In this document: one piece after another, positions 1 through 64,000 of the stretch
Layout of the letters: each line of letters opens with the position of its first letter
Position numbering within the stretch: the stretch's first letter is position 1
Source of the DNA: Candidatus Babeliales bacterium
Lineage (GTDB): Bacteria; Babelota; Babeliae; Babelales; RVW-14
Assembly (NCBI GenBank): GCA_019749895.1
Contig: JAIEPG010000002.1
Location: 66,244-130,243 of the forward strand
Length of the DNA: 64,000 nucleotides
Direction of reading: 5' to 3'
Program-made: the position numbers and the translations under genes
Notes under the pieces: generated by a model
The model's input: only the letters and a program-made list of their open reading frames with translations
Told to the model about the DNA's origin: nothing
Database searches by the model: none

Positions 1-2
1 GC

Positions 3-1133
3 TCTGGGGCAAACTGGGAACGCACACACCCCAACACGCTCGAAGAGATATTTACGTTTGTGCATCAAAGCTTACTTGCTGTGTTAAGCACACTTACACA
101 GCACGAAATTTCTTTACACAATTTTGGCGCAATCCAGCAAATGCACGACTTTTTACTCAACAAAACAAACCTCTCAACGCATTCAGCTAAAAAGATCAAC
201 GTTATTGGCGTTGATGTGCAAGGACCACTACTGCGGATTAACTACAGCTTCCCTCAGCGCTTGCACAGTGCACTTGCCACACTTACTTTTGATAAAACAA
301 CGCAAACGTGCTCACTACAATTTTCAATGATTGGATTTAACCACAACGGCCGCTGGGAACGCTGCCTGGATTTTTTAGAACTCAAGAGCATGGTTAAAGG
401 CATACCACTAGTCAAAGCCGAAGTTTTAGGCCAACGATTTAATAGTGCGTGGCAATGGCAGCTTGACGCCACAAAGCCAGAAAAGCACATCCTGTACCTT
501 TCCGATCTTTTTAAAATAGCGACCATTATTGCTTATCAATTTAACACGTTGCTGGGAAGCAATGAAGATAAGCTTTTTGATCCAACTATATCAGGTTCCA
601 TTGCCAAGATTTATGAGAACACAGACCGATCAGAATCGTATCTCATTTCTCACAAAAACGCACTACCAACACCTGCAGCAAAAAAAGCATTTTTTGATAA
701 AGCGGCACCTGTAGTTATACACCTCTCACGCCACAAGCATCGCGCGCACTGGCTGCTACCACAAGCACTTGCGTACATTCGCACAAACCCAACCCTAATC
801 ACCAACGAGTTGTTCAGCGAGGTTGTTGACATTGCCAACAAGCTTGCCACACCCGACAGTGACTATGCATTGGAAACAGAAATTTTTTTATACCGCAAAC
901 AAACCAATGCAGACAATGGGCCAAATCTTAGCGAAGCAAAAAAACGGTTTTATCAAACAACGGTAGAAAATTACTATCAGATTATGCCTCCAGAACGCAT
1001 TCAAGAAGTACGCGGTAACGCAAACAAAAATAAAACAACCAAGGGCATGCTTGCTTTGTGTCTTGAGCTGCTCAACACTGCCACCACAACCTCACGAGCA
1101 CAGAATAACAACGGTACTGATAAAAAAAATTAA
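3..1133 (+). CDS. hypothetical protein, probably 5'-partial
   Basis: The frame of the listed ORF 60..1133 (GTG at 60) stays open back to the window edge (..SGANWERTHPNTLEEIFTFVHQ..). No signal peptide and no motif I recognise. A hairpin terminator follows directly. Confidence 0.5.
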   Translation, partial: SGANWERTHPNTLEEIFTFVHQSLLAVLSTLTQHEISLHNFGAIQQMHDFLLNKTNLSTHSAKKINVIGVDVQGPLLRINYSFPQRLHSALATLTFDKTTQTCSLQFSMIGFNHNGRWERCLDFLELKSMVKGIPLVKAEVLGQRFNSAWQWQLDATKPEKHILYLSDLFKIATIIAYQFNTLLGSNEDKLFDPTISGSIAKIYENTDRSESYLISHKNALPTPAAKKAFFDKAAPVVIHLSRHKHRAHWLLPQALAYIRTNPTLITNELFSEVVDIANKLATPDSDYALETEIFLYRKQTNADNGPNLSEAKKRFYQTTVENYYQIMPPERIQEVRGNANKNKTTKGMLALCLELLNTATTTSRAQNNNGTDKKN

Positions 1134-1153
1134 GGAGCCCCTTGCGGGACTCC
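1134..1153. terminator. bidirectional stem-loop terminator between convergent genes
   Basis: GGAGCCCC-TTGC-GGGACTCC pairs at 7 of 8 positions. An A-run precedes it on the + strand, which gives a T-run for the minus-strand gene. It sits between the stops at 1133 and 1183. Confidence 0.5.
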
Positions 1154-1182
1154 TGTAAAATATTTATATCATCTTTTTACGA

Positions 1183-3555
1183 TTAAGATGAAGATGATGC
1201 ACCCGAGTCAGTGAAATATTTAGCCATAACAGTAGCCAAAGATGTTTTCTTTTTTGGACTTAAATAGCCTGCTTGAATGTACAAATGCAACAGGTTTGCA
1301 CAATCTCTAGCTAATTCCTGGTTATTTGGACCAGCTCCGGGTTTATTAAGAAAGGCTATAACCATTGCCAAAAATGCTTTACTCTTGAGCCCTGCTCGTA
1401 AACCAGTAAAGATCATAAGGCCCATTGCTTCTTGCTTGTTATAATGTTGTATCAAGTCCAAAATATTAACCCCTGCAACGGCTGCATCGCCAAGTAATAA
1501 TTCTGGTGAAAGAGCTTTCATAAATTGTGAATACTTGTGTTCTCTTGTGGAGTCATTCTTCCAGCCTAGAATTGCAACAGCTTGACTTGCCATAGCACCA
1601 AAAGCCAAATGCAAAGAACTTTCAATCATGTCACGTCTCAAGTTTTCAGCTTCTACCTCAGACAACTCCTTGGTAGACAAGTTACCGGATGCATCTTTAT
1701 ACGTGATCTTGGCACCCGTAATCAAAATACCTTTATAAAAATCATAAATATAATTTTGCGAGCCTTTTTTCAATGAACCCAATTCACACACCCACCCAAT
1801 TGGATCGTAGCCAAGAGCACCTGTTGCTAAAGCAAAATCTGTATCGATAACTTTTTTTGCCGCATAAACTTTACCCTGGCCAGGCACAAGCCTTGTTCTT
1901 ATATAACCATCCAAAGCACTTGCATTATTTTTTGTTGGAACGGTAGGTATCTTAGCAACACTTTGGTTTATGCCCGACTTCTTATCAAAACGCTTAACCA
2001 CTTTTTGACTTGGAGTTTCTACGGGTAGCACAGGAGGAGTTGGCTGAGGCGTTGAAGAGGATGGCGGCGTTGGAACAGTTGGCAAGGACTTCGTTAATTG
2101 CTCTTCCAATTCTTTTACTTTGTCATCTGCATCGTCAATATCTTGCTCTTCTTTGGCTATTTTTGCCCCATCACGTTCGTTAATCGCGGTAAGCAACATG
2201 CGCGTTGTAATCATAATAAACATATGGCGTTGCACTTGAACACCAGGAGCATTATAAATGGCATCCAAAAATTTCCCATCTTTAGCCTGTCCCTTCTTTG
2301 CAAGAACACCTGCTGGCGAATATTCACAACAAGCATCAAGAAGATCTGAAAGCGCCGAACCGTTACCCTTTACATATTCTAAAATTTTATAAGAAAGGTA
2401 CTTTGATGGAGCTACATAATTAGCGTTCTGCCCAATGTAATACAATATTGCATTAAGCGCCCACACAAGCAGAACAGGCTCATTGCCGCCAGCATTAAGC
2501 AAAGAATAAGCTGAAATTAAACTTGGACGCCTGTATTGTAACTTTTTAATAATCTCATCATACGCCTCTTGCGTATTCAAAATATTTTTCTCAATAAGAT
2601 ATCGAAAAAGATCGACCGCTTGTCTTAGCTTGTTAACATTCGGCTCCATCGGATCCATGTAATTAAAGGTAACTTTGCCGTCACTTGATAAGAAATCTAT
2701 CAACTTATCTTTGGCAAAAGCCAAAACAGCTTGATTGTCTTTAAGATTGTCCTGAGTGCGCACAATCGTAAACCAATCGGTATAGTCTGGAAGACCGCTT
2801 CCTCCTGGAGGAAAAGCCTTCAACCCTGCCTCAACTTGAGGTACCGTCATCGAAGCCCCCTTTGGCCCAGACTCTACTCCCATTTGGGCAAAAGCATGAT
2901 ATTCATGCAACATTACTGCAAAAGTATCTTTGCAAAATTGGCGAATAGCTGCGGATTCACTATCAAATGCACCACTTTTAACCTGAGCAAGAATTGCAAA
3001 AAATTCCTGACGCTTTTGTTCAATAGTTGTAACATTTTGTGCATCAGCAACAAGTGCCGCATCGAGCGGCAAGGTATTGTACGGGTCAACCCACGCACGA
3101 TACACGGCATTCAACGAATTAACATCAGTGGCAGAGCTTGCAAGATCTTCAAATTGGGCTTCTTGGGCATTTTTTAGGGCATCAAGTTGCTGTTGAAGAT
3201 TTTCGATCTGACTCTTTACTACATCAACATCAGATTGGGAAATGCTTGCACTGGCCTGCAAAGTAGCAATTTGCCCTTTCAAGGCAGACAAAGCCCCTTC
3301 AAAAACGGCTTTGTCTGGTACGGCAACCGGCCCAGAAGTTCCAGTTATTGGTGGGGTTGGTTTTGGTAGCGGTACTGGTGGCGTTGGTTTTGGCGAAGTT
3401 GCATGCACCAACATATGCAACTGGTGGGCTAACTCAACCTGCTTTGCTTTTAAAATCTCAAGCGTTTGCCGTAAATCATTAAGAGGCCCGGCGGCGCCAT
3501 GCAAACTGGAACAAACAAGAAAAAAAATGGGCACAAAAAAATACTGCTTCTTCAT
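1183..3555 (-). CDS. large exported hypothetical protein (790 aa) with conserved post-signal-peptide helix and Pro-rich linkers
   Basis: Signal-like N-terminus MKKQYFFVPIFFLVCSSLHG. It is followed by AAGPLNDLRQTLEILKAKQVELAHQL, a motif shared with the 4569..11036 and 14758..16155 proteins. Pro-rich segments are PKPTPPVPLPKPTPP and PTVPTPPSSSTPQPTPPVLP. No catalytic motif recognised. Confidence 0.75.
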   Translation of the reverse strand: MKKQYFFVPIFFLVCSSLHGAAGPLNDLRQTLEILKAKQVELAHQLHMLVHATSPKPTPPVPLPKPTPPITGTSGPVAVPDKAVFEGALSALKGQIATLQASASISQSDVDVVKSQIENLQQQLDALKNAQEAQFEDLASSATDVNSLNAVYRAWVDPYNTLPLDAALVADAQNVTTIEQKRQEFFAILAQVKSGAFDSESAAIRQFCKDTFAVMLHEYHAFAQMGVESGPKGASMTVPQVEAGLKAFPPGGSGLPDYTDWFTIVRTQDNLKDNQAVLAFAKDKLIDFLSSDGKVTFNYMDPMEPNVNKLRQAVDLFRYLIEKNILNTQEAYDEIIKKLQYRRPSLISAYSLLNAGGNEPVLLVWALNAILYYIGQNANYVAPSKYLSYKILEYVKGNGSALSDLLDACCEYSPAGVLAKKGQAKDGKFLDAIYNAPGVQVQRHMFIMITTRMLLTAINERDGAKIAKEEQDIDDADDKVKELEEQLTKSLPTVPTPPSSSTPQPTPPVLPVETPSQKVVKRFDKKSGINQSVAKIPTVPTKNNASALDGYIRTRLVPGQGKVYAAKKVIDTDFALATGALGYDPIGWVCELGSLKKGSQNYIYDFYKGILITGAKITYKDASGNLSTKELSEVEAENLRRDMIESSLHLAFGAMASQAVAILGWKNDSTREHKYSQFMKALSPELLLGDAAVAGVNILDLIQHYNKQEAMGLMIFTGLRAGLKSKAFLAMVIAFLNKPGAGPNNQELARDCANLLHLYIQAGYLSPKKKTSLATVMAKYFTDSGASSSS

Positions 3556-3667
3556 ACAAACTCCTTCTGCTTATCCAAAAAATTGAAAAAAGACTATTGT
3601 TAGTAAAGCAAAAAGATAATTCTTCGAGCAAGATTTTTTAAAATCAACACAAAAAGAAAGGCTCAAT

Positions 3668-3698
3668 AAAAAAAGGACCTCTCAACAATGAGAGGCCC
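3668..3698 (-). terminator. rho-independent terminator of the 3725..4447 phosphatase gene
   Basis: GGACCTCTCA-ACAA-TGAGAGGCCC pairs at 9 of 10 positions. On the minus strand a T7 run (A-run 3668-3674 on the + strand) follows it. Confidence 0.6.
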
Positions 3699-3724
3699 TT
3701 TGCGTGACTAACTAAAACTAAAAA

Positions 3725-4447
3725 TTATTCAGCTACTACTTCTTCCCGAGAATCACTGTCATCACTCACGCTTTCTTGAGTAACAGGAACCTCTGGCTGT
3801 TCTACCACAGATCGAAACGGCACCGCCGCTGGCACAAAACCAGCTGGGCGTTCTTGTGGAACAATCATTTGTTGGGGCTCAACTGTTGGCACAAGATTTG
3901 TTTGCTCTTCCTGTGGTGCAAATTTTTCAGCATAATAACGCTCAATAAATTGTTCTTGAGCTTTTGTTTCAATTGAATGAGGTCTCAGTCTGCGAACCAA
4001 TGCAATAGCATCTTGCGGTTTCATTGCTTTTTTTGCAACAAACCAACAGGCCAAAACGGTGCCCGTTCTGCCCTGGCCAGCAGTACAATGAACCACAGCT
4101 CCCTTATTTTTTGCTTGAACTTCATCTACTTTAGTAACGAAAGTTTCTATTTGTTCAACTGTTGGAGTATGAAAATCTTTAATTGGCAGATGCAAAACTT
4201 CAATAGCAACATCGTCTGGCACAGTAAGACCTGCAAGCATACTTTCGGTTAATGAAACAATAAGTCCAATACCCTGATCTTGCAAAGCATAAAAATTACC
4301 AACATTGGTTGGACGAGCCATGCCAGCAAGACGCGCATTTTCCTCGGTATTTACAAACGAAAAATTGCGCGGCAAAGAATTGGCAGCACTGTGCAACGCA
4401 CCGGTTAAGCCAAAAATAGCGAACAAAGAGAAAAACTGCTTTTTCAT
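3725..4447 (-). CDS. exported dual-specificity (DUSP23/VHZ-like) Cys-based protein phosphatase
   Basis: CX5R P-loop VVHCTAGQGRTGTVLACWFV, followed by RRLRPHSIETKAQEQF as in DUSP23-type enzymes. I prefer the internal ATG at 4447 (MKKQFFSLFAIFGLTGALHSAANS, signal-like) over the ORF-track start at 4543. Confidence 0.8.
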   Translation of the reverse strand: MKKQFFSLFAIFGLTGALHSAANSLPRNFSFVNTEENARLAGMARPTNVGNFYALQDQGIGLIVSLTESMLAGLTVPDDVAIEVLHLPIKDFHTPTVEQIETFVTKVDEVQAKNKGAVVHCTAGQGRTGTVLACWFVAKKAMKPQDAIALVRRLRPHSIETKAQEQFIERYYAEKFAPQEEQTNLVPTVEPQQMIVPQERPAGFVPAAVPFRSVVEQPEVPVTQESVSDDSDSREEVVAE

Positions 4448-4520
4448 AGTAAAATTCCCACACATAACAACAGACCAAATCAACCTCACTACTAAGTTTA
4501 ACATACTTTTGATTTTTAAG

Positions 4521-4557
4521 AAAAAGGGGCTTTTTTTAAACAAAAAGCCCCTTTTTC
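4521..4557 (-). terminator. rho-independent terminator of the 4569..11036 gene
   Basis: AAAAAGGGGCTTTTT / AAAAAGCCCCTTTTT inverted repeat with flanking T-runs on the minus strand, 12 nt after the stop. Confidence 0.65.
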
Positions 4558-4568
4558 TTGAGATATTA

Positions 4569-7500
4569 CTAAATTAAGCCATGATAAGAACTATCTAACA
4601 CATTCTTCAGCTGCCCGCCTTTTAAAGTTTGATTTATAAATGGCTTTCTTGCATTTTCAAGCAACTGGGCCTGTGCCTGAGTATAAATCTTGTTTTGTAT
4701 ATTTTTAACTAAAAGATCATAGTTCTTTTGAGCAAGATAAGAATAATTATCCCCATTGTTTGCACTAGAAACCGATGTGTACTGAACAGCATAATTTTGT
4801 AAAAAAACATCATTTTTATAGCCAGCTTGCAACAAAATATGTACCAAGATAAGACTTAAACGGCGCAAACTACCACTAGTTTGTAGTCGAGCAAAAACTT
4901 CGTCCGGACTATCAAGTAAAACCGGCACCGAATCAAAAACCCTTTGAAGATTTTGCCGCTGTTCTGGCGTTGCTCCAGGAGCATTGTTGTCGGCAAAATG
5001 GCTAGAAAGGTCAGCCAATAAAGCTGGTTTCGTGGGATATAAATCACCAGGTGCAGACGCACCAGAATTATAATACGTCCATGGGCTTGGTGGTGGCGGC
5101 GTATCAAGATCTACTTTGTATGCTTTGATACTATTTTCTTGCTCTTCCGTTTCTATTGAGTGTGGACGCTTGAGCCTCACTTCATCAATCGCTTCTTGGG
5201 CCGTTATATTTTTTGATTTAACAAGCCAACAAGCAAGCATAGTCCCCGTCCGTCCATAGCCACCAGCACAATGAACAACAAGCGGCTGATTGGCTTCAAC
5301 ACTTGCCAGAGTTATAAATTGTTTAATTTGTGCAAGCGTTGGCGGCGCAAAGTCTTGAATTGGGATTCTTACGTTGCGCAGCGTACTCCAGCCTGGCACA
5401 CCCAAAGCACTGGTAAACCATTCCTGTGGCAATTGCGTCTCATTTGTCAACGAAACCAGATTCTTAACACCTTCAAATTGTAATGCTTTAATGTACGCAA
5501 AAGAATAAGGTAAAGCCATGCCACCTACCCGGTGAGGACTATCGTCAATCCAAGAAAAATTATTCCCTTCAAGAAGCTCTTTTAATCGCGCTTGCAAGTT
5601 CACTGCATCACAAAACTCTAATAGTTCAATCACATTTTTTAAAACAAGCTGATTGCCATAAATTTGTGCATTAAATTCGTCCCAAAGCTTATCTTTTGTT
5701 ACTTCATTAACACTTGTTGCCAAAGGGTAAAAAGCCTTGAAAACTTGTACCCCATTTTGACCAGACAAAACAAGCTCCATGTTTTCATCAAAGAACTTTT
5801 TCTTAGAGTTTTGAATCTCGGTATCAGTCCCGGCCAATTTCGCACCCGCAGGCCCAACAAATGAGGCTACTGATGAACCCGCAGCGTTAAGATTCATGAG
5901 CTGATCATAGACCACAACTGCTTGCGCTGCTTCTTTAACTTGTGCTGCTCCTGCTCGCCCCGGCTGCTGCGCTTGTTGCAGAAATGTTTGCAGATTAGTA
6001 TTTGCAACTGTGGAATAGGGAGAACCTCCCAAGCCACCAGAACTATTCACCGACTTAAGGCTCGCAAAGAAATCAGGACGCTTCTTAATTAAGTTAACAA
6101 AGTCTGTCCAAATATCTGCAGAAAATTTAGAATAATAAGTTTTTGTAACAATCGTATTAAATATCTGCTGTGCTATTGCATGTTTAAATGATCCAATACC
6201 TCGAAGATTATCCATTTGTCTGGCATGATGATCATTTTCACGCCGCGCTAACGTTTGATAAATATTTTCTTCAGATATTCCATAATATTCATCAGCTGGA
6301 ACGTCATGAGGATAGGCAGGACTTCTATTGCCTCTAAAGAAAAAGATATCGGCATTAGCAGCATAAGACGTCTTACTCAGCAATTTATCCATAATCGCTA
6401 GAGTACCCTTCCAATATTTATCGCCAGCGGTTCCTGCTGGAATATACTCAAGTACACGGTCAAGGTACATATGCGGGTAGCTTTTTTCAGATAATGATTT
6501 TTCAATTATTTTCTTTGCAAAGCTCTCTTTTAAAGCAAGTGTTTTTAACAAATTATCAACAATAAAAGTATACGTTGTGTTTTCTTTTGTTATCATGGAG
6601 TCACTGCCATCAGTAGCATATGAAAGTCCGTTGTGGCCAGTTGGACCATCATTGGCTTGACGCATAGCCTTTGCCAAAATATTTATTGTAGGGAGATATG
6701 GAGCAAGCTTGAATCGCGCAATATCTTCTTTGGTCACCGTCCACCAAAAAGTAACCGCCTTCTTTTCTGGCGTAACTTCAACTTGTTTAAGATCTAATGC
6801 CCATGCAACCGCTTGAGCATAGTCACCAATTTTATAGAAACGACCCCACTCGTTTTCGCCACTCGTTCTGCAACCAAAGCGAGCCGTGTCAGTTTTTTTG
6901 TTGTATTCAAGAAACAGAGTTGCGCTATGAGACCTCAACGGATAATTATACTTATAACCAAGAGTACCTTTACTAAACGAAAGCCCCATCAACGTTGCAT
7001 GATTACCATGCGTACCAAAACCTACTTTCTTAATGCTATCAATTTCTGCAAGCAAGTCTTTGAGCAACTGCGGCAACGCTGGAGCATCTTTACTTGCCAG
7101 CGCCACAACAGAAGTCTTACCCAAAAAGAAACTTGTTACATTAATCAAACTTTGATGAATAAAGGTAAAAATATCTTCAAACGTGTTGACAGCTTGAAGA
7201 GAACCTCCTGCTTTATTACCAATCACAACAAGCGCTACGTTAAAATTGTTAGAGTTATCAAGTTGAGCAGCATCGTAAAGCTTGGCTGCTCCAGATAAGC
7301 TTGTTGTTGCGGCTGCTAACTTAACAGTCACGCCAGTATCAAAAGCGGTACCGTAATGCCCACCAAGTTCTTGATACGGACTAATGCCGGTAAGCAGGCG
7401 TAAATATTCATCTAGCATTGTTTTAAAGGTGAAAAGTTTGTTGTCGCGCGTGTTAAGTTTAGGATTTGCAGCACTAGTAACCACTTCATACTCACTACTT

Positions 7501-10500
7501 GCTTTAACTGCCTTTATTGACTGATCGAACGTATCAATAAATAAATCTAACAGTGACAACACCGCCACTTTACCTATATCGCCAGCATTTTTGTATGATT
7601 GTACAAACGCAGGGTCAATAAGCTCAGTAACAATACCAGTAAGCAGCAACCATTGCTTATCAAACTTTTTACGCTGAGCAAATATTTCAGGCTTTAAAAA
7701 TTTAACACGCGCAATTTTCTCATTTACCGTATTCAACAGAGCTTTATCGTTATTGAATGCCGTTACAAGAGAGATCAGAACTTGCTGAACTGGTAGGGCT
7801 TGTGTTAAATCTTTTTCCTTTGCCGGTTCAAAAAAATCAGTGTGCAGCCAAACGGTAAGCAACCCAAGCTTACCCAAGGTTGCTACCGCTTCACCAAAAT
7901 CTTTTTTGTGCTGCTTGCCACCAACATCACCCACCTTGGCAACAAACTGAATCCACTTGTCACTCACTACTTGATTAAGTGCTTCGTCTGCTATTTTTGC
8001 ATACTGAATAACTTTACCTTCTTGTTTGATTTCAGGCTCAACAAGCCCTTTCTCTTTGAGTCTTTGAATAGCAATCGCTTCAGGTTTTAAAGTACGCAAA
8101 ACAAAATTGGCAAGTGAGAATGCATTAAGTACCTGATCCGCCTCTGGCTGCTGAAACAATAATGCTTCTAAGAAACGTACCGCAAATAATCGTTTAATAT
8201 AATCGTCTGTCCCTTTTACAAAATTACGTGTTTGCAAAATATGATGTCCAACCTTAGCCAAGGTATATTTAAACAAAGCTATTTTGTTAGTTAAATCTTG
8301 ATCTAGCGTTATTGATTTTACATAAAATTCCATACGCTGTTTAATAACCATCAAAAGAACCAAAAAGCTTATCCGTAGATTCTTTTCATCGGCACCTTGT
8401 GCCACAGTGTCAAGCATAGTCATAATTTGCGGAGCCAATGCTGCTTGGTTTTTAGTCGATTTAAATGGGGCAAGGAAAGCTTGAAGTTCCGCTGCGCTCA
8501 CTCCTTCTTTAAGTTCTAACTCTAATTCTTTAAGTAAATCATCAACCTTTGTAGCATCAAAATCTGCCGGTGCAATGCTAGAAAGCAACGGCGATATTGG
8601 ATAATTTTTCCAACCTTCAAGAATATCATTGGTATTTTTTAAATCTTGCAACGTTTGCTTTGAATCCCACTGAACCACCAGCCCCTGTTGTGGGTCGACT
8701 AAAAACTTTGCACCAGGCTCACTGATCGCATCGATAAGTTTATTAATACCGGTCATAAAAATAACCGGCTTTACTGCTGTACGAAATTGTGTTCCCTCAT
8801 GCGATGTTGGTGGCGCATGCTGCCCCACCACAACGCAAGCTACACGTTCTTTTGTCTTGCTATGCATGTACGTATCAAAAGCCTCACCCATAGTACTTTT
8901 AACAATTATTTGGTTGCCATCAATCAGTCGAACAGCACCATCGGCTGGAATAATTGTTTCTCCCTTAAAAACTTCTCCCGTTAACGCTGCAGGGTTGGCA
9001 ATGTATGACGGCTCTCCCTGATTTGGATTATGCGTAATTGGACGAGCTTGCACCAAGTACAATGTTGAATCATTTCTATCAATAACAAATTCAACGTCCA
9101 TTGGCTTGAGGTAATATTCTTCAAGAACATTTGCCAACAGCTTGAGCATAAGTCCTTCGTACGATGTCAGTACTGGGCTCATGGCAAGATCTGGCGGATT
9201 ATCGCGATCTTCAAGTTTAGAATCTTGGTTAAGAGAAGGAAATTTCCTAAATGGCTTTGGTCGCACAATTGCATACATTTTGTCAAAATCGCTCAGATAG
9301 TAGGTATCAACACCAACAAGACTGTTGACCACCCCTTCATTGTGCCCATACGCGGCATCAATAGCCACAATGCCAGTTGAACGAGCCTTGACAGAATAAT
9401 CCCAATGCTCATTCAAGAGATCTTTTTTTGCAATCCCCCCGCCCGGCTCTTCGGTAAACATAACACCACATGCTGGTAATCTTCTTTCTATCATTTTGTT
9501 GTCAGGCAAAACTGGCTCTATTTGCACAGCAACATAATTGTTTGGGTTTGCAACAGATGCAGCTGTTAGAACACGCACGGCGAGGACTATAGCTTCTGGT
9601 GTAGGCGCAACATTTTGAAAGTTTGTACCATTAGTAAGCGATACCTTAACCTGCCATCCTCCTTTTTGAGCTGCTTTTAACATACCATCAAGATCAGACT
9701 CTTGTGTGTTAAAAAATGCATCCAATGAATTTTTGCTTGTAGTTTTAAAGGTATCCCATTTTTCAAACAAGTTAGGACCAGGTTTATTGAACGCTGAACG
9801 CACATTTTTTGAACGAATACCACGAATACGCTCTCCCACCATTCTTTGAATAAGCACTGGCGTAAATGGCTCATCAAATAACTCAGGATCACCACCAATC
9901 AAACGTTGCATAAAGGATTTTTCACTAAAATATGAACCAACTACCACACCCATTGCCAGCAAAATTTCTGACAGCTGCGGCGCAACGTTTGCAACACTTT
10001 CATTACCCCCGGCGTTTGCAAGCTTGTCGGTATCTTCTTTCCCGGTACTACGAACCATTAATGAACTTTTGAAACGTTTTATTTTTTCAAGTGTTTCATT
10101 AATGCCAACTTCAAATTGAGCATCAAAATCAAAGATACCAGAAACAACGTCAGGCTCTGTTGCAGCTGTATTAAAAATGGCCATAACATCATTTTCTAAG
10201 ACCTTTAAATTATCCAAAAACGTTTTTGAAAAATTTTGATCGCGCTTAAATTGATCTTGCGCAGCCTTGTCAAAACGCGCTATAAAATCCGCCCAACGAG
10301 TTTTTATATCAAATCCATTTTTTAGCAAAAATGCTTTTATAGAATCTGACGAAATACCCTTAAACTCTGGCACACGTATTTTTAACTCATAAGAACCTGT
10401 TTTGTCGGCAATCAAGTTAGTCAAAATGCTTAATGCTCGAGATATCTTTTCAAGCTCTTGCAGATTTCCTGTTTTGTAACCATAGCCCTGAACTTCAGCA

Positions 10501-11036
10501 AAAACTCGCAATGCTTCTTTGTCGTGAGGGGCAATAGCAGCAATCAAGCTGGCAATCAATTGCGAAAGTTCTTTGTCGATATCTCTAAACGGTGCTGTAT
10601 CATACGCAATAAAAGCAGCAGCGTCTGGGTTCTTTTCTTCTTCTTCATCTGATTCCCAAAACATGCCCTTGAAAGCACCCCAGATCTTCCCTGTTAAAGA
10701 TTCTTCTTGCTGCTCTTGCGCTTTTAAATCCTTTACATATTGTCTCAGCGGCTTTTTGCTTTTAACAAATTCTTGGGCCTTGGTAAAACCGGTATTGTAC
10801 TGACCCCACAACGCCTGCTCTTTGGCTTTTCTTGCTGCTTCTTTTAAATTTTTCTCCAATTCCTGCTTTTCTCTCAAATCAGTTAACGCTTGTCCCAACT
10901 GACCAAGTTTTGCTTTTAAGGCGGTAAGTCCACCCTTCAAGTTGTCTAGTGGGTTTGTGGCAGCTGTAAATGCATGATTATTAATAAAAAATAGCAAGAG
11001 AAAACACAGCACGTACTGTCTCTGTTTTTTATTCAT
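4569..11036 (-). CDS. giant exported multidomain protein (2,155 aa): PPDK_N-like ATP-grasp, phospho-His swivel domain, about 1,050 aa unknown, DUSP23-like phosphatase
   Basis: Signal-like MNKKQRQYVLCFLLLFFINNHAFTA, then the shared helix NPLDNLKGGLTALKAKLGQLGQAL. ATP-grasp motifs (about 9033-10064): LMVRSTGKED, GVMFTEEP, AAYGHNEGVVNSLVGVDTYYL, PMDVEFVIDRNDSTLYLVQARPIT. Swivel domain (about 8742-8984): VACVVVGQHAPPTSHEGTQFRTAVKPVIF, with the T-S-H His codon at 8799-8801. Phosphatase domain (about 5112-5549): LVVHCAGGYGRTGTMLACWLV and LKRPHSIETEEQE, with the Cys codon at 5268-5270. Confidence 0.8.
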   Translation of the reverse strand: MNKKQRQYVLCFLLLFFINNHAFTAATNPLDNLKGGLTALKAKLGQLGQALTDLREKQELEKNLKEAARKAKEQALWGQYNTGFTKAQEFVKSKKPLRQYVKDLKAQEQQEESLTGKIWGAFKGMFWESDEEEEKNPDAAAFIAYDTAPFRDIDKELSQLIASLIAAIAPHDKEALRVFAEVQGYGYKTGNLQELEKISRALSILTNLIADKTGSYELKIRVPEFKGISSDSIKAFLLKNGFDIKTRWADFIARFDKAAQDQFKRDQNFSKTFLDNLKVLENDVMAIFNTAATEPDVVSGIFDFDAQFEVGINETLEKIKRFKSSLMVRSTGKEDTDKLANAGGNESVANVAPQLSEILLAMGVVVGSYFSEKSFMQRLIGGDPELFDEPFTPVLIQRMVGERIRGIRSKNVRSAFNKPGPNLFEKWDTFKTTSKNSLDAFFNTQESDLDGMLKAAQKGGWQVKVSLTNGTNFQNVAPTPEAIVLAVRVLTAASVANPNNYVAVQIEPVLPDNKMIERRLPACGVMFTEEPGGGIAKKDLLNEHWDYSVKARSTGIVAIDAAYGHNEGVVNSLVGVDTYYLSDFDKMYAIVRPKPFRKFPSLNQDSKLEDRDNPPDLAMSPVLTSYEGLMLKLLANVLEEYYLKPMDVEFVIDRNDSTLYLVQARPITHNPNQGEPSYIANPAALTGEVFKGETIIPADGAVRLIDGNQIIVKSTMGEAFDTYMHSKTKERVACVVVGQHAPPTSHEGTQFRTAVKPVIFMTGINKLIDAISEPGAKFLVDPQQGLVVQWDSKQTLQDLKNTNDILEGWKNYPISPLLSSIAPADFDATKVDDLLKELELELKEGVSAAELQAFLAPFKSTKNQAALAPQIMTMLDTVAQGADEKNLRISFLVLLMVIKQRMEFYVKSITLDQDLTNKIALFKYTLAKVGHHILQTRNFVKGTDDYIKRLFAVRFLEALLFQQPEADQVLNAFSLANFVLRTLKPEAIAIQRLKEKGLVEPEIKQEGKVIQYAKIADEALNQVVSDKWIQFVAKVGDVGGKQHKKDFGEAVATLGKLGLLTVWLHTDFFEPAKEKDLTQALPVQQVLISLVTAFNNDKALLNTVNEKIARVKFLKPEIFAQRKKFDKQWLLLTGIVTELIDPAFVQSYKNAGDIGKVAVLSLLDLFIDTFDQSIKAVKASSEYEVVTSAANPKLNTRDNKLFTFKTMLDEYLRLLTGISPYQELGGHYGTAFDTGVTVKLAAATTSLSGAAKLYDAAQLDNSNNFNVALVVIGNKAGGSLQAVNTFEDIFTFIHQSLINVTSFFLGKTSVVALASKDAPALPQLLKDLLAEIDSIKKVGFGTHGNHATLMGLSFSKGTLGYKYNYPLRSHSATLFLEYNKKTDTARFGCRTSGENEWGRFYKIGDYAQAVAWALDLKQVEVTPEKKAVTFWWTVTKEDIARFKLAPYLPTINILAKAMRQANDGPTGHNGLSYATDGSDSMITKENTTYTFIVDNLLKTLALKESFAKKIIEKSLSEKSYPHMYLDRVLEYIPAGTAGDKYWKGTLAIMDKLLSKTSYAANADIFFFRGNRSPAYPHDVPADEYYGISEENIYQTLARRENDHHARQMDNLRGIGSFKHAIAQQIFNTIVTKTYYSKFSADIWTDFVNLIKKRPDFFASLKSVNSSGGLGGSPYSTVANTNLQTFLQQAQQPGRAGAAQVKEAAQAVVVYDQLMNLNAAGSSVASFVGPAGAKLAGTDTEIQNSKKKFFDENMELVLSGQNGVQVFKAFYPLATSVNEVTKDKLWDEFNAQIYGNQLVLKNVIELLEFCDAVNLQARLKELLEGNNFSWIDDSPHRVGGMALPYSFAYIKALQFEGVKNLVSLTNETQLPQEWFTSALGVPGWSTLRNVRIPIQDFAPPTLAQIKQFITLASVEANQPLVVHCAGGYGRTGTMLACWLVKSKNITAQEAIDEVRLKRPHSIETEEQENSIKAYKVDLDTPPPPSPWTYYNSGASAPGDLYPTKPALLADLSSHFADNNAPGATPEQRQNLQRVFDSVPVLLDSPDEVFARLQTSGSLRRLSLILVHILLQAGYKNDVFLQNYAVQYTSVSSANNGDNYSYLAQKNYDLLVKNIQNKIYTQAQAQLLENARKPFINQTLKGGQLKNVLDSSYHGLI

Positions 11037-11171
11037 TTCTTATCCTCAGCTTAGATTTAATTTTTTGGATTATGCGATTTACCAAAACTAAGAGTAAGTA
11101 ATTAAAAAAATGAATATCAATAATTGAGAAAGATAAGCTCAATTATTCAGCAAAAAGAAGAAAATTCTCAC

Positions 11172-11199
11172 AAAAAAAAGACCCCCAATTTCTTGGGGA
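11172..11199 (-). terminator. orphaned rho-independent terminator next to the phosphatase-tail remnant
   Basis: CCCCAA-TTTC-TTGGGG hairpin. On the minus strand a T8 run (A8 at 11172-11179) follows it. It lies 22 nt downstream of the remnant stop codon at 11221-11223. Confidence 0.55.
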
Positions 11200-11220
11200 T
11201 CTCTAAAAAATCAAAGTAAA

Positions 11221-11275
11221 TTATTTGGCTAGGCGCGATTGGTAGAACGTGCGTACAAATTGCTCTTGTTCAAAA
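11221..11275 (-). pseudogene. 3'-terminal remnant of a DUSP23-like phosphatase gene (duplicate of 11981..12035)
   Basis: About 47 of 54 nt are identical by eye to the 3' end of the intact gene at 11981. The remnant translates FEQEQFVRTFYQSRLAK* against FEQEQFVRTFYKSRLAK* in the intact gene. No upstream coding continuation exists. Confidence 0.7.
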
Positions 11276-11337
11276 GGGCTATTTTATTAAAAAAAGGCTA
11301 TTTTCAAGACTATTTTTAACAAAAAATAACTTTAAAA

Positions 11338-11364
11338 TTGACCTGGGTACCAAATTGTGGTACC
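11338..11364 (+). promoter_or_regulatory. candidate hicAB promoter with operator palindrome
   Basis: TTGACC at 11338-11343. A perfect inverted repeat GGTACCA-aattg-TGGTACC at 11346-11364 overlaps the spacer and the -10 region (TACCAT/TAAAAT). It lies about 40 nt upstream of the hicA start. Confidence 0.4.
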
Positions 11365-11404
11365 ATAAAATTAGTAAAAAAGAATAGATAGCCAAGGACT
11401 GTGA

Positions 11405-11659
11405 GTGAATAAAAAGCATAAAAAAACTTTAGAGCTCATTTTTAAGTCGCCACCGCAGCCTAACGTGCGATGGAGCGATATTGAATCTCTCCTCAGAAAT
11501 TTAGGAGCTGAAATAAGTGAGGGCAATGGGTCACGGGTGCGTATCATACTCAATGATGTTAAAGCAGTATTTCACCGACCACATCCAAAGCCCGAAACAG
11601 ACAGAGGCGCCTTGGTATCAATGAAAAGGTTCTTACAAAACGCGGGGATTAGTTTATGA
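11405..11659 (+). CDS. hicA: HicA-family mRNA interferase toxin
   Basis: 84 aa with a GTG start. Family-typical KTLELIF..VRWSDIESLLRNLGAEISEGNGSRVRIILN..AVFHRPHP. A 4-nt ATGA overlap joins it to the downstream antitoxin gene. Confidence 0.85.
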   Translation: MNKKHKKTLELIFKSPPQPNVRWSDIESLLRNLGAEISEGNGSRVRIILNDVKAVFHRPHPKPETDRGALVSMKRFLQNAGISL

Positions 11660-11979
11660 ATAATTTAATGCACTATAAAGGCTATTATGGCCACGTTACC
11701 TTTGATAATGAAGCAGAAATCTTTCATGGCGAAGTTATTGGACTGAAAGACGTTATCACCTTTCAAGGCAAAAGCGTTCAAGAGCTCAATAAAGCTTTTA
11801 AAGACTCTGTTAATGATTATCTTGCGTGGTGCCAAGAACGCAACGAAAAACCTGAGAAAACTTTTTCAGGCAATCTACGTATTCGCATTCCAGCAGAGCT
11901 TCATGCCATTCTAACCAATGAGGCTGCGTCTCACGGCCTCAGCCTCAATTCATACATTATCGAAAAGTTACAAAAATAA
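11656..11979 (+). CDS. hicB: HicB-family antitoxin with C-terminal RHH-like DNA-binding tail
   Basis: 107 aa. YKGYYGHVTFDNEAEIFHGEVIGLKDVITFQGKSVQELNKAFKDSVNDYLAWC, then FSGNLRIRIPAELHAILTNEAASHGLSLNSYI. Translationally coupled to hicA. Confidence 0.85.
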   Translation: MNNLMHYKGYYGHVTFDNEAEIFHGEVIGLKDVITFQGKSVQELNKAFKDSVNDYLAWCQERNEKPEKTFSGNLRIRIPAELHAILTNEAASHGLSLNSYIIEKLQK

Positions 11980-11980
11980 A

Positions 11981-12520
11981 CTATTTAGCCAGGCGCGACT
12001 TGTAAAACGTGCGCACAAATTGCTCTTGTTCAAACGTACTAATCGACGGATTGCGCAGCTCACGAACTTTACGGATTGCCGAGTCGGCATCAATGCCTTC
12101 GTTGGCAATTAACCAACAGGCAAGCAACGTGCCCGTGCGGCCCATGCCGTGTTTGCAATGCACAACAACGCCTTTGTCTTGCTGTTGAACCGCTTTAGCT
12201 TCACGCAAAAACTCTTCAGCTTGTGCAATAGTTGGCACGTGCAGATTGTAAATGGGCAGATGCAGGGTTTTGATACCAGGATGCTCAATAAAATATTGTG
12301 GTGGCAAGGGGTTTTTGGTCAGCGTAACAATCAACCCAACATTGTGCTCGTGCAGGTAGGCAATGTGCTCTTTGCACGCGGGTTGTGCCATACCGGCCAT
12401 TTTATTGTTGGTTTTTTCACAGATCCAAGAAAAATACTGTGGGCTAATTGAAGATGACAAATTATGGGCAATGTTCATAACAGCAACGCTCAGCATTAAT
12501 AAAAACAGTGTTCTTTTCAT
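11981..12520 (-). CDS. exported DUSP23-like Cys-based protein phosphatase
   Basis: P-loop VVVHCKHGMGRTGTLLACWLI, then LRNPSISTFEQEQF. I prefer the ATG at 12520 (MKRTLFLLMLSVAVMNIAHN), which has GGAG upstream, over the ORF-track start at 12592. Its stop is 1 nt from the convergent hicB stop. Confidence 0.8.
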   Translation of the reverse strand: MKRTLFLLMLSVAVMNIAHNLSSSISPQYFSWICEKTNNKMAGMAQPACKEHIAYLHEHNVGLIVTLTKNPLPPQYFIEHPGIKTLHLPIYNLHVPTIAQAEEFLREAKAVQQQDKGVVVHCKHGMGRTGTLLACWLIANEGIDADSAIRKVRELRNPSISTFEQEQFVRTFYKSRLAK

Positions 12521-12711
12521 AAAGGGCTCCTTGCAAAGCCCTATCTTAACAAAAAGGTGGTGGGTGTGCAAAAGCCCCCTCCCTCGATACATTTTTTCGC
12601 TTCTTCCTACGCCCTATCCTTCGACAAGCTTACACCTTCGCTCTTCATAGCTTCGGTGCACAGGCAGGACGAACGGGCTTCGGAGGACGGGTCGCTCAAA
12701 AACACTCGGGA

Positions 12712-12958
12712 TGAGCACCCTTCGAGACGCTCTACGAGCTCCTCAGGGAAAACGGATGGAAGTAAGCCTCGGCCATCCCTAAGCCTATTGAAAAACGTGG
12801 GAAAACGGATGGAAGTAAGACCCAATCATTCTGAGTCTGTTAAAAAACGTGGAAAAACGGGGAATATAGAATGTCTTCTGGTTTTAACTTTTTTTACTTC
12901 AATAGTTTTTAGTTCCCGTTCGGCCTGAGGAGCAACTCGGAGAGTTGCGTCTCGAAGG
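12712..12958. repeat. GC-rich intergenic repeat locus 1: two inverted repeat units of about 45 nt flanking short tandem repeats
   Basis: The unit CACCCTTCGAGACG..CTCCTCAGGGAAAACGG sits at 12715-12757. Its reverse complement CCGTTCGGCCTGAGGAGC..GCGTCTCGAAGG sits at 12915-12958. Between them GGGAAAACGGATGGAAGTAAG occurs twice (12746 and 12799), with a degenerate third copy. The same unit recurs at 34013-34128. Confidence 0.8.
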
Positions 12959-14665
12959 CTACAGTCCAGGCTCGTCGGATTCTTGCACGTAGGCAACTGC
13001 AAGCACTTCATCGATGGTAGTTATGCCTTCTTGAATTAACCGTACGCCATCCAGACCCAACAGCGTCATGCCGGCTTTAAGCGCCTGGTCACGCACCACA
13101 TTTGCATCGGCTCGTTGAATAATCAGGCGGGCAATGGCATCGTCAACCTCCATAACTTCAAACACCGCACAACGGCCACGGTAGCCCGTTTGTAGGCACT
13201 CGTCACAACCAACAGGCTTATAAAAAGTTATGCTGGCAGCTTGGGCAGCCGTTATGCCAAGACGGCGAATAGCTTCAGCATCGGGCTGGTAAACTTGGCG
13301 ACACTCAAGACACAAGGTACGTACCAAGCGTTGTGAGATAACCATAATTAATGAAGAAGCAATAAGAAACGGCTCAACGCCCATGTCGATCAACCGCGTA
13401 ATGGTTGCCGGTGCGCTGTTGGTGTGAATGGTGCTTAACACCAAATGACCGGTCAAGGCAGCTTGTGTTGCAATTTCTGCCGTTTCACGGTCGCGAATTT
13501 CACCAATCAGCACCACATCGGGGTCTTGTCGCAAAATAGATCGTAAAGAAACGGCAAACGTTAGCCCTGTTTTTTCATTAACCGGAACTTGATTCACACC
13601 ATGCACGGTATATTCCACCGGATCTTCAACGGTAATAATGTTAACGTCGGGCTGGTTTAAGCGATTTAAAATGGCATAGAGCGTAGACGTTTTACCAGAA
13701 CCGGTTGGACCGCTCACCAAAATAATGCCGTTAGGGCGTTCAATGGTACGCAGCATCAACTTTAAATCTCGCTCTGCCATACCAATTTTTTCTAAATCTT
13801 TAGTGCCCTTACCTTTGTCGAGCAAACGCATAACCACACGCTCACCAAAATTGCAAGGCAAAATGGACACACGAATATCAAATGCACGGTCGCCCACTTT
13901 AATTTGAATACGCCCATCTTGCGGTATCCGCTTTTCGGCAATGTTGAGATGCGCCATAATTTTTATACGCGAAACAATAGCGCCCTGGTAGCGCTTGGGC
14001 GGAATAACGCGGGAATATAAATTACCATCAATGCGGTAACGCACACGCAACTCTTTTTCATACGGTTCAATGTGAATATCTGACGCACCTTCTTTTACCG
14101 CCTGAAACATAACGTGGTTGACCAGTTTTACAATGGGCGCTTCGTTGGCCATTTCCATAATATCTTTGTCTTCAATGGAACTAAAACCGAACTCATCTTC
14201 GCCTTCGGTAAGCTCTTCCATCATTTCTTTACTACTTTCTAGCGGGTAGTATTTGTTGATGGCGTCCATAATAACTAAATCGGTAGAAACGGCATAACGC
14301 ACATCACCGGCCATGAGTAGTGAAAGATCGTCCAACGGCTGCAAGTCGTGCGGGTTGGCGGTTACCAACGTTTTTTGGCCTTCAAACATGATAGGAATTA
14401 CCATGTGCTGACGCAAAAATTTGAGTGGCACTTTGCGCAACAGCTCAAGGTCGGCCATTTGTTCGGTAATCAGCTGGATGAAGGGAAGCTGCATCTGCTC
14501 GCCCAGCGCACGAGCAACGTCATGCTTTGAAGCAAAGCCACGCTCAATAAGAATAGTACCCAGCAATTTGCCGGTCGATTTTTGTTCTTTTAAACAATCA
14601 TCAAGCTGCTCTTTGGTAACAATTCCAAGATCGATAAGAATATCACCAATTTTTTTTCTCAGCAT
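12959..14665 (-). CDS. GspE/PilB-family type II secretion / type IV pilus assembly ATPase
   Basis: N-terminal T2SSE_N-like domain (GDILIDLGIVTKEQLDDCL..LGEQMQLPFIQL). Walker A GPTGSGKTST. Asp/His boxes. Tetracysteine CLECR..CDEC. I prefer the start at 14665 (MLRKKIGD), with AAGGAG 9 nt upstream, over 14683. Confidence 0.9.
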   Translation of the reverse strand: MLRKKIGDILIDLGIVTKEQLDDCLKEQKSTGKLLGTILIERGFASKHDVARALGEQMQLPFIQLITEQMADLELLRKVPLKFLRQHMVIPIMFEGQKTLVTANPHDLQPLDDLSLLMAGDVRYAVSTDLVIMDAINKYYPLESSKEMMEELTEGEDEFGFSSIEDKDIMEMANEAPIVKLVNHVMFQAVKEGASDIHIEPYEKELRVRYRIDGNLYSRVIPPKRYQGAIVSRIKIMAHLNIAEKRIPQDGRIQIKVGDRAFDIRVSILPCNFGERVVMRLLDKGKGTKDLEKIGMAERDLKLMLRTIERPNGIILVSGPTGSGKTSTLYAILNRLNQPDVNIITVEDPVEYTVHGVNQVPVNEKTGLTFAVSLRSILRQDPDVVLIGEIRDRETAEIATQAALTGHLVLSTIHTNSAPATITRLIDMGVEPFLIASSLIMVISQRLVRTLCLECRQVYQPDAEAIRRLGITAAQAASITFYKPVGCDECLQTGYRGRCAVFEVMEVDDAIARLIIQRADANVVRDQALKAGMTLLGLDGVRLIQEGITTIDEVLAVAYVQESDEPGL

Positions 14666-14733
14666 ACTGCCCAGCTCCTTCATTTAGCATCAGATTTTTA
14701 TACGTGGTCCAGAGTGTATCAGATGGGTGGTAG

Positions 14734-14756
14734 GCGGGCAACAATTTAGCAAAATG
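14734..14756 (-). promoter_or_regulatory. 23-nt upstream motif, copy 1 (candidate -35/regulator site for the GspE-family gene)
   Basis: GCGGGCAACAATTTAGCAAAATG on the + strand. This is 21 of 23 identical to 16219-16241. On the minus strand it reads ..CTAAATTGTTGCCCGC, giving TTGCCC-N17-TACACT. Confidence 0.4.
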
Positions 14757-14757
14757 A

Positions 14758-16155
14758 CTAAAGCAAGGCATATGAATCAAAATTTCCTTGCTTCGTGAAG
14801 TACCTCGTCAGCAAAGAATCAATTTTAGCCTGTCTCTCCGCAAGAGGAATTTCTTTACTTACACCTGTGCCATGATTGTAGTACTTCTTATAAAAGCCTT
14901 CTAGCCCGGAGTGCGCAGAAAAAAAAGCTTCATTTCTACTAAGATCACTAGCAGGGTTATCATGATTAAAGTGTGAAATACTACCTTGCGGGGCAAATAA
15001 CTTATAATTAAATTCTCCACTCTTGGTACCAAATGCAATTGCACTGGTTCTATAGTGCGGTACAAGATCACCTGCTTTCAAAGATTTGTTGCTATCAAGT
15101 TGCTCCTGTGTTGCAGGAGCTCGATACGTTGAACCATTGTTCAAGGGGATCATGGTACCATCACCCTGAGCTTGCACAACAGCAACGGCCAACGAAACAA
15201 ACCAACCGGTATCGGTTAATGTTTTGGTAACTAGATTTTTAAGAACAGAAAATTGAGGCTTATGCGCATCTGTCAAATCTGCTTGCATTTTAGGCTGCGG
15301 CAAATGAACATCAATTGACGTCAAAATGTCACATTTCATAGAAGGGTCTACAGTACAATCGCGGCAATAATCTTCAGAATTACTGTAAGCGTAAATTTCA
15401 GTATCTTTAAAAGATTCAGAATGTGCCGATTTAAACCAATTAGCAAACTCTTGAAATCTTTGCTTATAGTTCACATTATTAAAAACGTCACCAGCATAAT
15501 TGGTATCGATAAAAATGAGCTTTTTAAAGGTAAAGCCAAAGCGAGCTAGCAAATCAATTAATTTAAAATCTTGACCGAGACACCCTGACCCAAGCGAAGC
15601 ATAGGTTAACTCTTTTTCTTTGCCATTAAACTTGGACAAACAAAATTCCAAGAAAAATAAATCAAAAATGCCTCTTCGCCATGAATCTATCGACAACTCA
15701 TAGCAAGCCTCAAAATGCCTAAATAAATCATGCAATTTATCAGTAGGAGTTAAACCTCTAAAACAATTATATGAACCAGGTTGAAACAGACCAGTCCCTT
15801 TTACGTGGTACTCGAGATACTTCACAAAAAACTCAGCATTTGGTTTCTCTAAAACCTTACCAGCCTCATCAACACCAAAAACATAATTGGTAAGTTCTTC
15901 TATCGCTGCTTTTTCGAGCAACGTAACGGGGTTAGTAAATTTTTTTCTCTTAAGTACTGCTGGCACACCTGGTCCCGCCGGTGCTGCTGGTCCTGCTGGT
16001 GCTGGTACAAGCGCAGACAATGCCTGCGCCAACGTTGCCAATTTTGTCTTAAGTGCCTGCAAACCAACTTGCAAACCAACCAACGGACCGGCTGCGGGCA
16101 TACATTGTGAAAAAGAGAAAAACAAAACAATAATTAATAATTTTTTAGACTTCAT
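14758..16155 (-). CDS. exported hypothetical protein (465 aa) with shared post-signal helix; possible Rossmann/methyltransferase-like core
   Basis: MKSKKLLIIVLFFSFSQCMP, then AAGPLVGLQVGLQALKTKLATLAQAL, then the Pro/Ala linker PAPAGPAAPAGPGVP. The segment YASLGSGCLGQD..KLIFIDTNY..CDILTSIDV weakly resembles SAM-MTase motifs I, II and IV. The fold call is low confidence. Confidence 0.7.
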   Translation of the reverse strand: MKSKKLLIIVLFFSFSQCMPAAGPLVGLQVGLQALKTKLATLAQALSALVPAPAGPAAPAGPGVPAVLKRKKFTNPVTLLEKAAIEELTNYVFGVDEAGKVLEKPNAEFFVKYLEYHVKGTGLFQPGSYNCFRGLTPTDKLHDLFRHFEACYELSIDSWRRGIFDLFFLEFCLSKFNGKEKELTYASLGSGCLGQDFKLIDLLARFGFTFKKLIFIDTNYAGDVFNNVNYKQRFQEFANWFKSAHSESFKDTEIYAYSNSEDYCRDCTVDPSMKCDILTSIDVHLPQPKMQADLTDAHKPQFSVLKNLVTKTLTDTGWFVSLAVAVVQAQGDGTMIPLNNGSTYRAPATQEQLDSNKSLKAGDLVPHYRTSAIAFGTKSGEFNYKLFAPQGSISHFNHDNPASDLSRNEAFFSAHSGLEGFYKKYYNHGTGVSKEIPLAERQAKIDSLLTRYFTKQGNFDSYALL

Positions 16156-16218
16156 ACCACCCCTCTCCCCAGAGCACAGCTCTTTATCCTCTAAAGAGCG
16201 TAGCGCAGGTAGCGGGGA

Positions 16219-16241
16219 GCGGGCAACAGTTTAGAAAAATG
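16219..16241 (-). promoter_or_regulatory. 23-nt upstream motif, copy 2 (upstream of 14758..16155)
   Basis: GCGGGCAACAGTTTAGAAAAATG. On the minus strand TTGCCC-N18-TACGCT. An 8-bp hairpin GCTCTTTA-tcctc-TAAAGAGC (about 16177-16199) lies in the presumed 5' UTR. Confidence 0.35.
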
Positions 16242-16251
16242 GCGAAAAAAA

Positions 16252-16276
16252 GAGGCCCGGGAAATTCCCAGACCTC
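16252..16276 (-). terminator. terminator of the OmpA/Pal-like gene
   Basis: GAGGCCCGGG-AAATT-CCCAGACCTC pairs at 8 of 10 positions. The A-run at 16245-16251 gives a T-run on the minus strand. Confidence 0.5.
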
Positions 16277-16300
16277 TTCAATGGACTCGCTTATGGCGTG

Positions 16301-16996
16301 TTATGCAAAATGAGAATCTTGCTCATCTTCCAAAACAACTTCAGCACGTCTGTTTGCAGACAATGCTTCAATCTTCTTGTCACGATCAGTTTCGTTAGTC
16401 CAAACCAATGGTGATTCATAACCAAGACCGATTGTCTTAATTTTTTCTTTTGGAAGACCTTGTGCAACCATTTCTTTCTTAACTGCTTGAGCGCGACGTT
16501 GTGAAAGTGCAAGGTTGTAGCCAGCTGAACCCATTTGGCAGGTATGGCCTTGTACTGTCACGGTCTTACCGCTTTCAATTGCTTTTTTTGCCAACTTACA
16601 GTCAGTAGCTACGACTGGCTTTTGATCATTCTTGATTTCGTTTTGGTTGAAATCAAAATGCACGCGTTGGAATTCATAATCTTCTTCAAAGGCTTCGTTG
16701 GTAACCAACAAATCTGCATCTTCTTCAGCATTGCGGTCTGCTGCGTTTGCAAGCTCATTGTCTACTTCTTGATTTGATACAACAAGATTTTCTTCATCTT
16801 CATTTACAAAAGCAAAGTCAGTCAATGATGCATCATCAAACAATTCTTCGTTTTCTGCTGTGTACACAGGAATCTCACCTTGTGTGTCAGCATGCACAAA
16901 TTTTCTGCCAGCATCGCAATGTTCAGCATCTTTCTTTTTGCCACAACCGGACACAAGAACTACTAGAGCCAGGCCCAAAAGCGTCAATTTTTTCAT
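16301..16996 (-). CDS. OmpA-family peptidoglycan-associated lipoprotein (Pal-like)
   Basis: Lipobox LLGLALVVLVSGC. An acidic linker follows. OmpA_C-like domain: VHFDFNQNEI..VTVQGHTCQMGSAGYNLALSQRRAQAV..LSANRRAEVVL. Confidence 0.85.
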   Translation of the reverse strand: MKKLTLLGLALVVLVSGCGKKKDAEHCDAGRKFVHADTQGEIPVYTAENEELFDDASLTDFAFVNEDEENLVVSNQEVDNELANAADRNAEEDADLLVTNEAFEEDYEFQRVHFDFNQNEIKNDQKPVVATDCKLAKKAIESGKTVTVQGHTCQMGSAGYNLALSQRRAQAVKKEMVAQGLPKEKIKTIGLGYESPLVWTNETDRDKKIEALSANRRAEVVLEDEQDSHFA

Positions 16997-17120
16997 CGTA
17001 TACTCCTATTATACCTGAAACAATAAAACCATTTTACTATCAGCGGTCCATACCAATTGCAACAAAAGGTATCATAAATAGTCCCATTTTACTACTAATT
17101 TATTCAGTTTGTTGATTCTA

Positions 17121-17150
17121 TTACGCACTTTTTTTAGGATAGGGTATAAT
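17121..17150 (+). promoter_or_regulatory. candidate sigma70-like promoter for rng
   Basis: Perfect TATAAT at 17145-17150, with a weak -35 TTACGC 18 nt upstream. A small hairpin GAATGA..TCATTC follows in the 5' UTR. Confidence 0.3.
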
Positions 17151-17228
17151 AGCGAATGAATCGCATTAATCATTCAAAAATTTGAAACTAAAGAAACTAT
17201 AAAAAAATTCCGTTTTTTTCGAGGCATC

Positions 17229-18740
17229 ATGGCAAAAAAAATTCTTATCAACAACGAGCTTTGGCAAACTCGCGTTGCCCTTTTAAATGACAATAAGTTA
17301 CAGGATATTTACTTTGATACCAAAAGCAAAGAAGATCTGGAGCGCTGTTATTTTAAAGGCCGCATTACCAAAGTTTTGCCAGGCATCCAAACTGCTTTTG
17401 TTGATATCGGACATAGCAAATCTGGCTTCTTGCACATTACCGAAGTAGACCGCTCACTGGCAACTGAAAAAATTTCAGAATTTTTGCAACTGGAAGATGA
17501 GGAAGAGCTGAGCAAACGCGAGCTCAAATCATCACTGGATATCAGCAAAATATTTACCGAAGGCGAAGACGTTTTGGTACAAGTTATTAAAGAACCAATT
17601 CACGAAAAAGGCGCCAAGCTAACCACTTGTTTTACCTTGCCTGGTAAATTTGTGGTACTCATGCCTAATATTCCACAAATTGGCGTTTCAAAAAAAATTG
17701 AAGACCGCGACGAGCGCACACGCTTAAAAGAAATTGTTGCACAATGCGTTCCTGAAGGTATGGGCGCTATCGCACGCACCACCGCAGAAGGCCGCCAACA
17801 AAAAGCAATTGAAAAAGATATTGAAGTTTTAATCTCAACTTGGAAATCGGTCCAAAAAAAGTTTGCCAAAGCAAAGCCTGGCGAAAAGATTCACGAAGAT
17901 CTTTCTCTGTCATTGCGTACCGTGCGCGACCACTTGGACGACGATGTTGAAGCGGTTATTACCGACGATCAGCAAGACCAAGAAAAAATTATGAGTGTGG
18001 TCAAAGCCCTAACGCCTGAATTTGCCAACCGCATCCGCTTTTATGGCGACCACCCGCCCCTGTTTGATAAATTTGATATTGAAAAGCAAATTGAAAAAGC
18101 GCTGCAAAAGAAGGTACAACTCAAGTCGGGCGGTTCGTTGATTATTGAATCTACCGAGGCGATGACGGTTGTGGACGTTAACACTGGCAAGTTTACCGGT
18201 TCCAACAATATGGAAGACACCATTTTGAAAACCAACTTGGAAGCAGCTGAAGAAATTGCCACACAACTGCGCCTGCGCAACATTGGCGGTCTTATTGTTA
18301 TCGACTTTATTGATATGGCTAACCAAGGTAACCGCCAAAAGCTTTCTCGCCATTTTGAAAAAATGTTACACGAGCGTGACAAATACCAGTCAGTTACCTT
18401 AAAAGTCTCAGAATTTGGTATTATTCAAATGACGCGTAAACGCTCTGGCAAAACATTGGTACAGCAGCTGATGCATGTGTGCCAAACGTGTCATGGCAGC
18501 GGCGCAGTTAAATCTACTTCAACACTCAGTTTTGAGTTGTTGCAAGAATTTAGCAAAGAGATTGTACGCAAAGGAATAAAAGATTCTATCGTTTTGAGCA
18601 TTCCGCTCAAGGTGTTTGACTATCTGATTCATCATGAGTATAAATCAATTTTGCAGCTTGAAAAAAGACTTGGCGTTAAAATTGTTTTAGAAAGTAATGA
18701 AGATCTTGAAGGCAACCACTTTCAGATTAATAAAGTTTAA
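17229..18740 (+). CDS. rng: ribonuclease G/E family endoribonuclease
   Basis: N-terminal S1 domain (YFKGRITKVLPGIQTAFVDIGHSKSGFLHI). Catalytic core (GGSLIIESTEAMTVVDVNTGKF, GGLIVIDFIDM). Zn-link-like CQTCHGSG. The 503-aa size fits RNase G. Confidence 0.9.
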   Translation: MAKKILINNELWQTRVALLNDNKLQDIYFDTKSKEDLERCYFKGRITKVLPGIQTAFVDIGHSKSGFLHITEVDRSLATEKISEFLQLEDEEELSKRELKSSLDISKIFTEGEDVLVQVIKEPIHEKGAKLTTCFTLPGKFVVLMPNIPQIGVSKKIEDRDERTRLKEIVAQCVPEGMGAIARTTAEGRQQKAIEKDIEVLISTWKSVQKKFAKAKPGEKIHEDLSLSLRTVRDHLDDDVEAVITDDQQDQEKIMSVVKALTPEFANRIRFYGDHPPLFDKFDIEKQIEKALQKKVQLKSGGSLIIESTEAMTVVDVNTGKFTGSNNMEDTILKTNLEAAEEIATQLRLRNIGGLIVIDFIDMANQGNRQKLSRHFEKMLHERDKYQSVTLKVSEFGIIQMTRKRSGKTLVQQLMHVCQTCHGSGAVKSTSTLSFELLQEFSKEIVRKGIKDSIVLSIPLKVFDYLIHHEYKSILQLEKRLGVKIVLESNEDLEGNHFQINKV

Positions 18741-18773
18741 TCCACTCTTCAGTAGCACAATCAAGGATACCGC

Positions 18774-20237
18774 ATGTCAGCCCAAACAAAAGGCATTTTA
18801 GAAAAATATCCCTCATACCAAGCAACTATTGGTATTGAAGTGCATGTCCAACTCAAAACAAAATCTAAAATATTTTGTGGTTGTTCCAACAATTTTGGCG
18901 ACGAACCAAATAGTAACATCTGCCAGGTATGCGCCGGCTACCCAGGTACCCTGCCCGTACTCAACAAAAAAGTTGTCGACTTTGCTATTATGGCAGGCCT
19001 AGCCGCAGATTGCTCCATAACGCCAAAAACTGACTTTGCACGCAAGCACTACATGTACCCTGACTTGCCCAAAAATTACCAAGTAACACAAGACGACAAT
19101 CCAATTTGCCAACATGGGCATATCACCATTGAGCTTGAAGATGGCTCTGAAAAACAGATTCGCATCTTGCGCATGCACATGGAAGAGGATGCGGGTAAAA
19201 ATATCCACACTACCTTGGGCACCAGCCTGGTAGATTTAAACCGTGCGGGCACGCCACTGCTAGAAATTGTTAGCCAACCAGACATTGCTAACGCACAAGA
19301 AGCACGCGCTTATTTAATGCGTTTGCGCTCAATAGTACAATATCTTGGCATCAGCGATGCCGACATGGAAAAGGGATCATTCCGTGCCGACGTTAACATT
19401 TCGGTAAAAAAGAAAGAAGCTACGCAGCTTGGCACGCGCGTTGAAGTTAAAAATATCAATTCGTTTAAATACATTGGCCAAGCAATTGATTATGAAATTG
19501 AACGGCACATTACCATGCTTGAAACGGGCGAAAAAATGCGTATGGAAACGCGCCTGTGGGACAGCAAAAATAATAAAACATTCTTCATGCGCTCAAAAGA
19601 AGAAACGGCAGACTATCGGTACTTTACTGAACCCGACTTGCCATTAATCGTTATTGACAATGCGTGGATTGAAAATTTGCGTAAACAACTTCCTGAGCTG
19701 CCACACCACAAGCTTGCGCGCTTTCAAAAAGAATATGGCCTTTCAGCGTACGAAGCCGCTATCTTGGTTGACACGCAAGAACGCGCCGACTTCTTTGAGC
19801 AAGCCGCAAAATCAGGCGCGCCAGCAAAGCCAATTGCAAACTGGATGCTGCGCAACTTATTAAGCTTTTTAAATGAAAGCAAACTGTCATTGAATGAAAG
19901 CCCGGTAACCCCTCAACATTTGGCAGCGTTGGTCAACGAGATTGAACAAGGCACCATCAACAACAAAATTGCTCAAGATGTTTTTGCTGAAATGGCAGCA
20001 ACCGGCAAAATGCCTGCGGTTATTATTGAAGAAAAAGATTTAAAACAAGTAGGCTCTAGCGATGAGCTTGAAGCAATCGTTAAAAAGATTGTTGAAGATA
20101 ACCCAGACTCAGTTGCCAAACTGAAAGCCGGCCAAGACCGCGTACTTGGTTTCTTTGTGGGCCAAGTTATGAAAGCCACGCAAGGAAAAGCAAACCCCGT
20201 GGTTATTAATGAGTTATTGAAAAAGTATTTGGGATAA
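18774..20237 (+). CDS. gatB: Asp-tRNA(Asn)/Glu-tRNA(Gln) amidotransferase subunit B
   Basis: Canonical GatB N-terminus (YQATIGIEVHVQLKTKSKIFCGC..CQVCAGYPGTLPVLN). LRMHMEEDAGK is present. The C-terminal YqeY-like tail is VGFFVGQVMKATQGKANP. Confidence 0.95.
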   Translation: MSAQTKGILEKYPSYQATIGIEVHVQLKTKSKIFCGCSNNFGDEPNSNICQVCAGYPGTLPVLNKKVVDFAIMAGLAADCSITPKTDFARKHYMYPDLPKNYQVTQDDNPICQHGHITIELEDGSEKQIRILRMHMEEDAGKNIHTTLGTSLVDLNRAGTPLLEIVSQPDIANAQEARAYLMRLRSIVQYLGISDADMEKGSFRADVNISVKKKEATQLGTRVEVKNINSFKYIGQAIDYEIERHITMLETGEKMRMETRLWDSKNNKTFFMRSKEETADYRYFTEPDLPLIVIDNAWIENLRKQLPELPHHKLARFQKEYGLSAYEAAILVDTQERADFFEQAAKSGAPAKPIANWMLRNLLSFLNESKLSLNESPVTPQHLAALVNEIEQGTINNKIAQDVFAEMAATGKMPAVIIEEKDLKQVGSSDELEAIVKKIVEDNPDSVAKLKAGQDRVLGFFVGQVMKATQGKANPVVINELLKKYLG

Positions 20238-20261
20238 CACTAAAAAAAGTTAAGCCTTGAT

Positions 20262-20287
20262 TTATTGTAGCTTAAAAACTACAATAA
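20262..20287 (+). terminator. AT-rich hairpin after gatB
   Basis: Perfect 9-bp stem TTATTGTAG / CTACAATAA with an 8-nt loop. The T-tract is weak. Confidence 0.3.
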
Positions 20288-20317
20288 AATTAGACGATTA
20301 AAAACCTGAAATCTGAG

Positions 20318-20527
20318 ATGATTATTGAACCTATAAAGATAGTAGTTTATAAGACAAAGACAGGAAAATCGCCATTTTTTACTTGGAGAGATAAACTTGA
20401 ACTAGGCGCAAGGGCCGTCATAAGAACGAGGCTTGACAGAGTTAGCGTTGGTGGGGATAAAGCAAGCCAAAATCGCGACATAGAAAAAGCAAAGCAATAT
20501 TGGCTCGAATATAAGGAACAAGGATGA
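20318..20527 (+). CDS. RelE/ParE-superfamily 'addiction module killer' toxin with an apparent internal in-frame deletion (likely inactive)
   Basis: The N-terminus (YKTKTGKSPFFTWRDKLELGARAVIRTRLDRVSVG) and the C-terminus (GDKASQNRDIEKAKQYWLEYK) both match the family. The expected central G-x-G-V-x-E-L-R..G-x-G-Y-R-x-Y block is missing. The ORF is 69 aa, whereas I recall roughly 95-110 aa for the family. Confidence 0.55.
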   Translation: MIIEPIKIVVYKTKTGKSPFFTWRDKLELGARAVIRTRLDRVSVGGDKASQNRDIEKAKQYWLEYKEQG

Positions 20528-20841
20528 AAAAAATAACAAAAAAAAGCAGGCATATTGATTATCATGAAAGATTGATTGAAGATCTAAAAGACCCAATAGA
20601 GGCAATTGCATACCTTAACGCTGCGCTCATGGACGAAGACCCTCGCATCTTCTTAATAGCCGTGAGAAATGTTATTGAAGCACATGGCATGAGCATCGCT
20701 GATATTGCAGAGCAAACCAACTTAAATAGAGAAAATCTCTATCGCACGCTCTCATCAAAAGGGAACCCCAAATTAACAAGTATCATTCCAATACTCAACT
20801 CACTCGGCTTGAATTTAGCAATTCAACCATACAAAAAATAG
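20524..20841 (+). CDS. addiction-module antidote protein (HTH, HigA-like)
   Basis: LKDPIEAIAYLNAALMDEDPRIFLIAVRNVIEAHGMSIADIAEQTNLNRENLYRTLSSKGNPKLTSIIPILNSLGLNL matches the 'probable addiction module antidote' family pattern. A 4-nt ATGA overlap joins it to the upstream toxin ORF. Confidence 0.8.
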   Translation: MKKITKKSRHIDYHERLIEDLKDPIEAIAYLNAALMDEDPRIFLIAVRNVIEAHGMSIADIAEQTNLNRENLYRTLSSKGNPKLTSIIPILNSLGLNLAIQPYKK

Positions 20842-20860
20842 AATTTATTTTAAAGAAAAA

Positions 20861-20884
20861 GAGGCTTGGTTTTCACCAAGCCTC
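20861..20884. terminator. bidirectional terminator
   Basis: Perfect 10-bp stem GAGGCTTGGT-tttc-ACCAAGCCTC, flanked by an A-run and a T-run. It sits between convergent genes. Confidence 0.7.
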
Positions 20885-20893
20885 TTTTTCTAT

Positions 20894-21277
20894 TCATGAA
20901 AGATGGAGAGCACGCTCTTCCCACGTCTTTCGCGGAGAGCTTTTTGGTTGTTGCTCCACAAGCCATGCAACATAAACTCTCAGCTTTTCAAGATTGTAGT
21001 CATGAGCTTCTTGATCAAAAAAAGCTTGCTGAAATTCAATAAAATACTTTCCGGTTAATCCCAAAAAAAACGTACGCTCATCACTCTCTTTGATGAACTT
21101 ATTTAAGTACCTAACTGGATCGCCATTAAATCGTTGTGAAATTGTTGTGATGAAAAATTCTTTATTATCATCAAACTCAGCCAACCATGCCTGTTTTTTT
21201 TCTGAGTGAGCAGCTGTATAGCCGTTACTAGAAAAACTTACCGCTAAAAAAATGGCCACAAAAAAAGCCCTAAACAT
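20894..21277 (-). CDS. small exported hypothetical protein (paralog pair member A)
   Basis: Signal-like MFRAFFVAIFLAVSFSSNGYTA. Shares AW(L/W)AEF..D..(F/Y)F.TT and FFD(Q/E)E..DY(N/D)LEKL..Y..WL with 21386..21718. Confidence 0.65.
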   Translation of the reverse strand: MFRAFFVAIFLAVSFSSNGYTAAHSEKKQAWLAEFDDNKEFFITTISQRFNGDPVRYLNKFIKESDERTFFLGLTGKYFIEFQQAFFDQEAHDYNLEKLRVYVAWLVEQQPKSSPRKTWEERALHLS

Positions 21278-21327
21278 AATCCAACGTCTCTCGCTAAATT
21301 GTTCTTAATACTATTGCTACCAAAGAA

Positions 21328-21358
21328 GAAGAGGGACTTTTTTTATAAGCCCCTCTTC
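21328..21358 (-). terminator. hairpin after 21386..21718
   Basis: GAAGAGGG / CCCTCTTC 8-bp stem with an AT-rich 15-nt loop. Confidence 0.35.
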
Positions 21359-21385
21359 TAAAAAAACTACTCTTGGCCTTCAAAC

Positions 21386-21718
21386 TTATCTTGGTTGCCA
21401 CGCAAGCCATTGTGAATAAGCAGCAAGTTTTTCAAGGTCATAATCATTCTTTTCTTCATCAAAAAACATAGTATGAAACGTTTTATAAGACGTTCTTAAT
21501 TCTTCTTGCAATTCATCACGCTTAGTCTTGTTATTCGTAAAGTCATACAAGCCATGACCAAATTTAGGGAAAATACTTCTACGAGCAGTAGTTGCAAAAT
21601 AATCTCTATCGCCATTAAATTCAGCCCACCACGCTACCCGTTCACTCTCAGTAAACGAATACCCACTGGTTGTACAACTTACCGAGAAAAAAAGCACTAA
21701 TCCAAAAGCCTTATTCAT
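21386..21718 (-). CDS. small exported hypothetical protein (paralog pair member B)
   Basis: Signal-like MNKAFGLVLFFSVSCTTSGYS. Shares motifs with 20894..21277. Confidence 0.65.
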   Translation of the reverse strand: MNKAFGLVLFFSVSCTTSGYSFTESERVAWWAEFNGDRDYFATTARRSIFPKFGHGLYDFTNNKTKRDELQEELRTSYKTFHTMFFDEEKNDYDLEKLAAYSQWLAWQPR

Positions 21719-21752
21719 AAATATCCTTAGATTTGTCTGTAATGGTTATTAG

Positions 21753-23708
21753 TTAATTTTTATCTAACAATTGTCTGTCATTTTTTGAAAAGCTTTCAAA
21801 TGTTACGAGCGGCAACCGGTTAAACATAGCCGGCTCAATACTCAAAAACCGCTCATACATCAGATCTATACTGCCAAAAAAGCCTTCGCTCGTATTCAAG
21901 CCCAGCACACGACATGCATCATGAACACGCTCAGCACTGTCGCCTTCAATTTCTACAAAAGTAGGCAACCCCGGCCATTGATCAATAGCAAGTGTGCAAT
22001 TCATGAAACTCCACTCTTCACGATAATTCTCTTGGTACGATTTAGCCTTAAGACCAAGACTTTCTAAGAGCAGACAGCCTTTTGCAAAGTTATCAATCTT
22101 TATTTCTATTTCAGAAACACCTTCTATTTTTGTACCATCAGACAGTCGCTTAATAGTCATGGTAACGCAATTACCTTCATCACGAACACGACCCCAACTG
22201 TTTGCGCCCAGTTCAAAAGTTTTACGCTTCATCAACCGGTTGGCAACAAGAAGCGTTGCCCCTCGCTCTGCCAATAATTTTTTAAATTCTTCAGGCTCAA
22301 TAGTAAATCTGATTTCATATTCAATAGCCAATGCGTCCATAACCGCCTCTCTTTGTGTGATTTTTTTATTTGATAATATTTCTCGCGTACCTGCAAAACC
22401 AATATTCTGTGCAAACCAAGCAGCAACCTTATCAGGAAGCGCACGCTTATAATCACCTTCACAAACATCCATCGTAGCAACCAATGGACCAGAAACCCGA
22501 CCAATTGCAACATCACGCAAATATTCTTCCGCACACAAGGCAATACGAAGAATAACATCTTGGGCTTTTAGAGCATCACTCAATAATAAGGCACACGTCT
22601 CAACAATAAATGCGGTATATTCTGGATCAAAGGCATCTAGAGCTGTATTATTGTTTACTAATTTAATACAACCATCTTTTCTTCGCTGCTCCATCAATTC
22701 TACAATCACACCGCTATAAATAATTTCCAAAGCTTTTGCTGCCTCTTTATTGCCAAAAACAGTTGTCAACATAACCAAAGCACGATCTTGGTTATTAGTT
22801 GACAAACCATGTATCTTTGCTTGCAATAAAATATTTTTTATATCTTGAAGAGAAAACAATGGTTGATAATCATTGGAAACAAGAAAAAGACGATACTCAA
22901 AGCCAATTGATGAAACGATTTCACTTTCGCGTGAAAAAATATCTTTTGATACAAAATCACCAAGCCCATTAAAAAAATCTTTATACCTGGCCAAAAAACC
23001 ATACTCTTCAAGCTTACAAAGAAGCCAAAAGTGATCAAATAGATCATGTATCATAAAGGCTACTTTGGAATTTGCAAGACCGTTCACCGTTAAAATTCTT
23101 TGATTCTTGAGTTGGTCAAGCAGAGGCAAATCTGGCGCGTTTTGACAGCATTCTTTTAATACAGGCACAAATTCGGGCAGAACACTGCTGCAAATACCCA
23201 CTTTTTTGAGTTGATTAAAATTGCGCTCTGTTGGTTGAGAGCTACGTTGTAGAGCATCAAAATTTTTATGTTGTTCACAACGAAGAGCAAGATCTTGATC
23301 AATCTTACCAGTATCACTGATCAAAACTCTTACCGCATGATAAAGTTGCTCAATATCATCTTTGCCAAGCGCAAGCACAGGGCGGTGTTTAGAAGATACC
23401 GCATGTTCTTTATTTCTTGCCAAAAGACGCCACGCATCAACAGCACCTTGCGCACTTTCTGCATTCATTAAAACCGCACTCAATAAATGCAAAACCATTG
23501 CATCAGATGAATCACCATTAGAAATGGTACCCTGCTGTACAATGATCTCAATTACGCGATGCTTAAGCTCCCAGAATCGAATTTGTTCATACTCACTCAT
23601 AGCAACAAGTGATTTGCCAGCAATTTTATCAATGCTTGGTGAATCAGCATATACAGCACCAAACTGTACAAGAATTGCAAAGGATATTGCTGTTACTAAT
23701 CTCCGCAT
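21753..23708 (-). CDS. exported protein with about 450-aa unknown N-domain and C-terminal CYTH (triphosphate tunnel metalloenzyme / CyaB-like) domain
   Basis: I prefer the ATG at 23708 (MRRLVTAISFAILVQFGAVYA, signal-like). The C-terminal CYTH signature starts at EYEIRFTI (an ExExK-type strand). RVRDEGNCVTMTIKR, EIEIKI and TFVEIEG follow. Confidence 0.65.
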   Translation of the reverse strand: MRRLVTAISFAILVQFGAVYADSPSIDKIAGKSLVAMSEYEQIRFWELKHRVIEIIVQQGTISNGDSSDAMVLHLLSAVLMNAESAQGAVDAWRLLARNKEHAVSSKHRPVLALGKDDIEQLYHAVRVLISDTGKIDQDLALRCEQHKNFDALQRSSQPTERNFNQLKKVGICSSVLPEFVPVLKECCQNAPDLPLLDQLKNQRILTVNGLANSKVAFMIHDLFDHFWLLCKLEEYGFLARYKDFFNGLGDFVSKDIFSRESEIVSSIGFEYRLFLVSNDYQPLFSLQDIKNILLQAKIHGLSTNNQDRALVMLTTVFGNKEAAKALEIIYSGVIVELMEQRRKDGCIKLVNNNTALDAFDPEYTAFIVETCALLLSDALKAQDVILRIALCAEEYLRDVAIGRVSGPLVATMDVCEGDYKRALPDKVAAWFAQNIGFAGTREILSNKKITQREAVMDALAIEYEIRFTIEPEEFKKLLAERGATLLVANRLMKRKTFELGANSWGRVRDEGNCVTMTIKRLSDGTKIEGVSEIEIKIDNFAKGCLLLESLGLKAKSYQENYREEWSFMNCTLAIDQWPGLPTFVEIEGDSAERVHDACRVLGLNTSEGFFGSIDLMYERFLSIEPAMFNRLPLVTFESFSKNDRQLLDKN

Positions 23709-23837
23709 ATAAAGTGCTCCCGTGCAAAACAAACAAGTAAAAAATCTATGAAAAACCAATGATTGTGGAGCACATTATAAAGAAAAAATCTATTTACTCA
23801 ACAAAAATGCATATGCCAACAACAAAAGAAGAGCTTT

Positions 23838-25217
23838 TTAATTTCTATCTTTCTCTTCTTGAGCACCCTGCGCTCTGATCAACCCTTCATGCTCTTCAAT
23901 AATCTTTGACGCAGAAAAAACAACCAACTTACGGTTATGCGTTTTTATGCGCAAAAATTTACTGTCCAGCTGAATTGCTGCACGAAAATCTTCGAGCGTA
24001 CGCACCTTCTTGCCATTAATCTCTTCAATAACATCGCCAGGGAAAAGCGTGCGACCATTGTAAGCCTGCGTGTTAGGCAATATTGATGTCACCAAAACAC
24101 GCGGCTCTTCTTGCATTTCTCGTCGATTGAAATCAACCAAAAAGGGATTAAGCTCTGCAAAAAACATAATGTGATTCATTGTTAATGGCATCACAATAAT
24201 GCCGCCCAGCATTTCAATTTCAATCTTTTCAAGTTCAGGAAAAACCATACGAATAGGCAGCGGCTCTTGAAGATCAAATGAAACGGTTGTTTCTATTTTT
24301 TTACCTGAGCGATAGACAAGAAGGGGAATTTTTTGGCCAATACGAAAGCGGTTAAGCAACGCGGTCAAAGAAACTTTACCTTCACTCCATGGCTCACGCG
24401 CCTCGCCGTACATATCTAACTCATGGCCGCCAATGTGATACAGCATATCACCCTCTTGCATGCCCGCTTTATCTAACAGCGTATTTTTGTACACGCGAGA
24501 AACATACAAACCACCAGGCTGCGGGTTGCCAAGATATTCCAGCATTTCATTAGAACCATAATTGAGCTCGCAGCCAAGACGTGGCGTGCGCAACAACATA
24601 ACATTATGCAAATCTTCAATAACACCTTTGATGTCGCTGATGGGAATAATATACCCAACGTTTTGCGCTTCAGGCACAATTGAAGTATTAATACCAATCA
24701 CATTATTATCTTTGTCTACCGTAGGCCCGCCCGAGCTACCGGGGTTGAGTGCAGCCGTAATTTGAATAAACGACTCGCCCATAATGTGTTGACGACCACT
24801 CACAATACCTTGCGTACTCTTGATAGCATCTTGCCCAAGCGGAAAACCAAGGGTAATAACTTCTTGCGTACGCACAACTGTGTCTGAGTCACCCAGATTT
24901 AAAAAGGGAACACTGCCGAGCGTCTTTTTAATTCTTTCTATCGACTCGTCGGTTGCTTTAAGCAGCGCGACATCACGCGTGGGGCACACCCCAACAATCT
25001 TTGCCTGAAATTGTTCTTTGCCAAATGAAGGCAAGTAAAATTCTATACTAATAGCCTGAGAAACCACATGATAATTGGTTACTAAATGGCCAAGCTCATC
25101 AATAAAAAAACCACTGCCATAGGCACTTGAACCGTCTGGTGCGCGATATGGCTCTGCCCAGTTAAATGCAGCCGCCTGTACCAGTACCTGTACAACGGCA
25201 TTTTGCTGATCATTCAT
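23838..25217 (-). CDS. HtrA/Deg-like trypsin-fold serine protease with PDZ, lacking a signal peptide
   Basis: Catalytic triad contexts: TNYHVV, RDVALLK, NPGSSGGP. PDZ-like GGLYVSRVYKNTLLDKAGMQEGDML. The ORF starts at MNDQQNAVVQVLVQAAAFNW, which aligns to the mature region of its two paralogs. Only 21 nt separate it from the upstream gene's stop. Confidence 0.85.
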   Translation of the reverse strand: MNDQQNAVVQVLVQAAAFNWAEPYRAPDGSSAYGSGFFIDELGHLVTNYHVVSQAISIEFYLPSFGKEQFQAKIVGVCPTRDVALLKATDESIERIKKTLGSVPFLNLGDSDTVVRTQEVITLGFPLGQDAIKSTQGIVSGRQHIMGESFIQITAALNPGSSGGPTVDKDNNVIGINTSIVPEAQNVGYIIPISDIKGVIEDLHNVMLLRTPRLGCELNYGSNEMLEYLGNPQPGGLYVSRVYKNTLLDKAGMQEGDMLYHIGGHELDMYGEAREPWSEGKVSLTALLNRFRIGQKIPLLVYRSGKKIETTVSFDLQEPLPIRMVFPELEKIEIEMLGGIIVMPLTMNHIMFFAELNPFLVDFNRREMQEEPRVLVTSILPNTQAYNGRTLFPGDVIEEINGKKVRTLEDFRAAIQLDSKFLRIKTHNRKLVVFSASKIIEEHEGLIRAQGAQEEKDRN

Positions 25218-25238
25218 CTTTCTCTCCTGCCCAAAATG

Positions 25239-26765
25239 TTATGCTTCAAGCTCTTGCACAAGTTGTGATTTCTTATAAAAATTTGTGCTGGCAAGCTTAG
25301 CTTCTTCCTGTACTACCGTTTCTATTGCCAATACCATAAAACGTTTAGACTCAGTTTTTACCGATAAAAAATCTTTGTTTTGCATCACGGCACGCCTAAA
25401 ATCTTTTAGCGTATAAACTTTTTCACCATTAACCTCTTCTACAATATCGCCAATTTCAAGAACGCGAGCACGCTGCGTTGCCGAATTATTAAAAATATGC
25501 GTTAAGATTAAGCGCGGTTTACTCTGATTTTCACGACGATGATATTTGACTAAACTGGGAAGTTCAAAAATATCCAAATGATTTTGCGTAAGTTCCATAA
25601 CCACCATGCCACCAATAATTTCATAATCAATTGTTTCATAGCCTGGGTAAAACTTACGAATGGGCAACGGCTCTTGCAAGGTAAAATCAAACGATACACT
25701 CATTTTTTTTCCACGACGGTAAAAATTCAGCGTAAGTTTTTGTTTTAATTTAAAGCGATTTAAAAGCGAAACGAGAGGCACTTTGTCTTCACTCCACGAA
25801 ACATTTGCCTCACCGTACAAATCCAGCACATGTTCGTTAATACCGTAGAGCATATCGCCTTCTTGAAGGCCTGCCTTTTCTAGCAACGTGTTTTGGTAAA
25901 CGCGCGCCATATAAAGCCCCCCAGGCAAAGGGTTGTTGAAAAACTCCAACATATCTTTGCTGCCATTGTTAAACTTGCCACCCAAAACGGGCTTGTGCAA
26001 TAACTTAGTCAAGTACAAGGCATCAATCATGTTCATCACGTCATTGACCGGAATTATGTAGCCAACATTTTGCGCTTTGGAAATAGTGGCCGTATTAATG
26101 CCAATCACATCGCCATCGGCATTAAGCGACGGCCCGCCAGAGTTGCCAGAATTGATTGGCGCGGTTATTTGAATGTACGACTCACCCCACAACCCCTCAC
26201 GCCCACTCACAATGCCTTGTGTACTCTTGAGTTTTTCTTGGCCCAGCGGGTAACCAAGCGCTAGCACTTCTTGCGTACGTACTACTTTGTCTGAATCACC
26301 AAAATTTAAAAATGGCAACGTACCAAGTGCTTCAACAATTTTTTCGCGCGCACTGTCGGTTAGTTTGAGCAACGCAATATCGCGCTCAGGACAAATGCCT
26401 ACCACATTAACATCAAAACGCTCTTTACCCAGCGAAGGCAGCTGAATTTTTATAGCAACACTTTCGTCAATCACATGATAATTTGAAATCATATGACCTT
26501 TATCGTCAATTAAAAAAGCGGTTCCCCACGCTCTACCTTGTTTGGGAGATTTAAAGGGCTCTTTCCAGTTAAATGCAGCCGTTTCAACAAACACTTGCAC
26601 CACGGTATCTTTGGCACGCTTTTGTACCTGGCGCCAGTTTGGCGCAACAGGGATTTCTGGATCTTTTGGCACGTCTACTGTGCGCTTACGCGCGAATGCT
26701 AAATCGTTAACAAAAAGACTGGCTACCACAGTTAAAAGTAGCCACGTACTAATTTTTTTTCTCAT
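25239..26765 (-). CDS. exported HtrA/Deg-like serine protease with PDZ
   Basis: MRKKISTWLLLTVVASLFVNDLAFA signal, from the ATG at 26765. Triad contexts: SNYHVI, RDIALLK, NSGNSGGP. Confidence 0.85.
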   Translation of the reverse strand: MRKKISTWLLLTVVASLFVNDLAFARKRTVDVPKDPEIPVAPNWRQVQKRAKDTVVQVFVETAAFNWKEPFKSPKQGRAWGTAFLIDDKGHMISNYHVIDESVAIKIQLPSLGKERFDVNVVGICPERDIALLKLTDSAREKIVEALGTLPFLNFGDSDKVVRTQEVLALGYPLGQEKLKSTQGIVSGREGLWGESYIQITAPINSGNSGGPSLNADGDVIGINTATISKAQNVGYIIPVNDVMNMIDALYLTKLLHKPVLGGKFNNGSKDMLEFFNNPLPGGLYMARVYQNTLLEKAGLQEGDMLYGINEHVLDLYGEANVSWSEDKVPLVSLLNRFKLKQKLTLNFYRRGKKMSVSFDFTLQEPLPIRKFYPGYETIDYEIIGGMVVMELTQNHLDIFELPSLVKYHRRENQSKPRLILTHIFNNSATQRARVLEIGDIVEEVNGEKVYTLKDFRRAVMQNKDFLSVKTESKRFMVLAIETVVQEEAKLASTNFYKKSQLVQELEA

Positions 26766-26850
26766 GCACACCCTCTCTCGTTTTTTGAAAAATCGATGAC
26801 AGTGTTAGCAGAACATAAAGTGCCATTCAAATTCAACGCATAAATAAAAA

Positions 26851-26878
26851 AGGGCGACGCCTGTTGAGACATCGCCCT
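26851..26878 (-). terminator. terminator after 26955..28583
   Basis: AGGGCGA / TCGCCCT stem with a 14-nt loop. A- and T-runs flank it on both sides. Confidence 0.5.
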
Positions 26879-26954
26879 TTTTTTGAATACTTCTGGCCTT
26901 TTAGCCACCAATGGACTTCAAATTAACCTTGCCATCAGGAAAATATGATTTTTA

Positions 26955-28583
26955 CTAATTCAACCCTTCAGCCAACAAATGAACTAGTTCAGATTTTTTG
27001 TAACCATATTGCTGGCACAAAATATCTTCTTCTTGAATAATGTCGCGCACCAGTAAACAGAAAAATGAACCGCCTTCGCATTCAATGGTCAGGTATTCAC
27101 TGCCCTTGCCGGCAATAATTGCCTCACGCAGGTCTTGCACGGTGTGCACGGTAACGCCATTAATTTTGCTCACAATGCGATCGCCTTCTCTAAAGCAGCG
27201 CGTTTTGTGCAAACTTGATGTTGGCAAAAGAGCGGTCATAATCAAACGCGGCTCAAAGCGTTTTTCTTCGCGCTCGTACTTAGTAATCATGGACATATCA
27301 AAATCAGGATAATAGCGAGCAATCTCTCTGAATATGTCGATATGATTAAGCGTTAATGTTACAAAAACCATGGCTCCCAAAACTTCGTACGGCAACGCAT
27401 CTTCATACCACGGGTAGTAGCGCTTGATGGCAAAGCTATCAGTTCCAGCTACAACAACTGATGTTTCAAGAAGTTTCCCATTGCGATAATACGTCAAGGT
27501 AGCAGTGCTGCCAAGCTCTATGCGCGCCATAAAATCACGCAATGAAACTTTGTCGCGCGTCCACGAAACATTAAGCTGGCCGTAACGGTCGATTACCGTA
27601 CCATTTACTGCGTACACAATATCGCCTTTTTGCAAGCCAGCTTGTTGGGCCAGCGAGCCCTTGCTTACTTTGGCAACATAAACACCACCATCGGTTGGGT
27701 TGCCCAAAAATTTGAGCGTATGTTCGTTAACCGGCGTCAGCTTGCAGCCCCAGCAGGGAGGACGCGTAATTTTATTTTTAATTAACTCAGCAAGCATGGC
27801 TCTAACATTGTTAATAGGAATTAAATACGCAACGCCTTCAGTGTCGGCACCCACTGCCTTGAGTACACAAATACCAACTACATTGCCATTTTCGTCAAGC
27901 GACGGCCCGCCAGAATTGCCAGGATTAATAGGCGCCGTTGTTTGAAGACATTCCCCAACACTGGTGCTTTCGCGCCCCGAAATAATGCCCAACGAACTCT
28001 TTAAATTTTCTTGGCCAAGTGGATAGCCTAAAATTAACACTTCTTGCGCTTCAGCCAAACCATCTGAATCACCACACGAAAAATAAGTCAGCTGCTCAAC
28101 CCCCAACGCCTTTTTAATTTTTTCTAAATCACGATCAACAATTTTTACCAATGCCACATCTTTTTCTGGGTTTGCACCAACAAACTCAAGTTCAAAATAT
28201 TCACGGCCAAGCGCAGGCACTTGTGCATACAGCGGATTGCCCTGGTTAACCACATGAAAGTTGGTCAATACATAACCATCACCTGAAATCACAAAACCGG
28301 TACCGCAACTAAAACTTTGGTCTGGTATTTTGTACGGCTCCATAATGTTCATCACATTGTGGCACACGGTAATGCGCAGCACGGCGTTGCCATAGGCACG
28401 GCAAATACTCGACCAATTGTGATGAGCACGTACTGGGCTTTTGTGTTCAAAATTTTCAACAGCTGGTACCGCTTGTCCCGTTGGCGTAGCATGCCTACGC
28501 TTACCAACAATCACATTGGGAAAGCCCAATGCCAAAAACAACGAGCAGGCAAGCAGACGACGAACAATCATAAACATACTCAT
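26955..28583 (-). CDS. exported HtrA/Deg-like serine protease with PDZ
   Basis: I prefer the ATG at 28583 (MSMFMIVRRLLACSLFLALGF), which has GGGAG upstream. Triad contexts: TNFHVV, KDVALVK, NPGNSGGP. Confidence 0.85.
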   Translation of the reverse strand: MSMFMIVRRLLACSLFLALGFPNVIVGKRRHATPTGQAVPAVENFEHKSPVRAHHNWSSICRAYGNAVLRITVCHNVMNIMEPYKIPDQSFSCGTGFVISGDGYVLTNFHVVNQGNPLYAQVPALGREYFELEFVGANPEKDVALVKIVDRDLEKIKKALGVEQLTYFSCGDSDGLAEAQEVLILGYPLGQENLKSSLGIISGRESTSVGECLQTTAPINPGNSGGPSLDENGNVVGICVLKAVGADTEGVAYLIPINNVRAMLAELIKNKITRPPCWGCKLTPVNEHTLKFLGNPTDGGVYVAKVSKGSLAQQAGLQKGDIVYAVNGTVIDRYGQLNVSWTRDKVSLRDFMARIELGSTATLTYYRNGKLLETSVVVAGTDSFAIKRYYPWYEDALPYEVLGAMVFVTLTLNHIDIFREIARYYPDFDMSMITKYEREEKRFEPRLIMTALLPTSSLHKTRCFREGDRIVSKINGVTVHTVQDLREAIIAGKGSEYLTIECEGGSFFCLLVRDIIQEEDILCQQYGYKKSELVHLLAEGLN

Positions 28584-28740
28584 AAAATCTCCCAAAATAG
28601 TAAAACGATAAAGCAACAGCCTAGCAATCTTTTGGCTTTTGTTAAATGACATGCACATACTCTCGACGTTTTAATAAAAAGATTGCTATAAGAAAAGATA
28701 GGTCGTATCTTTTTATCAGAGGCATGAATAACAGTATGAA

Positions 28741-29370
28741 ATGGGCCAAAATAAACAAGGGCAGGCAGTGATTGATTTTCTGGTAGGCAACATTCAAGAA
28801 GTAAACGAAAAGTCGGTAACGCTGGACATGAAGGGCATTGGGGTAACTATTGGCGTACCGCAGGCTCACAAACTTGAAAAAGATAAAGACATTCATTTAT
28901 TTACCTACCTGCACTGGAACCAAGAACAAGGTCCCAGCCTCTTTGGTTTTCTTTCAAAACTTGACCGCAAAGTTTTTTTGATGGTGATTGATTGTCCCAA
29001 AATTGGCCCCAGTATTGCCATGAGCATTTTATCGCAACTGACCGCCAACCAATTCCTTGAAGCAGTCAGCACCAACGACGAAAAGACATTAAGCTCCATC
29101 AGCGGCATTGGCGCTAAAAAAGCCGAACAAATTATTGTGCAACTTAAACATAAAGTCCAAAAATTATTACTCTCACACGAGATTGCATTTGAAGAACAGG
29201 CAAGCTTTGTACAATGGCAAAATGTCAACGAAGTACTTGGTTCACTCAATTATTCTAAACCTGAAATTGCCAAAGTTATGAGTTATTTGACTGAAAAATA
29301 TAAGAGCCAAAACTGCTCGCTGGACCAACTTATCCGCTCTGCACTCTCGTATCTTTCAGGCAACCCTTAA
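28741..29370 (+). CDS. ruvA: Holliday junction branch-migration complex subunit RuvA
   Basis: IDFLVGNIQEV..VTLDMKGIGVTIGVP, FGF..LDRKVFLMVIDCPKIGPSIAMSILS and SISGIGAKKAEQIIVQLK (HhH). The true start may be the GTG at 28768. Confidence 0.85.
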   Translation: MGQNKQGQAVIDFLVGNIQEVNEKSVTLDMKGIGVTIGVPQAHKLEKDKDIHLFTYLHWNQEQGPSLFGFLSKLDRKVFLMVIDCPKIGPSIAMSILSQLTANQFLEAVSTNDEKTLSSISGIGAKKAEQIIVQLKHKVQKLLLSHEIAFEEQASFVQWQNVNEVLGSLNYSKPEIAKVMSYLTEKYKSQNCSLDQLIRSALSYLSGNP

Positions 29371-29389
29371 GCTCTAAAACAAGGAGCTT

Positions 29390-30007
29390 GTGGTGAACAA
29401 GCGGGCGGGATTTTCCCTACTCGAATTACTAATCACGCTGGGCATTTTGGTAGTGGTTATTGGTTTTTCGCTACCCCGCTTTTCATTTTTTACCAACATA
29501 ATTTTGAATCACGAACTTGACCGACTGTTTATGGTTTGCTCATACCTGCAACAAAAAGCTATTGCTACTCACCAACCACAAACATTATCTTTTGATATTC
29601 AAAACAATCAGTACAGCTACCTGCACCACAACAAACCGCACACATTTAATTTGTCTGGTTCACTCAAATTTGGCTCACTGCCCAAAACCAAGGGCCCACC
29701 AGCATGGCCAAAAAATATTGTAAAAACGCCGGTAACGTTTCAGCCTGCACAAAAGGCAGTCTTCTTTCCTGACGGCAAAGTAAGCCCAGGAACCGTTTAT
29801 ATTGTTGATAAAGGCCAAAAAATAATGGGCGCTTTAACCTGTGCAATCTCTGAGGTATGCTACATAAGAAAGTATCGTTACAACAACAATCAATGGCAGC
29901 TGGTGCCAACAGGCAAAAAAACTTACCATGATAAAGTGGCTACGCCGCGCAGCGCTCAGTTTGATAACCGGCCTGGTTATCACGTTGCTGATGGTGCAAA
30001 ACAGTAA
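29390..30007 (+). CDS. type IV pilin-like pseudopilin (GspH/FimT-like)
   Basis: Prepilin leader and N-methylation motif KRAG|FSLLELLITLGILVVVIGFSL. GTG start with AAGGAG upstream. The last 80 nt overlap the next ORF. Confidence 0.75.
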   Translation: MVNKRAGFSLLELLITLGILVVVIGFSLPRFSFFTNIILNHELDRLFMVCSYLQQKAIATHQPQTLSFDIQNNQYSYLHHNKPHTFNLSGSLKFGSLPKTKGPPAWPKNIVKTPVTFQPAQKAVFFPDGKVSPGTVYIVDKGQKIMGALTCAISEVCYIRKYRYNNNQWQLVPTGKKTYHDKVATPRSAQFDNRPGYHVADGAKQ

Positions 30008-32696
30008 AAATATTAACCAACTCTTTCTTGCAAAGCTTACCGAGTTTTTGCAAAAAGAATGGCATGCAACTATTGTTATCAATTCCAGCTCGTTTAATTT
30101 TTTTACCAGCTCAATTGTTTTAAACCAAGGTTCTATAACTTCAACCAAACATACCGACTGTCGCTGGGGTTTTGAAAAAGGGAAAATTTATATCAGTCCA
30201 TTCGAGCTTTTGTTGCACAAAAAAATCTGCTTGTACTTAACGTTTTATAATGTTTCAGGCAGCACTGGCTTTACCGGCAACTCTCCAGACATACTTGATC
30301 ATCTCAATAATATTTTTGAAACAAAATCTGACGATCTTAAAGTGAGCCCACGCGCTATCACGCTCCATCACCTCGTTATTGACACTGCTCTGGGAGGCAT
30401 ACCGCTCCACGCAGAAATTGAGGGTACGTTTGAACTAAAAAAAAGCAAACTTGCCAACAAAGAAAGCAAATGGGACGGACAACTGACTACACAAGCAGGT
30501 AGCGTTACGGTCAACAACAAACAGCTAATAAAAAGCATCAAAGGGACATCAACGTTTGGCAAGCACAAGCGCGATGCGCTCTGGACAATTAATGCCCAAC
30601 ACCACATTGAAACACATTTAGACGAACATACGCACGACGTACACGGCACCTGCTCATGCGACAAACAAGAGATAACAGTTGTCAGCGAGCAACAAAAACT
30701 TGCTGTCAAACTAAACCACACAGCAGAAAAATTTTTAATTACGGGTAACCTGCCACTTGCATTGACCCAGCGCTGCGCCACTTTTTTTGCCAATGATACG
30801 TTACCAGCACCAACTGAAACAGTACAAGGCCTATGCACACTGGACCTGACAGTTGACTACACACACCACGCAACCGGTAGCATTACGGCAAAAAATATTC
30901 AGTACAAAGATTTTATTGTTGAGCAATGCGCATGCACTAACATAGAGCTCAACGAAAAAAATCTATCAACCAATGTACACATTCACGTATCGCCAACTAT
31001 TGGACTTGATGGCACTATTGCGTGGGACCTACAACGCAAGATAGGCTCACTGGCCTGCTCAAACAAGCAACAACTACAAATTTCTTCATCACCTGGCCAA
31101 CTAGAAGCTGGCTGGGTTATAAGCCCTGGCAGCTGCACACTTGAAGCAACCATTACCATGCCCTTTTCGTGCACCGGCACCTACATCTGCACACTGCATC
31201 ACGAGCTAGTTGACCAATTATTATCACTATGCGGTACCTGGCAGATGGACAACCAAGAACTGAATATTGAAGGCACAGCCAACAATGATTCATATGTAAT
31301 TCAAGCCCGCAGTACACCAAAGCCACACATTTCAAACATTGTTTACAAAAAAAATAATACCACCCCAGTTGTCAGCATGCATACTCAGCCCGAAAGTATG
31401 GTTTTGGCTGGCAGTATTTACTATCCATTTATTCAATCACTGCTCAGTCAACAATGCAAACGGCTTATTTTAGGAAGCAAAAACTTTTTACAGGTGAGCG
31501 TTAACCAAAAAAATTTAGAAGAAATTACCGGCTCGGTCAGCCTTGAAACAGGGAAATTTTATATTCCAGAAAGCAGAAATCTTATTGAAAAACTTGCCAG
31601 CAACTTTGCCATTTACCCACACAGCAAAAAGATTGTGCTCAGCGACAATGTGCTGGGATTTTGCAAAGGAAGCATAAGCTGTCCGCAAGCAACATTAACA
31701 TTTAATGATAACTACCACCTCAACTTTGTGCACGCACCAATTCAGATCGATAATTTATTTGTGAACTGGAAAAAAGATTTTTATGGATTCATTGACAGCA
31801 GCTTGCTGTTACTTAAATTTCCCGGCTCACCTGCCCATGCTTCAGGCAACATTGTTTTAAAAAAATCGTTACTGAAAAATAATATCTTTTCAGAAGAAAC
31901 CAATACGCGCTTTTTTTTACCGGCCAATCCGCTTGCTCAGCACAATCAAACAATTGATGTAGACCTGCGTATTGGCAACGAAATACCGGTAAAAATTGTA
32001 ACACCATCGCTAGAAACTACCGCTCATTTAGATTTGCATGTGCAGTACCAACAGCAAAACGTAGCTCACTTGCCACACGTTAACGGCTCAATTACGCTAG
32101 ACAATGGCTTTATAAAATTTTTACGCAACAAGCTATTTATTGAATACGGCAAGATACAATTTGTTACCGCACATGCTAACGACCCATTAATCGATTTAGT
32201 TGCAAAAAATAGAATTAATAAGTACATGATTAACCTGCAAGTGACAGGCTCTTTGCAAAAACCAAATATTGTTTTAGAATCGGCTCCTGTGCTGACCGAA
32301 GAGCAAATTTTGGGACTACTGCTGGCCGGCTCAGAAAATGCAACACTGCAAGCCGACCTGCCAAGTATGATTATGCAAAACCTGCACAACATTGTTTTGG
32401 GCAGCAAAGCAGTAATGCCAAAAGCTACTTCGTTTTTTGAAAAAGTTGCACGACCGTTTAAGTACGTACAAATTTCACCAAACTTTACCGACCAAACAGG
32501 CCGAGGCGGCATTCGTGGTACTATCTCAATTGATTTAAACAAACAAATACACGCGCAGCTACAAAAGAATTTTAACTTGCAAGATGATTTTGCTTTCCAA
32601 GTTGAGTACTTTCTTTCCGACGACGTTAACCTAAAAGTGGTTAAAGATCAGCGCGGTGACCTTGGGTCTGAAGTTGAAGTAAGATTTAAATTTTGA
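29928..32696 (+). CDS. TamB/AsmA-like translocation and assembly module protein
   Basis: N-terminal membrane anchor MIKWLRRAALSLITGLVITLLMV. A long beta-rich body follows. The C-terminal DUF490-like block is NGSITLDNGFIKFLRNKLFIEYGKIQF..DPLIDLVAKNRINKYMINLQVTGSLQKPNIVLESAPVLTEEQILGLLLAGS. Confidence 0.75.
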   Translation: MIKWLRRAALSLITGLVITLLMVQNSKNINQLFLAKLTEFLQKEWHATIVINSSSFNFFTSSIVLNQGSITSTKHTDCRWGFEKGKIYISPFELLLHKKICLYLTFYNVSGSTGFTGNSPDILDHLNNIFETKSDDLKVSPRAITLHHLVIDTALGGIPLHAEIEGTFELKKSKLANKESKWDGQLTTQAGSVTVNNKQLIKSIKGTSTFGKHKRDALWTINAQHHIETHLDEHTHDVHGTCSCDKQEITVVSEQQKLAVKLNHTAEKFLITGNLPLALTQRCATFFANDTLPAPTETVQGLCTLDLTVDYTHHATGSITAKNIQYKDFIVEQCACTNIELNEKNLSTNVHIHVSPTIGLDGTIAWDLQRKIGSLACSNKQQLQISSSPGQLEAGWVISPGSCTLEATITMPFSCTGTYICTLHHELVDQLLSLCGTWQMDNQELNIEGTANNDSYVIQARSTPKPHISNIVYKKNNTTPVVSMHTQPESMVLAGSIYYPFIQSLLSQQCKRLILGSKNFLQVSVNQKNLEEITGSVSLETGKFYIPESRNLIEKLASNFAIYPHSKKIVLSDNVLGFCKGSISCPQATLTFNDNYHLNFVHAPIQIDNLFVNWKKDFYGFIDSSLLLLKFPGSPAHASGNIVLKKSLLKNNIFSEETNTRFFLPANPLAQHNQTIDVDLRIGNEIPVKIVTPSLETTAHLDLHVQYQQQNVAHLPHVNGSITLDNGFIKFLRNKLFIEYGKIQFVTAHANDPLIDLVAKNRINKYMINLQVTGSLQKPNIVLESAPVLTEEQILGLLLAGSENATLQADLPSMIMQNLHNIVLGSKAVMPKATSFFEKVARPFKYVQISPNFTDQTGRGGIRGTISIDLNKQIHAQLQKNFNLQDDFAFQVEYFLSDDVNLKVVKDQRGDLGSEVEVRFKF

Positions 32697-33208
32697 AGAT
32701 CATCCTCATCAATCATGCTCAAAAGTTCATCCGGTGATTTTTCTTCAATTTTTTCTTGTGCTTCAGATTTTTGAGGTTGTTTTGCCGCAACGTTTAATTT
32801 TTTCTCTTTTTCTAAAAGTTTTTTTTCTTCTTCAGCCAAAAAACTGGTACGTGCTTTTTCTTGCTCTAAGCGTGCTTGAGCACGAGAAAGCTCTTGCTGA
32901 CTTTGTGCAAGCGCTTGTTTAAGGTGCACAACCTCTTGCTGCAACGCCTGTGCCTCTTGCGTTTGCTTTGCTATCTGAGCAGCAAGCTCTTCTCGCTTTT
33001 GAACAGCAGATTTTGCTTTTTTGTACAACTGATCAACATGATCAAGAATTCTGTACACTTTTGGCTGCGCCTCTGGAAAAGCTTGGCGAATAGCTACCAA
33101 TTCGTCACCAACTTTTTTGTACACACTCGCTATTTTTTCTGCGTTTAGACTGACAAGCGGCAATATAACAGGAACAAGCGACCACACAACTAAGCGATAT
33201 ATCTTCAT
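32648..33208 (-). CDS. exported coiled-coil hypothetical protein
   Basis: N-terminal hydrophobic segment MKIYRLVVWSLVPVILPLVSLNA. Q/E/A/K-rich heptad-like region. The 3' end overlaps the convergent TamB-like gene by 49 nt. Confidence 0.55.
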   Translation of the reverse strand: MKIYRLVVWSLVPVILPLVSLNAEKIASVYKKVGDELVAIRQAFPEAQPKVYRILDHVDQLYKKAKSAVQKREELAAQIAKQTQEAQALQQEVVHLKQALAQSQQELSRAQARLEQEKARTSFLAEEEKKLLEKEKKLNVAAKQPQKSEAQEKIEEKSPDELLSMIDEDDLQNLNLTSTSDPRSPR

Positions 33209-33337
33209 GCGAACTACCCTCTTTTCTACGAATATAGATTTACTTGGTAACTTTGTGCAAGCTTCTATAACCTTAGATGGTCAGATTGAAAAATTCAATA
33301 TGATACAAAAAGGAGAGCCCGAGGAGGGGCTTATACT

Positions 33338-33976
33338 ATGAAAAAACAATTTCGTTATAGCGCACTGATTGTTCTCTTATTGCTTGTACCCAGCGCCGGC
33401 TGGAGCAAATCACACGTTTATTTTTCGCCCGGCGACAAGCCAGGCACTGAGCTGATTAAACTGATTGATGAGGCAAAAAAAAAGATTCACGCTGCTGTTT
33501 ACATGTTTACCGACAACAAAATTGCCACCGCACTAATTAATGCAAAAAAAAGAAAAGTTGATGTACAGTTGATTGTAGACAAAACAACCACCGAATGTAT
33601 GTACGGCAAAGCATATTTTTTACAACAAAATGGTATTGATGTTTTTGTGTACAGCCCGCTTAGCTCTAAGCCAACCGGCGACAACCCGTACCAAAAGTAC
33701 CCACCACTCATGCACCACAAGTTTGCTATCATCGACAAAAAGCTGTGGACTGGCTCATTTAATTGGACACGCTCTGCCAACTACCGCAACGAAGAAAACG
33801 CCCTGCTTTTAAGCGATCAGGCGCTCCAAGTTCAATTTGAAGAACGGTTTGAGATGCTCAAACAAAAATGCGTACCGGTTGGAGCACAGCAGGTAGCTCC
33901 CGAAAATCAAGAACCATTGAGAACGCGCATGATAAATTTTTTGAATATGCTGCGTACGGCAGTTCTCGTAAACTGA
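33338..33976 (+). CDS. exported single-HKD phospholipase D / Nuc-like endonuclease family protein
   Basis: Signal-like MKKQFRYSALIVLLLLVPSAGWS. HKD motif MHHKFAIIDKKLWTGSFNWTRSAN. Confidence 0.8.
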   Translation: MKKQFRYSALIVLLLLVPSAGWSKSHVYFSPGDKPGTELIKLIDEAKKKIHAAVYMFTDNKIATALINAKKRKVDVQLIVDKTTTECMYGKAYFLQQNGIDVFVYSPLSSKPTGDNPYQKYPPLMHHKFAIIDKKLWTGSFNWTRSANYRNEENALLLSDQALQVQFEERFEMLKQKCVPVGAQQVAPENQEPLRTRMINFLNMLRTAVLVN

Positions 33977-34009
33977 TTTTAGAAACACCAAAGTTACTTG
34001 AATCACTCA

Positions 34010-34130
34010 CCCCCGTTCTCCCTGAGGAGCTCGAAGAGCGTCTCGAAGGGCGATTCTTCCAAATTTCTTTTGTTTTGCCCGCACCCTTCGAGACGTCCCG
34101 CTTCGCAGGACTCCTCAGGGAAAACGGGCT
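34010..34130. repeat. GC-rich intergenic repeat locus 2: inverted pair forming a long hairpin between convergent genes
   Basis: CCCGTTCTCCCTGAGGAGCTCGAAGAGCGTCTCGAAGGG at 34013-34053. Its inverted partner CACCCTTCGAGACGTCCCGCTTCGCAGGACTCCTCAGGGAAAACGGG is at 34082-34128. Same unit as at 12715-12958. Confidence 0.8.
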
Positions 34131-34170
34131 TAAGAATCTCCAAAGTAGATAAAAAAACTTAACAAAAAAT

Positions 34171-34827
34171 TTACAGTAAACTTTTTTTGTTCAGCAAAGC
34201 CCAATCTTGGTCAAATTTTTCTATGCCCTTGAGTGTTAATGGATGCACTACTGATTCAGCCAAAACCGCTGGCGGCAAGGTTACCACATCGGCACCCACA
34301 GCCATCACCGCATTCCAATGATCAACCGTGCGAATTGAAGCTGCCAAAATTTTACTGCTCAGATCATACTCATGCACAATGTGCATTGCATCACTCACCA
34401 AGCCAATGCCATTGCCTCCAACATCTTCAAGCCTGCCAACAAATGGCGAAATGTAGGTTACGCCAAGCTTGGCAACTAACAAGACTTGAACGGGCGAAAA
34501 AATCAACGTTATATTAAGCTTAATGCCTTCGTGTGCCAAACGAGCAATGACAGGCAAATACTCTTTGGCAAAAGGTATTTTGACAACTACATTTGGTGCC
34601 AACTGCGCAATTTCAAGCGCTTGCTTGTACACCGCCTCTGGCTCTTTTTCAACAACTTCAATACTCACATCGCCTTTCACTATGCGGCAGATGTCGAGCA
34701 GTACCTCTTTTGAATTTTGACCTTCTTTGCTCAGCGTGCTTGGGTTGGTAGTAACGCCGTCAATAATGCCGGTTGCTGCCCACTCTTTAATTAAATCACG
34801 ATTTGCCGTATCAATAAAAATTTGCAT
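34171..34827 (-). CDS. transaldolase family 3B / fructose-6-phosphate aldolase
   Basis: MQIFIDTANRDLIKEW..IDGVTTNPS, the Schiff-base Lys context VVVKIP, and ISPFVGRLED. Size 218 aa. Confidence 0.9.
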   Translation of the reverse strand: MQIFIDTANRDLIKEWAATGIIDGVTTNPSTLSKEGQNSKEVLLDICRIVKGDVSIEVVEKEPEAVYKQALEIAQLAPNVVVKIPFAKEYLPVIARLAHEGIKLNITLIFSPVQVLLVAKLGVTYISPFVGRLEDVGGNGIGLVSDAMHIVHEYDLSSKILAASIRTVDHWNAVMAVGADVVTLPPAVLAESVVHPLTLKGIEKFDQDWALLNKKSLL

Positions 34828-34841
34828 TCTTTAATTCCCTA

Positions 34842-35303
34842 CTAAAATGGAAACATTAACATGCCGTCACCACCAAAACCATCAGCTCCAGGCGAGGCAT
34901 CATCTTCACGTTCTTCTTTTGCCAGAAAAAAATCGACCCGGTAACCACTTGACAGGTAATAATAAGGCTTTGACGGGTCAAGCTTATAAAGTACCAGTGT
35001 TTTCAGATTAAAGGTTATGCTTATATCAACACAGTCACCATCTTGCACACACTCTTGCACATACGCCTCAGAAATATTGGCTCTTCTTGACCAGAAGCAA
35101 GAACTTTTGTTTATTAAGAAAAAGCCGTGCTGAAGATCTACAATATCTCTCTTAATTTCTTCACCAGAACGAACCAATTCCTCTCCTTTTGTATCACTGC
35201 CAAAATAAAGTTCCAGGCCCGTTTTGTTTCGAAACGTTACTTCTGCTTGCAACGGCAAGGCACACAACAGCATCATCAATGAAAATATTATTTGTTTATT
35301 CAT
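34842..35303 (-). CDS. small exported protein, tandem family member 1 of 10
   Basis: ATG at 35303 (MNKQIIFSLMMLLCALPLQA). It is followed by EVTFRNKTG. The tail is EEREDDASPGADGFGGDG. It starts 2 nt after the upstream stop. Confidence 0.65.
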   Translation of the reverse strand: MNKQIIFSLMMLLCALPLQAEVTFRNKTGLELYFGSDTKGEELVRSGEEIKRDIVDLQHGFFLINKSSCFWSRRANISEAYVQECVQDGDCVDISITFNLKTLVLYKLDPSKPYYYLSSGYRVDFFLAKEEREDDASPGADGFGGDGMLMFPF

Positions 35304-35730
35304 CGCCACTCTCCTCATCATACTCATGACCAGAACCATCGTCTTCTTCTGAAGATTCGCTCAGCTGGCCTACACTAAAAAACGCCTGTTCTCCTGTTGT
35401 GTTACTTGTCAAACACACGTTATATGATTCTTCGTCAAACGTTACGGTAAAAGCATTACCTTCTTGCTTTAGTTCTTCTACACATTCAGGAGAAATAGTG
35501 GCCTTGCCAATATCAGGCAACACAACAACAAACCCATCCTGAAAATCTGCATATGAAAAAAACTTTCTCTCTTTGCCGTCATGATGCATCAAACCAATTA
35601 TAAGGCGCCCATTTGTCTGATTAAAAAAAGTAACCTTGTCATGCACAACCTGATCGGGAGCGTTACCAGCACCCCACACAGAAAAACTCATCAAACAAAA
35701 AACAACCAATAATCCTGCCAATTTTTTCAT
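35296..35730 (-). CDS. small exported protein, tandem family member 2 of 10
   Basis: MKKLAGLLVVFCLMSFSVWG. Core motif VTFFNQTN. Acidic tail SESSEEDDGSGHEYDEESGDE. Confidence 0.65.
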   Translation of the reverse strand: MKKLAGLLVVFCLMSFSVWGAGNAPDQVVHDKVTFFNQTNGRLIIGLMHHDGKERKFFSYADFQDGFVVVLPDIGKATISPECVEELKQEGNAFTVTFDEESYNVCLTSNTTGEQAFFSVGQLSESSEEDDGSGHEYDEESGDE

Positions 35731-35749
35731 ACACTATTTCCTTTCATTA

Positions 35750-36430
35750 TCACCGACATTTTTTGCAATCACACACGTAACTTTGCAGCCTCATTCGGGC
35801 AAACTCTTGCTCTAAAATTTTTTCTTCTTCGTGCGGACCAACAATGTATCTCATGGCTCGTTGCCTTTGCTTGCGCTCCTTGCAACGCAAACGCTTAGCC
35901 TCTTGCAATTCACGCAATCGAGCTTCACATTTCAAACGTTCTTGCTCTTCATGCCGCCGTGCCGCCTCTGCAGCCGCCTGTGCAGCTATCAGTGCCTCTG
36001 CAGCGCTATTGTGCGCACACACCGTCAACTCATCATGTCCATAGATAAGCTTGGTAGGAAAATACCATCTGCAGCGCAATTGATCACTCACCGGCTCATA
36101 CTCCTCAATCATGAGTACAAGAGCGTTATATGAAAGACTAATTTTGTAGCCATAATCACCAATCTGCGAACACATCTCAGGCGTTAGGGTAACTTTTACG
36201 GCAACATCTCCCTCTATAAAAAACGTACATCCATGCCTAAAAGAAGCAACTAGGTAGCAACAACTACAACCCGATTCCAAAATAGTCTGGTTGTAATGAA
36301 AAAAGCAGCTATTTTCTTTGGGAAAGCAGATCGTTATAAAATTGCTTGTATCATTTCTAAACTCAACAACGCCATGCACCGGAAGCAAAAGAACGAACAA
36401 AAAGAAAACCAAGATGTATATTTTTTTCAT
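35750..36430 (-). CDS. small exported protein, tandem family member 3 of 10 (basic coiled-coil/Cys-rich tail variant)
   Basis: MKKIYILVFFLFVLLLPVHG. Core motif VVEFRNDTS. Many Cys residues. The C-terminal part is EAARRHEEQERLKCEARLRELQEAKRLRCKERKQRQR..CDCKKCR. Confidence 0.65.
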   Translation of the reverse strand: MKKIYILVFFLFVLLLPVHGVVEFRNDTSNFITICFPKENSCFFHYNQTILESGCSCCYLVASFRHGCTFFIEGDVAVKVTLTPEMCSQIGDYGYKISLSYNALVLMIEEYEPVSDQLRCRWYFPTKLIYGHDELTVCAHNSAAEALIAAQAAAEAARRHEEQERLKCEARLRELQEAKRLRCKERKQRQRAMRYIVGPHEEEKILEQEFARMRLQSYVCDCKKCR

Positions 36431-36435
36431 AATTC

Positions 36436-36912
36436 TTATTCGTCGTCAGAAAGTTCTCCGTCAAAACCGTCCAGCTCAACAAGATTCAGAATCCACGTAC
36501 CACCAGCCGTCTGATTATGAATATGCAGCGTCATATCGTTTAAAGAAAAATGAAAGGCATAGGTATGTCCATTCACAAACTCACTTCTCAATTTTTCACA
36601 ACTCAGCATCGTACCGTCATACTTAACCTCTATGGCCGCATTCGGAAACATCGCATAATGATTCTCTTCCCAACCAAAGCTAATCTGACCACCATTGGGG
36701 GTTAATTCATTGTGAGCAACCCACTCACCTGGGCTAATTTCACCATAGTGTAATTTTCGCGAACCATCGGCATTCAAAAAAAAGTACATGGTACAACCAC
36801 TGTTATTTTTCAGATCAACTGAACGCCATTCTTCTTCTGCTATTGGCATATTGATAGCAACCAATTGACCAAACAATGCATAACTTAAAACTGCAAGACG
36901 CATCATATTCAT
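36436..36912 (-). CDS. small exported protein, tandem family member 4 of 10
   Basis: MNMMRLAVLSYALFGQLVA. Core motif SVDLKNNSG. Tail VELDGFDGELSDDE. Confidence 0.6.
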   Translation of the reverse strand: MNMMRLAVLSYALFGQLVAINMPIAEEEWRSVDLKNNSGCTMYFFLNADGSRKLHYGEISPGEWVAHNELTPNGGQISFGWEENHYAMFPNAAIEVKYDGTMLSCEKLRSEFVNGHTYAFHFSLNDMTLHIHNQTAGGTWILNLVELDGFDGELSDDE

Positions 36913-36941
36913 GCTTTTACTCCGTTACCCTGTTAAAAATT

Positions 36942-37430
36942 TTATTCAGCGCCTTCCCCATCTTCTTCTCCAGAAGAACTTTCAAAACCCTCTTCATCTG
37001 AAGCTTCCAGCGCATCTACATCAACTTCATCTCCCATTTTATCGGCTATATTTCCAAAAATCAGTGCTCCATCAACACGGATACCAAAAGAAGAGGCCTC
37101 GAGACTAAATTCGAGCAGATGCATTCTTTCATGCTGCAAAACAGACCTCAAGACATCACAACAATAAATGTCTTCTTCAGCAAACACATACCATAAACTT
37201 TCTGGATCTTGCATTGCTGCCTCATCCCAAGAAACATCTTGTTGTTGGCCAGAAAAAATCTCCACCACCTGGTTACTATTTGAATCTAATAAACACGTCA
37301 TGTTGTAAGGAGAAGAATTATACAACGTCACCAAGGTTTGCCCACCACCAAAACCAGGACCTTGTGCAGCAAAAAGAGGACCCATAAAAAAGGTACAAAA
37401 AAATCCAAGTTTTAATAATTTCATAAACAC
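36942..37430 (-). CDS. small exported protein, tandem family member 5 of 10
   Basis: MFMKLLKLGFFCTFFMGPLFAA. Core motif LVTLYNSSP. Tail DEVDVDALEASDEEGFESSSGEEDGEGAE. Confidence 0.65.
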   Translation of the reverse strand: MFMKLLKLGFFCTFFMGPLFAAQGPGFGGGQTLVTLYNSSPYNMTCLLDSNSNQVVEIFSGQQQDVSWDEAAMQDPESLWYVFAEEDIYCCDVLRSVLQHERMHLLEFSLEASSFGIRVDGALIFGNIADKMGDEVDVDALEASDEEGFESSSGEEDGEGAE

Positions 37431-37438
37431 TTTCTACG

Positions 37439-37942
37439 TTAAAGTAAACCTAGCCAATGACTTGGTACAGGCTGCCAAATCACCAGCTCAGGTTCATTAT
37501 CATCAACCATTTGATCCGACCATCCATAATCAGAAGTTTGCACTAAAAATTCTGCATAGTCAGTTGTTATTCGTAATTTTTTGTTTTTTTGAAAAAAACA
37601 AAGATTGTAAGTTTGGCCATGCAAAAAATTTCCCGCAGCAAAACTACACGAAAAAAGATCTAATCCCACATACATATGAAAGGTTACTACCGACTCAGTC
37701 AAAGAGCCTTGCTCCCAAGAAACATCAAGAATGTTACCCGGCTTAATACAAGATTTTTTTGCAGTAGATTGCAACAAAAAAATAATGGATTGGTCGATAC
37801 TGCTATTTTTTAAGGCAATGGAAATTTTTGGCCGAGCAACTCTTGGCCTCAAGGCGCGTGCCCGGCGATATTGAGCACTGGCACAACAAAAATTATCAAA
37901 GACAACAACACACAAGATTAACAAAGTAGCTACTCGTTTCAT
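37439..37942 (-). CDS. small exported protein, tandem family member 6 of 10
   Basis: MKRVATLLILCVVVFDNFCCASA. Basic linker. Core motif ISIALKNSS. Tail DQMVDDNEPELVIWQPVPSHWLGLL. Confidence 0.6.
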   Translation of the reverse strand: MKRVATLLILCVVVFDNFCCASAQYRRARALRPRVARPKISIALKNSSIDQSIIFLLQSTAKKSCIKPGNILDVSWEQGSLTESVVTFHMYVGLDLFSCSFAAGNFLHGQTYNLCFFQKNKKLRITTDYAEFLVQTSDYGWSDQMVDDNEPELVIWQPVPSHWLGLL

Positions 37943-37986
37943 AAGAGCTCTCCTTGCAATTGTGCACGTACTAAGAAATTAATTAA

Positions 37987-38484
37987 TTATTTACCAGTCA
38001 TAGAAAGCTCTTCTTGCAACACAGAACTTTCAAGTACTATTTCAGACTCTTCCTGACCACCATCAACTTCGTCTTCATCAAGCTCTTGATAACTTTCTAC
38101 TGCTTGTACTGCAAAACCAAGGCCATCTGCGCTATTTCTAATTTCTAATCTTTTTGATTCATGAGAAAAATTAAGTACATAGTGCTTATCTTGCTTAAGT
38201 TCTTTTCTGGCAAAAAAGCACGCAAACAAAGAATAATCTTCCGTTTGAACATCAAAAAAAACATTGGGACAGCCGGTATTACGTTCCTGCCAACGTATCT
38301 CTTTTGAACGCCCAGGTACCAATTCAATAACTTCTTGTTCTTTGGTAGGATCTATATAAAAATAAAAAACAACGGTTTTATCAACATTTTCAAGCGTAAT
38401 TTTTTGTGTTTCAGCTTCCCCCGCCTGCAGCACACAACCAAACACACTTAAAACAAAAAACGCCGTAAATAATAAAAGCCTCAT
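37987..38484 (-). CDS. small exported protein, tandem family member 7 of 10
   Basis: MRLLLFTAFFVLSVFGCVLQA. Core motif KITLENVDK. Tail YQELDEDEVDGGQEESEIVLESS. Confidence 0.65.
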   Translation of the reverse strand: MRLLLFTAFFVLSVFGCVLQAGEAETQKITLENVDKTVVFYFYIDPTKEQEVIELVPGRSKEIRWQERNTGCPNVFFDVQTEDYSLFACFFARKELKQDKHYVLNFSHESKRLEIRNSADGLGFAVQAVESYQELDEDEVDGGQEESEIVLESSVLQEELSMTGK

Positions 38485-38495
38485 AAAAGCCCCCC

Positions 38496-39284
38496 TTAAA
38501 ATACACTATCATCATCTGAAAACAAACTACGCAGTTGCTCATTAACATCACTGTCCGACTCTTGATCGTCTTGTGCCGCTTCACCAGAAGACTCTACAGC
38601 AGATGGAATGAGTGGAGCAAGACCGTCATCAAGCAGATCATCATCTTCTTCTCCCTCTGAAATAAAAAGATAATCGCCACCAAAAAGCTCAAAAAAATCA
38701 GGTGCTTGAGAACTACCTACTTGATCGTCTTGAACTTCAAGACAGAGCTCTCCAGATAAAGGGACTTTTGGTTGATCAATCGCAGGTTCCAGCCCTTCTT
38801 GGTCGTCAGGTTTTACTTCGCCAAAAGCTTCTTGATCAGGCTCTTTTTGTGCTTCTGGTTCTGCAGAGCCTTCAACGTCTCCTTCTTTATACTGATCTAT
38901 CCAATATTCCCTGTCACCTATTTTTATTCCCAACTTAAACTCATCTTCGTTGTAAGAAAAAACACAGGGATCTTGGTTGATAAATATCGACTTTGGTAAA
39001 ACGTGTTTAATGGCATCATCACCCGCACCAACCCAAGCAATTATATCTTCGGGTTGCAACCAAGAAAGAGAAATGCCCACTAAAAGATTATCTTTTGCAG
39101 ATTTATTGGGAACCGTACTTTTTGACCAGATGCACACGCGCTTGCTCCAACCAAAGGACTCACGCATAACATTAATAACATAGTCAGTATTATTAGCAAA
39201 AAGCACACGATCTGGAGAATTGTTTGAAGCAAAAAGTACGTTTGAAAGGCTTAAAAAAAGCATTTTCACAACGGCCATTTTCAT
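38496..39284 (-). CDS. small exported protein, tandem family member 8 of 10 (long acidic tail)
   Basis: MKMAVVKMLFLSLSNVLFA. Core motif RVLFANNTD. The D/E/Q-rich tail is about 130 aa (EGEEDDDLLDD, AAQDDQESDSDVNE). A 4-nt ATGA overlap joins it to the upstream gene. Confidence 0.65.
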   Translation of the reverse strand: MKMAVVKMLFLSLSNVLFASNNSPDRVLFANNTDYVINVMRESFGWSKRVCIWSKSTVPNKSAKDNLLVGISLSWLQPEDIIAWVGAGDDAIKHVLPKSIFINQDPCVFSYNEDEFKLGIKIGDREYWIDQYKEGDVEGSAEPEAQKEPDQEAFGEVKPDDQEGLEPAIDQPKVPLSGELCLEVQDDQVGSSQAPDFFELFGGDYLFISEGEEDDDLLDDGLAPLIPSAVESSGEAAQDDQESDSDVNEQLRSLFSDDDSVF

Positions 39285-39802
39285 TTAAAAGCCCCTATTG
39301 GAACGGTGCCTATAATCCAAAATCGTTCACCATCTTCATGCTCGTGGTGTTTTTCGTCATCACTACAAGTAGGATCACCACAATCAATTTCATGATCACC
39401 CTGATCGCCCCAGCCATCGTCAAACAAATCAGCTTGACTTTGCGGTGCTAAATAGTGCACGCCCTGCCCTTTAAGAGAAAAACTTAGAGCACATTGAGAC
39501 TCATTAAATGAAAGATTGCACCAGCTGTCTGCTTCTAAACCCACAAGATTTTCTGGCTCAACCGAAAAAATATGCAAGGCTTCATTTTGACCATTTTTAT
39601 AACAAGAAATGGAAAAACCATTGTGTAATGCTTCCAGAGAACAAGAAGCACTTCCTCTGCTCATTATTAAACTCATTGCACCATTACTAAAATCGAGTCG
39701 CATTCGATAATGTGCACTCTTATTAAAAAAAATAATATCGTTGGCAAAAGCTGACTGAACAAAAATGTTTAGCAAGATAATCATCACTAATTTAATTTTC
39801 AT
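39281..39802 (-). CDS. small exported protein, tandem family member 9 of 10
   Basis: MKIKLVMIILLNIFVQSAFA. Core motif NDIIFFNKSA. Tail DDGWGDQGDHEIDCGDPTCSDDEKHHEHEDGERFWIIG. Confidence 0.65.
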   Translation of the reverse strand: MKIKLVMIILLNIFVQSAFANDIIFFNKSAHYRMRLDFSNGAMSLIMSRGSASCSLEALHNGFSISCYKNGQNEALHIFSVEPENLVGLEADSWCNLSFNESQCALSFSLKGQGVHYLAPQSQADLFDDGWGDQGDHEIDCGDPTCSDDEKHHEHEDGERFWIIGTVPIGAFK

Positions 39803-39911
39803 AATCTAAGAGCCTTTTTAAAATTGTTATTCATAAACAACACTAATCTTTTTATAAAATTAAAATCAATGATCTACAACCTTGTGTTTAAAAAAATAGT
39901 CTAAAAATAAA

Positions 39912-39966
39912 GCGAGCCTGAGTTTATTGGAATTTTTTAAAATTCACTATAAAAACTCAAGCCCGC
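39912..39966 (-). terminator. repeated long hairpin (terminator-like), copy 1
   Basis: GCGAGCCTGAGTTT..AAACTCAAGCCCGC. On the minus strand the stem contains G-U pairs and TTTATTTTT follows it. It is related in sequence to 40618-40661. Confidence 0.5.
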
Positions 39967-40029
39967 TAAAAATAACTAAAAAAATCTCATCACAAAGCTA
40001 AAAAAACAATCTTATATAAAAATCGTTTT

Positions 40030-40578
40030 TTAACGAGGCAGATAAGCAATGATCCACCATGTTTTTTCTTCTTTTATTTCTTTGTCAGGATTCAAATAAT
40101 CATCCCACCATTTTTCTTCAAGCGCTGCTTGCTCAACGCTTTCATGATCAATCGAATGTAGAACCTCTGCATGCTGCTCTTGTGCACCAGCATCATCTTC
40201 TTCCAAAACTGGTACCCCTGCTATTTCTAGAACACCATGAATATCACGTTTTTGACCATTAACCGACAAACATAAATCATTATTAGATCTTCGCAAAAAG
40301 AAACAACAACTACCTCTATCTCTCAACGATGAAATCAAATCTTGTGTTACTACAAAACGATATCCTATTTCATTAATACGATAAAGCACGGTAAAACCTT
40401 GCTGTATCTGGGTAAAAGAACAACGAATATTTTTTTGAGAGGGTATAAAATGATCTTGATCTGCAATGCTAATTGTTGCTGAATAACGCTTGTCCCAATT
40501 GCGTAAGGTAACAGAACCAACACAAACAGACTGAATAAAAATACCAAAAAACATTACTAAAAATACGTGAATGTTCAC
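40030..40578 (-). CDS. small exported protein, tandem family member 10 of 10
   Basis: MNIHVFLVMFFGIFIQSVCVG. Core motif SVTLRNWDK. Tail LEEDDAGAQEQHAE..EEKTWWIIAYLPR, which shares the W-W-I-I ending with member 9. Confidence 0.6.
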   Translation of the reverse strand: MNIHVFLVMFFGIFIQSVCVGSVTLRNWDKRYSATISIADQDHFIPSQKNIRCSFTQIQQGFTVLYRINEIGYRFVVTQDLISSLRDRGSCCFFLRRSNNDLCLSVNGQKRDIHGVLEIAGVPVLEEDDAGAQEQHAEVLHSIDHESVEQAALEEKWWDDYLNPDKEIKEEKTWWIIAYLPR

Positions 40579-40617
40579 AAAAACCCTTTAGGCAATATCA
40601 TTGTTGAAAAATAAAAA

Positions 40618-40661
40618 ACGAGCCTGAGTTTATTTGAAATGACTACAAAACTCAAGCTCGT
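40618..40661 (-). terminator. repeated long hairpin (leuS terminator), copy 2
   Basis: ACGAGCCTGAGTTT..AAACTCAAGCTCGT is a 14-bp stem with one G-U pair on the minus strand. A T6 run follows it. It lies 33 nt after the leuS stop. Confidence 0.6.
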
Positions 40662-40693
40662 TAAACTATTTCTAATAAAATAAAATCTTCTAA

Positions 40694-43141
40694 CTAGCCT
40701 TTGATGACAAAACTAATTAAGCGATCTTGCACAAAGACCGTTTTAATAAGTTCTTTGTCTTCAAGCCATTTGGCAATCTGTTCTTTGGCAAGTGGCTCTA
40801 CATCAGCCTGCACTAAGCCTTTTGTCAAAAGTATATTGCCACGCAGCTTACCATTAACTTGAATTGCATATTCAACTTGAGAAACATGCGCCAGCTCAGC
40901 GTTGTACGCAGGCCAGGTACACTGTGCCAATTGTTTATTCAACAGCTTTTCAATCAACTCACTGGCAAAATGCGGCACCATAACTGAAAGCGCGGTCAAA
41001 AATTGTTCAAGCATTTCACGGTCGAATTGCAATTTTTGACTCGTCAAATCATTCAAATATTCCATAACAGCCGATACAGCAGTGTTAACTTTAAACGTTT
41101 CCAAGCGTTGTTGGTAATCTTTTAAAAACTGATGGAAGCGTTGTTGCGCAGATTTTTCTGCTTTTTTACCAGCAGGCAACAATGTGCTTTCGGCAGTCAA
41201 AAACAACCACAAGCGATTTAAGAAACTATAAACGCCCCTGATCGATGCCGTTTGCCATTCAGTATCAAGCTCTGGTGGCCCCATAAAAAGCATGTACATA
41301 CGCAGCGTGTCGGCACCCATTTCTTCAACAATTTCGTCCGGGTTAACCACATTGCCTTTAGATTTTGACATTTTTTCAACACGCCCAGAAATGGAGCTCT
41401 TCATACACACCATGCCTTGATTGAACAGTTGTTTAAACGGTTCATCAAATGGCAAGTGACCAAGATCATGCAACACTTTAACATAAAAGCGCGCGTACAA
41501 AAGATGCAAAATGGCATGCTCAATACCGCCAACATACAAATCAACGGGCAACCAATGCTGCATGTCACGCTCACTAAATGGCTTGTCGGTTAAGCCTGGG
41601 TTTGGATAACGCAAGAAATACCAGCATGAACCTGCCCATTGCGGCATAGTGTTAGTTTCTCTCTTTGCTGGTACGCCACATTGTGGACACGGCGTATTAA
41701 CCCATTCAGTAATAGCAGCCAGCGGCGACTCACCGGTTCCCGTTGGTTGATAGCGCTCAACCTCGGGCAACACGATTGGTAATTCATTTTCTGGCACCGG
41801 AACAACACCGCAAACATCGCAATGCACCAGAGGGATAGGCTCACCCCAATAACGTTGGCGCGAGAAAATCCAGTCACGCAAACGGTATGAAACTTTGCGT
41901 TCGGCCAAGCCCTTGTGTTCACAATACTCAATAATTGCCTGACGCACATCACCCGCACGTTTGCCAGCAAACTGGGCCGGGGCCTGCAAAATGCCATGCT
42001 GCATATCGGTATAGCACACTTCTTGGTTTTGTACCTGAGCAGCCAAAACTGGATCTTCAGGGAACAAAACAGGCTTGAGCGGTATGCCGTATTTTTTAGC
42101 AAATTTAAAGTCACGCTCATCGTGCGCAGAGCATTTAACAATGCCAGTCCCATAATCTTTTATGGCAAAACTGGCAACCCAAATTGGCAGGTCACCATTA
42201 CCAACCGGATCAACAATATAGCGACCGGTAAAGATACCTTCGATCTCTTTTTCTTCAAATTTATTTTCATTACGCTTATGAAGTAAGGTTCTGCAATACT
42301 CAAGAACTTCTTTTTCACGCTCGGTACCTGCCAACAATGTCGGCAAAAATGGATGGTCCGGCGCTATAACCACAAACGTATCGGCACCAAAAGCTTCGAA
42401 ATGAGCGTTAAAGGTCTGTAAAGTAAGGTTGGTGTCTTTGACCGGCGCGGTAAAAACTAGCCCCTCACTCTTGCCAATCCAGTTGCTTTGCATAAGCTTA
42501 ACTTTTTCAGGCCACTCAAGCTTTTCAAGGCCTTGAAGCAATTTTTCGGCATAATCGGTAATCCGCAAAACCCATTGACGCACGGGCTTTTGCTCAGTTG
42601 GCGAGCCACAACGCTCACACCCGCCAGCAACAACCTCTTCATTGGCAAGGCCGGTAAGGCACTTTGGGCACCAATTAATGGGCATGCTGTCTTGGTAGGC
42701 AAGACCTGCTTTGTACATTTGCAAAAAGATCCATTGGGTCCATTTGTAGTAAGCAGGATCGGTGGTATCAACCTCTTTGCTCCAGTCGTACATAGAACCA
42801 ATGTAGGCAAGTTGGCGCTTAAAGTTGGCAACGTTGCTGGCAGTACCGCCTTTTGGATGAATTCCTTTTTTAATAGCATCGTTTTCTGCTGGCAGGCCAA
42901 AGGCGTCCCAACCCATTGGATGCAGCACATCGTAACCTTGCAGCCACTTCATGCGGGCATAAACGTCTGAAAACACATAACCCTTCCAGTGGCCCACGTG
43001 GATACCAGACCCGGACGGATAGGGAAACATGTCTAGACAATAAAACTTCTCTTTGGACTGATCATTCTTCATCTTGAAGTAAGGATCTTTTTGCCAAGAA
43101 TTACGCCATTTTTCTTCAACAATCTTAAAATCGTAACTCAT
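40694..43141 (-). CDS. leuS: leucine--tRNA ligase
   Basis: HIGH-type [17 protein letters not shown] motif KMSKSKGN. Zn-like CPKC..CERCG. CP1 editing region present. I prefer the ATG at 43141 ([16 protein letters not shown]) over the GTG at 43159. Confidence 0.95.
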
Positions 43142-43302
43142 CGTTGTGCCCTTGGTCACCGTAAATTGGTGCGTTCTTTAAGTAGCCTTTGCCTACAGCT
43201 TTAGTTGTCCCATTGTAGTCCAAAAGAGAAAAAATGGCCAAAAATAAATCACCTGCCTCTGTCTTCATAGCACTTATTAAAAATAATTACAAATGTGAAT
43301 TA

Positions 43303-43332
43303 TTGACTTTGCAAGCCTGATTTAGCTACCAT
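43303..43332 (+). promoter_or_regulatory. candidate promoter of the C11 peptidase cluster
   Basis: TTGACT-N18-TACCAT. The same TACCATAAA string as at the hicAB promoter follows it. It lies about 70 nt upstream of 43401. Confidence 0.25.
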
Positions 43333-43400
43333 AAAGATAGATAACTATGAATAAGATCGAATAAAAAGGGACTTTCTGATCCTCTGAGGGGGGAATAGTA

Positions 43401-44837
43401 ATGAAGATTTTGGCACGCAACTGTAGACCTATCGTTTCAAATAATAAAAATATTTTTCTATTTGCACTTTTTATTATTTGGGGATCATCAGACGCACAGG
43501 CTATTTCTCGACCAAAAACATCACCTACCCCTCAAATCATTGCTCAAGTCGCCAAGCAACCTGAAGCTGAGTGGACCATGCTTATTTATGCACAAGCCAA
43601 CAATTCGCTGAGCAAATTTGCACACCGCAACTTTGCTGACATGGCAACCATTGGCTCCAACCGAAACCTCAACGTTTTGGTTCAATGGTACCAACCAGGT
43701 CAACAAGGCATTTGGCGCTATCAAATTAATAAAGGTCGCATGGATCTTGATGAATGCATCACACAACCAACTGACGGCAATAAAGCCCAAGACCTTGTTG
43801 ATTCAATGGAATGGGCAGTTAAAAAGTACCCAGCAAAAAAATATTGTCTGATTTTATGGAATCATGGCATGGGAATTGTTGACCCACTGTGGGGTAACTC
43901 GATACAAATGATTCAGCCCAAAATGATGAAAAACAACCCTCGAATCCAAATAGCAGGCCTAACGCAAGCAGCACCAGCGCAGGCAAAATTTCAAAAGATT
44001 GAAAAAAAAACAGCAAAAAATCATCATCGCGGTATTTTATTTAACGAAAATTCTCGTACCTACATGACTAATCAAGTCCTTTCCCAAGCCCTGGAAGAGA
44101 TCAAAACACGCGTACTCAACAATCGCAAAATCGATCTACTCGGTATGGACGCCTGCTTGATGGCAATGATTGAAGTTGGCTACCAAGTTCGTAACTACGC
44201 TGCATACATGGTTGGCTCGCAAGAAGTTGAATTGGCTTCCGGCTGGGCATATCAACCACTCCTACAAAAGCTTACTACAGCTTCACTTACGCCGGCACAG
44301 TTTGCGCAAGAAATAGTTACCAACTACCAAAATCTTTATAAAAACAAAATACAATTTTATACACAATCAGCCATAGATCTTGAAAAAATAGATATGTTAA
44401 AAGATTCTATCGACGCAGTTGTTCACGATATTGCTGTGTGTAAAGAACTTGATCCTGCAAATTTTGCCAATATTATAAAAAAAGCACGTAACAGCTGTAT
44501 TCAGTTTAGTACGCAAAGCTACATCGACCTTCATTCATTTTTTTCTGAAGTTTTAAGCCACATAACCACAACGTATGCCAACCGCGCACAGGCAAAACGC
44601 CTGCACCCGCTTACCAACGCAGTAGCAAAACTCAAAGAATCGCTCGCTCTAAGCATGCAAATATTAGACAGTGTTGTTATTGCCAACACTTCCGGCCGTT
44701 ACCTGTCTAATGTTAAAGGGCTTTCAATTTATTATCCACAAGCCGGAACCGGCATCGACAATTCATACAGCAAAACTGAGTTTGCTCAAGATTCTTCTTG
44801 GCATATATTTTTGCAAAAAATTCTTGCTTTACAGTAG
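43401..44837 (+). CDS. exported clostripain-family (peptidase C11) cysteine protease, paralog 1
   Basis: Family-typical AEWTMLIYAQANNSL. His context LILWNHGMGI. Cys context LLGMDACLMAMIEVGYQ. N-terminal hydrophobic segment IFLFALFIIWGSSDAQA. Confidence 0.8.
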   Translation: MKILARNCRPIVSNNKNIFLFALFIIWGSSDAQAISRPKTSPTPQIIAQVAKQPEAEWTMLIYAQANNSLSKFAHRNFADMATIGSNRNLNVLVQWYQPGQQGIWRYQINKGRMDLDECITQPTDGNKAQDLVDSMEWAVKKYPAKKYCLILWNHGMGIVDPLWGNSIQMIQPKMMKNNPRIQIAGLTQAAPAQAKFQKIEKKTAKNHHRGILFNENSRTYMTNQVLSQALEEIKTRVLNNRKIDLLGMDACLMAMIEVGYQVRNYAAYMVGSQEVELASGWAYQPLLQKLTTASLTPAQFAQEIVTNYQNLYKNKIQFYTQSAIDLEKIDMLKDSIDAVVHDIAVCKELDPANFANIIKKARNSCIQFSTQSYIDLHSFFSEVLSHITTTYANRAQAKRLHPLTNAVAKLKESLALSMQILDSVVIANTSGRYLSNVKGLSIYYPQAGTGIDNSYSKTEFAQDSSWHIFLQKILALQ

Positions 44838-44845
44838 GAAACATT

Positions 44846-46159
44846 ATGAATAGTGGTAAAAAAAAAATAACGCAAATACTGCTTACCATAACACTCCTTA
44901 GCGCATCGTTTGCATCTGCCAAGCGACAACCAGAAGCAGAATGGACGGTTGTTACGTACATTCAGGCCGACAATAGCCTTGCGCCTTTTGCTTTAAAAAA
45001 CATTCAAACCATGCAGCAGGCGGGATTAAAAAATAAAATAAATATTTTAGTACACTGGAACATGCCAGAAAATAAAAAAATTGTACGCTACCTCGTTACC
45101 AAAAATGCACTAATCGAAGATAAAGATATCAAAGTAAAAACTTATGAGGACCATGAAAAAAGCTTAGTTGATACTATGAAATGGGCAGCAACTAACTACC
45201 CTGCAAAAAAATATATGCTTAATTTTTGGAATCATGGTAGCGGCATTATTGACCGCGTTAACTATTTAAAAGGCAGAAGTCAACTTCGCACTCATTGGCT
45301 AGAAACTCCAGGCCTGGAGCAAGAATCAGCATTTCGTGGCATCCTTTATAGCGATACTAACCACACGTATCTAGACAACCAACAACTCGCACGGTCACTG
45401 GAAGCAATCACGCTCACGCTAGGCAAAAAAATTGATGTGATAGGTATGGATGCGTGCTTTATGGCAATGCTAGAAATTGGGTATCAAATTAAAGATTATG
45501 CTAAAGTTTTGGTTGCTTCACAAAACTCAGAACCCGGACGAGGCTGGAATTATGCAGAGTTTTTAAATAAACTCAGCAAAGAACCACATCTGGTTAATGC
45601 ACAAAAACTTGGCAAACATATTGTTAATGCTTACCAAAAACTCTACGCAGGGGATGTTAATTTTTATACACAATCGGCAATCAACTTGCGTGCACTTGAT
45701 CCAATAAAAGAAAATATTAATCAGCTGGTTGCTTGTCTTGAGCATTGCAAAAATTTAAACGAAAAAAAAATTAGAAAAGCTATTCAAACAGCTAGCAACA
45801 TAACCCTCAAATTTCATATGCACGACTTTGTTGACCTTCATTCTTTTTATACTGCTCTGCTGAAAGCAACAAGTAAACGATCTCTCTACGATGCCAGCGA
45901 ACAACGGACAACCACTGGATATACAAAGGCATTGAAAAAGCTTCGGGCAACGCTACAAGAAGGACTTGCCACTATAAACCAAGCGGTATATACCTCAGCA
46001 GCAGCACCAACATACAACCGTGCGCGCGGCATCTCAATTTATTTACCACGAAAAAAAATCCATCATTCCTATCCAAAAACAATGTTTGCTCAAGAAAGCT
46101 TGTGGCTCCATTTTTTAGAAACATTTTTTTGCTCTCAACATGCTGTCACAAGCGAGTAG
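44846..46159 (+). CDS. exported clostripain-family (C11) cysteine protease, paralog 2
   Basis: ATG at 44846 with AGGAA upstream (MNSGKKKITQILLTITLLSASFASA). Motifs AEWTVVTYIQADNSL, FWNHGSGI, VIGMDACFMAMLEIGYQ. Confidence 0.8.
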   Translation: MNSGKKKITQILLTITLLSASFASAKRQPEAEWTVVTYIQADNSLAPFALKNIQTMQQAGLKNKINILVHWNMPENKKIVRYLVTKNALIEDKDIKVKTYEDHEKSLVDTMKWAATNYPAKKYMLNFWNHGSGIIDRVNYLKGRSQLRTHWLETPGLEQESAFRGILYSDTNHTYLDNQQLARSLEAITLTLGKKIDVIGMDACFMAMLEIGYQIKDYAKVLVASQNSEPGRGWNYAEFLNKLSKEPHLVNAQKLGKHIVNAYQKLYAGDVNFYTQSAINLRALDPIKENINQLVACLEHCKNLNEKKIRKAIQTASNITLKFHMHDFVDLHSFYTALLKATSKRSLYDASEQRTTTGYTKALKKLRATLQEGLATINQAVYTSAAAPTYNRARGISIYLPRKKIHHSYPKTMFAQESLWLHFLETFFCSQHAVTSE

Positions 46160-46162
46160 CTC

Positions 46163-47380
46163 ATGAAAAAATTGCTCGTGCTAGGCATAGTACTGGCTCT
46201 TACCACTATACCTTTGTATGCTCAAGCTGACTGGACAATTTTAAATTATATCGAAGCAAATAATAACCTTTCTTTTTTTGCCAACAACAATATTGAAGCT
46301 ATGAAACTGGTTGGCTCAACATCAAACGTTAATATCTTGGTGCAACTTTCTGAGCCAACAACAAAAAAAACCTGGCGCTATAAAATAAAACAAGGCGGGA
46401 AAACAAATCATACTTCACTGAACAAAGATATGGGCCTTGATCCTGAAAAAGAGCTGATCGATGCAGTACTATGGGCTCACACGCACTACCCAGCAAAACG
46501 CTTTATGCTTATTTTTTGGAACCATGGTGGCGGCATTATAGACAAACACAAGAGTAAAAAAATTTATGAGCAGCATCAAAAAAAATATTCGCGCACGCGC
46601 TCTATTCTTTACAATTATCAACATGAAACTTTTTTAACTAATCAACAGCTTGAAAGGGCATTAAAACAGATTAGTGAAGTTAGAGGCAAAAAAATTGATA
46701 TCATTGGCATGGACGCCTGCCTGATGGCAAGCATCGAAATTGCTTACCAAATAAAAGATTATGCTGATTATTTTATTGCTTCGGAAAATGTTGAAATTGC
46801 TCCAGGTTGGTGTTATGGCAACTTTTTGCGCAAATTGATTGCACAGAGCACCATGTCGCCACTAAAGCTTATGGAAACCATTATTTCTTCATTTGCCAGC
46901 ACCAACGCAATAAGAACCCCGCACTATACGCTTTCGGCAATAAAACTAGATCTTATGAACAAAATTTCAGACCATATTAACAACGTCATACTGGCATTTT
47001 ATGCGCATAAAGATAGCGCAGACACTAATAAAATTGAGCAGGCAATTTTAAAGGCACATGCAAAAACAAATCAATTTGAAAATACGGGGTATTTAGATGC
47101 TCACCATCTGTTTTTTAATATCGAAAAAGAAATAAAACAGCTCTTAAAACAGAGAAACGCGTCAAACAAAGAATACCTACAAACCTTGATCACTCAATTG
47201 CATGCCGCTCGCTTGGCAATTCGCCAAGCAGTTGTGTATAACCAAACAGGTAGTTCGTACCAAAAATCCAAAGGCCTTACTCTTTATTATCCAAAAAAAT
47301 CTATACATAATTCTTACGAAAACACCAGATTTGCACTCGATACTTTATGGCTCTCATTCATCAAAGAACACCGTCCTTAA
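46163..47380 (+). CDS. exported clostripain-family (C11) cysteine protease, paralog 3
   Basis: MKKLLVLGIVLALTTIPLYAQ. Motifs ADWTILNYIEANNNL, FWNHGGGI, IIGMDACLMASIEIAYQ. It starts 3 nt after the paralog 2 stop. Confidence 0.8.
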   Translation: MKKLLVLGIVLALTTIPLYAQADWTILNYIEANNNLSFFANNNIEAMKLVGSTSNVNILVQLSEPTTKKTWRYKIKQGGKTNHTSLNKDMGLDPEKELIDAVLWAHTHYPAKRFMLIFWNHGGGIIDKHKSKKIYEQHQKKYSRTRSILYNYQHETFLTNQQLERALKQISEVRGKKIDIIGMDACLMASIEIAYQIKDYADYFIASENVEIAPGWCYGNFLRKLIAQSTMSPLKLMETIISSFASTNAIRTPHYTLSAIKLDLMNKISDHINNVILAFYAHKDSADTNKIEQAILKAHAKTNQFENTGYLDAHHLFFNIEKEIKQLLKQRNASNKEYLQTLITQLHAARLAIRQAVVYNQTGSSYQKSKGLTLYYPKKSIHNSYENTRFALDTLWLSFIKEHRP

Positions 47381-47485
47381 GCTTTTAATTTCATTATTCA
47401 TCTCAATTCTTGATTACGTATCACCAAGATTTTTACACTTGGCCAGTTGTTCATTATCTTACCAACTGTAATCAAGGAGATGTTT

Positions 47486-48700
47486 ATGAAAAAACGTTTA
47501 CTGTTACTTACTTTCACCCTCATTCTTACACAACAAGCCGTAGGCGCTTTGGCTGAATGGACAGTTTTAACCTACATTCAAGGCGACAATGATCTTGACC
47601 CCTTTGCCGATTTCAACATTCGAGATATGCAAAAGGTTGGCTCAACAGCCGCTGTGAACATTGTAGTTCAATGGGACCAACCCAACAATAATAAAACATG
47701 GCGCTACAAAGTTAATAAAGGCTCACGCACCGACGTTGGCACGCTCAATTTAGAAATGGGCGTTAATGCCAAAAATGAACTTGTTAATGCAATTCAGTGG
47801 ATAAAAAATAATTACCCAGCAAAAAAATACGCTTTAATTTTGTGGGACCATGGAAATGGAGTACTTGACCGCACATTAAACAAAACACTCCAAACAAACT
47901 CCTGGCTTGGCCTTCCCGGTTGCAAAAACCTCTTCCAAGATCGAGGCATTTTGTACGATTACACCCAAGGAACTTTTTTAGACAACAGCGATCTTTTATA
48001 CGTCTTGCAGCAAGCAAAAAATATTCTTGGGCAAAATATTGATATCTTAGGCACTGATGCGTGCTACATGGGAATGCTTGAACTTGGTTACCAAGCCAAG
48101 GATTATGTAAATTATTTTGTAGCGTCGGAAGAAACTATCCCTGGCGAAGGCTGGCCATACTCAGGCTTCTTGGATCCACTAATAAAAACACCCACTCAAA
48201 GTGCATTAACGTTATCAAAAAACATAGTTTCTGCCTACAAGTCATACTATCGCACAACGCGTGATGTTACTCTGTCATCGGTTGACTTAAAGAAAATTCC
48301 AGCACTAAATACAGCACTTAACGCAGTCATTCAAGAGATTAATAGCATCGCACAAACCAACCAAGCCACAATGCGCAACGCCGTCAATAAAGCTTACACA
48401 AAATCAACTCACTTCTCTCAGTACGCTTACATTGATTTGTACACATTTTTAAACAATCTCGCATCAGAAACAAAAAAAAATAAAGCCCTTGGCACAAAGA
48501 CTCTTGCAACCACATTGACTAATGCTATGAATACATTGGCTTCTTCTGTTGTTGCAAATGCTGTAGGCGCAGCGTATCCAAAAGCACGAGGTATTTCTAT
48601 TTATTTCCCAACAGACCTTGATTTTAGCAATGGCTATACTGACACATTATTTTACCAACAATCGCAATGGGTTAACTTTTTAAATACATACGTTAGTTAA
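47486..48700 (+). CDS. exported clostripain-family (C11) cysteine protease, paralog 4
   Basis: ATG at 47486 with AAGGAGA upstream (MKKRLLLLTFTLILTQQAVGA). Motifs AEWTVLTYIQGDNDL, LWDHGNGV, ILGTDACYMGMLELGYQ. Confidence 0.8.
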   Translation: MKKRLLLLTFTLILTQQAVGALAEWTVLTYIQGDNDLDPFADFNIRDMQKVGSTAAVNIVVQWDQPNNNKTWRYKVNKGSRTDVGTLNLEMGVNAKNELVNAIQWIKNNYPAKKYALILWDHGNGVLDRTLNKTLQTNSWLGLPGCKNLFQDRGILYDYTQGTFLDNSDLLYVLQQAKNILGQNIDILGTDACYMGMLELGYQAKDYVNYFVASEETIPGEGWPYSGFLDPLIKTPTQSALTLSKNIVSAYKSYYRTTRDVTLSSVDLKKIPALNTALNAVIQEINSIAQTNQATMRNAVNKAYTKSTHFSQYAYIDLYTFLNNLASETKKNKALGTKTLATTLTNAMNTLASSVVANAVGAAYPKARGISIYFPTDLDFSNGYTDTLFYQQSQWVNFLNTYVS

Positions 48701-48719
48701 AATAAGAAAGCAGTTTTCT

Positions 48720-49337
48720 ATGAAAAAAATTATACAGAGTTCACTACTATTTTGTGGCTTTTTATCGTCATGCTTTGCTGTTGAGAGCAAAGAAAGCCTT
48801 GCAAAAAACAGTAAAGCGATAAACAATAAAAAACTTTCTGAAGCTCTTATTTCCAATAACCAACCATTTTTACATAAATATCTTGATTCAAAAAATATTG
48901 ATTCACGCGACAAAAACAATAACACCCTTCTCCATAAAGCAATAGAGCTTGGCCACGAACACGCAATAGCACTTCTTCTCAATAAAAAAGCCAATGTAAA
49001 TGCTCTCAATAACAAAAACAAAACCCCTCTTCATATTGCCGCGAAAAAAGGAAACACCAAAGTTGTTATCTCTCTGCTTGCCAACAAAGCAAAAGTAAAT
49101 GCTAAAACAAACAAAAACAAAACGGCTTTACACTACGCTGCACAAAAGGGAAATAAAGACATTGTCGCAACTCTTTTGTCACAAGGCGCTGATATTACCG
49201 CTTTTGACAGATTTGCCAGAACACCAATGCACACGGCAATTGAAAACAACCAAATTGAAGTTATGCAAATGCTTGAAAAATACGCACAAACGCTTGCCAA
49301 AAACCCAGGCAAAACAAACCAAAATGAAGACAACTAA
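48720..49337 (+). CDS. exported ankyrin-repeat protein (about 4 ANK repeats)
   Basis: Signal-like MKKIIQSSLLFCGFLSSCFA. Repeats: NNTLLHKAIELGHEHAIALLLNKKANVNA, NKTPLHIAAKKGNTKVVISLLANKAKVNA, NKTALHYAAQKGNKDIVATLLSQGADITA, ARTPMHTAIENNQIEVMQML. Confidence 0.85.
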   Translation: MKKIIQSSLLFCGFLSSCFAVESKESLAKNSKAINNKKLSEALISNNQPFLHKYLDSKNIDSRDKNNNTLLHKAIELGHEHAIALLLNKKANVNALNNKNKTPLHIAAKKGNTKVVISLLANKAKVNAKTNKNKTALHYAAQKGNKDIVATLLSQGADITAFDRFARTPMHTAIENNQIEVMQMLEKYAQTLAKNPGKTNQNEDN

Positions 49338-49366
49338 ATTTGCCTTAGCCTTAGTATAAACAAAAA

Positions 49367-49394
49367 AGCCCCTCAATCAGGAGGGGCTTTTTTG
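49367..49394 (+). terminator. rho-independent terminator of the C11/ankyrin cluster
   Basis: AGCCCCTC-aatcag-GAGGGGCT perfect 8-bp stem followed by T6. Confidence 0.75.
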
Positions 49395-49470
49395 TTTGCC
49401 ACGTAAAAAAAATTATGCTTATACTTAATGAAAATTACCATCATACCGCCCAACGTACCATGGAGAGCTC

Positions 49471-50100
49471 ATGAGCCAAACAACGCCAAAAAGTACCCCC
49501 GTCACCAAACAAGACGAAAAAATTTTAGTGGTCCCCGCCCGCAAGCTTTTTTCGAGCAATTCAATCAACGGCTTTCATCCACTTAAAGATTTCGATTTTT
49601 ACGCAAACTTGATTGCCACCAACAAAGAATTTTTGTGGCGCTCCGACATGGAACAAGACGCAACCTACAAACAAATTATCCCGTATCTTATCTTTACGTA
49701 CAACGACAAATATTTCTTAATGCAACGCAGAGGGTCTGCCAGCGAACAACGATTAAAAAATAAGCGCACGCTGGGCATTGGCGGGCATATCCGCGAAGAC
49801 GATATTGCCGGCAAAGATATTATTGACTGGGCAAAGCGCGAGTTTCACGAGGAAGTAAATTATGATGGCACGCTTGATGTTGAAATTTTGGGCCTGATTA
49901 ATGACGAAAGTAACGAGGTAGGCATGGTACACACCGGCTTTGCCTTCTTACTCAAAGGCAATAACCCCAACATCAGCATTCGCTCAGAGCTCAAAGAAGG
50001 GCATTTATTAACACTTGAAGAATGCGCAGAATATTACGACGCCATGGAAACATGGACACAACTTGTTTTTAACTTTTTACAGCAAAGAACCCAAGGATAA
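49471..50100 (+). CDS. Nudix/MutT-like phosphoesterase (degenerate Nudix box)
   Basis: IIPYLIFTYNDKYFLMQRR..LGIGGHIREDD..DWAKREFHEEVNY resembles a Nudix fold. The GX5EX7REUXEEXGU box is imperfect. Confidence 0.5.
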   Translation: MSQTTPKSTPVTKQDEKILVVPARKLFSSNSINGFHPLKDFDFYANLIATNKEFLWRSDMEQDATYKQIIPYLIFTYNDKYFLMQRRGSASEQRLKNKRTLGIGGHIREDDIAGKDIIDWAKREFHEEVNYDGTLDVEILGLINDESNEVGMVHTGFAFLLKGNNPNISIRSELKEGHLLTLEECAEYYDAMETWTQLVFNFLQQRTQG

Positions 50101-50104
50101 CGCC

Positions 50105-52003
50105 GTGAACAACGACCAACGCCTCTTTCTTGAAAACAAAGCTCTCAACCTGCGCATCGACTCAATTCGCGCAACATCGGCAAGCAAATCGGGCCACCCA
50201 ACGTCATGCCTTTCAGCAGCTGATATTATTGCTGCGCTGTTTTTTAATGTGCTCAAACACGACCTAAAAAATCCAAAAGCGGCCAACAACGATCGCTTTA
50301 TTCTTTCCAAAGGCCATGCAATACCGGTTGTTTATGCTGCCTACAAAGCGCTGGGTGTTATCAGCGATCATGAACTGCTGAGCCTGCGTAAGTTTGATTC
50401 AATTTTGGAAGGCCACCCAACACCGCGCTTTATTTATAACGAAGCAGCAACCGGCTCACTGGGGCAAGGTTTGGGCGTTGGGCTTGGTATGGCGTTGCAC
50501 GCAAAGCACCACAAGCTAAGTTTTAAAACATATGTCATGATGGGCGATGGCGAAATTGCCGAAGGTTCCATTTGGGAAGCGGCAGATTTGGCTGCACACT
50601 ACAATGTTGATAATTTGATTGGCATTGTAGACTGCAACCGCTTGGCGCAATCTGATGAAGGCATTAACGGCCACCACGTTGAAAAAATTGCCGCCAAATT
50701 TGAAGCGTTTGGCTGGAAGGCTTTTGTTATTCACGGCCACAACATGACCGAGATTATGTCAGCATTTCACGAGGCACAACAAGCAGGCAAGCCGGCTGTT
50801 ATTGTTGCAAAAACCTTTAAAGGCCACGGCTTGGCAGGTATTGAAAATAAACTCGGCTTTCACGGCAAACCGTTTAGCGCACCTGAAGAGCACGAGGCTA
50901 TTGAAAAACTCAAGAGCCATTTCAAAGAGGCGTACGAATATAATCACAATCTTGATCTCCATAAAATTCACGCACCAGAAACTACTAATTTGTGCTTTCA
51001 AAAACAACAACCAGACATTAAAATTGATCTAGCCAGCGATTCACAAGTAAAACACTTTGGTGGGTCAGAAAAAATTGCAACCCGCCAAGCATTTGGCTAC
51101 GCATTGGCAGCACTAGGCCGAGCCAGCAAGGCAGTCTTTGCGCTAGACGCTGACGTGCAAAACTCAACCTACACAGAATATTTTGAACGCGAATTCCCTG
51201 ACCGCTTTGTACAATGCTTTGTTGCTGAACAAAACATGATCAGCGTGGCAACAGGCCTGCAAGCACGCGGCAACATTCCATTTGCTGCTACCTTTGCCGC
51301 ATTTTTCACGCGCGCACACGACCAAATTAGAATGGCAGGCATTGGCCGCAATGCACTGCGTTTGTGCGGTTCGCACGTGGGCGTTTCAATTGGCGAAGAC
51401 GGCCCTTCACAAATGGGCTTAGAAGATATTGCGCTGTTTCGCAGCGTGCCAAACTCGATTGTTTTGTACCCAAGCGACGGCGTTTCTACCTACAAATTGA
51501 CGCAAGAAATGGCCAACTACCACGACGGCGTTTCGTACCTGCGCACCACACGGGCAGCAACGGCCAATCTATACGACGCCTGCGAAGAGTTCCCTGTTGG
51601 TGGCTGCAAAGTTTTGCATGAAACAGACGATCAAGATATTGTCTGCGTTATTGCGGCCGGCATTACCCTGCATGAGGCGCTTAAAGCTTATAAGCTCTTA
51701 AAAGAACAAGGCATTCACATCGCGGTTATCGATTTGTACTCAATTAAACCTATCGATGCCAAAACGATTATCAAAATTGCCTCAAAGTCACATCACGGCA
51801 TTATTACTGTTGAAGATCATTACAGCCAGGGCGGAATTGGTGAAGCAGTAGCACATGCGGTGGTTAACGAAAACATTAAAATTAAGAGTTTAGCAGTTAA
51901 ACACATCTCCCGTTCTGGCAGCCCAGCAGAGCTTTTGGCTGATGCTGGCATAGACGCTCAAAGCATTGTTGACGCAGTGCAAACACAATATAGAAACGAC
52001 TAA
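50105..52003 (+). CDS. tkt: transketolase
   Basis: SGHPTSCLSAADIIAALFF, NDRFILSKGHAIPVVYAAY, the ThDP-binding MMGDGEIAEGSIWEA, and the Pyr and C-terminal domains (FVAEQNMISVATGL, GEDGPSQMGLEDIA). I prefer the GTG at 50105, just after the upstream stop and with AAGGA upstream. The ORF-track start at 50015 would overlap the previous gene by 86 nt. Confidence 0.9.
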   Translation: MNNDQRLFLENKALNLRIDSIRATSASKSGHPTSCLSAADIIAALFFNVLKHDLKNPKAANNDRFILSKGHAIPVVYAAYKALGVISDHELLSLRKFDSILEGHPTPRFIYNEAATGSLGQGLGVGLGMALHAKHHKLSFKTYVMMGDGEIAEGSIWEAADLAAHYNVDNLIGIVDCNRLAQSDEGINGHHVEKIAAKFEAFGWKAFVIHGHNMTEIMSAFHEAQQAGKPAVIVAKTFKGHGLAGIENKLGFHGKPFSAPEEHEAIEKLKSHFKEAYEYNHNLDLHKIHAPETTNLCFQKQQPDIKIDLASDSQVKHFGGSEKIATRQAFGYALAALGRASKAVFALDADVQNSTYTEYFEREFPDRFVQCFVAEQNMISVATGLQARGNIPFAATFAAFFTRAHDQIRMAGIGRNALRLCGSHVGVSIGEDGPSQMGLEDIALFRSVPNSIVLYPSDGVSTYKLTQEMANYHDGVSYLRTTRAATANLYDACEEFPVGGCKVLHETDDQDIVCVIAAGITLHEALKAYKLLKEQGIHIAVIDLYSIKPIDAKTIIKIASKSHHGIITVEDHYSQGGIGEAVAHAVVNENIKIKSLAVKHISRSGSPAELLADAGIDAQSIVDAVQTQYRND

Positions 52004-52010
52004 TGAAAAA

Positions 52011-52035
52011 AGGCCCATTAAACGGGCCTTTTTTC
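52011..52035 (+). terminator. rho-independent terminator of tkt
   Basis: AGGCCC-attaaac-GGGCCT followed by T6. Confidence 0.7.
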
Positions 52036-52088
52036 TATTTTTCAAGAAAATTTTTGAATTCTAAATTAAATGAAGCCAGCTAAAAAAC

Positions 52089-52165
52089 TGGCGGGGCTGA
52101 CGGGACTCGAACCCGCGACCTTCCGCGTGACAGACGGACGCTCTAACCAACTGAGCTACAGCCCC
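52089..52165 (-). tRNA. tRNA-Asp (anticodon GTC), CCA encoded
   Basis: The minus strand reads GGGGCTGTAGCTCAGTTGGTTAGAGCGTCCGTCTGTCACGCGGAAGGTCGCGGGTTCGAGTCCCGTCAGCCCCGCCA. It has a 7-bp acceptor stem, GCTC/GAGC D stem, TCCGT/GCGGA anticodon stem with loop CTGTCAC, and a GCGGG/CCCGT T stem with TTCGAGT loop. Confidence 0.95.
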
Positions 52166-52281
52166 TAAAATAAGTCAAAAGAACGACTTCAGTAGTGCTA
52201 TTGTGCCATATTTAATGATTTTTGCAAGCAAATCCTAAACTTTCTTCTGTAAAGAAATGCTCGAGTACCAAGCCATCATCG

Positions 52282-52971
52282 CTACCTAGCAAGAATTTCT
52301 CGCCCTGCACCCACGGCATCTCTATGAACTTTATCTTCATCAAGAATAAAGCGACCAAGTAGGTATTGCTTAAAATGTTTCTTGCGCAGCAGTAAAGTAC
52401 AATAGCCGGTTTTCAATGGTACAACATCAAGTTCTTTAACAAGTAACTGCATCGACTGTTTTACCCGCTCAAGGTCTTCTACACAGCTGGCCATAAGTTC
52501 AATTTCGAGAAATGTACCAAGACCAGCAACTTCATCAACACATATCGTAAATGCATCGCGCTTATAAGTAGTACGCCGTTTATCAACAACATAGTGCTCA
52601 ACAAAATTGTTAACATATTTAAGATGGTCAAGATCAGCTATAATAAGCGGTTTTAAATCGAGGCTTACCAGTAAGGGATTAAGTCTTTCCAAATCTTGTA
52701 CTTGCAATGGCAAGGCAAAACTATGCTCTTCGCAATAGTCTTGAATCGCTAAATCAGGATTTTCAAGCGTTGCACGATTAAATTTTATGTCCAATTTTTT
52801 GTTGTTGCGAATGCGTACAAAAATGCCCCTTTGATAAAGCAGCACTTGAGGATTGTCCAGATAAATATCGACATCATGCTTTTGATGTAATGTATCACAT
52901 GATGAGAGGAATGAAGCAAGCTGTTGCGTCGTACGCAACTCATAACGCAGCTCAATTTCAAAATGGTTCAT
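52282..52971 (-). CDS. CYTH-domain protein (CyaB-like class IV adenylyl cyclase / triphosphatase family)
   Basis: Starts MNHFEIELRYEL (an ExExK-like first strand). Motifs FVRIRNNKKLDIKF and GTFLEIELM. Size 229 aa and no signal peptide. Confidence 0.65.
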   Translation of the reverse strand: MNHFEIELRYELRTTQQLASFLSSCDTLHQKHDVDIYLDNPQVLLYQRGIFVRIRNNKKLDIKFNRATLENPDLAIQDYCEEHSFALPLQVQDLERLNPLLVSLDLKPLIIADLDHLKYVNNFVEHYVVDKRRTTYKRDAFTICVDEVAGLGTFLEIELMASCVEDLERVKQSMQLLVKELDVVPLKTGYCTLLLRKKHFKQYLLGRFILDEDKVHRDAVGAGREILAR

Positions 52972-53013
52972 CGTTACTCCCTTGTTGTGCTACAATAAAA
53001 CTAAATATCAATT

Positions 53014-53733
53014 CTACCCGCAGCATAACCAATTTTTTATAGAAGCACACGCTTCAAGCGCTTCAACTCCATCGCAAAATTCTAAAACCACCCCGGCCTG
53101 AATGTAATAAACGCGGTCAAACACTTTACGCACAAAACTCATATCCTGACTTGAAAGAGCAATGGTTAAGCCAGATTGTGCAAGTCGTTGCAAAATAACA
53201 ACCAACAAATCGGTACTAGCAGGATCGAGCGATGCCGTGGGCTCGTCCAACAAAAGCACGCGCGGCTTGAGACACAAAGCTCGTGCTAGAGCAACACGCT
53301 GTTGCTGACCACCAGACAGTTGGGATGGGTAACGCTCAGCAAAGCCTTCCATTTCAAGTTCTTGCAACGCAGCAAGCGCTATTGCTTTTGCCTGTTCGTA
53401 CGATACGCCTCGAACAAGTAATGGATCTATACAATTTTCAAGCACTGTAAATTGTGGGAACAGATTAAAGTCTTGAAAAACATAACCAACTAATTCTGCC
53501 CGGGCTTCGCGCGCTACGCCCGGCACAGCCGACCTTTCAAGTAAAGACCGATCAAAACAAATATCGCCAGAAGTTATTGGCATAAGCCCTGCAACTGATT
53601 TTAAGAGCGTCGTTTTGCCGGCGCCACTTTTTCCAATAAAACTGGTAATACGCCCAGGTTCAAGTGTGACCGAAATGTTGTCAAGCAACAGTTGTTCTTT
53701 AATGCGTACACTTAAATTATTAACGAGAACCAT
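53014..53733 (-). CDS. polar amino-acid ABC transporter ATP-binding protein
   Basis: Walker A GKSGAGKTT. Signature LSGGQQQRVALARAL. Walker B LLLDEPTASLD. The ATG at 53733 overlaps the permease stop by 14 nt. Confidence 0.9.
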   Translation of the reverse strand: MVLVNNLSVRIKEQLLLDNISVTLEPGRITSFIGKSGAGKTTLLKSVAGLMPITSGDICFDRSLLERSAVPGVAREARAELVGYVFQDFNLFPQFTVLENCIDPLLVRGVSYEQAKAIALAALQELEMEGFAERYPSQLSGGQQQRVALARALCLKPRVLLLDEPTASLDPASTDLLVVILQRLAQSGLTIALSSQDMSFVRKVFDRVYYIQAGVVLEFCDGVEALEACASIKNWLCCG

Positions 53734-54376
53734 AACGCATCCTTCTTTCGGCATAAAACATTGCCAGATTTAAAAGCGCAGAAAAAATTAAATAAATACA
53801 GGCAACAGAACAGTAAACAGGCAGCGGGTTGAGTTCGCGCGAAATAATATTCATACCAACACGCGTCGTTTCAGTAACGCCAATGGTGGCCAACAGCGAC
53901 GTTGTTTTTAAGAGCTGCTCAAGCTCCCCAAGCAGTGCTGGCAAAACAATGCGCACAGCCTGGGGAAGTATAATGCGACGCAATGTTTGCAAGCGTGAGT
54001 ACCCCAGTACAAAGCACGCATCCCACTGCCCACGAGGCACGGCATTAATGCCAGCGCGAACAATTTCAGTAACGTAGCCGCTTGAACAAAAAGCCAGCGC
54101 TATGCCTGCAGCCGCAAAACCAGAAAGTGTAATGCCAAGCAAGCTTGGCAAAACAAAGTAAACAATAAGAATTTGGACGTACGCCGGAATGCCTTTAGTA
54201 ATAAATGTGTAGGTACGTAGTAACGTTCCCAGCTTGTTTGAACCAATTTTTTGAGAACCAAGTATTCCCAACATAGTTCCAACAACTATGCTCATGCTGC
54301 CCGCAACAAGCCAGGCGGCAAGGGTGACCCCTGCGCCTTGAGCCAATTGCGAAACGTAGGTAATAAGAACACTCAT
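53720..54376 (-). CDS. polar amino-acid ABC transporter permease
   Basis: Multi-TM protein with an EAA-like loop (GYVTEIVRAGINAVPRGQWDACFVLGYSRLQTLRRIILPQA). The ATG at 54376 forms an ATGA overlap with the binding-protein stop. Confidence 0.85.
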   Translation of the reverse strand: MSVLITYVSQLAQGAGVTLAAWLVAGSMSIVVGTMLGILGSQKIGSNKLGTLLRTYTFITKGIPAYVQILIVYFVLPSLLGITLSGFAAAGIALAFCSSGYVTEIVRAGINAVPRGQWDACFVLGYSRLQTLRRIILPQAVRIVLPALLGELEQLLKTTSLLATIGVTETTRVGMNIISRELNPLPVYCSVACIYLIFSALLNLAMFYAERRMRYGSR

Positions 54377-55164
54377 ACCATCTCCCATTTCTTTTCAAGC
54401 GTTTCAATGACACCGTTATTTTTGAGTTCTTGCACGGCCAGACTTATCTGATTAATTAAGTTTTTGTTATTGTGCTTGATCACAATGCCCATGCCCTGCT
54501 CTTGATAATCTTGCTCAAGCGCGACATCCAAAATCTGAATCTCAGGAAATTTTGCTTTGAACTTTTTGGCAATTGCCAACTCAACCAGAGCTGCCGTAGC
54601 CTTGCCATACTGCAAGTTAAGTAAGGCATCATCAACTTTTTCAGTCTGAAGCTCAACCACATTTTTGTATTTGCTCAGCACATGTGCTTGCGCAGAACTT
54701 GGTTCAACGCACACAGTTAAGCCCGTCATATCGTTAAGACTTTTGATACCCGCCGGAATTTTTTGCCAAAAAATAAGCGGGTAGGTTAATGTTGGCTCAC
54801 CCTGATAATAAACCATGGCCAGCTTTTTGAGCCTGTCCTGCGTAATGGACATGCCCCAAATAATAGCATCAATAGAACCTTGCTCAAGCGCCATCATGAG
54901 CGATGTCATTGAACCCAAATCTTTGAGGTCCAACTTTTTGTTAAGTTTGGACGCAACGGCATTGGCAATGTCAATATCAAAGCCTTCGTACTCACCCTGC
55001 TGGTTAATACTCGCAAATGGCGCATAGCCTGCAGCAGTACCAACAACGAATGTTTTGTCGTCCCGATTTACGTTTGTTTTGAATAGAAATTTGGTAGCAA
55101 AAACAACTACACAGCACACAATAATTACGACAATAGCTTTAGTTACAATTTTTTTAAATTGCAT
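54373..55164 (-). CDS. amino-acid ABC transporter substrate-binding protein (SBP family 3)
   Basis: N-terminal anchor IVVIIVCCVVVFA. Motifs FVVGTAAGYAPFASINQQGEYEGFDIDIANAVASKL and DAIIWGMSITQDR. Confidence 0.85.
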   Translation of the reverse strand: MQFKKIVTKAIVVIIVCCVVVFATKFLFKTNVNRDDKTFVVGTAAGYAPFASINQQGEYEGFDIDIANAVASKLNKKLDLKDLGSMTSLMMALEQGSIDAIIWGMSITQDRLKKLAMVYYQGEPTLTYPLIFWQKIPAGIKSLNDMTGLTVCVEPSSAQAHVLSKYKNVVELQTEKVDDALLNLQYGKATAALVELAIAKKFKAKFPEIQILDVALEQDYQEQGMGIVIKHNNKNLINQISLAVQELKNNGVIETLEKKWEMV

Positions 55165-55252
55165 AATAAACCTCTTTTTAAAAATAAGTTTTTTGAAATC
55201 TGTTACTAAAAATAAATGGTTAAGGAGTTATTTCGCACACGAAGCTGTCTTT

Positions 55253-55579
55253 TTATTCAACGCTTCTGTGCTTAATTTTATGAATAACGGCTGAGTAGCC
55301 GTGATGTGGTTCATGCTTTAGAAAGCGCGCAACGCGCGTGATGGTGGCAAGACTTGCCCCGGTAACCTGACTAATTTCGCGATATGACAATTCGCCTTTT
55401 TCGAGCAAGCGGCAAACACGCCACCGCTCGGACAAGGCAATAATTTCCTGCGGCGTGCATAAATCACGCAAGAAGCGACCCACTTCGTCAGAGGTTTTCA
55501 ACAGAAGCAAGGCTTCACACAGCTCCTCAACGGAGCTTGTCGACAGGATTCTGGTTGTTGCCTTTTCTTTCTTTTTCAT
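55253..55579 (-). CDS. YerC/YecD (TrpR-like) family DNA-binding protein
   Basis: LCEALLLLKTSDEVGRFLRDLCTPQEIIALSERWRVCRLLEKGELSYREISQVTGASLATITRVARFL is the family pattern. It sits 88 nt upstream of the ABC operon on the same strand. Confidence 0.85.
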   Translation of the reverse strand: MKKKEKATTRILSTSSVEELCEALLLLKTSDEVGRFLRDLCTPQEIIALSERWRVCRLLEKGELSYREISQVTGASLATITRVARFLKHEPHHGYSAVIHKIKHRSVE

Positions 55580-55624
55580 CGTTTTTCCGTGTTTTTCTTC
55601 AAATTTTTGTTCTCTTGTTTTATC

Positions 55625-55653
55625 ATACTAAAACAAACCGACCGCAAAGTCAA
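55625..55653 (-). promoter_or_regulatory. candidate sigma70-like promoter of the yerC-like/ABC operon
   Basis: The minus strand reads TTGACT-N17-TAGTAT. The -35 is at 55648-55653 and the -10 at 55625-55630. It lies about 45 nt upstream of the ATG. Confidence 0.45.
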
Positions 55654-55686
55654 CTACTCATACACAAATTCAGTGCCGACATTTGA

Positions 55687-55715
55687 CCGGTAAGTAGCCG
55701 GTAAACGGCCGGTAA
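55687..55715. repeat. three helically phased direct repeats CCGGTAA (11-nt period)
   Basis: CCGGTAA at 55687, 55698 and 55709. This is TTACCGG on the coding strand of the yerC-like gene. The repeats lie about 35-65 nt upstream of the candidate -35. Confidence 0.6.
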
Positions 55716-56003
55716 ATGATGAAAAACCCTAAAAATACGTTCTTATTTTTTCTTTTTAGCCAAATCATGAAAATGTTTCTTGAGAAATACATCCCACGTA
55801 ACCCAAAAAAGCGCTAATGCTATTAAAACATGTAAGTGTTCATTCATTTTTTTCTATAAAAATAAAACTGCACGCCATAAGAACATGCACAGACAAATAA
55901 CGACAACAAATAAAGTTCATACCAATGCCACATGCTTAGGTCCTAAATGATCTCAATCAAATGAGCCCAGAGGTTGTTATAAAAAACAAATCTATAAAAC
56001 TAA

Positions 56004-56198
56004 TTAAAACGACAAGCAAGCAAGAATATATGCCTGAGTAAGATTGGTATATTCCTGAAGTATCTCTTCAATACTCATTCCCTGCGCCAAAAGACCCAAG
56101 ATCAATTGGACCGTTAAGCGCGTTCCTTTGATAACTGGCTTTCCAACCATTACTTTGGGATCAACCACAATGCGATTTAAAGTTTCTAATTTGTTCAT
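56004..56198 (-). CDS. DUF433-domain protein (antitoxin-like)
   Basis: IVVDPKVMVGKPVIKGTRLTVQLILGLLAQGMSIEEILQEYTNLTQAYILACL matches the DUF433 pattern (P..GKP.I.GTR..V..IL..L..G.S.EEIL.EY). Confidence 0.75.
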   Translation of the reverse strand: MNKLETLNRIVVDPKVMVGKPVIKGTRLTVQLILGLLAQGMSIEEILQEYTNLTQAYILACLSF

Positions 56199-56390
56199 AC
56201 TTCAACCTTAAATTTTTAAAATTTTTAAAAATGCCTCTAGCTCAATAAAAAACCATACAATGCTGGACTGCCCTGGTCAAGCAAATGTCAACTCCTGCCA
56301 CTTATAACACAGTAGTTGACACCACTGAACTATGCATGGTACGAGTAAAAGAAAATATTAAGAATGGCCCCTGGATTTTGGATTAAATTT

Positions 56391-57449
56391 ATGAAAAAAA
56401 TTTTTTTTCTAGCTATCGCACAATGCTTATCACTCAGTGCCTTACTTTATTTTCTGAAAAAACCTATCCATCCAGTTAGCGGAACGGTAGCACATTATGT
56501 TGACGAACAAAGAATATTTGACGCCAAGCCCCGCTCTTTGGAAGTTGTTTTTTGGTACCCTACCAACAAATCGGTAAAAACAACGCCTCAGGAATATGGC
56601 ATCTGGAAACTCGGTGATGTAGCGGTAGATACACCGATAATCCCTGACAAACTACCACTCATTCTTTTTTCACACGGCTTTGGCGGCGACCCGTACGGAA
56701 ACTCCTGGTTTGCGCACTATTTGGCCTCGCATGGTTACATAGTTGCTTGTGTAAAACATTATGGCAACGCTTTTGGCAATATGATTCCTGAACTTGGCGC
56801 CCGCCCCTGGAACAGGCCGTTGGATATGAGCTTCATTCTTGATAAAATTTTAAGTGATCCACGCTTTAAAGATCATATCGATGCCAACCGGATAGGCGCG
56901 GCAGGTTTTTCGCAAGGCGGCATGACCACACTTTGGCTTGCTGGAGTTAAGGCTAATTTAGATCAGGAGCTCTTGTACAAATACATGGCAAGCATAAAGG
57001 ATAATGAATGGAGATCGGTCTTTGAAAACTTCACACAAAGTGATATTTCAGATGCCAATAAATCGTATCATGATGATCGGATAAAAGCTGTTTTTGCAAT
57101 GGCACCTGGGCTTGATTTTAATAATTGGATGTTTACAAAAGAAAGTTTATTAACTGTCTACACACCAATATACCTTGTTGTGGGCGATGCAGACATGGTA
57201 GTCTCAGCTGATGAACATGCAAAATTTTTTGCACAAAATATACCATCAAGCACACTCACTATACTTTCTCCAAACGTAAGTCACTGGGTCTTTATGAACG
57301 AAAGCACTCAAGAAGGCAAAAAAATTAACCCAAAAATTACTATTGATGCCCCAGGGGCAGACAGAACAAAAATTCATAAAAGCGTGGGCAGGACTGCTTT
57401 AAAGTTTTTTGATACAAATCTAAAAACATCAAGTAAAACACCCAAATAA
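56391..57449 (+). CDS. exported alpha/beta hydrolase (dienelactone hydrolase / PAF-acetylhydrolase-like)
   Basis: ATG at 56391 (MKKIFFLAIAQCLSLSALL). Motif PLILFSHGFGGDPYGNSWFAHYLASHGYIVACVKH. Nucleophile elbow GAAGFSQGG. Confidence 0.7.
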   Translation: MKKIFFLAIAQCLSLSALLYFLKKPIHPVSGTVAHYVDEQRIFDAKPRSLEVVFWYPTNKSVKTTPQEYGIWKLGDVAVDTPIIPDKLPLILFSHGFGGDPYGNSWFAHYLASHGYIVACVKHYGNAFGNMIPELGARPWNRPLDMSFILDKILSDPRFKDHIDANRIGAAGFSQGGMTTLWLAGVKANLDQELLYKYMASIKDNEWRSVFENFTQSDISDANKSYHDDRIKAVFAMAPGLDFNNWMFTKESLLTVYTPIYLVVGDADMVVSADEHAKFFAQNIPSSTLTILSPNVSHWVFMNESTQEGKKINPKITIDAPGADRTKIHKSVGRTALKFFDTNLKTSSKTPK

Positions 57450-57512
57450 CAAGCTTTAAGCCGTTATTTGGGGCCACTTTCTAAATTCCCCTTTTTGCGC
57501 TAAACTGGTTTT

Positions 57513-59495
57513 ATGTTTAATAAAAAAAATGCCTTCAAACTCTCATCACCGTTCAAGCCTGCGGGCAGCCAACCAGAAGCAATAAAACAACTTTGTGAAA
57601 ACAGACCAGGAAAATCTACCCTACTTGGCGTAACCGGCTCCGGCAAAACCTTTACCCTGGCAAATGTTATTGCTCAGCGTGGTAAAAGTGTACTCATTTT
57701 GTCGCCCAACAAAACGTTGGCAGCACAGCTGTATGAAGAATTTTCGCTTTTTTTTCCTGAAAACAAGGTCTGTTATTTTGTGAGTTATTACGACTACTAT
57801 CAACCCGAGTCGTACCTACCTGCACAAGATATTTATATCGCCAAAGAAACCAAAATTAATACCGAAATTGAACGGTTACGCGTTGAAGCAACCGCTTCAA
57901 TTATTAACCGCAACGACGTTATTGTTATTGCCTCAGTCTCGGCAATTTACTCGCTTGGTAACCCAACTGATTACCGTGAACTGACCTTCCAAATTAAAGT
58001 GGGCGACACTATCTCGCGCAAAGAGTTTGTTGAAAAGCTTATTTTTATTCAGTACAAACGCAACGACGTTGAGCTCAACTCCGGCAACTTTCGTGTAACG
58101 GGTAACTCAATTACTATTAACTTGCCCTACCTGCATGACAACATACGCGTTGAACTTTTGGGCAACACCATTGAAACTATTGAATTGTTGGACAAACGCG
58201 AACATAGAGTAGTGCAAGAACTCGACAACTTTTTAATCTTTCCAGCCAAGCACTTTTTGACCACACAAGACAAACGCGAAACCGCTATTCAAAACATTAA
58301 AGAAGATTTAGAACGAGAAGCGGCTGAACTGACCAACCCGCTCTACCGCGAACGCTTGATAACCAGAACCAAGCATGATATCGACATGATTGCAGAAACC
58401 GGTTACTGCAGCGGTATTGAAAATTACTCCCGCTACTTTGATGGCCGCATGCCAGGCAGCGCGCCCTACACCCTGTTTGATTTCTTTGACGATGATTTTT
58501 TACTGGTCATCGATGAGTCGCATATCACCATCCCGCAACTTGGCGGCATGTATAAGGGCGACTATTCGCGCAAGCAAGCATTGATTGAATATGGTTTTAG
58601 ACTGCGGACAGCAGAAGACAACCGCCCGCTCAAGTTTGAAGAAATCGAAAGATTCTTTAAAGACGTCATTTTTGTTTCTGCCACTCCAAGCGAATATGAG
58701 CTTCAACATAGCGATCAGGTTGTTGAACAAATTGCACGTCCAACAGGTATTATTGACCCGGAAGTTATTATGCGGCCACGAGAAGGCCAAATTGAAGATT
58801 TGATTAAAGAAATAAAAGATACTAATAAACGTGGCTTTAGAACACTTATCACTGTTTTGACCAAAAAATCAGCAGAAGATTTATCACAATTTCTTGAGAA
58901 CCAAAAACTTAAAGTTTGCTATCTACACAGTGAAATTAAGACACCACAACGGACTGAGATTCTGCACAAGTTACGCTTGGGCGTTTTTGACTGCTTAGTT
59001 GGTATTAACCTGTTGCGCGAAGGCTTAGACTTGCCTGAAGTGGCACTGGTTGCTATCATGGACGCCGACATTGAGGGTTTTTTACGCAATGAACGCTCGC
59101 TGATCCAAACCATTGGACGAGCGGCACGTAATGCAGAAAGCAAAGTAATTTTATATGCCGACAAGATAACCAAGTCGATCAAGCGAGCGCTTGAAGAAAC
59201 AAACAGACGCCGCGCAATTCAGACAGCTTATAACGAAGAACATGGTATTACACCGGAAACCGTAAAGCGCGAAGTAGCAAAGAGTATTTCCAAACTTCAA
59301 GAAGGTATTAAAGCCGCATCAAAAGCAGAAAAACAGGGCAAAAAAATTAAACCTAAAAACGCTGACGATGCACGCGCGCTCATTACTCAACTTGAACTTG
59401 AAATGCAACAGGCAGCAGAAGATTTAAAATTTGAACGCGCTATTGAACTGCGCGATCGTATTTTGGCACTACAAAAACAATTTTTACAAAAATAA
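57513..59495 (+). CDS. uvrB: excinuclease ABC subunit B
   Basis: Walker A GVTGSGKT. Beta-hairpin region YYDYYQPESYLP. Motif DESH. Helicase motifs present. The C-terminal UVR domain is EDLKFERAIELRDRILAL. Confidence 0.95.
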   Translation: MFNKKNAFKLSSPFKPAGSQPEAIKQLCENRPGKSTLLGVTGSGKTFTLANVIAQRGKSVLILSPNKTLAAQLYEEFSLFFPENKVCYFVSYYDYYQPESYLPAQDIYIAKETKINTEIERLRVEATASIINRNDVIVIASVSAIYSLGNPTDYRELTFQIKVGDTISRKEFVEKLIFIQYKRNDVELNSGNFRVTGNSITINLPYLHDNIRVELLGNTIETIELLDKREHRVVQELDNFLIFPAKHFLTTQDKRETAIQNIKEDLEREAAELTNPLYRERLITRTKHDIDMIAETGYCSGIENYSRYFDGRMPGSAPYTLFDFFDDDFLLVIDESHITIPQLGGMYKGDYSRKQALIEYGFRLRTAEDNRPLKFEEIERFFKDVIFVSATPSEYELQHSDQVVEQIARPTGIIDPEVIMRPREGQIEDLIKEIKDTNKRGFRTLITVLTKKSAEDLSQFLENQKLKVCYLHSEIKTPQRTEILHKLRLGVFDCLVGINLLREGLDLPEVALVAIMDADIEGFLRNERSLIQTIGRAARNAESKVILYADKITKSIKRALEETNRRRAIQTAYNEEHGITPETVKREVAKSISKLQEGIKAASKAEKQGKKIKPKNADDARALITQLELEMQQAAEDLKFERAIELRDRILALQKQFLQK

Positions 59496-59497
59496 TA

Positions 59498-60364
59498 ATG
59501 CAGAACACCAAGCTTGAGCAAGAATGTATTGATCTGTTTAATGCACAGGGTATGTCTACCCAAACCATTCGTGCATTCCAAGAAGTTATTTATAATTACT
59601 ACCACCAAGCCGGCAGAACCTTTGCATGGCGACAGGAAGTAACACCGTACCGTGTTGTTGTTTCTGAAATTATGTTGCAACAAACACAAACCTATCGGGT
59701 TGCTCCAAAATTTGATGCGTTTGTTGAACGCTTTCCAACGTTTAACGAACTCGCACATGCACCGTTTGAAGAGGTACTGCGCTTATGGAAGGGCCTGGGC
59801 TACAACCGCCGCGCTCTTAATTTACAAAAAATTGCACACAACTTGGTTACCAACTTTGACGGACAACTGCCCAATTGCCCGCAAACGCTGGCAACCCTGC
59901 CCGGCATTGGCAAGGCAACAGCTGCCTCAATCTGCGCTTTCGCACACAACACGCCAACTACTTTTATTGAAACAAATATCCGTACCGTGTTTATCTACTT
60001 TTTTTATCGAACAAAAATAGATATTTCAGACAAAGAACTCATGCCATTAATTGAAAAAACAGTCGATACTAGCAATCCGCGACATTGGTACTATGCACTG
60101 ATGGACTATGGCGTTATGCTCAAAAAAAATGTTGGTAACTTGTGCAAGCTGAGCAAGCATTATGCAAAGCAATCTAAGTTCCAGGGCTCAGACCGGCAAA
60201 TTCGCGGTATGATTTTACAGGTTTTACTCGAACACCCACTTTTATCAGAACACAAGCTTATTCAAAAAATAGACCGCCCACAAGGTCGCATACAGTTAAT
60301 TCTTGATCAACTTTGCCAAGAAGGCTTTATTCAAAAGAGTTCTCTTGGTTTAAAGCTCTCCTAA
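59498..60364 (+). CDS. HhH-GPD DNA glycosylase, MutY-like, apparently without the 4Cys Fe-S cluster loop
   Basis: FAWRQEVTPYRVVVSEIMLQQTQ, LWKGLGYNRRALNL and LPGIGKATAASICAFA (HhH-GPD). After ALMDYG only one Cys is present (NLCKL), where C-X6-C-X2-C-X5-C is expected. The C-terminal part is FQGSDRQIRGMIL. Confidence 0.65.
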   Translation: MQNTKLEQECIDLFNAQGMSTQTIRAFQEVIYNYYHQAGRTFAWRQEVTPYRVVVSEIMLQQTQTYRVAPKFDAFVERFPTFNELAHAPFEEVLRLWKGLGYNRRALNLQKIAHNLVTNFDGQLPNCPQTLATLPGIGKATAASICAFAHNTPTTFIETNIRTVFIYFFYRTKIDISDKELMPLIEKTVDTSNPRHWYYALMDYGVMLKKNVGNLCKLSKHYAKQSKFQGSDRQIRGMILQVLLEHPLLSEHKLIQKIDRPQGRIQLILDQLCQEGFIQKSSLGLKLS

Positions 60365-60506
60365 TGTTCCCACCAAATCTTAAAGAACCTTCATCTTTCT
60401 AACATTTTTCTCAAAATCTTGAGTTCTTCTTTTCTCTTGAACTAGGATAGTAAAAGCTATTTTTAGTATTTAAAGGTTTCACCCCTCAAAAAAAGAGAGA
60501 ATTGCG

Positions 60507-63500
60507 ATGAAACAAAAAAGAACATACTCGGTCCTAGGCCTTGTTTTATTGTTGAGCTTGATGCTCAATATTAACCAAGCAGCATTTGCAGGACCCGGCG
60601 ACCCCTCAACATCCGACAGTACCGATAATAAAGATAAGAAAACAGAGCAACAAACCAACGAAAAAAAATCAGACAGCTCAGATAATAAAAAAGAAACTAA
60701 CGATCAGAAGAAAAAAGACAAAGAAGCCGAAAAACAGAAAAAGAAAGAGGCTGACGATCAGAAGAAAAAAGACAAAGAAGCTGAAAAACAAAAAAAGAAA
60801 GATGCTGATAATCAAAAGAAAAGCGACACTGATAAGAAAAGTAAAGACAGCGACAAGAAAAAAGAGAGTACCAAACAAAGCAAAAAAACATCTCAAGTGG
60901 GCATGACCAAAGAACAACAGAAACAACAAAAACAAATTGAAAAAGAGAAACAAAAAAAAGCAAAAGAAGCAGCAAAACAAGCAAAGAAAAATAAGGGCAA
61001 AGCGAAAGAAAAAGAAGAAGATCAACAAATTGTAGCCGCAACAGGCCCCCAACAAAAAATCTCTAAAGATTTATTCACTGCGTTGCCAGGAACAGATTTA
61101 CAAAACATCGATATCGCTCGCGGCGGCAACGACCCATTAATTTTTGGGCTCTCAAAAGACGGAAAATTATCCAAACTCAATAAAGATTGGAACGGCTGGT
61201 CTGACATTTCTCCAACAACAGTTCTTCAAAGTTTTTCGGTTGGCGCTGATGGCACTATTTGGAGTTTAGACAAAGATGGTAACTGCTGGTACCAAGAAGA
61301 CGGACAAACAGAATGGGGACAAATTAGTACCAAAGACAAAAAATTTGCACAACTTTATGTTGGTAATAAAAATGAAGTTTGGGCCCGCGATACCGATAAC
61401 AATATTTGGAGAAAAAAGAACCCAGTTACCGAACAAACTGAGTGGCAAAAAGTTGATGGCCAAGGGGTTTTTATAGCATGTAGTGGGGACGGAACTGTTT
61501 TACTTGCAGCTAATGACCTAGTTCTTCGTACTTTTAATCGCTTTAAAAAATCATGGGAAAATATTATAAAACCAGCAACATTTGATATGGGCAACCCATT
61601 AAAAATATCAACAAAAGATAAATTTAATACTCTGTTTCTTGATTATAAAAACAACGCATGGAAACTTGCACCAGGAAGAAGCGGCAAACAAAAAACTGAT
61701 TGGCTAGCAATTGAAAGCGCTACCGGCTCTTTTAAAGATATTGCAATTGGTTACGACGGCACTATTGTAGCAATAGACAAACAAAATAATATCGTTGTTA
61801 ACAAACCATCAAAAGACGATACTGCTGCTCTAGAAAAAGCACGTGGACCAGAAATTCGTGGCACGCAAATTGTCAGACTTATTGCAGGACCAAATGTTGA
61901 CGGCATGCGAGCCTGGACCCACGCCGATAGCTATTACGACCAAAACGCTCAAGTAGACCCACCAAACAACTTTAATGAATTGTTAGTTGGTAGCTCTGGA
62001 TCGGGCTCTGTAACTTTGAATATTGAAAAACCAACTGATGAAACAACCTCTCAATCAGACGAGGGAAAAACGCAACCAGACAAAACAACAACAGAAACAG
62101 AAATAGAAAAGGCAACAAAAAAAGCAATTGCACCTTCTTCTGACGCAGGAAAAAAATTAAAAACTGATCAAGCAAAAGCAGATGACAATAAGCAAATAAT
62201 TAAAACGCAAGATAAGCGCCAAGATATTGGTTGCTTTTTTACTATCACAGCTGCACAAGATGACAACTCGACTAACGTTATTAATTTTGGCGACACGGTA
62301 AGTATTTGGTCACTCTACGCAGCAGAAGGTAATCTTAAAAAGGCTGGCTCACTAAGCAAAGAATGGAAATGGTGGGTAAGCGACAGTCATTTCATGTGGA
62401 AGCCTGATCAGTTTGATATTCGGGTGTCATTACTCAATCATCCACACGCTCAAGATGGCTGGCAAACATTTAAACTGATAAGTCCATACAATCAAACAGG
62501 CCCAATTCGTTCAAACGACACAATTATTATTCAAAGTATGGCTCCACATGCCCAAGAGCGTAACCTTTGGGTAAATCAATATAGCTGGGTTAATGCCAAA
62601 GAACATTTTGAAATAATAGTTCCTGCTATCAATACAGGATCTTGGCAGCCAAGTTTTTATGGACAACAAGACCTTGGCGGCGCACAATACTTTACACTCC
62701 AAGCAGTAAATTCAGAAGCAGATGTTCCTGATACGGGAACCTCACTCAACACTAAAGACCCAAAGAAAACTGCACGTGATGTTTTTAATATGATCAAAGG
62801 ATCAGCATTTTGGTTTGATAAAAAACTGGCAACAGCAACCGTTGCAAAATCGTTAGTAAAATCTGAATTGACATCAGGCCTTGGCGTTGTTAGAGAATTA
62901 CGCAACAATACGGACTATGAAATAACAACCAACAACTATGGAACCTGCCCCCCTCACGACACAATTCAAAACAAAAAATATGAATTACTTGAACCATTAA
63001 TTCTTGAGGGATTTGCAAAAGAGCCTTCAATCGCTGACTTTGGCCCAGACCGCATGATTACACTCAACAAAATGTTTAGCAAAGGCTTTGCTTGGATTGA
63101 CACCGCGCTTGAAAAACCTGGTAAAGCAACCATAACGTTCCTTGCACGCGCTGGTGACACTGGCGGCATCGAAGTTGTATTTAATACAAAAGCTGATACA
63201 CAAGCCAAATGGCACGTTATTATTGGCGGCAACAATAACACAACATCACAAATATTACTCGATGGCAAACTCATGGCAGAAGCGCCACTTGCCCGTGCAG
63301 TTCCAGGTAACTTCATTCCTTACTGGATTTCTATTAACAACGGCTGCATACTCGTTGGTATTGGCACACCAGGTACGAGTATCTTCATGTCTGCCTATAT
63401 GCCTGAAGCTATACCTGTTGATCGCATTGGTTTTAGCTCTCACAATGGAGCGGTTGATTACACGGAAACTAAAATTGGACAGGCACTTCAAGTTATTGCA

Positions 63501-64000
63501 GAAGACGTTTACGCAAAAGCTAAAGACATTACGTTGCCAGCTAATGGCACTCAAATTAATGTAATAGACATTCCAGTTCGCCTTCCTAACGAAGCAAGTA
63601 TTGCCTTTGCCGCTCAAGCAAAACATGATTTGGCAATTGTTTTACAAAATAAAAAAGGCGACAACAAATATCGTGTTGTTATTGGCGCTCAAGATAATAA
63701 GGTAATAAAAATTGAACGAAATGGTAAGGTTGTGCATGAGTTGATGACTGAACTACTCCCTACAGTACACGTCTCTCCAGACAAACCTACCGACTTCTGG
63801 ATAAGTATTCTTGGCGGCGCAATTATGGTTGGTCAAGGAAAAATTGGCGACAATTTATTAATGGCATGGCAAGATCCAGACGAACTTGAAGATATCACAC
63901 AACTTGGCTTTCAACCGTCTGATCACGAACAAAAAATTACCAACATAGAAATTGCACCGCCCGTTACGATAGGCATTGAAAAAACAGCTATAAAATACGA
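60507..64000 (+). CDS. large exported mosaic protein, 3'-partial (>1,164 aa): Lys-rich repeats, tectonin-like beta-propeller repeats, 2x Methyltransf_FA-like domains
   Basis: Not in the supplied ORF track because it has no stop inside the window. I translated it by hand from the ATG at 60507 and saw no in-frame stop to 64000. Signal-like MKQKRTYSVLGLVLLLSLMLNINQAAFA. K/E/D/Q-rich region at 60590-61020. Repeats of type GADGTIWSLDKDGNCWY, NEVWARDTDNNIWRK and GYDGTIVAIDKQNNIVV (about 61060-61815). Two domains with ..HDLAIVL..YRVVIGAQDNKVIKIERNG..DFWISILGGAIMVGQGKIGD..LMAWQDPD (about 63125-63470 and 63591-63960). Confidence 0.8.
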   Translation, partial: MKQKRTYSVLGLVLLLSLMLNINQAAFAGPGDPSTSDSTDNKDKKTEQQTNEKKSDSSDNKKETNDQKKKDKEAEKQKKKEADDQKKKDKEAEKQKKKDADNQKKSDTDKKSKDSDKKKESTKQSKKTSQVGMTKEQQKQQKQIEKEKQKKAKEAAKQAKKNKGKAKEKEEDQQIVAATGPQQKISKDLFTALPGTDLQNIDIARGGNDPLIFGLSKDGKLSKLNKDWNGWSDISPTTVLQSFSVGADGTIWSLDKDGNCWYQEDGQTEWGQISTKDKKFAQLYVGNKNEVWARDTDNNIWRKKNPVTEQTEWQKVDGQGVFIACSGDGTVLLAANDLVLRTFNRFKKSWENIIKPATFDMGNPLKISTKDKFNTLFLDYKNNAWKLAPGRSGKQKTDWLAIESATGSFKDIAIGYDGTIVAIDKQNNIVVNKPSKDDTAALEKARGPEIRGTQIVRLIAGPNVDGMRAWTHADSYYDQNAQVDPPNNFNELLVGSSGSGSVTLNIEKPTDETTSQSDEGKTQPDKTTTETEIEKATKKAIAPSSDAGKKLKTDQAKADDNKQIIKTQDKRQDIGCFFTITAAQDDNSTNVINFGDTVSIWSLYAAEGNLKKAGSLSKEWKWWVSDSHFMWKPDQFDIRVSLLNHPHAQDGWQTFKLISPYNQTGPIRSNDTIIIQSMAPHAQERNLWVNQYSWVNAKEHFEIIVPAINTGSWQPSFYGQQDLGGAQYFTLQAVNSEADVPDTGTSLNTKDPKKTARDVFNMIKGSAFWFDKKLATATVAKSLVKSELTSGLGVVRELRNNTDYEITTNNYGTCPPHDTIQNKKYELLEPLILEGFAKEPSIADFGPDRMITLNKMFSKGFAWIDTALEKPGKATITFLARAGDTGGIEVVFNTKADTQAKWHVIIGGNNNTTSQILLDGKLMAEAPLARAVPGNFIPYWISINNGCILVGIGTPGTSIFMSAYMPEAIPVDRIGFSSHNGAVDYTETKIGQALQVIAEDVYAKAKDITLPANGTQINVIDIPVRLPNEASIAFAAQAKHDLAIVLQNKKGDNKYRVVIGAQDNKVIKIERNGKVVHELMTELLPTVHVSPDKPTDFWISILGGAIMVGQGKIGDNLLMAWQDPDELEDITQLGFQPSDHEQKITNIEIAPPVTIGIEKTAIKY
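60701..60830 (+). repeat. 54-nt (18-aa) tandem coding repeat, about 2.3 copies
   Basis: CGATCAGAAGAAAAAAGACAAAGAAGC(C/T)GAAAAACA(G/A)AAAAAGAAAGA.GCTGA starts at 60701 and at 60755. A degenerate third copy follows. It encodes DQKKKDKEAEKQKKK(E/D)AD. Confidence 0.8.

Follow-up and report, generated by a model that had tools for sequence, protein, structure and literature searches.

A leucine-zipper-like helical module recurs on otherwise unrelated exported proteins of a small Babeliales clade

The window analyzed here is a 64,000-nucleotide stretch of a Candidatus Babeliales genome (contig JAIEPG010000002.1, positions 66,244 to 130,243). Three minus-strand genes in it encode proteins of 790, 2155, and 465 residues, each carrying a Sec-type leader followed by one common leucine-zipper helix (Table 1). 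These open reading frames, with their N-termini and post-leader module, appear in the translations as the first-pass annotation had described them, as does the Pro-rich linker that follows the module in the 790- and 465-residue proteins. The proteins had also been called otherwise unrelated, and beyond the first 56 residues no significant similarity was found among them (best BLASTP E = 0.05). The copy in the 790-residue protein is the most divergent of the three, with Gln at one a position; its ortholog in the sister genome (JAIERW), a protein of 798 residues with 75% identity, has retained the module but lost the Pro. For the 2155-residue protein, the JAIERW ortholog is P0003, with 82% identity across the protein and 93% in the module. 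The 465-residue protein has no Pfam or NCBIfam match and retrieves only itself among 5.8 billion clusters. As had been noted, the module is absent from other leader-bearing proteins of the window, namely, two DSP phosphatases, four C11 peptidases, a PLD-like protein, the small acidic-tail family, and at least two of the three trypsin-PDZ proteases. No secretion ATPase other than the PilB/GspE-type protein was found among the scanned open reading frames of the window, in line with its description as the sole one there.

Table 1. Coordinates of the module-bearing genes and neighboring features in the window
Feature	Position	Strand	Evidence
790-aa exported protein, without Pfam domain	1183..3555	-	
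Pro-rich linker after module copy 1, TSPKPTPPVPLPKPTPPITGTSGP	3328..3399	-	translation
Module copy 1, residues 21-50 of 790-aa protein, AAGPLNDLRQTLEILKAKQVELAHQLHMLV	3406..3495	-	local HMM 50.6-56.3 bits
Sec-type signal peptide, residues 1-20 of 790-aa protein	3496..3555	-	
Exported DSP phosphatase without module, negative example in same gene cluster	3725..4543	-	
2155-aa exported protein: PPDK_N ATP-grasp-like region (514-673) and DSP-PTPase domain (1825-1969)	4569..11036	-	
Module copy 2, residues 25-55 of 2155-aa protein, AATNPLDNLKGGLTALKAKLGQLGQALTDLR	10872..10964	-	HMM 48.3-52.4 bits
Signal peptide, residues 1-24 of 2155-aa protein	10965..11036	-	rule-based cleavage-site check
Exported DSP phosphatase without module, negative example in same gene cluster	11981..12592	-	
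PilB/GspE-type ATPase, 574 aa, MshEN and T2SSE; context, functional link only putative	12959..14683	-	
465-aa exported ORFan	14758..16155	-	
Pro-rich linker after module copy 3, PAPAGPAAPAGPGVPA	15958..16005	-	translation
Module copy 3, residues 21-50 of 465-aa protein, AAGPLVGLQVGLQALKTKLATLAQALSALV	16006..16095	-	HMM 44.1-46.0 bits
Signal peptide, residues 1-20 of 465-aa protein	16096..16155	-	rule-based cleavage-site check

The module spans about 27 residues, with the consensus P-L-x2-L-x3-L-x2-L-K-x-K-L-x2-L-x3-L-x2-L. Its heptad spacing is perfect (3-4-3-4-3-4-3), and each of the eight a/d positions is occupied by Leu in 13 to 15 of the 15 copies compared. In 10 of the 15 copies, the heptad angle of 102.9° gives a larger hydrophobic moment than the 100° of a straight helix, and the best angle, between 102.4° and 105.2°, corresponds to the coiled-coil period. 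AF2, run on a single chain, predicts one continuous helix covering residues 3-31 of 32 with a mean pLDDT of 95, and the hydrophobic a/d pattern extends over at least three heptads within this helix, as in a coiled coil. The module is thus perfectly heptad and, in the predicted structure, helical. Conservation is not limited to the leucine stripe and extends to positions that face outward. Lys12 and Lys14 are invariant across the copies, and small residues recur at g7 (G/S/T), c10 (Ala), f13 (A/S/T), b16 (A/G/V), e19 (G/A), and g21 (Ala). Because several faces of the helix are constrained, a specific interface is expected rather than a generic zipper. A class A amphipathic lipid-binding helix would have a period of 3.6 or 11/3, basic residues along the polar/apolar border, and an acidic middle of its polar face; in the module, the best angle of 10 of the 15 copies is near the heptad angle, the two lysines are interfacial and flank the apolar face, and the polar face consists of Gln, Thr, and Ala and is not acidic. 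No aromatic residue is conserved in the 15 copies.

The first-pass annotation had suggested that a shared module defines a class of exported proteins and that related genomes should be scanned for it. Such a scan found the module in further proteins, and its recurrence bears out the class. Thirteen ortholog groups carry it in at least three MAGs, related loci included, with only about 10 module proteins per genome. A profile built from the three copies, run against 1.84 billion representative proteins, gave only 10 matches at E ≤ 1e-3, and every match with a named source is assigned to "Candidatus Babeliales". This rarity indicates that the module is not a generic coiled coil. Among 185,579 species genomes, 120 metagenome loci, and 9 viral loci, only chance matches and no real copy were found. 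The module is therefore restricted to a small clade of Babeliales (Dependentiae), sampled here as three MAGs and a few metagenome contigs of uncultured organisms. The Dependentiae (TM6), a widespread group, live as obligate parasites of protists. No Pfam family matches the module even at E ≤ 10, no significant match exists in Pfam-A, NCBIfam, or the PDB (best PDB E = 0.26, 16 residues of Mediator Med9), and no match was found in the literature. The module is real and undescribed.

Its place in the protein varies. In 8 of the 13 groups it lies right after the leader, in two it is internal between Pro-rich linkers, and in three it forms the extreme C-terminus. The earlier view that a position immediately after the signal peptide is its defining property does not hold, since five groups depart from it. 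Leaders are present on all carriers, whatever the position of the module, so that position independence goes together with presence on leader-bearing proteins only. The internal and C-terminal copies show the module to be portable; it is a coiled-coil unit not tied to the signal peptide. We also considered whether it could be part of the cleaved leader. The n- and h-regions of the leader end ahead of the conserved Ala-Ala, and in a rule-based check every allowed signal-peptidase site falls upstream of the module. For all 10 N-terminal copies, the helix start is preceded by allowed (-3,-1) sites at distances of 0-14 residues, at least one of them within 5; in the 790-residue protein, such sites precede the Pro that starts the helix by 1-8 residues. 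By these rules, the module is predicted to stay on the mature protein. A lipoprotein assignment was rejected by eye, as the Cys residues in the leaders of the 790- and 465-residue proteins (FLVC and FSQC) are not in the context of a lipobox, [LVI][ASTVI][GAS]C at the leader's end.

The likeness among the three copies exceeds what heptad composition can produce. A six-frame regular-expression scan of the window returned the motif at the three module sites only, and a degenerate DNA pattern gave 3 matches against 0.00 expected from 100 shuffles. Eight consecutive hydrophobic a/d positions occur in the window only in the modules of the 2155- and 465-residue proteins, the 790-residue copy having its a-position Gln. 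Against shuffles with the eight a/d leucines held fixed, the shuffled coiled-coil control that the first-pass annotation had named, pairwise similarity is significantly higher (P = 0.005, 0.0001, and 0.0006), and the four invariant non-core columns were matched in none of 20,000 shuffles. At the DNA level, the three copies have diverged in their choice of synonymous codons, and in three ortholog pairs the module is more identical than the whole protein (0.93 vs 0.82, 0.70 vs 0.50, and 0.96 vs 0.54). These sequence comparisons show purifying selection on the module. They also bear on the view that the copies have no common function and represent a generic coiled coil spread by duplicated 5' gene ends, their similarity reflecting ancestry only. 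Near-identical leader-plus-module cassettes do occur in tandem paralogs, and the N-terminus of P0006 in one MAG resembles a paralog more closely than its own ortholog, a sign of probable cassette exchange. However, duplication of 5' ends cannot give internal and C-terminal copies, and the flanks have diverged to nothing while the module was kept. Together with the excess of module identity in all three pairs and the similarity above heptad-preserving shuffles, this leaves the view largely refuted and very improbable.

We propose, tentatively, that the module serves effector-like proteins as a docking or oligomerization unit, a leucine zipper that is portable and lineage-specific. We infer an association with other helices, and position independence favors docking or oligomerization over a terminal sorting signal. 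The helix begins at a capping Pro and is usually set apart by a Pro-rich linker or a chain end. Sec export and leader cleavage would then leave it exposed between linkers or at a chain end (the C-terminus or the newly formed N-terminus), where it could bundle with similar helices of further module carriers or with a single shared partner. A defined set of host-directed proteins, both enzymes and repeat proteins (phosphatases and ankyrin or IQ-motif proteins), would be assembled or tethered by such bundling. The closest analogy for this possible mode of working is the dockerin, which defines a set of proteins assembling on a common partner. Both are small, conserved elements carried through linkers (Pro/Thr-rich for dockerins) by many unrelated secreted proteins, at either terminus or internally, and by this analogy the spread of positions would be the behavior of an autonomous dockerin-like module rather than of a terminal signal. 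In contrast, the dockerin is a duplicated Ca-binding loop-helix unit of about 70 residues, whereas the module is a single heptad helix and its organism is a diderm intracellular parasite, unlike the cellulosomal systems. No Pfam dockerin match to the module or to the window proteins was obtained, and no cohesin-like scaffold was identified. That no partner was found counts against the docking reading, as do the low number of carriers, about 10 in each genome, and the uncultured state of the source organisms.

In form, the module resembles a short parallel leucine zipper of the GCN4 type, with 3.5 heptads, Leu at a and d, and a predicted single helix. It differs in being on exported proteins, in lacking a polar core residue, and in having invariant Lys at central e/g positions with Gly/Ala at the other e/g positions. 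In the GCN4 core-variant series of Harbury et al. from 1993, Leu at both a and d is reported to favor trimers or higher oligomers. A single amphipathic helix with Lys beside its apolar face could also lie on a membrane, which again counts against docking.

Host-side targeting is another candidate role, in which the amphipathic helix, after delivery, would place the attached enzymes at one site of the eukaryotic host cell by binding to a membrane or to a conserved protein of that host. The module-bearing proteins include DSP-PTPase and Metallophos/PPP phosphatases, ankyrin repeats, and IQ motifs, domain types that act on eukaryotic targets and make the cargo look host-directed. In the Dependentiae, which live as intracellular parasites, almost one-half of the proteins have leaders and are taken as effectors (PMC6561590). 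The invariant Lys beside the apolar face, as found in interfacial helices, and the free placement of the module would likewise suit a localization tag. Conversely, the period is strictly 3.5 residues over a length of 25, which fits a supercoiled bundle better than a flat membrane helix; membrane-surface helices tend towards a period of 3.6 or 11/3. The net charge of the copies is only -1 to +3, the profile matched no eukaryotic protein among the 1.84 billion representatives, and the absence of a PDB relative also speaks against this role, which we consider rather unlikely.

The genomic setting raises the further alternative of an export or sorting tag, recognized in the periplasm by a type IV pilus or type II secretion-like machine (PilB, PilO/P-like proteins, and secretin) or hitch-hiking on a pilus tip across the outer membrane. 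The ATPase had been described as a lone one. This is correct within the window, but the sister genome continues, just past the equivalent of the window's left edge, with a secretin gene and two small genes that may be PilO/PilP-like. There, three module genes fall within a 17-kb stretch running from pilB to genes for a 187-residue protein, a 106-residue protein, and the secretin, and the order is common to that genome and the window. This placement between pilB and the secretin gene fits an export role and counts against docking. Synteny, however, carries little independent weight, since PilB is 99% identical in both genomes. The bracketing of the ATPase by module genes, which the first-pass annotation had stressed, fails as a general rule, with only one of eight module loci near PilB and no pilus or secretion gene in the DNA examined around the other seven. 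The neighboring exported phosphatases and a 1343-residue PPDK_N paralog in the same cluster also lack the module.

A precedent for such a tag is the T4bP secretion signal of TcpF and CofJ (Vibrio cholerae TCP and ETEC CFA/III), which forms the N-terminal end of the Sec-exported protein once it is mature (PMC9565799). All module carriers have Sec leaders, and in 8 of the 13 groups the module lies 1-8 residues from the mature N-terminus, as the TcpF signal does. The gene of the T4bP substrate stands beside pilus genes; of the eight module loci, one lies between pilB and a secretin gene. The TcpF signal, however, is an 11-residue flexible hook on Phe1/Tyr5, an aromatic pair engaging the minor-pilin trimer, and not a helix (PMC9565799). 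It is strictly N-terminal and serves one substrate per system, whereas the module is also internal or C-terminal and mostly away from pilus genes. A signal of the TcpF/CofJ type was rejected because two groups have internal and three C-terminal copies and the predicted helix lacks conserved aromatics. With 5 of 13 groups departing from the N-terminus, an export tag seems improbable. More doubtful still is the specific version in which an address tag couples a subset of Sec-exported effectors to the Dependentiae pilus/T2SS-like apparatus, for example, as a trimeric bundle riding the pilus tip.

The RxLR and PEXEL elements of oomycetes and Plasmodium also offer a likeness, being conserved just past the signal peptide and marking a host-directed secreted class. 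They are, however, linear motifs of 4-5 residues at a fixed distance from the leader, PEXEL being a protease site, whereas the module is a position-independent helix found in only about 10 proteins per genome.

To our knowledge, neither type III nor type IV secretion has been reported for the Dependentiae phylum. If the address-tag reading were true, the module would be a recognizable, transplantable export or delivery signal for this parasite phylum, and as an export tag it would represent a rare case of a linear or helical signal for machines of the pilus/T2SS class. If it is the docking unit that we favor, a parasite would have a coiled-coil counterpart to dockerin-type assembly. The module offers a handle on the sorting, assembly, or delivery of leader-bearing Dependentiae proteins, since its carriers can be listed by a simple profile and the module itself can be fused to reporters and used as bait for a partner.

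Three genes in the window, which has a G+C content of about 41%, encode proteins of 790, 2155 and 465 residues, each with a Sec-type leader (a Lys-rich start and a hydrophobic core) followed by the same module, a Leu-heptad helix of about 27 residues. The consensus of the three copies is A-A-(G/TN)-P-L-x2-L-x3-L-x2-L-K-x-K-x3-L-x3-L-x2-L, and ATNPLDNLKGGLTALKAKLGQLGQALTDLR is one example. A six-frame regular-expression scan places the module in these three genes only within the 64 kb, and the degenerate DNA pattern gave 3 matches vs 0.00 expected. Past the first 56 residues, no relationship was found among the three proteins (best BLASTP E = 0.05). Lying among them are a PilB/GspE-type ATPase gene, genes for two DSP phosphatases that have leaders but no module, and one HicAB pair. 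The source is a diderm bacterium, as the window encodes TamB and an OmpA/Pal-like lipoprotein. For the full-length 465-aa protein, the homolog search returned only the protein itself, and its single-sequence AF2 model (mean pLDDT 38.5) was too poor for a fold search. Its residues 182-277 recall a Rossmann-fold methyltransferase in their beta-alpha-beta pattern and in a stretch reading LGSGCLGQ...IFIDTNY, a resemblance that AF2 pLDDT values of 50-60 there leave tentative.

The similarity among the three copies exceeds coiled-coil noise on shuffles, codons and profile search. Pairwise module scores gave P = 0.005, 0.0001 and 0.0006 against shuffles in which the eight core Leu residues were held fixed, and the four invariant non-core columns were matched by 0 of 20,000 shuffles. 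Synonymous codons differ among the three DNA copies; therefore, the protein sequence of the module has been maintained, not recently copied. A profile of the three copies, searched against 1.84 billion representative proteins, returned 10 matches at E ≤ 1e-3, of which three are the query proteins or orthologs of these and seven are further proteins. We consider it very improbable that the module has no shared function. The core observation of the first-pass annotation, that one helix module is carried by three exported proteins, is thus borne out by the regular-expression, shuffle and profile evidence. A separate DNA pattern match, from an 'uncultured Pseudomonadota' (L027), comprises a leader and then a Leu-heptad helix, PLKKLQLNLNILKEKLTHLQDKL; it scored 3.8 bits with the module HMM and is probably an unrelated coiled coil matched by chance.

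The degenerate DNA pattern was scanned over 185,579 species, one genome per species, giving 41 loci vs roughly 35 expected by chance according to our estimate. Among these loci only four copies were in frame and HMM-confirmed, and all of them come from a single MAG (Candidatus Babeliales bacterium JAIERW01). The local HMM gave additional copies within the pattern loci and in loci fetched later. Every module match with a named source belongs to Candidatus Babeliales, placed in Babelota/Dependentiae, and comes from one of two MAGs, K2X40 (JAIERW; GCA_019746485.1) or the more distant K2W90; the search for more copies in related genomes was therefore positive. No real copy was recognized by HMM among the matches listed (at least 120 loci) from the metagenome DNA-pattern scan, and 9 loci from the viral contig scan contained 0 real module copies.

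Our census comprises 13 ortholog groups, with a leader-like N-terminus in all module carriers. The module is N-terminal in 7-8 groups, depending on how the 790/798-aa pair is counted (the eighth arises only if the 798-aa protein of JAIERW, a variant in which the Pro is lost, is counted apart), internal in 2 and C-terminal in 3. It is therefore not tied to the spot directly after the signal peptide, where it was first noticed.

Module-bearing ortholog groups (P-numbers denote profile matches, L-numbers fetched loci) and other features of the window and the fetched loci
Feature	Size	Position	Strand	Module	Remarks
790/798-aa group	790/798 aa	window 1183-3555	-	after leader	790 aa: domain search without match
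2155/2154-aa group	2155/2154 aa	window 4569-11036	-	after leader	2155 aa: PPDK_N ATP-grasp-like region, dual-specificity phosphatase domain
465-aa group	465 aa	window 14758-16155	-	after leader	ORFan, domain search without match
P0012	909 aa			after leader	
P0006/L042a	1341/1237 aa			after leader	
P0007/L165 protein	571/612 aa			after leader	
P0008	368 aa			after leader	
P0005	1176 aa			internal, flanked by Pro-rich linkers	
L040 protein	at least 1164 aa	L040 3-3494	-	internal, flanked by Pro-rich linkers	exported, coiled-coil-rich, eukaryote-type IQ calmodulin-binding motifs
Neighbor of L040 protein	241 aa	L040		C-terminal, 0-2 residues from stop	
P0009	1195 aa			C-terminal, 0-2 residues from stop	
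P0010	445 aa			C-terminal, 0-2 residues from stop	
PilB/GspE-type ATPase		window 12959-14683			
HicA/HicB toxin-antitoxin pair	84/107 aa	window 11405-11979	+		flanked by DSP phosphatase and 2155-aa genes
Trypsin-PDZ proteases		window 23838-28658	-		three tandem genes, HtrA/DegP-like
Small exported proteins	144-262 aa	window 34842-40578	-		tandem array of about eleven genes; leader, ~100-residue domain, strongly acidic C-terminal tail; no Pfam matches; an expanded lineage-specific family
Peptidase_C11 (clostripain family)		window 43401-48700	+		four tandem paralogs, all with leader-like N-termini
C-terminal 357 residues of 1343-aa ortholog		window 3-1133			gene cut by left edge
pilB-secretin cluster of JAIERW		L180 173-19188			
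Spacer at the HicAB position		L180 2523-2724			bare, 200 bp
Tandem module genes		L165 1568-7463		both genes	
Tandem module genes		L042 667-6124		both genes	
Rejected Leu-heptad helix		L027 1402-1484	-		

With the Pro numbered 0, Leu is found at positions 1, 4, 8, 11, 15, 18, 22 and 25, each in 13-15 of the 15 copies, and this spacing forms a perfect a/d heptad stripe. Lys is invariant at K12 (e) and K14 (g), and the conserved off-stripe positions are g7 (G/S/T), c10 (Ala), f13 (A/S/T), b16 (A/G/V), e19 (G/A) and g21 (Ala). Ten of the 15 copies have their largest hydrophobic moment at 102.4-105.2°, close to the angle of a heptad. The isolated module is modeled by AF2 as a single helix (pLDDT 95), and this stretch (residues 23-48) is helical too when the 465-aa protein is modeled at full length, with low confidence. 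Each N-terminal copy has at least one cleavage site allowed by the (-3,-1) rule within 5 residues before the helix start; therefore, the module is kept on the mature protein, near the new N-terminus, and does not lie inside the cleaved signal peptide. Two further readings, a calmodulin-binding helix and a nuclear export signal of the leucine-rich type, were set aside by eye: the module lacks a terminal Φ-x-Φ and aromatic anchors, and its net charge is low. The reading that we tentatively favor is that the module is an autonomous coiled-coil docking or oligomerisation unit, because it sits at either end of the protein or in the middle, because linkers or chain ends always isolate it, because the heptad core is all Leu and because conserved residues lie all around the helix. 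Among the GCN4 core variants, trimers were reportedly favored when Leu stood at a as well as d.

The window genome and JAIERW are very close relatives, with PilB 99% identical and the module proteins 75-82% identical. Comparison of window 1183-16155 with L180 (JAIERW010000003.1) and L024 shows a fast-evolving exported-protein island beside a conserved machine gene. Module identity exceeds the whole-protein mean: it is 0.93 vs 0.82 between the window genome and JAIERW, and 0.70 vs 0.50 and 0.96 vs 0.54 in K2W90/K2X40 pairs. Tandem paralogs carry near-identical leader-plus-module cassettes and part directly downstream, which hints that the cassettes may be exchanged between them. Tandem pairs in which both genes have the module occur in two MAGs (L165 and L042). 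The leader-plus-module of P0006 (K2W90) is nearer to that of the adjacent paralog than to its own K2X40 ortholog, which suggests 5' cassette exchange between tandem genes.

The JAIERW genes run in the order PilB, a DSP phosphatase, the 2154-aa module protein, a DSP phosphatase, the 798-aa module protein, a 1343-aa PPDK_N protein, a 187-aa and a 106-aa protein, possibly PilO/PilP-like, and a secretin. The 1343-aa protein, a paralog of the N-terminal half of the 2155-aa protein, has a leader and no module. Its ortholog lies at the left edge of the window; therefore, a secretin gene is expected just beyond that edge. The HicAB pair of the window is replaced by the bare spacer in L180, which indicates a recent insertion or loss. 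Three module genes were counted between pilB and the secretin gene, of which the JAIERW order names the 2154-aa and 798-aa genes, and this placement would fit an export tag for a pilus/T2SS-like machine, for which the N-terminal signal of TcpF/CofJ is the nearest precedent (PMC9565799). However, exported proteins without the module are present in this same cluster, and the flanking DNA examined around the seven other module loci contains no pilus or secretion genes, so that an export tag seems quite improbable. The emphasis that the first-pass annotation placed on the ATPase is not borne out either, with only one module locus near PilB. The shared pilB-secretin synteny carries little weight, because the two genomes are near-identical.

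The recognizable attached regions are DSP-PTPase, PPDK_N, Metallophos/PPP phosphatase, ankyrin repeats and IQ calmodulin-binding motifs. Such domains are of kinds used against eukaryotic hosts, which agrees with the intracellular parasitism of Dependentiae, where ~44% of proteins carry leaders, a set presumed to contain the effectors (PMC6561590). That the module itself is a host-side targeting helix appears rather unlikely.

A small module common to secreted multi-domain proteins is a known kind of thing. The particular helix seen here, with its restriction to one clade and its set of cargo proteins, has no description that we could find: profile searches of Pfam, NCBIfam and PDB returned nothing significant, and the literature searched contains no account of a motif like it from Dependentiae. 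The module is real and cleanly defined, although it is confined to a small number of uncultured genomes and its function is inferred.

What the first reader, a model, noticed from the sequence alone, without database searches (positions are those of the whole stretch)
4569..11036. Exported 2,155-aa protein fusing a complete PEP-utilizing 'dikinase' module to a DUSP23-like phosphatase
Seen:
- One uninterrupted minus-strand ORF begins with a signal-like N-terminus.
- Residues about 325-668 carry the hallmark strings of the PPDK_N ATP-grasp domain: LMVRSTGKED, GVMFTEEP, AAYGHNEGVVNSLVGVDTYYL, PMDVEFVIDRNDSTLYLVQARPIT.
- Residues about 685-765 look like the mobile phospho-histidine domain: VACVVVGQHAPPTSHEGTQFRTAVKPVIF, with the T-S-H His codon at 8799-8801.
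- About 1,050 residues follow in which I recognise nothing.
- Next comes a CX5R phosphatase domain: VVHCAGGYGRTGTMLACWLV..LKRPHSIETEEQE, with the Cys codon at 5268-5270.
- The last about 180 aa form a further tail.

Known:
- ATP-grasp plus swivel-His defines PEP synthase, PPDK, rifampicin phosphotransferase and glucan-water dikinases. These enzymes pass the ATP beta-phosphate through the His to a substrate.
- In plants, glucan-water dikinases are paired with separate dual-specificity glucan phosphatases (SEX4/LSF2).

Inference:
- One exported polypeptide combines a phosphate-writing module and a phosphate-erasing module.
- It could act on a host or envelope polymer, lipid or protein.
- I do not know of a characterised protein with this architecture.
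Basis: partly seen in the sequence, partly recalled or inferred. Interest (0 to 1): 0.85.

Follow-up and report, generated by a model that had tools for sequence, protein, structure and literature searches.

The report
Secreted dikinase-phosphatase fusion of an amoeba-parasite bacterium
A host-dependent Babeliales (TM6/Dependentiae) bacterium encodes a 2,155-residue exported protein that joins an ATP-driven, histidine-relay phosphate-adding module with an unrecognised target-binding domain to a human-DUSP23-like phosphate-removing domain. It belongs to a large uncharacterised family that looks like a new type of host-manipulating enzyme.

Summary
ORF 4569-11036(-) is one uninterrupted 2,155-aa gene of a Candidatus Babeliales genome. 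Domain order:
- signal peptide
- PPDK_N ATP-grasp (about 181-680, with a 115-aa insert at 404-518)
- swivel domain with a T-S-H motif (His746 invariant in 119/119 homologues)
- family-specific domain (about 806-1445)
- helical extension
- DUSP23-like CX5R phosphatase (1825-1975; Cys1923, Arg1929, Asp1895)
- 180-aa tail

Pfam's swivel model PF00391 does not hit the query. A family profile aligned to PEP synthase through the catalytic His, and an AlphaFold model matched by Foldseek to PEPS, RPH and PPDK, still support the swivel.

- The protein belongs to a family of at least 479 clusters (50% identity), mostly TM6, and about two thirds of 120 homologues checked carry signal-peptide-like N-termini.
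- The third domain has no Pfam, PDB or BFVD match. It has invariant Asp1171, Lys1175 and His1294 and near-invariant His1370.
- DUSP23-like phosphatases recur with the family: fused C-terminally, fused N-terminally twice independently, and as flanking genes.
- Other members carry USP deubiquitinase or ankyrin modules.

Best reading: a secreted His-relay phosphotransferase effector functionally coupled to a phosphatase. The substrate is unknown. I found no publication on it.

The parts
10959..11036 (-). Residues 1-26: Sec-type signal peptide (MNKKQRQ / YVLCFLLLFFI / NNHAFTA|A).
   Evidence: Direct reading. The strongest hydrophobic 19-mer lies here, and the only other window above the threshold (348) lies in the ATP-grasp, so no transmembrane helix is predicted elsewhere. 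79/120 homologues have an equivalent N-terminus. An SD-like GAGGA lies upstream of the ATG.
10497..10958 (-). Residues 27-180: post-signal 'PLxxLxxxLxxLKAKLGQLGQAL' motif and a coiled-coil-like region, specific to the subfamily.
   Evidence: The motif occurs in the first 90 aa of 14/227 family proteins against 2/3023 background windows. It is also present in neighbouring ORFs 1183-3555 and 14758-16155.
8997..10496 (-). Residues 181-680: PPDK_N ATP-grasp (ATP/AMP-binding) domain. Motifs are GYGYKTGNL (184-192), MVRSTGKED..ANAGG (327-344) and PMDVEFV..VQARP (645-666).
   Evidence: Pfam PF01326, E 4.6e-24. Family profile against RPH at 1.8e-22 and PEPS. Foldseek to PEPS, RPH, HpeI and PPDK at E 1e-11 to 1e-6. 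Invariant R329, S330, G332, E334, D335, N341, A342, G343, G344 and D647, E649, Q663, R665.
9483..9827 (-). Residues 404-518: 115-aa alpha/beta insert within the ATP-grasp, missing from all but the closest relatives (P0002-P0005 among those inspected).
   Evidence: Homology to other family members breaks at 404-518. AF2 models it as folded, with pLDDT about 77-91.
8637..8984 (-). Residues 685-800: swivel (mobile phospho-histidine) domain. The T744-S745-H746 motif has its His codon (CAT) at 8799-8801.
   Evidence: S745 and H746 are invariant in 119/119 and T744 in 106/119. The profile aligns to the PEPS 8a8e catalytic TSH. The AF2 model places the His at a helix N-terminus, and Foldseek aligns 628 columns (query 651 aa) to PEPS 2ols. 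PF00391 is only sub-threshold, and only in distant members.
6702..8621 (-). Residues 806-1445: family-specific third domain (putative acceptor-substrate domain). It is all-alpha plus a six-stranded beta subdomain (about 1348-1434). Conserved motifs are GWxNYPIP, FDxSIK, (L/F)EDxFTxxHQSL and PLRxHSA.
   Evidence: Conserved across the family. Among 185 members: D1171 185/185, K1175 185/185, H1294 185/185, H1370 184/185, E1287 181, Q1295 181, R1399 174. AF2 pLDDT 84.8, pTM 0.81. No Pfam or NCBIfam hit. No PDB or BFVD fold match at E<0.03. Among the 150 best of 479 representative clusters, full-length proteins carry it at a position consistent with following ATP-grasp+swivel.
5577..6701 (-). Residues 1446-1820: helical extension and linker, shared only with the closer subfamily (P0002-6, P0010, P0013, P0014, P0029, P0123).
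5112..5564 (-). Residues 1825-1975: DUSP23-like dual-specificity (CX5R) phosphatase domain. P-loop HCAGGYGRTGT (1922-1932), Cys1923 codon TGT at 5268-5270, Arg1929, general-acid Asp1895.
   Evidence: PF22784 1e-23, PF00782 3.8e-11. Human DUSP23 2img E 4.8e-24. The catalytic motif is conserved in all fused orthologues and in both flanking paralogues.
4569..5111 (-). Residues 1976-2155 plus stop codon: Pro-rich linker and C-terminal tail of unknown function.
   Evidence: Conserved at 79% in orthologue P0002, and weakly in P0004, P0005 and P0014. No family hit.
3725..4447 (-). Downstream gene: stand-alone secreted DUSP23-like phosphatase. The likely start is MKKQFF at 4447. It is 42% identical to the fused domain.
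   Evidence: PF22784 6.6e-26, tblastn, alignment and signal peptide.
11981..12520 (-). Upstream gene: second stand-alone secreted DUSP23-like phosphatase. It is 36% identical to the fused domain, and the general-acid Asp is replaced by Asn.
   Evidence: PF22784 4.2e-26..
1183..3555 (-). 790-aa secreted protein of unknown function, a recurrent neighbour of the dikinase-like and phosphatase genes and a possible third component.
   Evidence: Residues 203-498 are homologous to the 1031-aa ORF next to P0011 (L001/L002, E 3e-10) and to the 705-aa ORF between two phosphatase genes next to P0010 (L032, E 2e-5). It has a signal peptide and shares the post-signal motif.
1..1133 (+). C-terminal 377 aa of a second family paralogue whose gene runs off the left edge of the window.
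   Evidence: tblastn to query residues 1284-1596, E 4.5e-10. It begins inside the TLEEIFTFVHQSLL motif. Best match is P0011, E 1e-30.

Best explanation
The gene encodes a Sec-exported, multi-domain effector of an obligately host-dependent Babeliales (TM6/Dependentiae) bacterium. It most likely acts in or on the eukaryotic host cell.

Its core is a three-domain 'dikinase-type' phosphotransferase.
1. The N-terminal PPDK_N ATP-grasp binds ATP and passes the beta-phosphate to His746 of the swivel domain, releasing AMP and Pi. This is the chemistry established for PEP synthase, PPDK, rifampin phosphotransferase and glucan-water dikinases.
2. The swivel domain carries the phosphate to a family-specific, mostly helical third domain (residues about 806-1445).
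3. There a constellation of invariant or near-invariant Asp1171, Lys1175, Glu1287, His1294, Gln1295, His1370 and Arg1399 forms the acceptor site. The phosphate is put on a hydroxyl (or other nucleophile) of a still unknown target.

The C-terminal DUSP23-like CX5R domain (Cys1923, Arg1929, Asp1895), together with two secreted stand-alone paralogues encoded on either side, hydrolyses a phosphomonoester in the same pathway. It either reverses the mark or removes a neighbouring phosphate, so that the locus encodes a phosphate add/remove pair.

Shown here: domain identities, conservation of all catalytic residues, novelty of the third domain, family size, export signals, and the recurrent phosphatase association.
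Inferred: catalytic activity, direction of transfer, host localisation, and coupling on one substrate.
Unknown: the substrate. The GRTGT-type P-loop, which I recall (not tested here) as shared with Cdc14 and SsoPTP as well as DUSP23, leans towards a phosphoprotein.
For: Identity and ORF integrity:
- Uninterrupted ORF, 100% match to an NCBI Babeliales protein, and an 82% orthologue of 2,154 aa in another MAG.

Dikinase module:
- ATP-grasp: Pfam 4.6e-24, profile against RPH/PEPS 1e-22 to 1e-20, AF2 pLDDT 89 with Foldseek E 1.9e-11 to PEPS, also RPH, HpeI and PPDK.
- Nucleotide and Mg motifs are invariant.
- Swivel: S745 and H746 in 119/119. The profile alignment runs through the PEPS catalytic TSH.

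Third domain:
- D1171, K1175 and H1294 are invariant in 185/185 and H1370 in 184/185.
- The model is confident (pLDDT 84.8) with no PDB or BFVD match.
- In the 150 best representative hits it sits where a domain following the ATP-grasp and swivel would sit, apart from short, probably fragmentary proteins.

Phosphatase:
- DUSP23 E 4.8e-24, HCX5R and Asp conserved.

Coupling of the two activities:
- C-terminal fusion clade P0001-6.
- N-terminal fusions P0011 and P0170 in two separate clades.
- Stand-alone phosphatase genes adjacent to unfused members P0015, P0013, P0206 and P0010.
- All three phosphatase copies in this 64-kb window lie within 9 kb of the gene.

Host direction:
- 79/120 members have signal-peptide-like N-termini.
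- Other members carry USP deubiquitinase domains (P0030, P0055) or ankyrin repeats (P0101, P0106).
- Dependentiae effectors are reported to carry Sec signal peptides: 44% of CDS and 78% of ankyrin proteins in C. destructans (PMC6561590).
- A type II secretion system is core to the phylum (PMC4776705).
- Several paralogues occur per genome.
Against: - No biochemical data exist.
- Pfam PF00391 does not recognise the query's swivel.
- The third domain has no recognisable fold or ligand-binding signature, so 'acceptor site' is inferred only from position and conservation.
- A Sec signal alone delivers a protein to the periplasm. No translocation route into the host is demonstrated, and host ATP must reach the enzyme.
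- Only 8/227 family proteins carry a fused phosphatase, and 3 of 4 additionally sampled loci have none within 8 kb. The phosphatase is therefore not obligatory for the core's function.
- Some family members come from MAGs labelled Myxococcota, Planctomycetes or Chlamydiae. The family is not strictly tied to TM6 endoparasites.
Confidence: 0.6

Rival explanations
1. The modules are biochemically independent effector activities that are merely co-delivered. The dikinase-like core and the DUSP23-like phosphatase hit unrelated host targets. Fusion and adjacency reflect co-regulation or co-secretion, as for the USP and ankyrin fusions.
For: The family core accepts several unrelated accessory modules: USP, ankyrin and DSP. 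Most members lack a phosphatase. Three sampled loci have none nearby.
Against: The phosphatase is the most frequent partner. It was acquired at least three times independently, at either terminus, and it recurs as a neighbour in four further clades. That pattern is typical of functional coupling.
Confidence: 0.17
2. The phosphatase is a cis/trans regulator of the enzyme itself. It would remove an inhibitory phosphate from Thr744 or Ser745 next to the catalytic His. This would be analogous in outcome to the regulatory proteins PDRP/PSRP, which reversibly phosphorylate the Thr adjacent to the catalytic His of PPDK and PEP synthase (established knowledge).
For: T744 is conserved in 106/119 and S745 in 119/119, directly preceding His746. 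The stand-alone phosphatases carry their own signal peptides, so they would be co-exported. The fusion works at either terminus.
Against: T-S-H is conserved in all PEP-utilising enzymes irrespective of regulation. Most family members have no phosphatase. No kinase that would place the inhibitory mark has been identified.
Confidence: 0.1
3. The locus is a bacterial analogue of the plant and apicomplexan glucan-water dikinase / glucan phosphatase cycle (GWD with SEX4, LSF2 or laforin). The secreted pair would phosphorylate and dephosphorylate host storage polysaccharide to solubilise it for the parasite.
For: The enzyme classes and their pairing match: PPDK_N/His dikinase plus DSP phosphatase. 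TM6 bacteria are inferred to live on host-derived sugars (PMC4776705).
Against: No carbohydrate-binding module of any kind is detected. The domain order is grasp-swivel-acceptor, not CBM-His-grasp. The third domain is helical with no glycan-binding fold match. The P-loop CAGGYGR matches DUSP23 (CALGFGR). It does not fit the glucan-phosphatase signature C-zeta-A-G-psi-G-R, which I cite from memory.
Confidence: 0.07
4. The protein works in the bacterium's own periplasm or envelope, modifying an envelope polymer or lipid. It would use host ATP that enters the periplasm of this energy parasite through outer-membrane porins.
For: Only a Sec signal is evident, with no dedicated translocation signal. 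Neighbours include an OmpA-family protein and a T2SS/T4P ATPase.
Against: Family members are fused to USP deubiquitinase and ankyrin modules, whose targets exist only in eukaryotes. Multi-copy, fast-diverging paralogy is typical of effectors.
Confidence: 0.08
5. The ORF is an artefact: an assembly or frameshift fusion of separate genes, or a decayed and catalytically dead relic.
For: The source is a metagenome-assembled genome. The gene is unusually long.
Against: The same 2,154-aa architecture is found in an independent MAG at 82% identity with conserved synteny. Four more C-terminal fusions occur at 36-41% identity in other assemblies. All catalytic residues of all three enzymatic parts are intact.
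Confidence: 0.02

Closest known systems
PEP synthase (PpsA) / pyruvate phosphate dikinase (PPDK)
   Same: Same order of the first two domains (PPDK_N ATP-grasp, then swivel T-S-H phospho-histidine domain, then an acceptor domain). These are the best structural and profile matches (2ols E 1.9e-11, 8a8e E 3.2e-21). Presumably the same ATP to His~P(beta) chemistry.
   Different: The C-terminal PEP/pyruvate-binding TIM barrel (PF02896) is absent and replaced by an unrelated helical domain of about 640 aa. NCBIfam PEPS scores are 51-53 bits against cut-offs of 598-740. The protein is exported, 2.5 times longer, and carries a phosphatase.
Rifampin phosphotransferase (RPH-Lm; PMC4844700)
   Same: Best sequence-profile hit for the ATP-grasp (E 1.8e-22). 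It is a three-domain dikinase that phosphorylates a hydroxyl on a non-metabolic substrate, which shows the scaffold can take new acceptor domains.
   Different: In RPH the substrate-binding domain lies between the grasp and a C-terminal swivel. There is no similarity to the RIF-binding domain. NF041857 scores 23 bits against a cut-off of 999. RPH is cytoplasmic.
Glucan-water dikinase with glucan phosphatases SEX4, LSF2 or laforin
   Same: The only well-known system in which a PPDK_N/His dikinase is functionally paired with a dual-specificity (CX5R) phosphatase acting on the same substrate.
   Different: Those are separate proteins. They have CBM45, CBM20 or CBM48 modules, the His domain precedes the grasp, and the phosphatase P-loop signature differs. 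None of these features is found here.
Human DUSP23 (VHZ) and archaeal SsoPTP-type atypical DSPs; Pfam PTP-SAK (PF22784)
   Same: The C-terminal domain aligns end to end with DUSP23 (E 4.8e-24) with HCxxGxGRTGT, the general-acid Asp and an IETxEQE motif.
   Different: Here it is a module of a 2,155-aa secreted bacterial protein and of secreted stand-alone paralogues. Substrate unknown.
PTS Enzyme I
   Same: Precedent for a swivel phospho-histidine domain delivering phosphate to a protein (HPr) docked on an all-helical subdomain (established knowledge).
   Different: EI is charged by PEP through a TIM barrel, not by an ATP-grasp. No detectable similarity of the helical domains.
Two-component dikinase HpeHI (PMC12167813) and prodiginine ligases PigC/HapC
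   Same: Further examples of the grasp+swivel cassette recruited to new acceptors. HpeI is a Foldseek hit (9goj, E 3.9e-9) and PigC an NCBIfam hit (4.2e-11, far below cut-off).
   Different: They are cytoplasmic small-molecule enzymes with different acceptor domains.

Membership tests
PEP-utilising / His-swivel dikinase superfamily | PPDK_N-type ATP-grasp nucleotide-binding domain | tested here: met
   PF01326 at 85.7 bits against a cut-off of 27. Profile and fold matches to RPH, PEPS and PPDK. Invariant motif residues.
PEP-utilising / His-swivel dikinase superfamily | Mobile phospho-histidine domain recognised by Pfam PF00391 above its gathering score | tested here: not met
   No PF00391 hit on the full protein or on the isolated segment at E<=10. 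Only sub-threshold hits in distant members P0097 (19.6 bits against 23.1) and P0075.
PEP-utilising / His-swivel dikinase superfamily | Swivel-domain fold with the catalytic His in a T-S-H motif, placed after the ATP-grasp | tested here: met
   The family profile aligns through the PEPS 8a8e TSH. Foldseek aligns 628 columns (query 651 aa) to PEPS 2ols. S745 and H746 are present in 119/119.
PEP-utilising / His-swivel dikinase superfamily | Autophosphorylation of the His by the beta-phosphate of ATP, with AMP + Pi as products | not testable with these tools
   Needs biochemistry.
PEP synthase / PPDK proper | C-terminal PEP/pyruvate-binding TIM-barrel domain (PF02896) and equivalog-level score | tested here: not met
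   No PF02896 hit. PEPS NCBIfam models score 51-53 bits against cut-offs of 598-740. The third domain is helical with no TIM-barrel match.
Rifampin phosphotransferase | Order grasp, RIF-binding domain, C-terminal swivel; equivalog score | tested here: not met
   NF041857 scores 23.4 bits against a cut-off of 999. The swivel directly follows the grasp. Only the grasp aligns to RPH.
Glucan/phosphoglucan-water dikinase | N-terminal starch-binding modules (CBM45/CBM20), with the His domain upstream of a C-terminal grasp | tested here: not met
   No CBM family in Pfam or NCBIfam scans. The domain order is reversed.
Atypical dual-specificity phosphatase (DUSP23-like, PTP superfamily) | HCX5R P-loop, general-acid Asp, DSP fold-level profile match above threshold | tested here: met
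   PF22784 at 84.5 bits and PF00782 at 43.4 bits, both above cut-offs. DUSP23 E 4.8e-24. C1923, R1929 and D1895 are conserved in orthologues.
Atypical dual-specificity phosphatase (DUSP23-like, PTP superfamily) | Phosphomonoesterase activity and substrate class | not testable with these tools
   Needs pNPP, phosphopeptide, phosphoinositide and phosphoglucan assays.
Sec-exported protein | Cleavable N-terminal signal peptide (n, h and c regions, AXA-like site) | tested here: inconclusive
   Manual features are present, and orthologues have AQA|D or LQA|D sites. No dedicated predictor or experiment was available.
Polymorphic toxin carrying a DSP-PTPase warhead (Pfam Tc-R-P, PF22785) | N-terminal trafficking or repeat region (RHS, filamentous, etc.) with a variable C-terminal toxin tip and an adjacent immunity gene | tested here: not met
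   PF22785 hits the DSP domain. However, the N-terminal 1,445 aa are a conserved enzyme core rather than a delivery scaffold. The phosphatase can also be N-terminal. No immunity-like gene was recognised.

The most novel reading that the evidence does not exclude
The family would be a previously unrecognised class of secreted host-targeting enzymes: phospho-histidine-relay 'dikinases' that phosphorylate a host macromolecule through a new catalytic domain. The target could be a protein, which no ATP-grasp/swivel enzyme is known to do from ATP, or a membrane lipid. These enzymes would operate with DUSP23-like phosphatases and a third conserved secreted protein as a modular host phosphate-editing system, widespread in Dependentiae.
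Probability: 0.4. Interest if true: 0.88.

Novelty: new variant of a known kind. Interest (0 to 1): 0.72.

Why it matters
Dependentiae (TM6) are a ubiquitous phylum of protist parasites whose host-manipulation machinery is almost entirely unknown. Published genome papers mention mainly ankyrin proteins and hydrolases.

This work defines a large, paralogously expanded family of at least 479 clusters at 50% identity, most of whose members carry signal-peptide-like N-termini. The family reuses the ATP-grasp/His-swivel 'dikinase' cassette with a domain that matches nothing in Pfam, the PDB or BFVD.

If the family phosphorylates host molecules, three things follow:
- It adds a new chemistry (beta-phosphate transfer through phospho-histidine, insensitive to classical kinase logic) to the repertoire of bacterial effectors.
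- It gives a new fold for phosphoryl transfer.
- It provides, with the recurrently linked DUSP23-like phosphatases, a natural add/remove pair whose substrate can be hunted directly with the catalytic-dead mutants named here.

The work also supplies a Rosetta-stone link between two enzyme classes previously paired only in plant and apicomplexan starch metabolism.

Tried and rejected
1. Pfam and NCBIfam on the whole protein found nothing between residues 800 and 1820 or in the tail.
2. A family-profile search of PDB sequences for the central region gave only noise: designed helical repeats at E>=1e-3.
3. Foldseek of the central AF2 model against the PDB (best E 0.066, TM<=0.16) and BFVD (best E 0.038) found no credible match. 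Weak similarities to HEAT solenoids, Vps34, APH(3') kinases and YbjN/ExsC-like small proteins were judged to be noise.
4. PF00391 on isolated swivel segments failed for the query.
5. Exact-sequence lookup of the protein in the contig index found nothing on record, so the region left of the window could not be fetched.
6. A word-based search for relatives of the 790-aa neighbour found only itself and its orthologue. Its distant relatives were found only by searching the neighbourhoods of family genes.
7. A suspected shared C-terminal motif (LxHxxxQAGY) between the tail and the 790-aa ORF is not significant, E 0.028-0.15.
8. Seven literature searches found no description of this family or architecture. 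The one mention of PPDK_N in giant predatory-bacterium proteins is unrelated.
9. A first attempt to align 97 full-length sequences failed in the tool, so 40-sequence alignments were used instead.
10. The GWD/SEX4 analogy, the polymorphic-toxin reading and the assembly-artefact reading were considered and given low weight for the reasons listed under the rival explanations.

Full report
**1. The object**

The window has about 41% G+C. ORF 4569..11036 on the minus strand is uninterrupted and encodes 2,155 aa. An identical protein is on record at NCBI as 'dual specificity protein phosphatase family protein [Candidatus Babeliales bacterium]' on a 387-kb contig. The organism is therefore a member of TM6/Dependentiae, a phylum of obligate parasites of protists (PMC4776705, PMC6561590). 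An SD-like GAGGA precedes the ATG.

**2. The dikinase module**

- Pfam places PPDK_N (PF01326) at E 4.6e-24 in two stretches.
- The split is caused by a 115-aa insert (404-518) that is missing from all but the closest relatives.
- The ATP-grasp begins at GYGYKTGNL (184-192), not at 325.
- In an alignment of 119 homologues, R329, S330, G332, E334, D335, N341, A342, G343 and G344 are invariant. In the 40-sequence alignment A2, D647, E649, Q663 and R665 are invariant.
- Pfam's swivel model PF00391 does not hit the query, neither in the whole protein nor in the excised segment at E<=10. It reaches only 19.6 and 14.5 bits (cut-off 23.1) in two distant members.

Three stronger tests nevertheless support a swivel domain:

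- (a) A profile of 40 family members aligns to Pyrococcus PEP synthase 8a8e in one continuous stretch (E 3.2e-21). The stretch runs from the grasp through '..ApaTSHeATtFR..' against '..GGRTSHAAIVSR..', the catalytic histidine motif.
- (b) An AlphaFold2 model of residues 150-800 (pLDDT 89.2, pTM 0.90) matches Neisseria PEP synthase 2ols at E 1.9e-11 over 628 alignment columns (the query is 651 aa). It matches PPDK 2x0s over 664 columns. RPH, whose swivel is elsewhere in the chain, aligns over only about 330-540 columns in its full-length entries. In the model His746 sits at the N-terminus of a helix.
- (c) Ser745 and His746 are invariant in 119/119 homologues, and Thr744 is present in 106/119.

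I conclude that the grasp+swivel cassette is complete and looks catalytically competent.

**3. The 'unrecognised' middle**

Mapping 120 homologues on the query shows that the family core spans residues about 150-1400. The phosphatase and tail are not part of it.

- Residues about 806-1445 form a domain conserved in the whole family.
- In 185 members that cover it, D1171, K1175 and H1294 are invariant (185/185) and H1370 is present in 184/185. W1063, E1287, F1290, Q1295 and R1399 are present in 174-182.
- The conserved motifs are GWxNYPIP, FDxSIK, (L/F)EDxFTxxHQSL and PLRxHSA.
- AlphaFold2 (pLDDT 84.8, pTM 0.81) predicts a helical domain with a six-stranded beta subdomain (about 1348-1434), followed by more helices up to 1720.
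- It matches no Pfam or NCBIfam family and no PDB sequence.
- Foldseek finds no fold match in the PDB (best E 0.066, TM 0.11-0.16) or in BFVD (best E 0.038).
- A HMMER scan of 1.84 billion representative proteins with residues 935-1445 finds 479 clusters (228 at E<=1e-10). In the 150 best hits the domain lies at about 600-1100 of proteins 1,200-2,000 aa long. That is the position expected after grasp and swivel. The exceptions are short, probably fragmentary proteins.

By position it corresponds to the acceptor-substrate domain of PEPS/PPDK, and its invariant Asp/Lys/His/His/Glu/Gln/Arg set suits phosphoryl transfer. This assignment is an inference.

**4. The phosphatase**

- Residues 1825-1975 match PF22784, PF22785 and PF00782.
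- Human DUSP23 is the best solved relative, E 4.8e-24, aligned end to end.
- HCAGGYGRTGT (C1923, R1929) and the general-acid Asp1895 are conserved in all fused orthologues.
- The P-loop resembles DUSP23 (CALGFGR). From memory, not tested here, it also resembles Cdc14 and SsoPTP rather than PTEN-type or glucan phosphatases. This is weak evidence for a phosphoprotein substrate.

**5. Export**

- The N-terminus has the n, h and c regions of a Sec signal peptide. The only other hydrophobic window above threshold lies inside the ATP-grasp, so no transmembrane helix is predicted elsewhere.
- 79 of 120 homologues have a comparable N-terminus by a crude hydrophobicity test. Orthologues have AQA|D or LQA|D sites.
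- In the cultured relative C. destructans, 44% of CDS and 78% of ankyrin proteins carry signal peptides, and these proteins are regarded as the effectors (PMC6561590).
- A type II secretion system is core to the phylum (PMC4776705). A T2SS-E/PilB-type ATPase gene lies 2 kb upstream.

**6. Family context and the link to phosphatases**

The family is multi-copy.

- The left edge of the window (1-1133, +) encodes the C-terminus of a second paralogue.
- Several MAGs have two or three loci.

Accessory modules vary.

- USP deubiquitinase is N-terminal in P0030 and P0055.
- Ankyrin repeats occur in P0101 and P0106.
- DUSP23-like phosphatase is fused in 8 of 227 proteins.

The phosphatase link is recurrent and independent.

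- A rough NJ tree shows the C-terminal fusion as one clade (P0001-6). The N-terminal fusions P0011 and P0170 sit in two distant clades.
- Stand-alone phosphatase genes lie directly beside unfused members:
  - P0015 (one on each side, L005)
  - P0013 (L014)
  - P0206 (L020)
  - P0010 (two, L032)
- In this window the fused gene is itself flanked by two secreted stand-alone paralogues, at 3725-4447 and 11981-12520. They are 42% and 36% identical to the fused domain. No other copy exists in the 64 kb.
- Three other sampled loci have no phosphatase within 8 kb, so the link is frequent but not obligatory.

A third recurrent neighbour is a 700-1,030-aa secreted protein of unknown function. Here it is ORF 1183-3555. 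Homologous ORFs lie next to P0011 and, between two phosphatase genes, next to P0010.

**7. Mechanism proposed**

ATP binds the grasp domain. His746 takes the beta-phosphate, releasing AMP + Pi as in PEPS, PPDK, RPH and GWD (RPH: PMC4844700). The swivel then delivers the phosphate to the third domain, and from there to an unknown acceptor, most likely in the host. The DUSP23-like modules remove a phosphate in the same pathway.

USP and ankyrin fusions argue for a host-cytosolic site of action for at least part of the family. The rivals are independent co-delivered activities, self-regulation at T744/S745, a GWD/SEX4-like glucan cycle, an envelope function, and an artefact. They are weighed in their own section of this report.

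**8. Comparison and novelty**

The protein works like a PEPS/PPDK-type dikinase. It fails the membership tests for PEPS/PPDK (no TIM barrel, scores far below cut-offs), for RPH (domain order, no RIF domain) and for GWD (no CBM, reversed order). Seven full-text searches found no description of this family.

I classify it as a new variant of a known kind. The phosphate-relay cassette is known. The acceptor domain, the secreted effector context and the recurrent coupling to DUSP23-like phosphatases are new.

**9. Limits**

- There is no biochemistry.
- Model coordinates could not be inspected.
- No AlphaFold-DB fold search and no signal-peptide predictor were available.
- The neighbourhood statistics rest on about 35 loci.
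- The NJ tree is rough.

Noticed in passing
window 11213-12041 (hicA 11405-11659 +, hicB 11656-11979 +): A HicA/HicB toxin-antitoxin pair (PF07927 8.9e-12, PF05534 2.5e-18) sits between the big gene and the upstream phosphatase gene. It is bracketed by 69-nt direct repeats (11213-11281 and 11973-12041, 84% identical, 760 nt apart). The inner copy is a duplicate of the 3' end of the phosphatase gene (it encodes ..EQFVRTFYQSRLAK*). This looks like a cassette insertion with target duplication.
   Followed up: partly
window 10890-10958 (big protein res 27-49); 3420-3490 (790-aa ORF res 23-45); 16010-16090 (465-aa ORF res 23-48): Three otherwise unrelated neighbouring secreted proteins share a motif directly after the signal peptide, 'PLxxLxxxLxxLK(A/T)KLxxL(G/A)QxL'. 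A loose regex finds it in the first 90 aa of 14/227 family proteins against 2/3023 control windows, all of them in the query-proximal subfamily. It may be a Dependentiae sorting, secretion or tethering signal.
   Followed up: partly
window 1-1133 (+): The C-terminal 377 aa of a second dikinase-like paralogue run off the left edge of the window. The fragment starts inside the conserved TLEEIFTFVHQSLL motif and is closest to the N-terminally phosphatase-fused P0011.
   Followed up: partly
window 1183-3555 (-); L001 7294-10389; L032 13240-15357: The 790-aa secreted ORF of unknown function (locus tag K2W90_01355) has a central region (about 203-498) conserved in ORFs that also neighbour dikinase-like and phosphatase genes in two diverged genomes. 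It may be a third component or a substrate-adaptor.
   Followed up: partly
window 12959-14683 (-); L032 1-693; L034 1128-2980: T2SS/T4P genes (GspE/PilB-type ATPase here, T2SS-F in L032, T2SS-E plus MshEN in L034) lie within 2-8 kb of family genes in three loci. This could be a functional link to secretion or just conserved synteny in small genomes.
   Followed up: no
window 9483-9827 (-), residues 404-518: A 115-aa folded alpha/beta insert lies inside the ATP-grasp and is missing from all but the closest relatives (P0002-P0005 among those inspected). Function unknown.
   Followed up: partly
window 43401-48700 (+): Three of the four ORFs in this tandem run (43401-44837, 46163-47380, 47447-48700) are clostripain-family (Peptidase_C11) paralogues with signal peptides (PF03415, E 1e-38 to 1e-52). 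They fit the secreted-protease arsenal described for Dependentiae. The intervening ORF 44798-46159 was not examined.
   Followed up: partly
window 21753-23759 (-): A 651-668-aa protein with a signal peptide and a C-terminal CYTH (triphosphate tunnel metalloenzyme) domain (PF01928, 7e-7). It is another exported enzyme predicted to act on nucleotide or polyphosphate substrates.
   Followed up: no
window 34842-39802 (-): A run of small (160-260 aa) ORFs, five of which have signal-peptide-like N-termini and four of which (those tested) have no Pfam match. Three share an 'xxFxNxS/T' start after the signal. Possibly a paralogous family of small secreted proteins.
   Followed up: no
window 60507-64000 (+): A large secreted protein (more than 1,164 aa, running off the right edge). 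It has a low-complexity Ser/Asp/Lys-rich N-terminus and Methyltransf_FA-like repeats (PF12248, 1e-26).
   Followed up: no

What the first reader, a model, noticed from the sequence alone, without database searches (positions are those of the whole stretch)
11172..12040. hicAB cassette inserted into the 3' end of a phosphatase gene, leaving a duplicated gene tail and an orphaned terminator
Seen:
- The last about 54 nt of the intact phosphatase gene (11981-12034) recur at 11221-11274, with about 47 of 54 nt identical by eye.
- The copy still reads FEQEQFVRTFYQSRLAK-stop, against ..YKSRLAK-stop in the intact gene.
- So 6 of the 7 nucleotide differences are synonymous or fall in the stop codon.
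- The copy is followed by a good hairpin plus T8 terminator at 11172-11199.
- The intact gene has no terminator. Its stop is 1 nt from the convergent hicB stop.
- The roughly 700 bp between the two copies holds a promoter-like TTGACC, a perfect GGTACCA-n5-TGGTACC palindrome, and translationally coupled hicA/hicB.

Inference:
- hicAB arrived as a compact cassette by recombination at the gene tail.
- The mostly synonymous divergence suggests the two tails come from different alleles or paralogs. It argues against decay of a simple target duplication.
- Read-through from hicAB would be antisense to the phosphatase gene.
Basis: partly seen in the sequence, partly recalled or inferred. Interest (0 to 1): 0.6.

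Follow-up and report, generated by a model that had tools for sequence, protein, structure and literature searches.

The report
hicAB cassette inserted with gene-tail duplication
A 0.7-kb toxin-antitoxin (hicAB) cassette with no mobility gene was inserted at the end of a phosphatase gene of an amoeba-associated Babeliales bacterium and copied the gene's last ~60 bases; this insertion mode was previously described for restriction-modification genes, and it recurs for this cassette family across the order.

Summary
Window 11213-11281 and 11973-12041 are direct repeats (69 nt, 84%; 54-nt coding tail 47/54; perfect 20-nt core). They bracket a 706-bp unit holding a promoter, a palindrome, hicA (PF07927) and hicB (PF05534). 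A congeneric genome (G001) has the empty site: terminator, single tail and phosphatase are contiguous, with no hicAB.

Five of 6 coding differences between the tails are synonymous (P~0.002 under neutrality), all 7 orphan-vs-G001 differences are synonymous, and the in-gene copy carries most of the unique changes.

The pattern recurs. Of 47 related hicAB loci in Babeliales, 7 are flanked by locus-specific direct repeats of 21-152 nt, against 1 of 400 control positions. Three have verified empty sites, and three duplicate the 3' end of a convergent gene. Cassette ends are not conserved and no recombinase is present.

This matches 'insertion with long target duplication', described for restriction-modification systems (Nobusato 2000; Furuta 2010), here with a type II TA cargo. 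Most likely route: single-crossover entry of a circular cassette-plus-repeat molecule from a sister strain, then retention by addiction. The mechanism is inferred, not shown.

This scan has already found the same pattern for other TA families on other DNA, so this is a good, well-documented example and not a first.

The parts
11169..11204 (-). Orphaned intrinsic terminator of the phosphatase gene: a 12-bp stem, a 4-nt loop and a T8 run. It now lies about 780 nt from the gene's stop.
   Evidence: In G001 a hairpin plus T-run sits at the same place, directly after the phosphatase stop.
11213..11274 (-). Left copy of the duplicated target. It is the displaced (orphan) 3' tail of the phosphatase gene. 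The coding remnant 11221-11274 still reads FEQEQFVRTFYQSRLAK*.
   Evidence: The peptide is identical to the G001 tail, with 7 of 54 nt different, all synonymous.
11275..11980 (+). Inserted unit of 706 bp containing a promoter/operator, hicA and hicB. It has no recombinase gene and no terminal inverted repeats.
   Evidence: Absent from the G001 empty site..
11338..11366 (+). Sigma-70-like promoter TTGACC-17-TACCAT with a TG extension.
   Evidence: Among the 30 cassettes that carry the operator-like palindrome, 21 have TTGAC within 30 nt upstream of the palindrome's right half-site.
11346..11364 (+). Perfect palindrome GGTACCA-N5-TGGTACC overlapping the -10 element. It is the candidate HicB (RHH) operator.
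   Evidence: An equivalent palindrome lies 31-57 nt upstream of hicA in 30 of 47 related cassettes, and its half-sites co-vary.
11405..11659 (+). hicA toxin gene (84 aa, GTG start, AAGGA ribosome-binding site 6 nt upstream).
   Evidence: PF07927, E 8.9e-12, full-length profile match.
11656..11979 (+). hicB antitoxin gene (107 aa), overlapping hicA by ATGA. It has an RHH-type C-terminus.
   Evidence: PF05534, E 2.5e-18, with weak Arc/FitA RHH hits.
11973..12034 (-). Right copy of the duplicated target. It is the 3' tail now in frame with the phosphatase gene (11981-12034, ...FYKSRLAK*). Positions 11973-11980 overlap the hicB stop.
   Evidence: It differs from the G001 tail at 11 of 54 nt and carries 5-6 unique changes.
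11981..12520 (-). Exported dual-specificity phosphatase gene (179 aa from MKRTLF...; the open frame runs on to 12592).
   Evidence: PF22784, E 4e-26. Database proteins start at this Met.

Best explanation
A self-contained hicAB type II toxin-antitoxin cassette of about 706 bp (own promoter, palindromic operator, translationally coupled hicA-hicB) was inserted at the 3' end of an exported dual-specificity phosphatase gene in a Candidatus Babeliales (Dependentiae) genome. The insertion duplicated 54-62 nt of the target. One copy keeps the phosphatase gene intact. The other copy is left as an orphan next to the gene's original terminator. No recombinase or defined element ends are involved, so this is 'insertion with long target duplication'. 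The two copies diverged while both were still coding. The most likely route is therefore that the cassette entered as a (probably circular) molecule that already carried a phosphatase tail from a sister strain. It would then have integrated by a single homologous crossover within the 20-nt identical core (natural insertion-duplication, Campbell type). The direct repeats would normally delete such an insert again. Loss of hicAB should be punished by the stable HicA toxin, and this would explain why addiction modules are the cargo seen in this configuration. What is shown: the insertion, the duplication, the empty site, recurrence in the family and the coding-type divergence. What is inferred: the circular intermediate, RecA dependence and addiction-based retention.
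For: The empty site in congener G001 shows both window copies collapsing onto one tail next to the terminator. hicAB was not found in G001 or G002. The domains are confirmed. The tail DNA has only two copies in the genome. Divergence between the copies is of coding type: 5 of 6 coding differences are synonymous, all 7 orphan-vs-G001 differences are synonymous, and 5-6 unique changes lie on the in-gene copy against 1-2 on the orphan (P~0.002 each). The pattern recurs: 7 of 47 related hicAB loci in the order have locus-specific flanking repeats of 21, 27, 32, 45, 62, 98 and 152 nt at 733-894 nt spacing, against 1 of 400 control positions. Three short perfect repeats are unique to their two flanking positions. 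Two further empty sites were verified, G210 vs G211 and G186 vs G185/G188. Cassette ends are not conserved. The HicAB tree mixes host families. The class is described in the literature for RM systems, with the same criteria (PMC2853133).
Against: No circular form or donor strain was found. The closest HicB in 5.8 billion proteins is below 90% identical, and the closest in the order is 72%. The allele argument rests on 54 nt. The two copies also share 5 states that differ from G001, so the donor must have been a close relative. The perfect repeats at other loci fit a de novo duplication equally well. The model also needs an earlier illegitimate event that first placed hicAB next to a phosphatase tail. 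A 10-nt similarity between the hicB 3' end and the native sequence after the stop (CAAAAATAAA) hints at a microhomology joint. Toxicity of this HicA is untested, and it has no sequence-detectable solved homologue.
Confidence: 0.6

Rival explanations
1. The duplication arose de novo in this lineage. hicAB DNA was joined into a staggered break, or copied in by replicative template switching, which duplicated the recipient's own 54-62 nt. The two copies then diverged in place.
For: Other cassettes of the family have perfect or near-perfect repeats, as expected just after such an event. Cassette ends are not conserved. The hicB end and the native sequence share a possible 10-nt microhomology at the right junction. 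The two copies share 5 differences from G001.
Against: Divergence in place predicts more changes, mostly non-synonymous, on the unconstrained orphan. Observed are 1-2 changes on the orphan against 5-6 on the in-gene copy, and 5 of 6 coding differences are synonymous (P~0.002 each).
Confidence: 0.22
2. The cassette is the remnant of a site-specific integrative element (prophage or island) that carried a substitute 3' end for its target gene, as e14 and phage 21 do at icd. The integrase and the rest of the element were later deleted, leaving only hicAB between attL and attR.
For: The geometry is the same: the native tail is displaced to the far end, the element-borne surrogate tail differs mostly at synonymous sites, and there is an identical 20-nt core. 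The icd comparison is from my own knowledge.
Against: Only 706 bp lie between the repeats, with no integrase remnant. The neighbours are the giant exported protein and the phosphatase. Six other cassettes of the same family sit between unrelated repeats of 21-152 nt at unrelated sites, which does not fit one att specificity.
Confidence: 0.06
3. The insertion predates the split of G000 and G001, and the G001 'empty site' is secondary. In this reading hicAB was lost in G001 by recombination between the two repeats. This concerns timing only and is compatible with either entry mechanism.
For: Direct repeats allow precise excision. The G001 tail matches the orphan (left) copy at the distal positions, as a left-right recombinant would. 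The 13% divergence between the copies is not less than the 7.8% G000-G001 divergence of the gene body.
Against: It needs a gain plus a loss that escapes post-segregational killing. G002 also lacks hicAB. The orphan shows no decay: the frame is intact and the peptide is identical to G001.
Confidence: 0.12

Closest known systems
[quoted passage not shown] 2000, Gene 259:99; Furuta, Abe & Kobayashi 2010, PMC2853133)
   Same: A small addiction-type gene unit is inserted with no transposase or integrase. The flanking direct repeats are tens to hundreds of bp long and differ from locus to locus. An empty site in a related genome aligns to the repeat. The repeats often span a gene's stop, so the target gene stays intact.
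   Different: The cargo is a classical type II TA system with an RNase-type toxin, not a DNA-cutting RM system. The authors' suggestion that the mechanism relies on element-made double-strand breaks therefore cannot apply. Here the two repeat copies differ in an allele-like manner. Here one cassette family shows the pattern repeatedly across a whole order.
HicAB type II toxin-antitoxin systems (Pfam PF07927 / PF05534)
   Same: The gene order is toxin first. The genes are translationally coupled. HicB has an RHH DNA-binding C-terminus. A palindromic operator overlaps the promoter.
   Different: This is an 84-aa HicA subfamily with no sequence-detectable solved structure. Activity is untested.
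Integrative elements that replace the 3' end of their target gene (e14 / phage 21 at icd of E. coli; from my own knowledge)
   Same: The native tail is displaced, a surrogate tail with mostly synonymous differences takes its place, and there is an identical core.
   Different: There is no integrase, the insert is only 0.7 kb, and the family has no common att sequence.
Laboratory insertion-duplication (Campbell-type integration of a circular suicide construct through a short homologous fragment; from my own knowledge)
   Same: It yields exactly this product: the insert is flanked by two copies of the homologous fragment, each a chimera of the donor and recipient alleles.
   Different: Here the event is natural. 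The circle is hypothetical, and its homology would be only 21-152 nt.

Membership tests
Insertion with long target duplication (criteria of Furuta et al. 2010) | The inserted segment contains the complete addiction gene set and is shorter than 20 kb. | tested here: met
   The 706-bp insert holds hicA and hicB.
Insertion with long target duplication (criteria of Furuta et al. 2010) | The flanking direct repeat is longer than 30 bp and is not a dispersed repeat. | tested here: met
   The repeat is 54-69 nt and has only two copies in the genome.
Insertion with long target duplication (criteria of Furuta et al. 2010) | A related genome has an empty site in which one copy of the repeat aligns to both flanking copies. 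| tested here: met
   G001 locus L007.
Insertion with long target duplication (criteria of Furuta et al. 2010) | No mobility gene (integrase or transposase) lies in the insert or next to it. | tested here: met
   The ORFs and Pfam hits of the insert and its neighbours show only hicA, hicB, the phosphatase, the giant exported protein and a GspE-like ATPase.
HicAB type II TA | A HicA_toxin domain and a HicB antitoxin domain are encoded by adjacent genes, toxin first. | tested here: met
   PF07927 at 45 bits (cut-off 27) and PF05534 at 66 bits (cut-off 21), with an ATGA overlap.
HicAB type II TA | An autoregulatory operator is bound by HicB. | tested here: inconclusive
   The palindrome is conserved in position, with co-varying half-sites, in 30 of 47 cassettes. 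Binding was not tested.
HicAB type II TA | HicA has toxic RNase activity (catalytic histidine) that HicB neutralises. | not testable with these tools
   No solved homologue was found by sequence. The catalytic residue was not mapped.
Site-specific integrative element with a surrogate gene end | An integrase gene lies in the element, and all family members share one att core. | tested here: not met
   There is no integrase. The repeats at the 7 loci are unrelated in sequence and length.
Transposon / IS / MITE | The element has terminal inverted repeats and a short target duplication of fixed length. | tested here: not met
   No inverted repeats lie at the insert ends. Duplications range from 21 to 152 nt.
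Integron gene cassette | The cassette has an attC recombination site at its end and sits in an array next to intI/attI. | not tested
   No array context or integrase is present nearby. attC was not searched with a dedicated model.

The most novel reading that the evidence does not exclude
Addiction cassettes, both TA and RM, may share a recombinase-free life cycle. In it, recombination between the long flanking repeats releases a circle made of the cassette plus one repeat. The circle then re-enters the homologous empty site of another strain by a RecA-type single crossover, with the repeat serving as a portable, locus-specific 'att'. Post-segregational killing makes the otherwise unstable insertion persist. 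The allele-type divergence of the two tails here would then be a direct footprint of such an inter-strain re-entry. The Babeliales hicAB family (7 of 47 loci repeat-flanked) would be a natural system in which to test it.
Probability: 0.3. Interest if true: 0.7.

Novelty: new variant of a known kind. Interest (0 to 1): 0.5.

Why it matters
How chromosomal toxin-antitoxin modules move without mobility genes is poorly documented. Reviews describe long-target-duplication insertion only for restriction-modification systems. The authors of that work suspected element-made DNA breaks. A HicA/HicB cassette shows the same signature seven times in one bacterial order, with three verified empty sites. 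This argues that the mechanism belongs to the host (homologous or microhomology-mediated recombination) and that addiction explains which inserts survive. The allele-like divergence of the two tails offers a rare clue to the entry route. For the local biology, the insertion separates an exported phosphatase gene from its terminator and sets up convergent transcription with hicAB. The value is tempered because this scan has already reported the same pattern for other TA families on other DNA.

Tried and rejected
The contexts of the extra contigs carrying the exact HicB (9), HicA (5) and phosphatase (3) could therefore not be read.
- The metagenome scan with the phosphatase found no close allele; the best hit was 40% identical.
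- The genome-contig scan with HicB found only relatives of 52-55% identity in other phyla.
- The 5.8-billion-protein search found only the three known lineages of the phosphatase. The donor allele remains unsampled.
- A PDB sequence search with HicA found nothing usable.
- No empty site was found for the G024 cassette (L028), because its left flank is not conserved in congeners.
- The G207 cassette (L063) lies in a multi-copy gene family and has a third copy of its repeat nearby. It is a weaker case.
- The G210-vs-G211 comparison is too diverged (76%) to tell which repeat copy is native.
- I rejected the paralog origin of the second tail.
- I rejected an assembly artefact, because the copies are 13% diverged and the K-type tail appears in independent assemblies.
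- I rejected a transposon (no terminal inverted repeats).
- I rejected a dispersed-repeat explanation for the short perfect repeats.
Full report
**1. What is in the sequence**

- The window lies in a 1.56-Mb, 16-contig genome (G000, contig C16). A database entry for the near-identical protein of a congener names the organism Candidatus Babeliales bacterium.
- On the minus strand, an exported dual-specificity phosphatase gene ends at 11981. Its ORF is 11981-12592 and the likely start is the Met at 12520. It matches PF22784 at E 4e-26.
- One base away, on the plus strand, hicB ends at 11979.
- hicA (11405-11659, PF07927, E 9e-12) and hicB (11656-11979, PF05534, E 2.5e-18, with weak RHH hits) overlap by ATGA.
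- Upstream lies a TTGACC-17-TACCAT promoter-like site with a TG extension (11338-11366). It is overlapped by the perfect palindrome GGTACCA-N5-TGGTACC (11346-11364).
- The repeat finder reports a 69-nt direct repeat at 84% identity, 11213-11281 vs 11973-12041, with 760-nt spacing. Its core is a perfect 20-mer (11255-11274 / 12015-12034).
- The left copy still translates on the minus strand to FEQEQFVRTFYQSRLAK*. Next to it is a strong minus-strand terminator: stem 11204-11177 plus T8, -19.6 kcal/mol, z -3.6.
- The tail DNA has exactly two copies in the genome. The other phosphatase domains in the genome are only 37% identical in protein.

**2. The empty site exists**

- Two congeneric genomes carry the orthologous phosphatase: G001 at 92% protein identity and G002 at 78%.
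- In G001 (L007), window 10000-11274 aligns to L007 261-1551 and window 11971-12531 aligns to L007 1488-2047. The two window copies therefore collapse onto a single tail.
- The order in G001 is giant-gene start, hairpin plus T-run, tail, phosphatase, with no hicAB.
- A DNA search and a HicB protein search found no hicAB in G001 (58% complete) or G002 (95% complete).
- The insertion is thus 760 bp: 706 bp of new DNA (11275-11980) plus a second copy of 54-62 nt of the target.

**3. The two tails behave like alleles**

- Over the 54 coding nucleotides, the orphan (L) and the in-gene copy (R) differ at 7 sites. L and G001 differ at 7 sites, and R and G001 at 11.
- Codon by codon, the L-R differences are 4 synonymous changes, TAA/TAG, and two changes in one codon (CAA Gln / AAG Lys).
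- So 5 of the 6 differences in sense codons are at synonymous positions. With 10.7 synonymous and 40.3 non-synonymous sites, at most one non-synonymous change among six has P~0.002 under neutral drift.
- All 7 L-G001 differences are synonymous, and the L peptide equals the G001 peptide.
- Taking G001 as reference, R carries 5-6 unique changes and L carries 1-2. After a simple self-duplication the unconstrained orphan should change faster, and the binomial P for the observed split is ~0.002.
- L and R share five states that differ from G001. Four of these G001 states are also found in G002. The second allele therefore came from a close relative of G000, not a distant one.
It rests on 54 nt and should be read as suggestive to strong, not as proof.
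- If G001 lost the cassette secondarily through repeat recombination, the polarity argument fails. The synonymous-excess argument does not.

**4. The pattern recurs in the cassette family**

- HicB relatives at E<=1e-20 occur in 64 of 261 genomes of the order and in 41 of 145 genera. They are usually single-copy, and the best match is 72% identical.
- I oriented 47 loci that carry both genes. For each, I compared the 350 nt upstream of hicA with the 350 nt downstream of hicB.
- Seven loci have a significant direct repeat bracketing the cassette:

| Locus (genome) | Repeat | Spacing (nt) |
|---|---|---|
| Own window (G000) | 62 nt | 760 |
| L042 (G210) | 152 nt, ~93% identical | 894 |
| L096 (G186) | 98 nt, 5 mismatches | 806 |
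| L063 (G207) | 45 nt, 1 mismatch | 745 |
| L059 (G193) | 32 nt, perfect (a hairpin terminator) | 769 |
| L050 = L028 (G024) | 27 nt, perfect | 733 |
| L048 (G167) | 21 nt, perfect | 836 |

- All other loci scored at or below the shuffle range of 10-15.
- In G000, only 1 of 400 random positions with the same geometry scored 21 or more.
- The three shortest repeats occur only at their two flanking positions in their genomes.
- The repeats are unrelated to each other. The DNA between each repeat and the genes is not conserved at the ends.
- In L042 the repeat is the last 137 nt of a convergent 422-aa gene plus 15 nt downstream.
- In L096 the repeat is the 3' end of the convergent 475-aa gene, which I read as gltX from its N-terminal motifs. 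The stop codon of that gene now lies in cassette DNA.
- Empty sites with a single repeat copy and no hicAB were verified for G210 against G211 and for G186 against G185 and G188.
- In G185, an 84%-identical hicAB sits 14.5 kb away from the equivalent site.
- A maximum-likelihood tree of HicA+HicB shows that the window's own family is hardly clustered: 5 label changes for 7 rows, against a shuffled mean of 6.7. One well-supported clade mixes four families. The cassettes have therefore moved between lineages.

**5. The cassette carries its own control region**

- In 30 of 47 cassettes, a 7-nt inverted repeat with a 4-6-nt spacer lies 31-57 nt upstream of hicA. Its right half-site runs into a -10-like ...CAT/TAT.
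- The half-sites co-vary. Examples are GGTACCA/TGGTACC, GGTATCA/TGATACC, GGTGCCA/TGGCACC and GATACCA/TGGTATC.
- This is comparative support for a dimeric operator, presumably for the RHH domain of HicB. Binding is untested.

**6. Comparison with what is known**

- A full-text search led to Furuta, Abe & Kobayashi 2010 (PMC2853133) and, through it, to Nobusato et al. 2000.
[quoted passage not shown] The features are no other mobile element, repeats longer than 30 bp, an empty site in a relative, and repeats that often span a start or stop so the target gene survives. They suggest a mechanism tied to double-strand breakage, and a cycle of invasion, amplification and release.
- A later review mentions this mode only for RM systems (PMC3874152).
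- All four operational criteria are met here.
- The difference is the cargo. HicA is an RNase-type toxin, so breaks made by the element cannot be the common factor. What RM and TA share is post-segregational killing, which would protect a repeat-flanked, and hence deletion-prone, insert. This last point is inference.
- The geometry also resembles e14 and phage 21 at icd (my own knowledge). However, there is no integrase, and the family has no common att.

**7. Most likely mechanism**

- The product is two chimeric copies of a short homologous segment around the insert, with allele-type differences distal to an identical core. A single crossover between the chromosome and a circle carrying hicAB plus a phosphatase tail from a sister strain would give exactly this.
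- Such circles could arise by recombination between the repeats of an already filled site.
- The first event at a new site still needs an illegitimate joint. The hicB 3' end (…CAAAAATAA-A) resembles the native sequence just after the phosphatase stop (TCAAAAATAAA in G001), a possible 10-nt microhomology.
- I put about 0.9 on 'insertion with long target duplication, no recombinase'. I put about 0.45 on the circle and single-crossover route specifically.

**8. Consequences for the locus (inferred)**

- The phosphatase gene has lost its terminator. Its transcripts should now run antisense through hicBA to 11204-11169.
- hicAB has no terminator-like site before the phosphatase gene.

**9. Relation to earlier scan notes**

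- After reaching this reading, I queried the scan's notes.
- At least eight followed-up findings on other genomes describe TA cassettes (HepT/MntA, MNT/HEPN, TacAT, ParDE, VapBC, HicBA-like, RHH-PIN) inserted with long target duplication, and they name the same closest known class.
- These are unchecked AI notes, not evidence. They do show that this scan has already found the pattern on other DNA.
- What this case adds is the allele-type divergence of the repeats and the order-wide survey of one cassette family.

**10. Limits**

- No donor strain or circular form was found.
- Most genomes are MAGs.
- Toxicity, operator binding and transcription are untested.

Noticed in passing
window 12580-12960: A GC-rich segment of about 380 bp lies between the phosphatase start and the GspE-like ATPase stop. 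G001 has only about 7 nt at that position. The segment contains inverted copies of a ~40-nt unit that has at least 25 dispersed copies on 7 contigs of the genome. It looks like a REP/MITE-like element and is a second indel at this locus.
   Followed up: partly
L042 1254-1499 (G210): In the cassette with the 152-nt repeat, hicA appears interrupted: the ORF stops after 50 aa, yet tblastn aligns residues 1-82 in one frame. hicB is intact. This would fit toxin decay in an older insertion.
   Followed up: no
L029 1429-2171 (G012): Here hicB ends 4 nt before a convergent tRNA-Leu(taa) followed by tRNA-Cys. No flanking repeat was detected.
   Followed up: no
L028 2016-2105 (G024): The 30 nt just inside the right end of this cassette resemble (77%) the 30 nt that begin at the end of the right repeat. 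This hints at an older, nested duplication or at donor-derived flank.
   Followed up: no
L063 / G207 contig C3 16855-16927: A third, 99%-identical copy of the 73 nt that include this cassette's repeat lies about 1.9 kb away. The adjacent 1.2-kb gene has four paralogs at 77-81% identity in the genome. This repeat-flanked case is therefore less clean.
   Followed up: partly
window 3725-4543, 4569-11036, 11981-12592: Three DSP-phosphatase domains lie within 9 kb, all on proteins with signal-like N-termini. Congener G001 has the same set.
   Followed up: no
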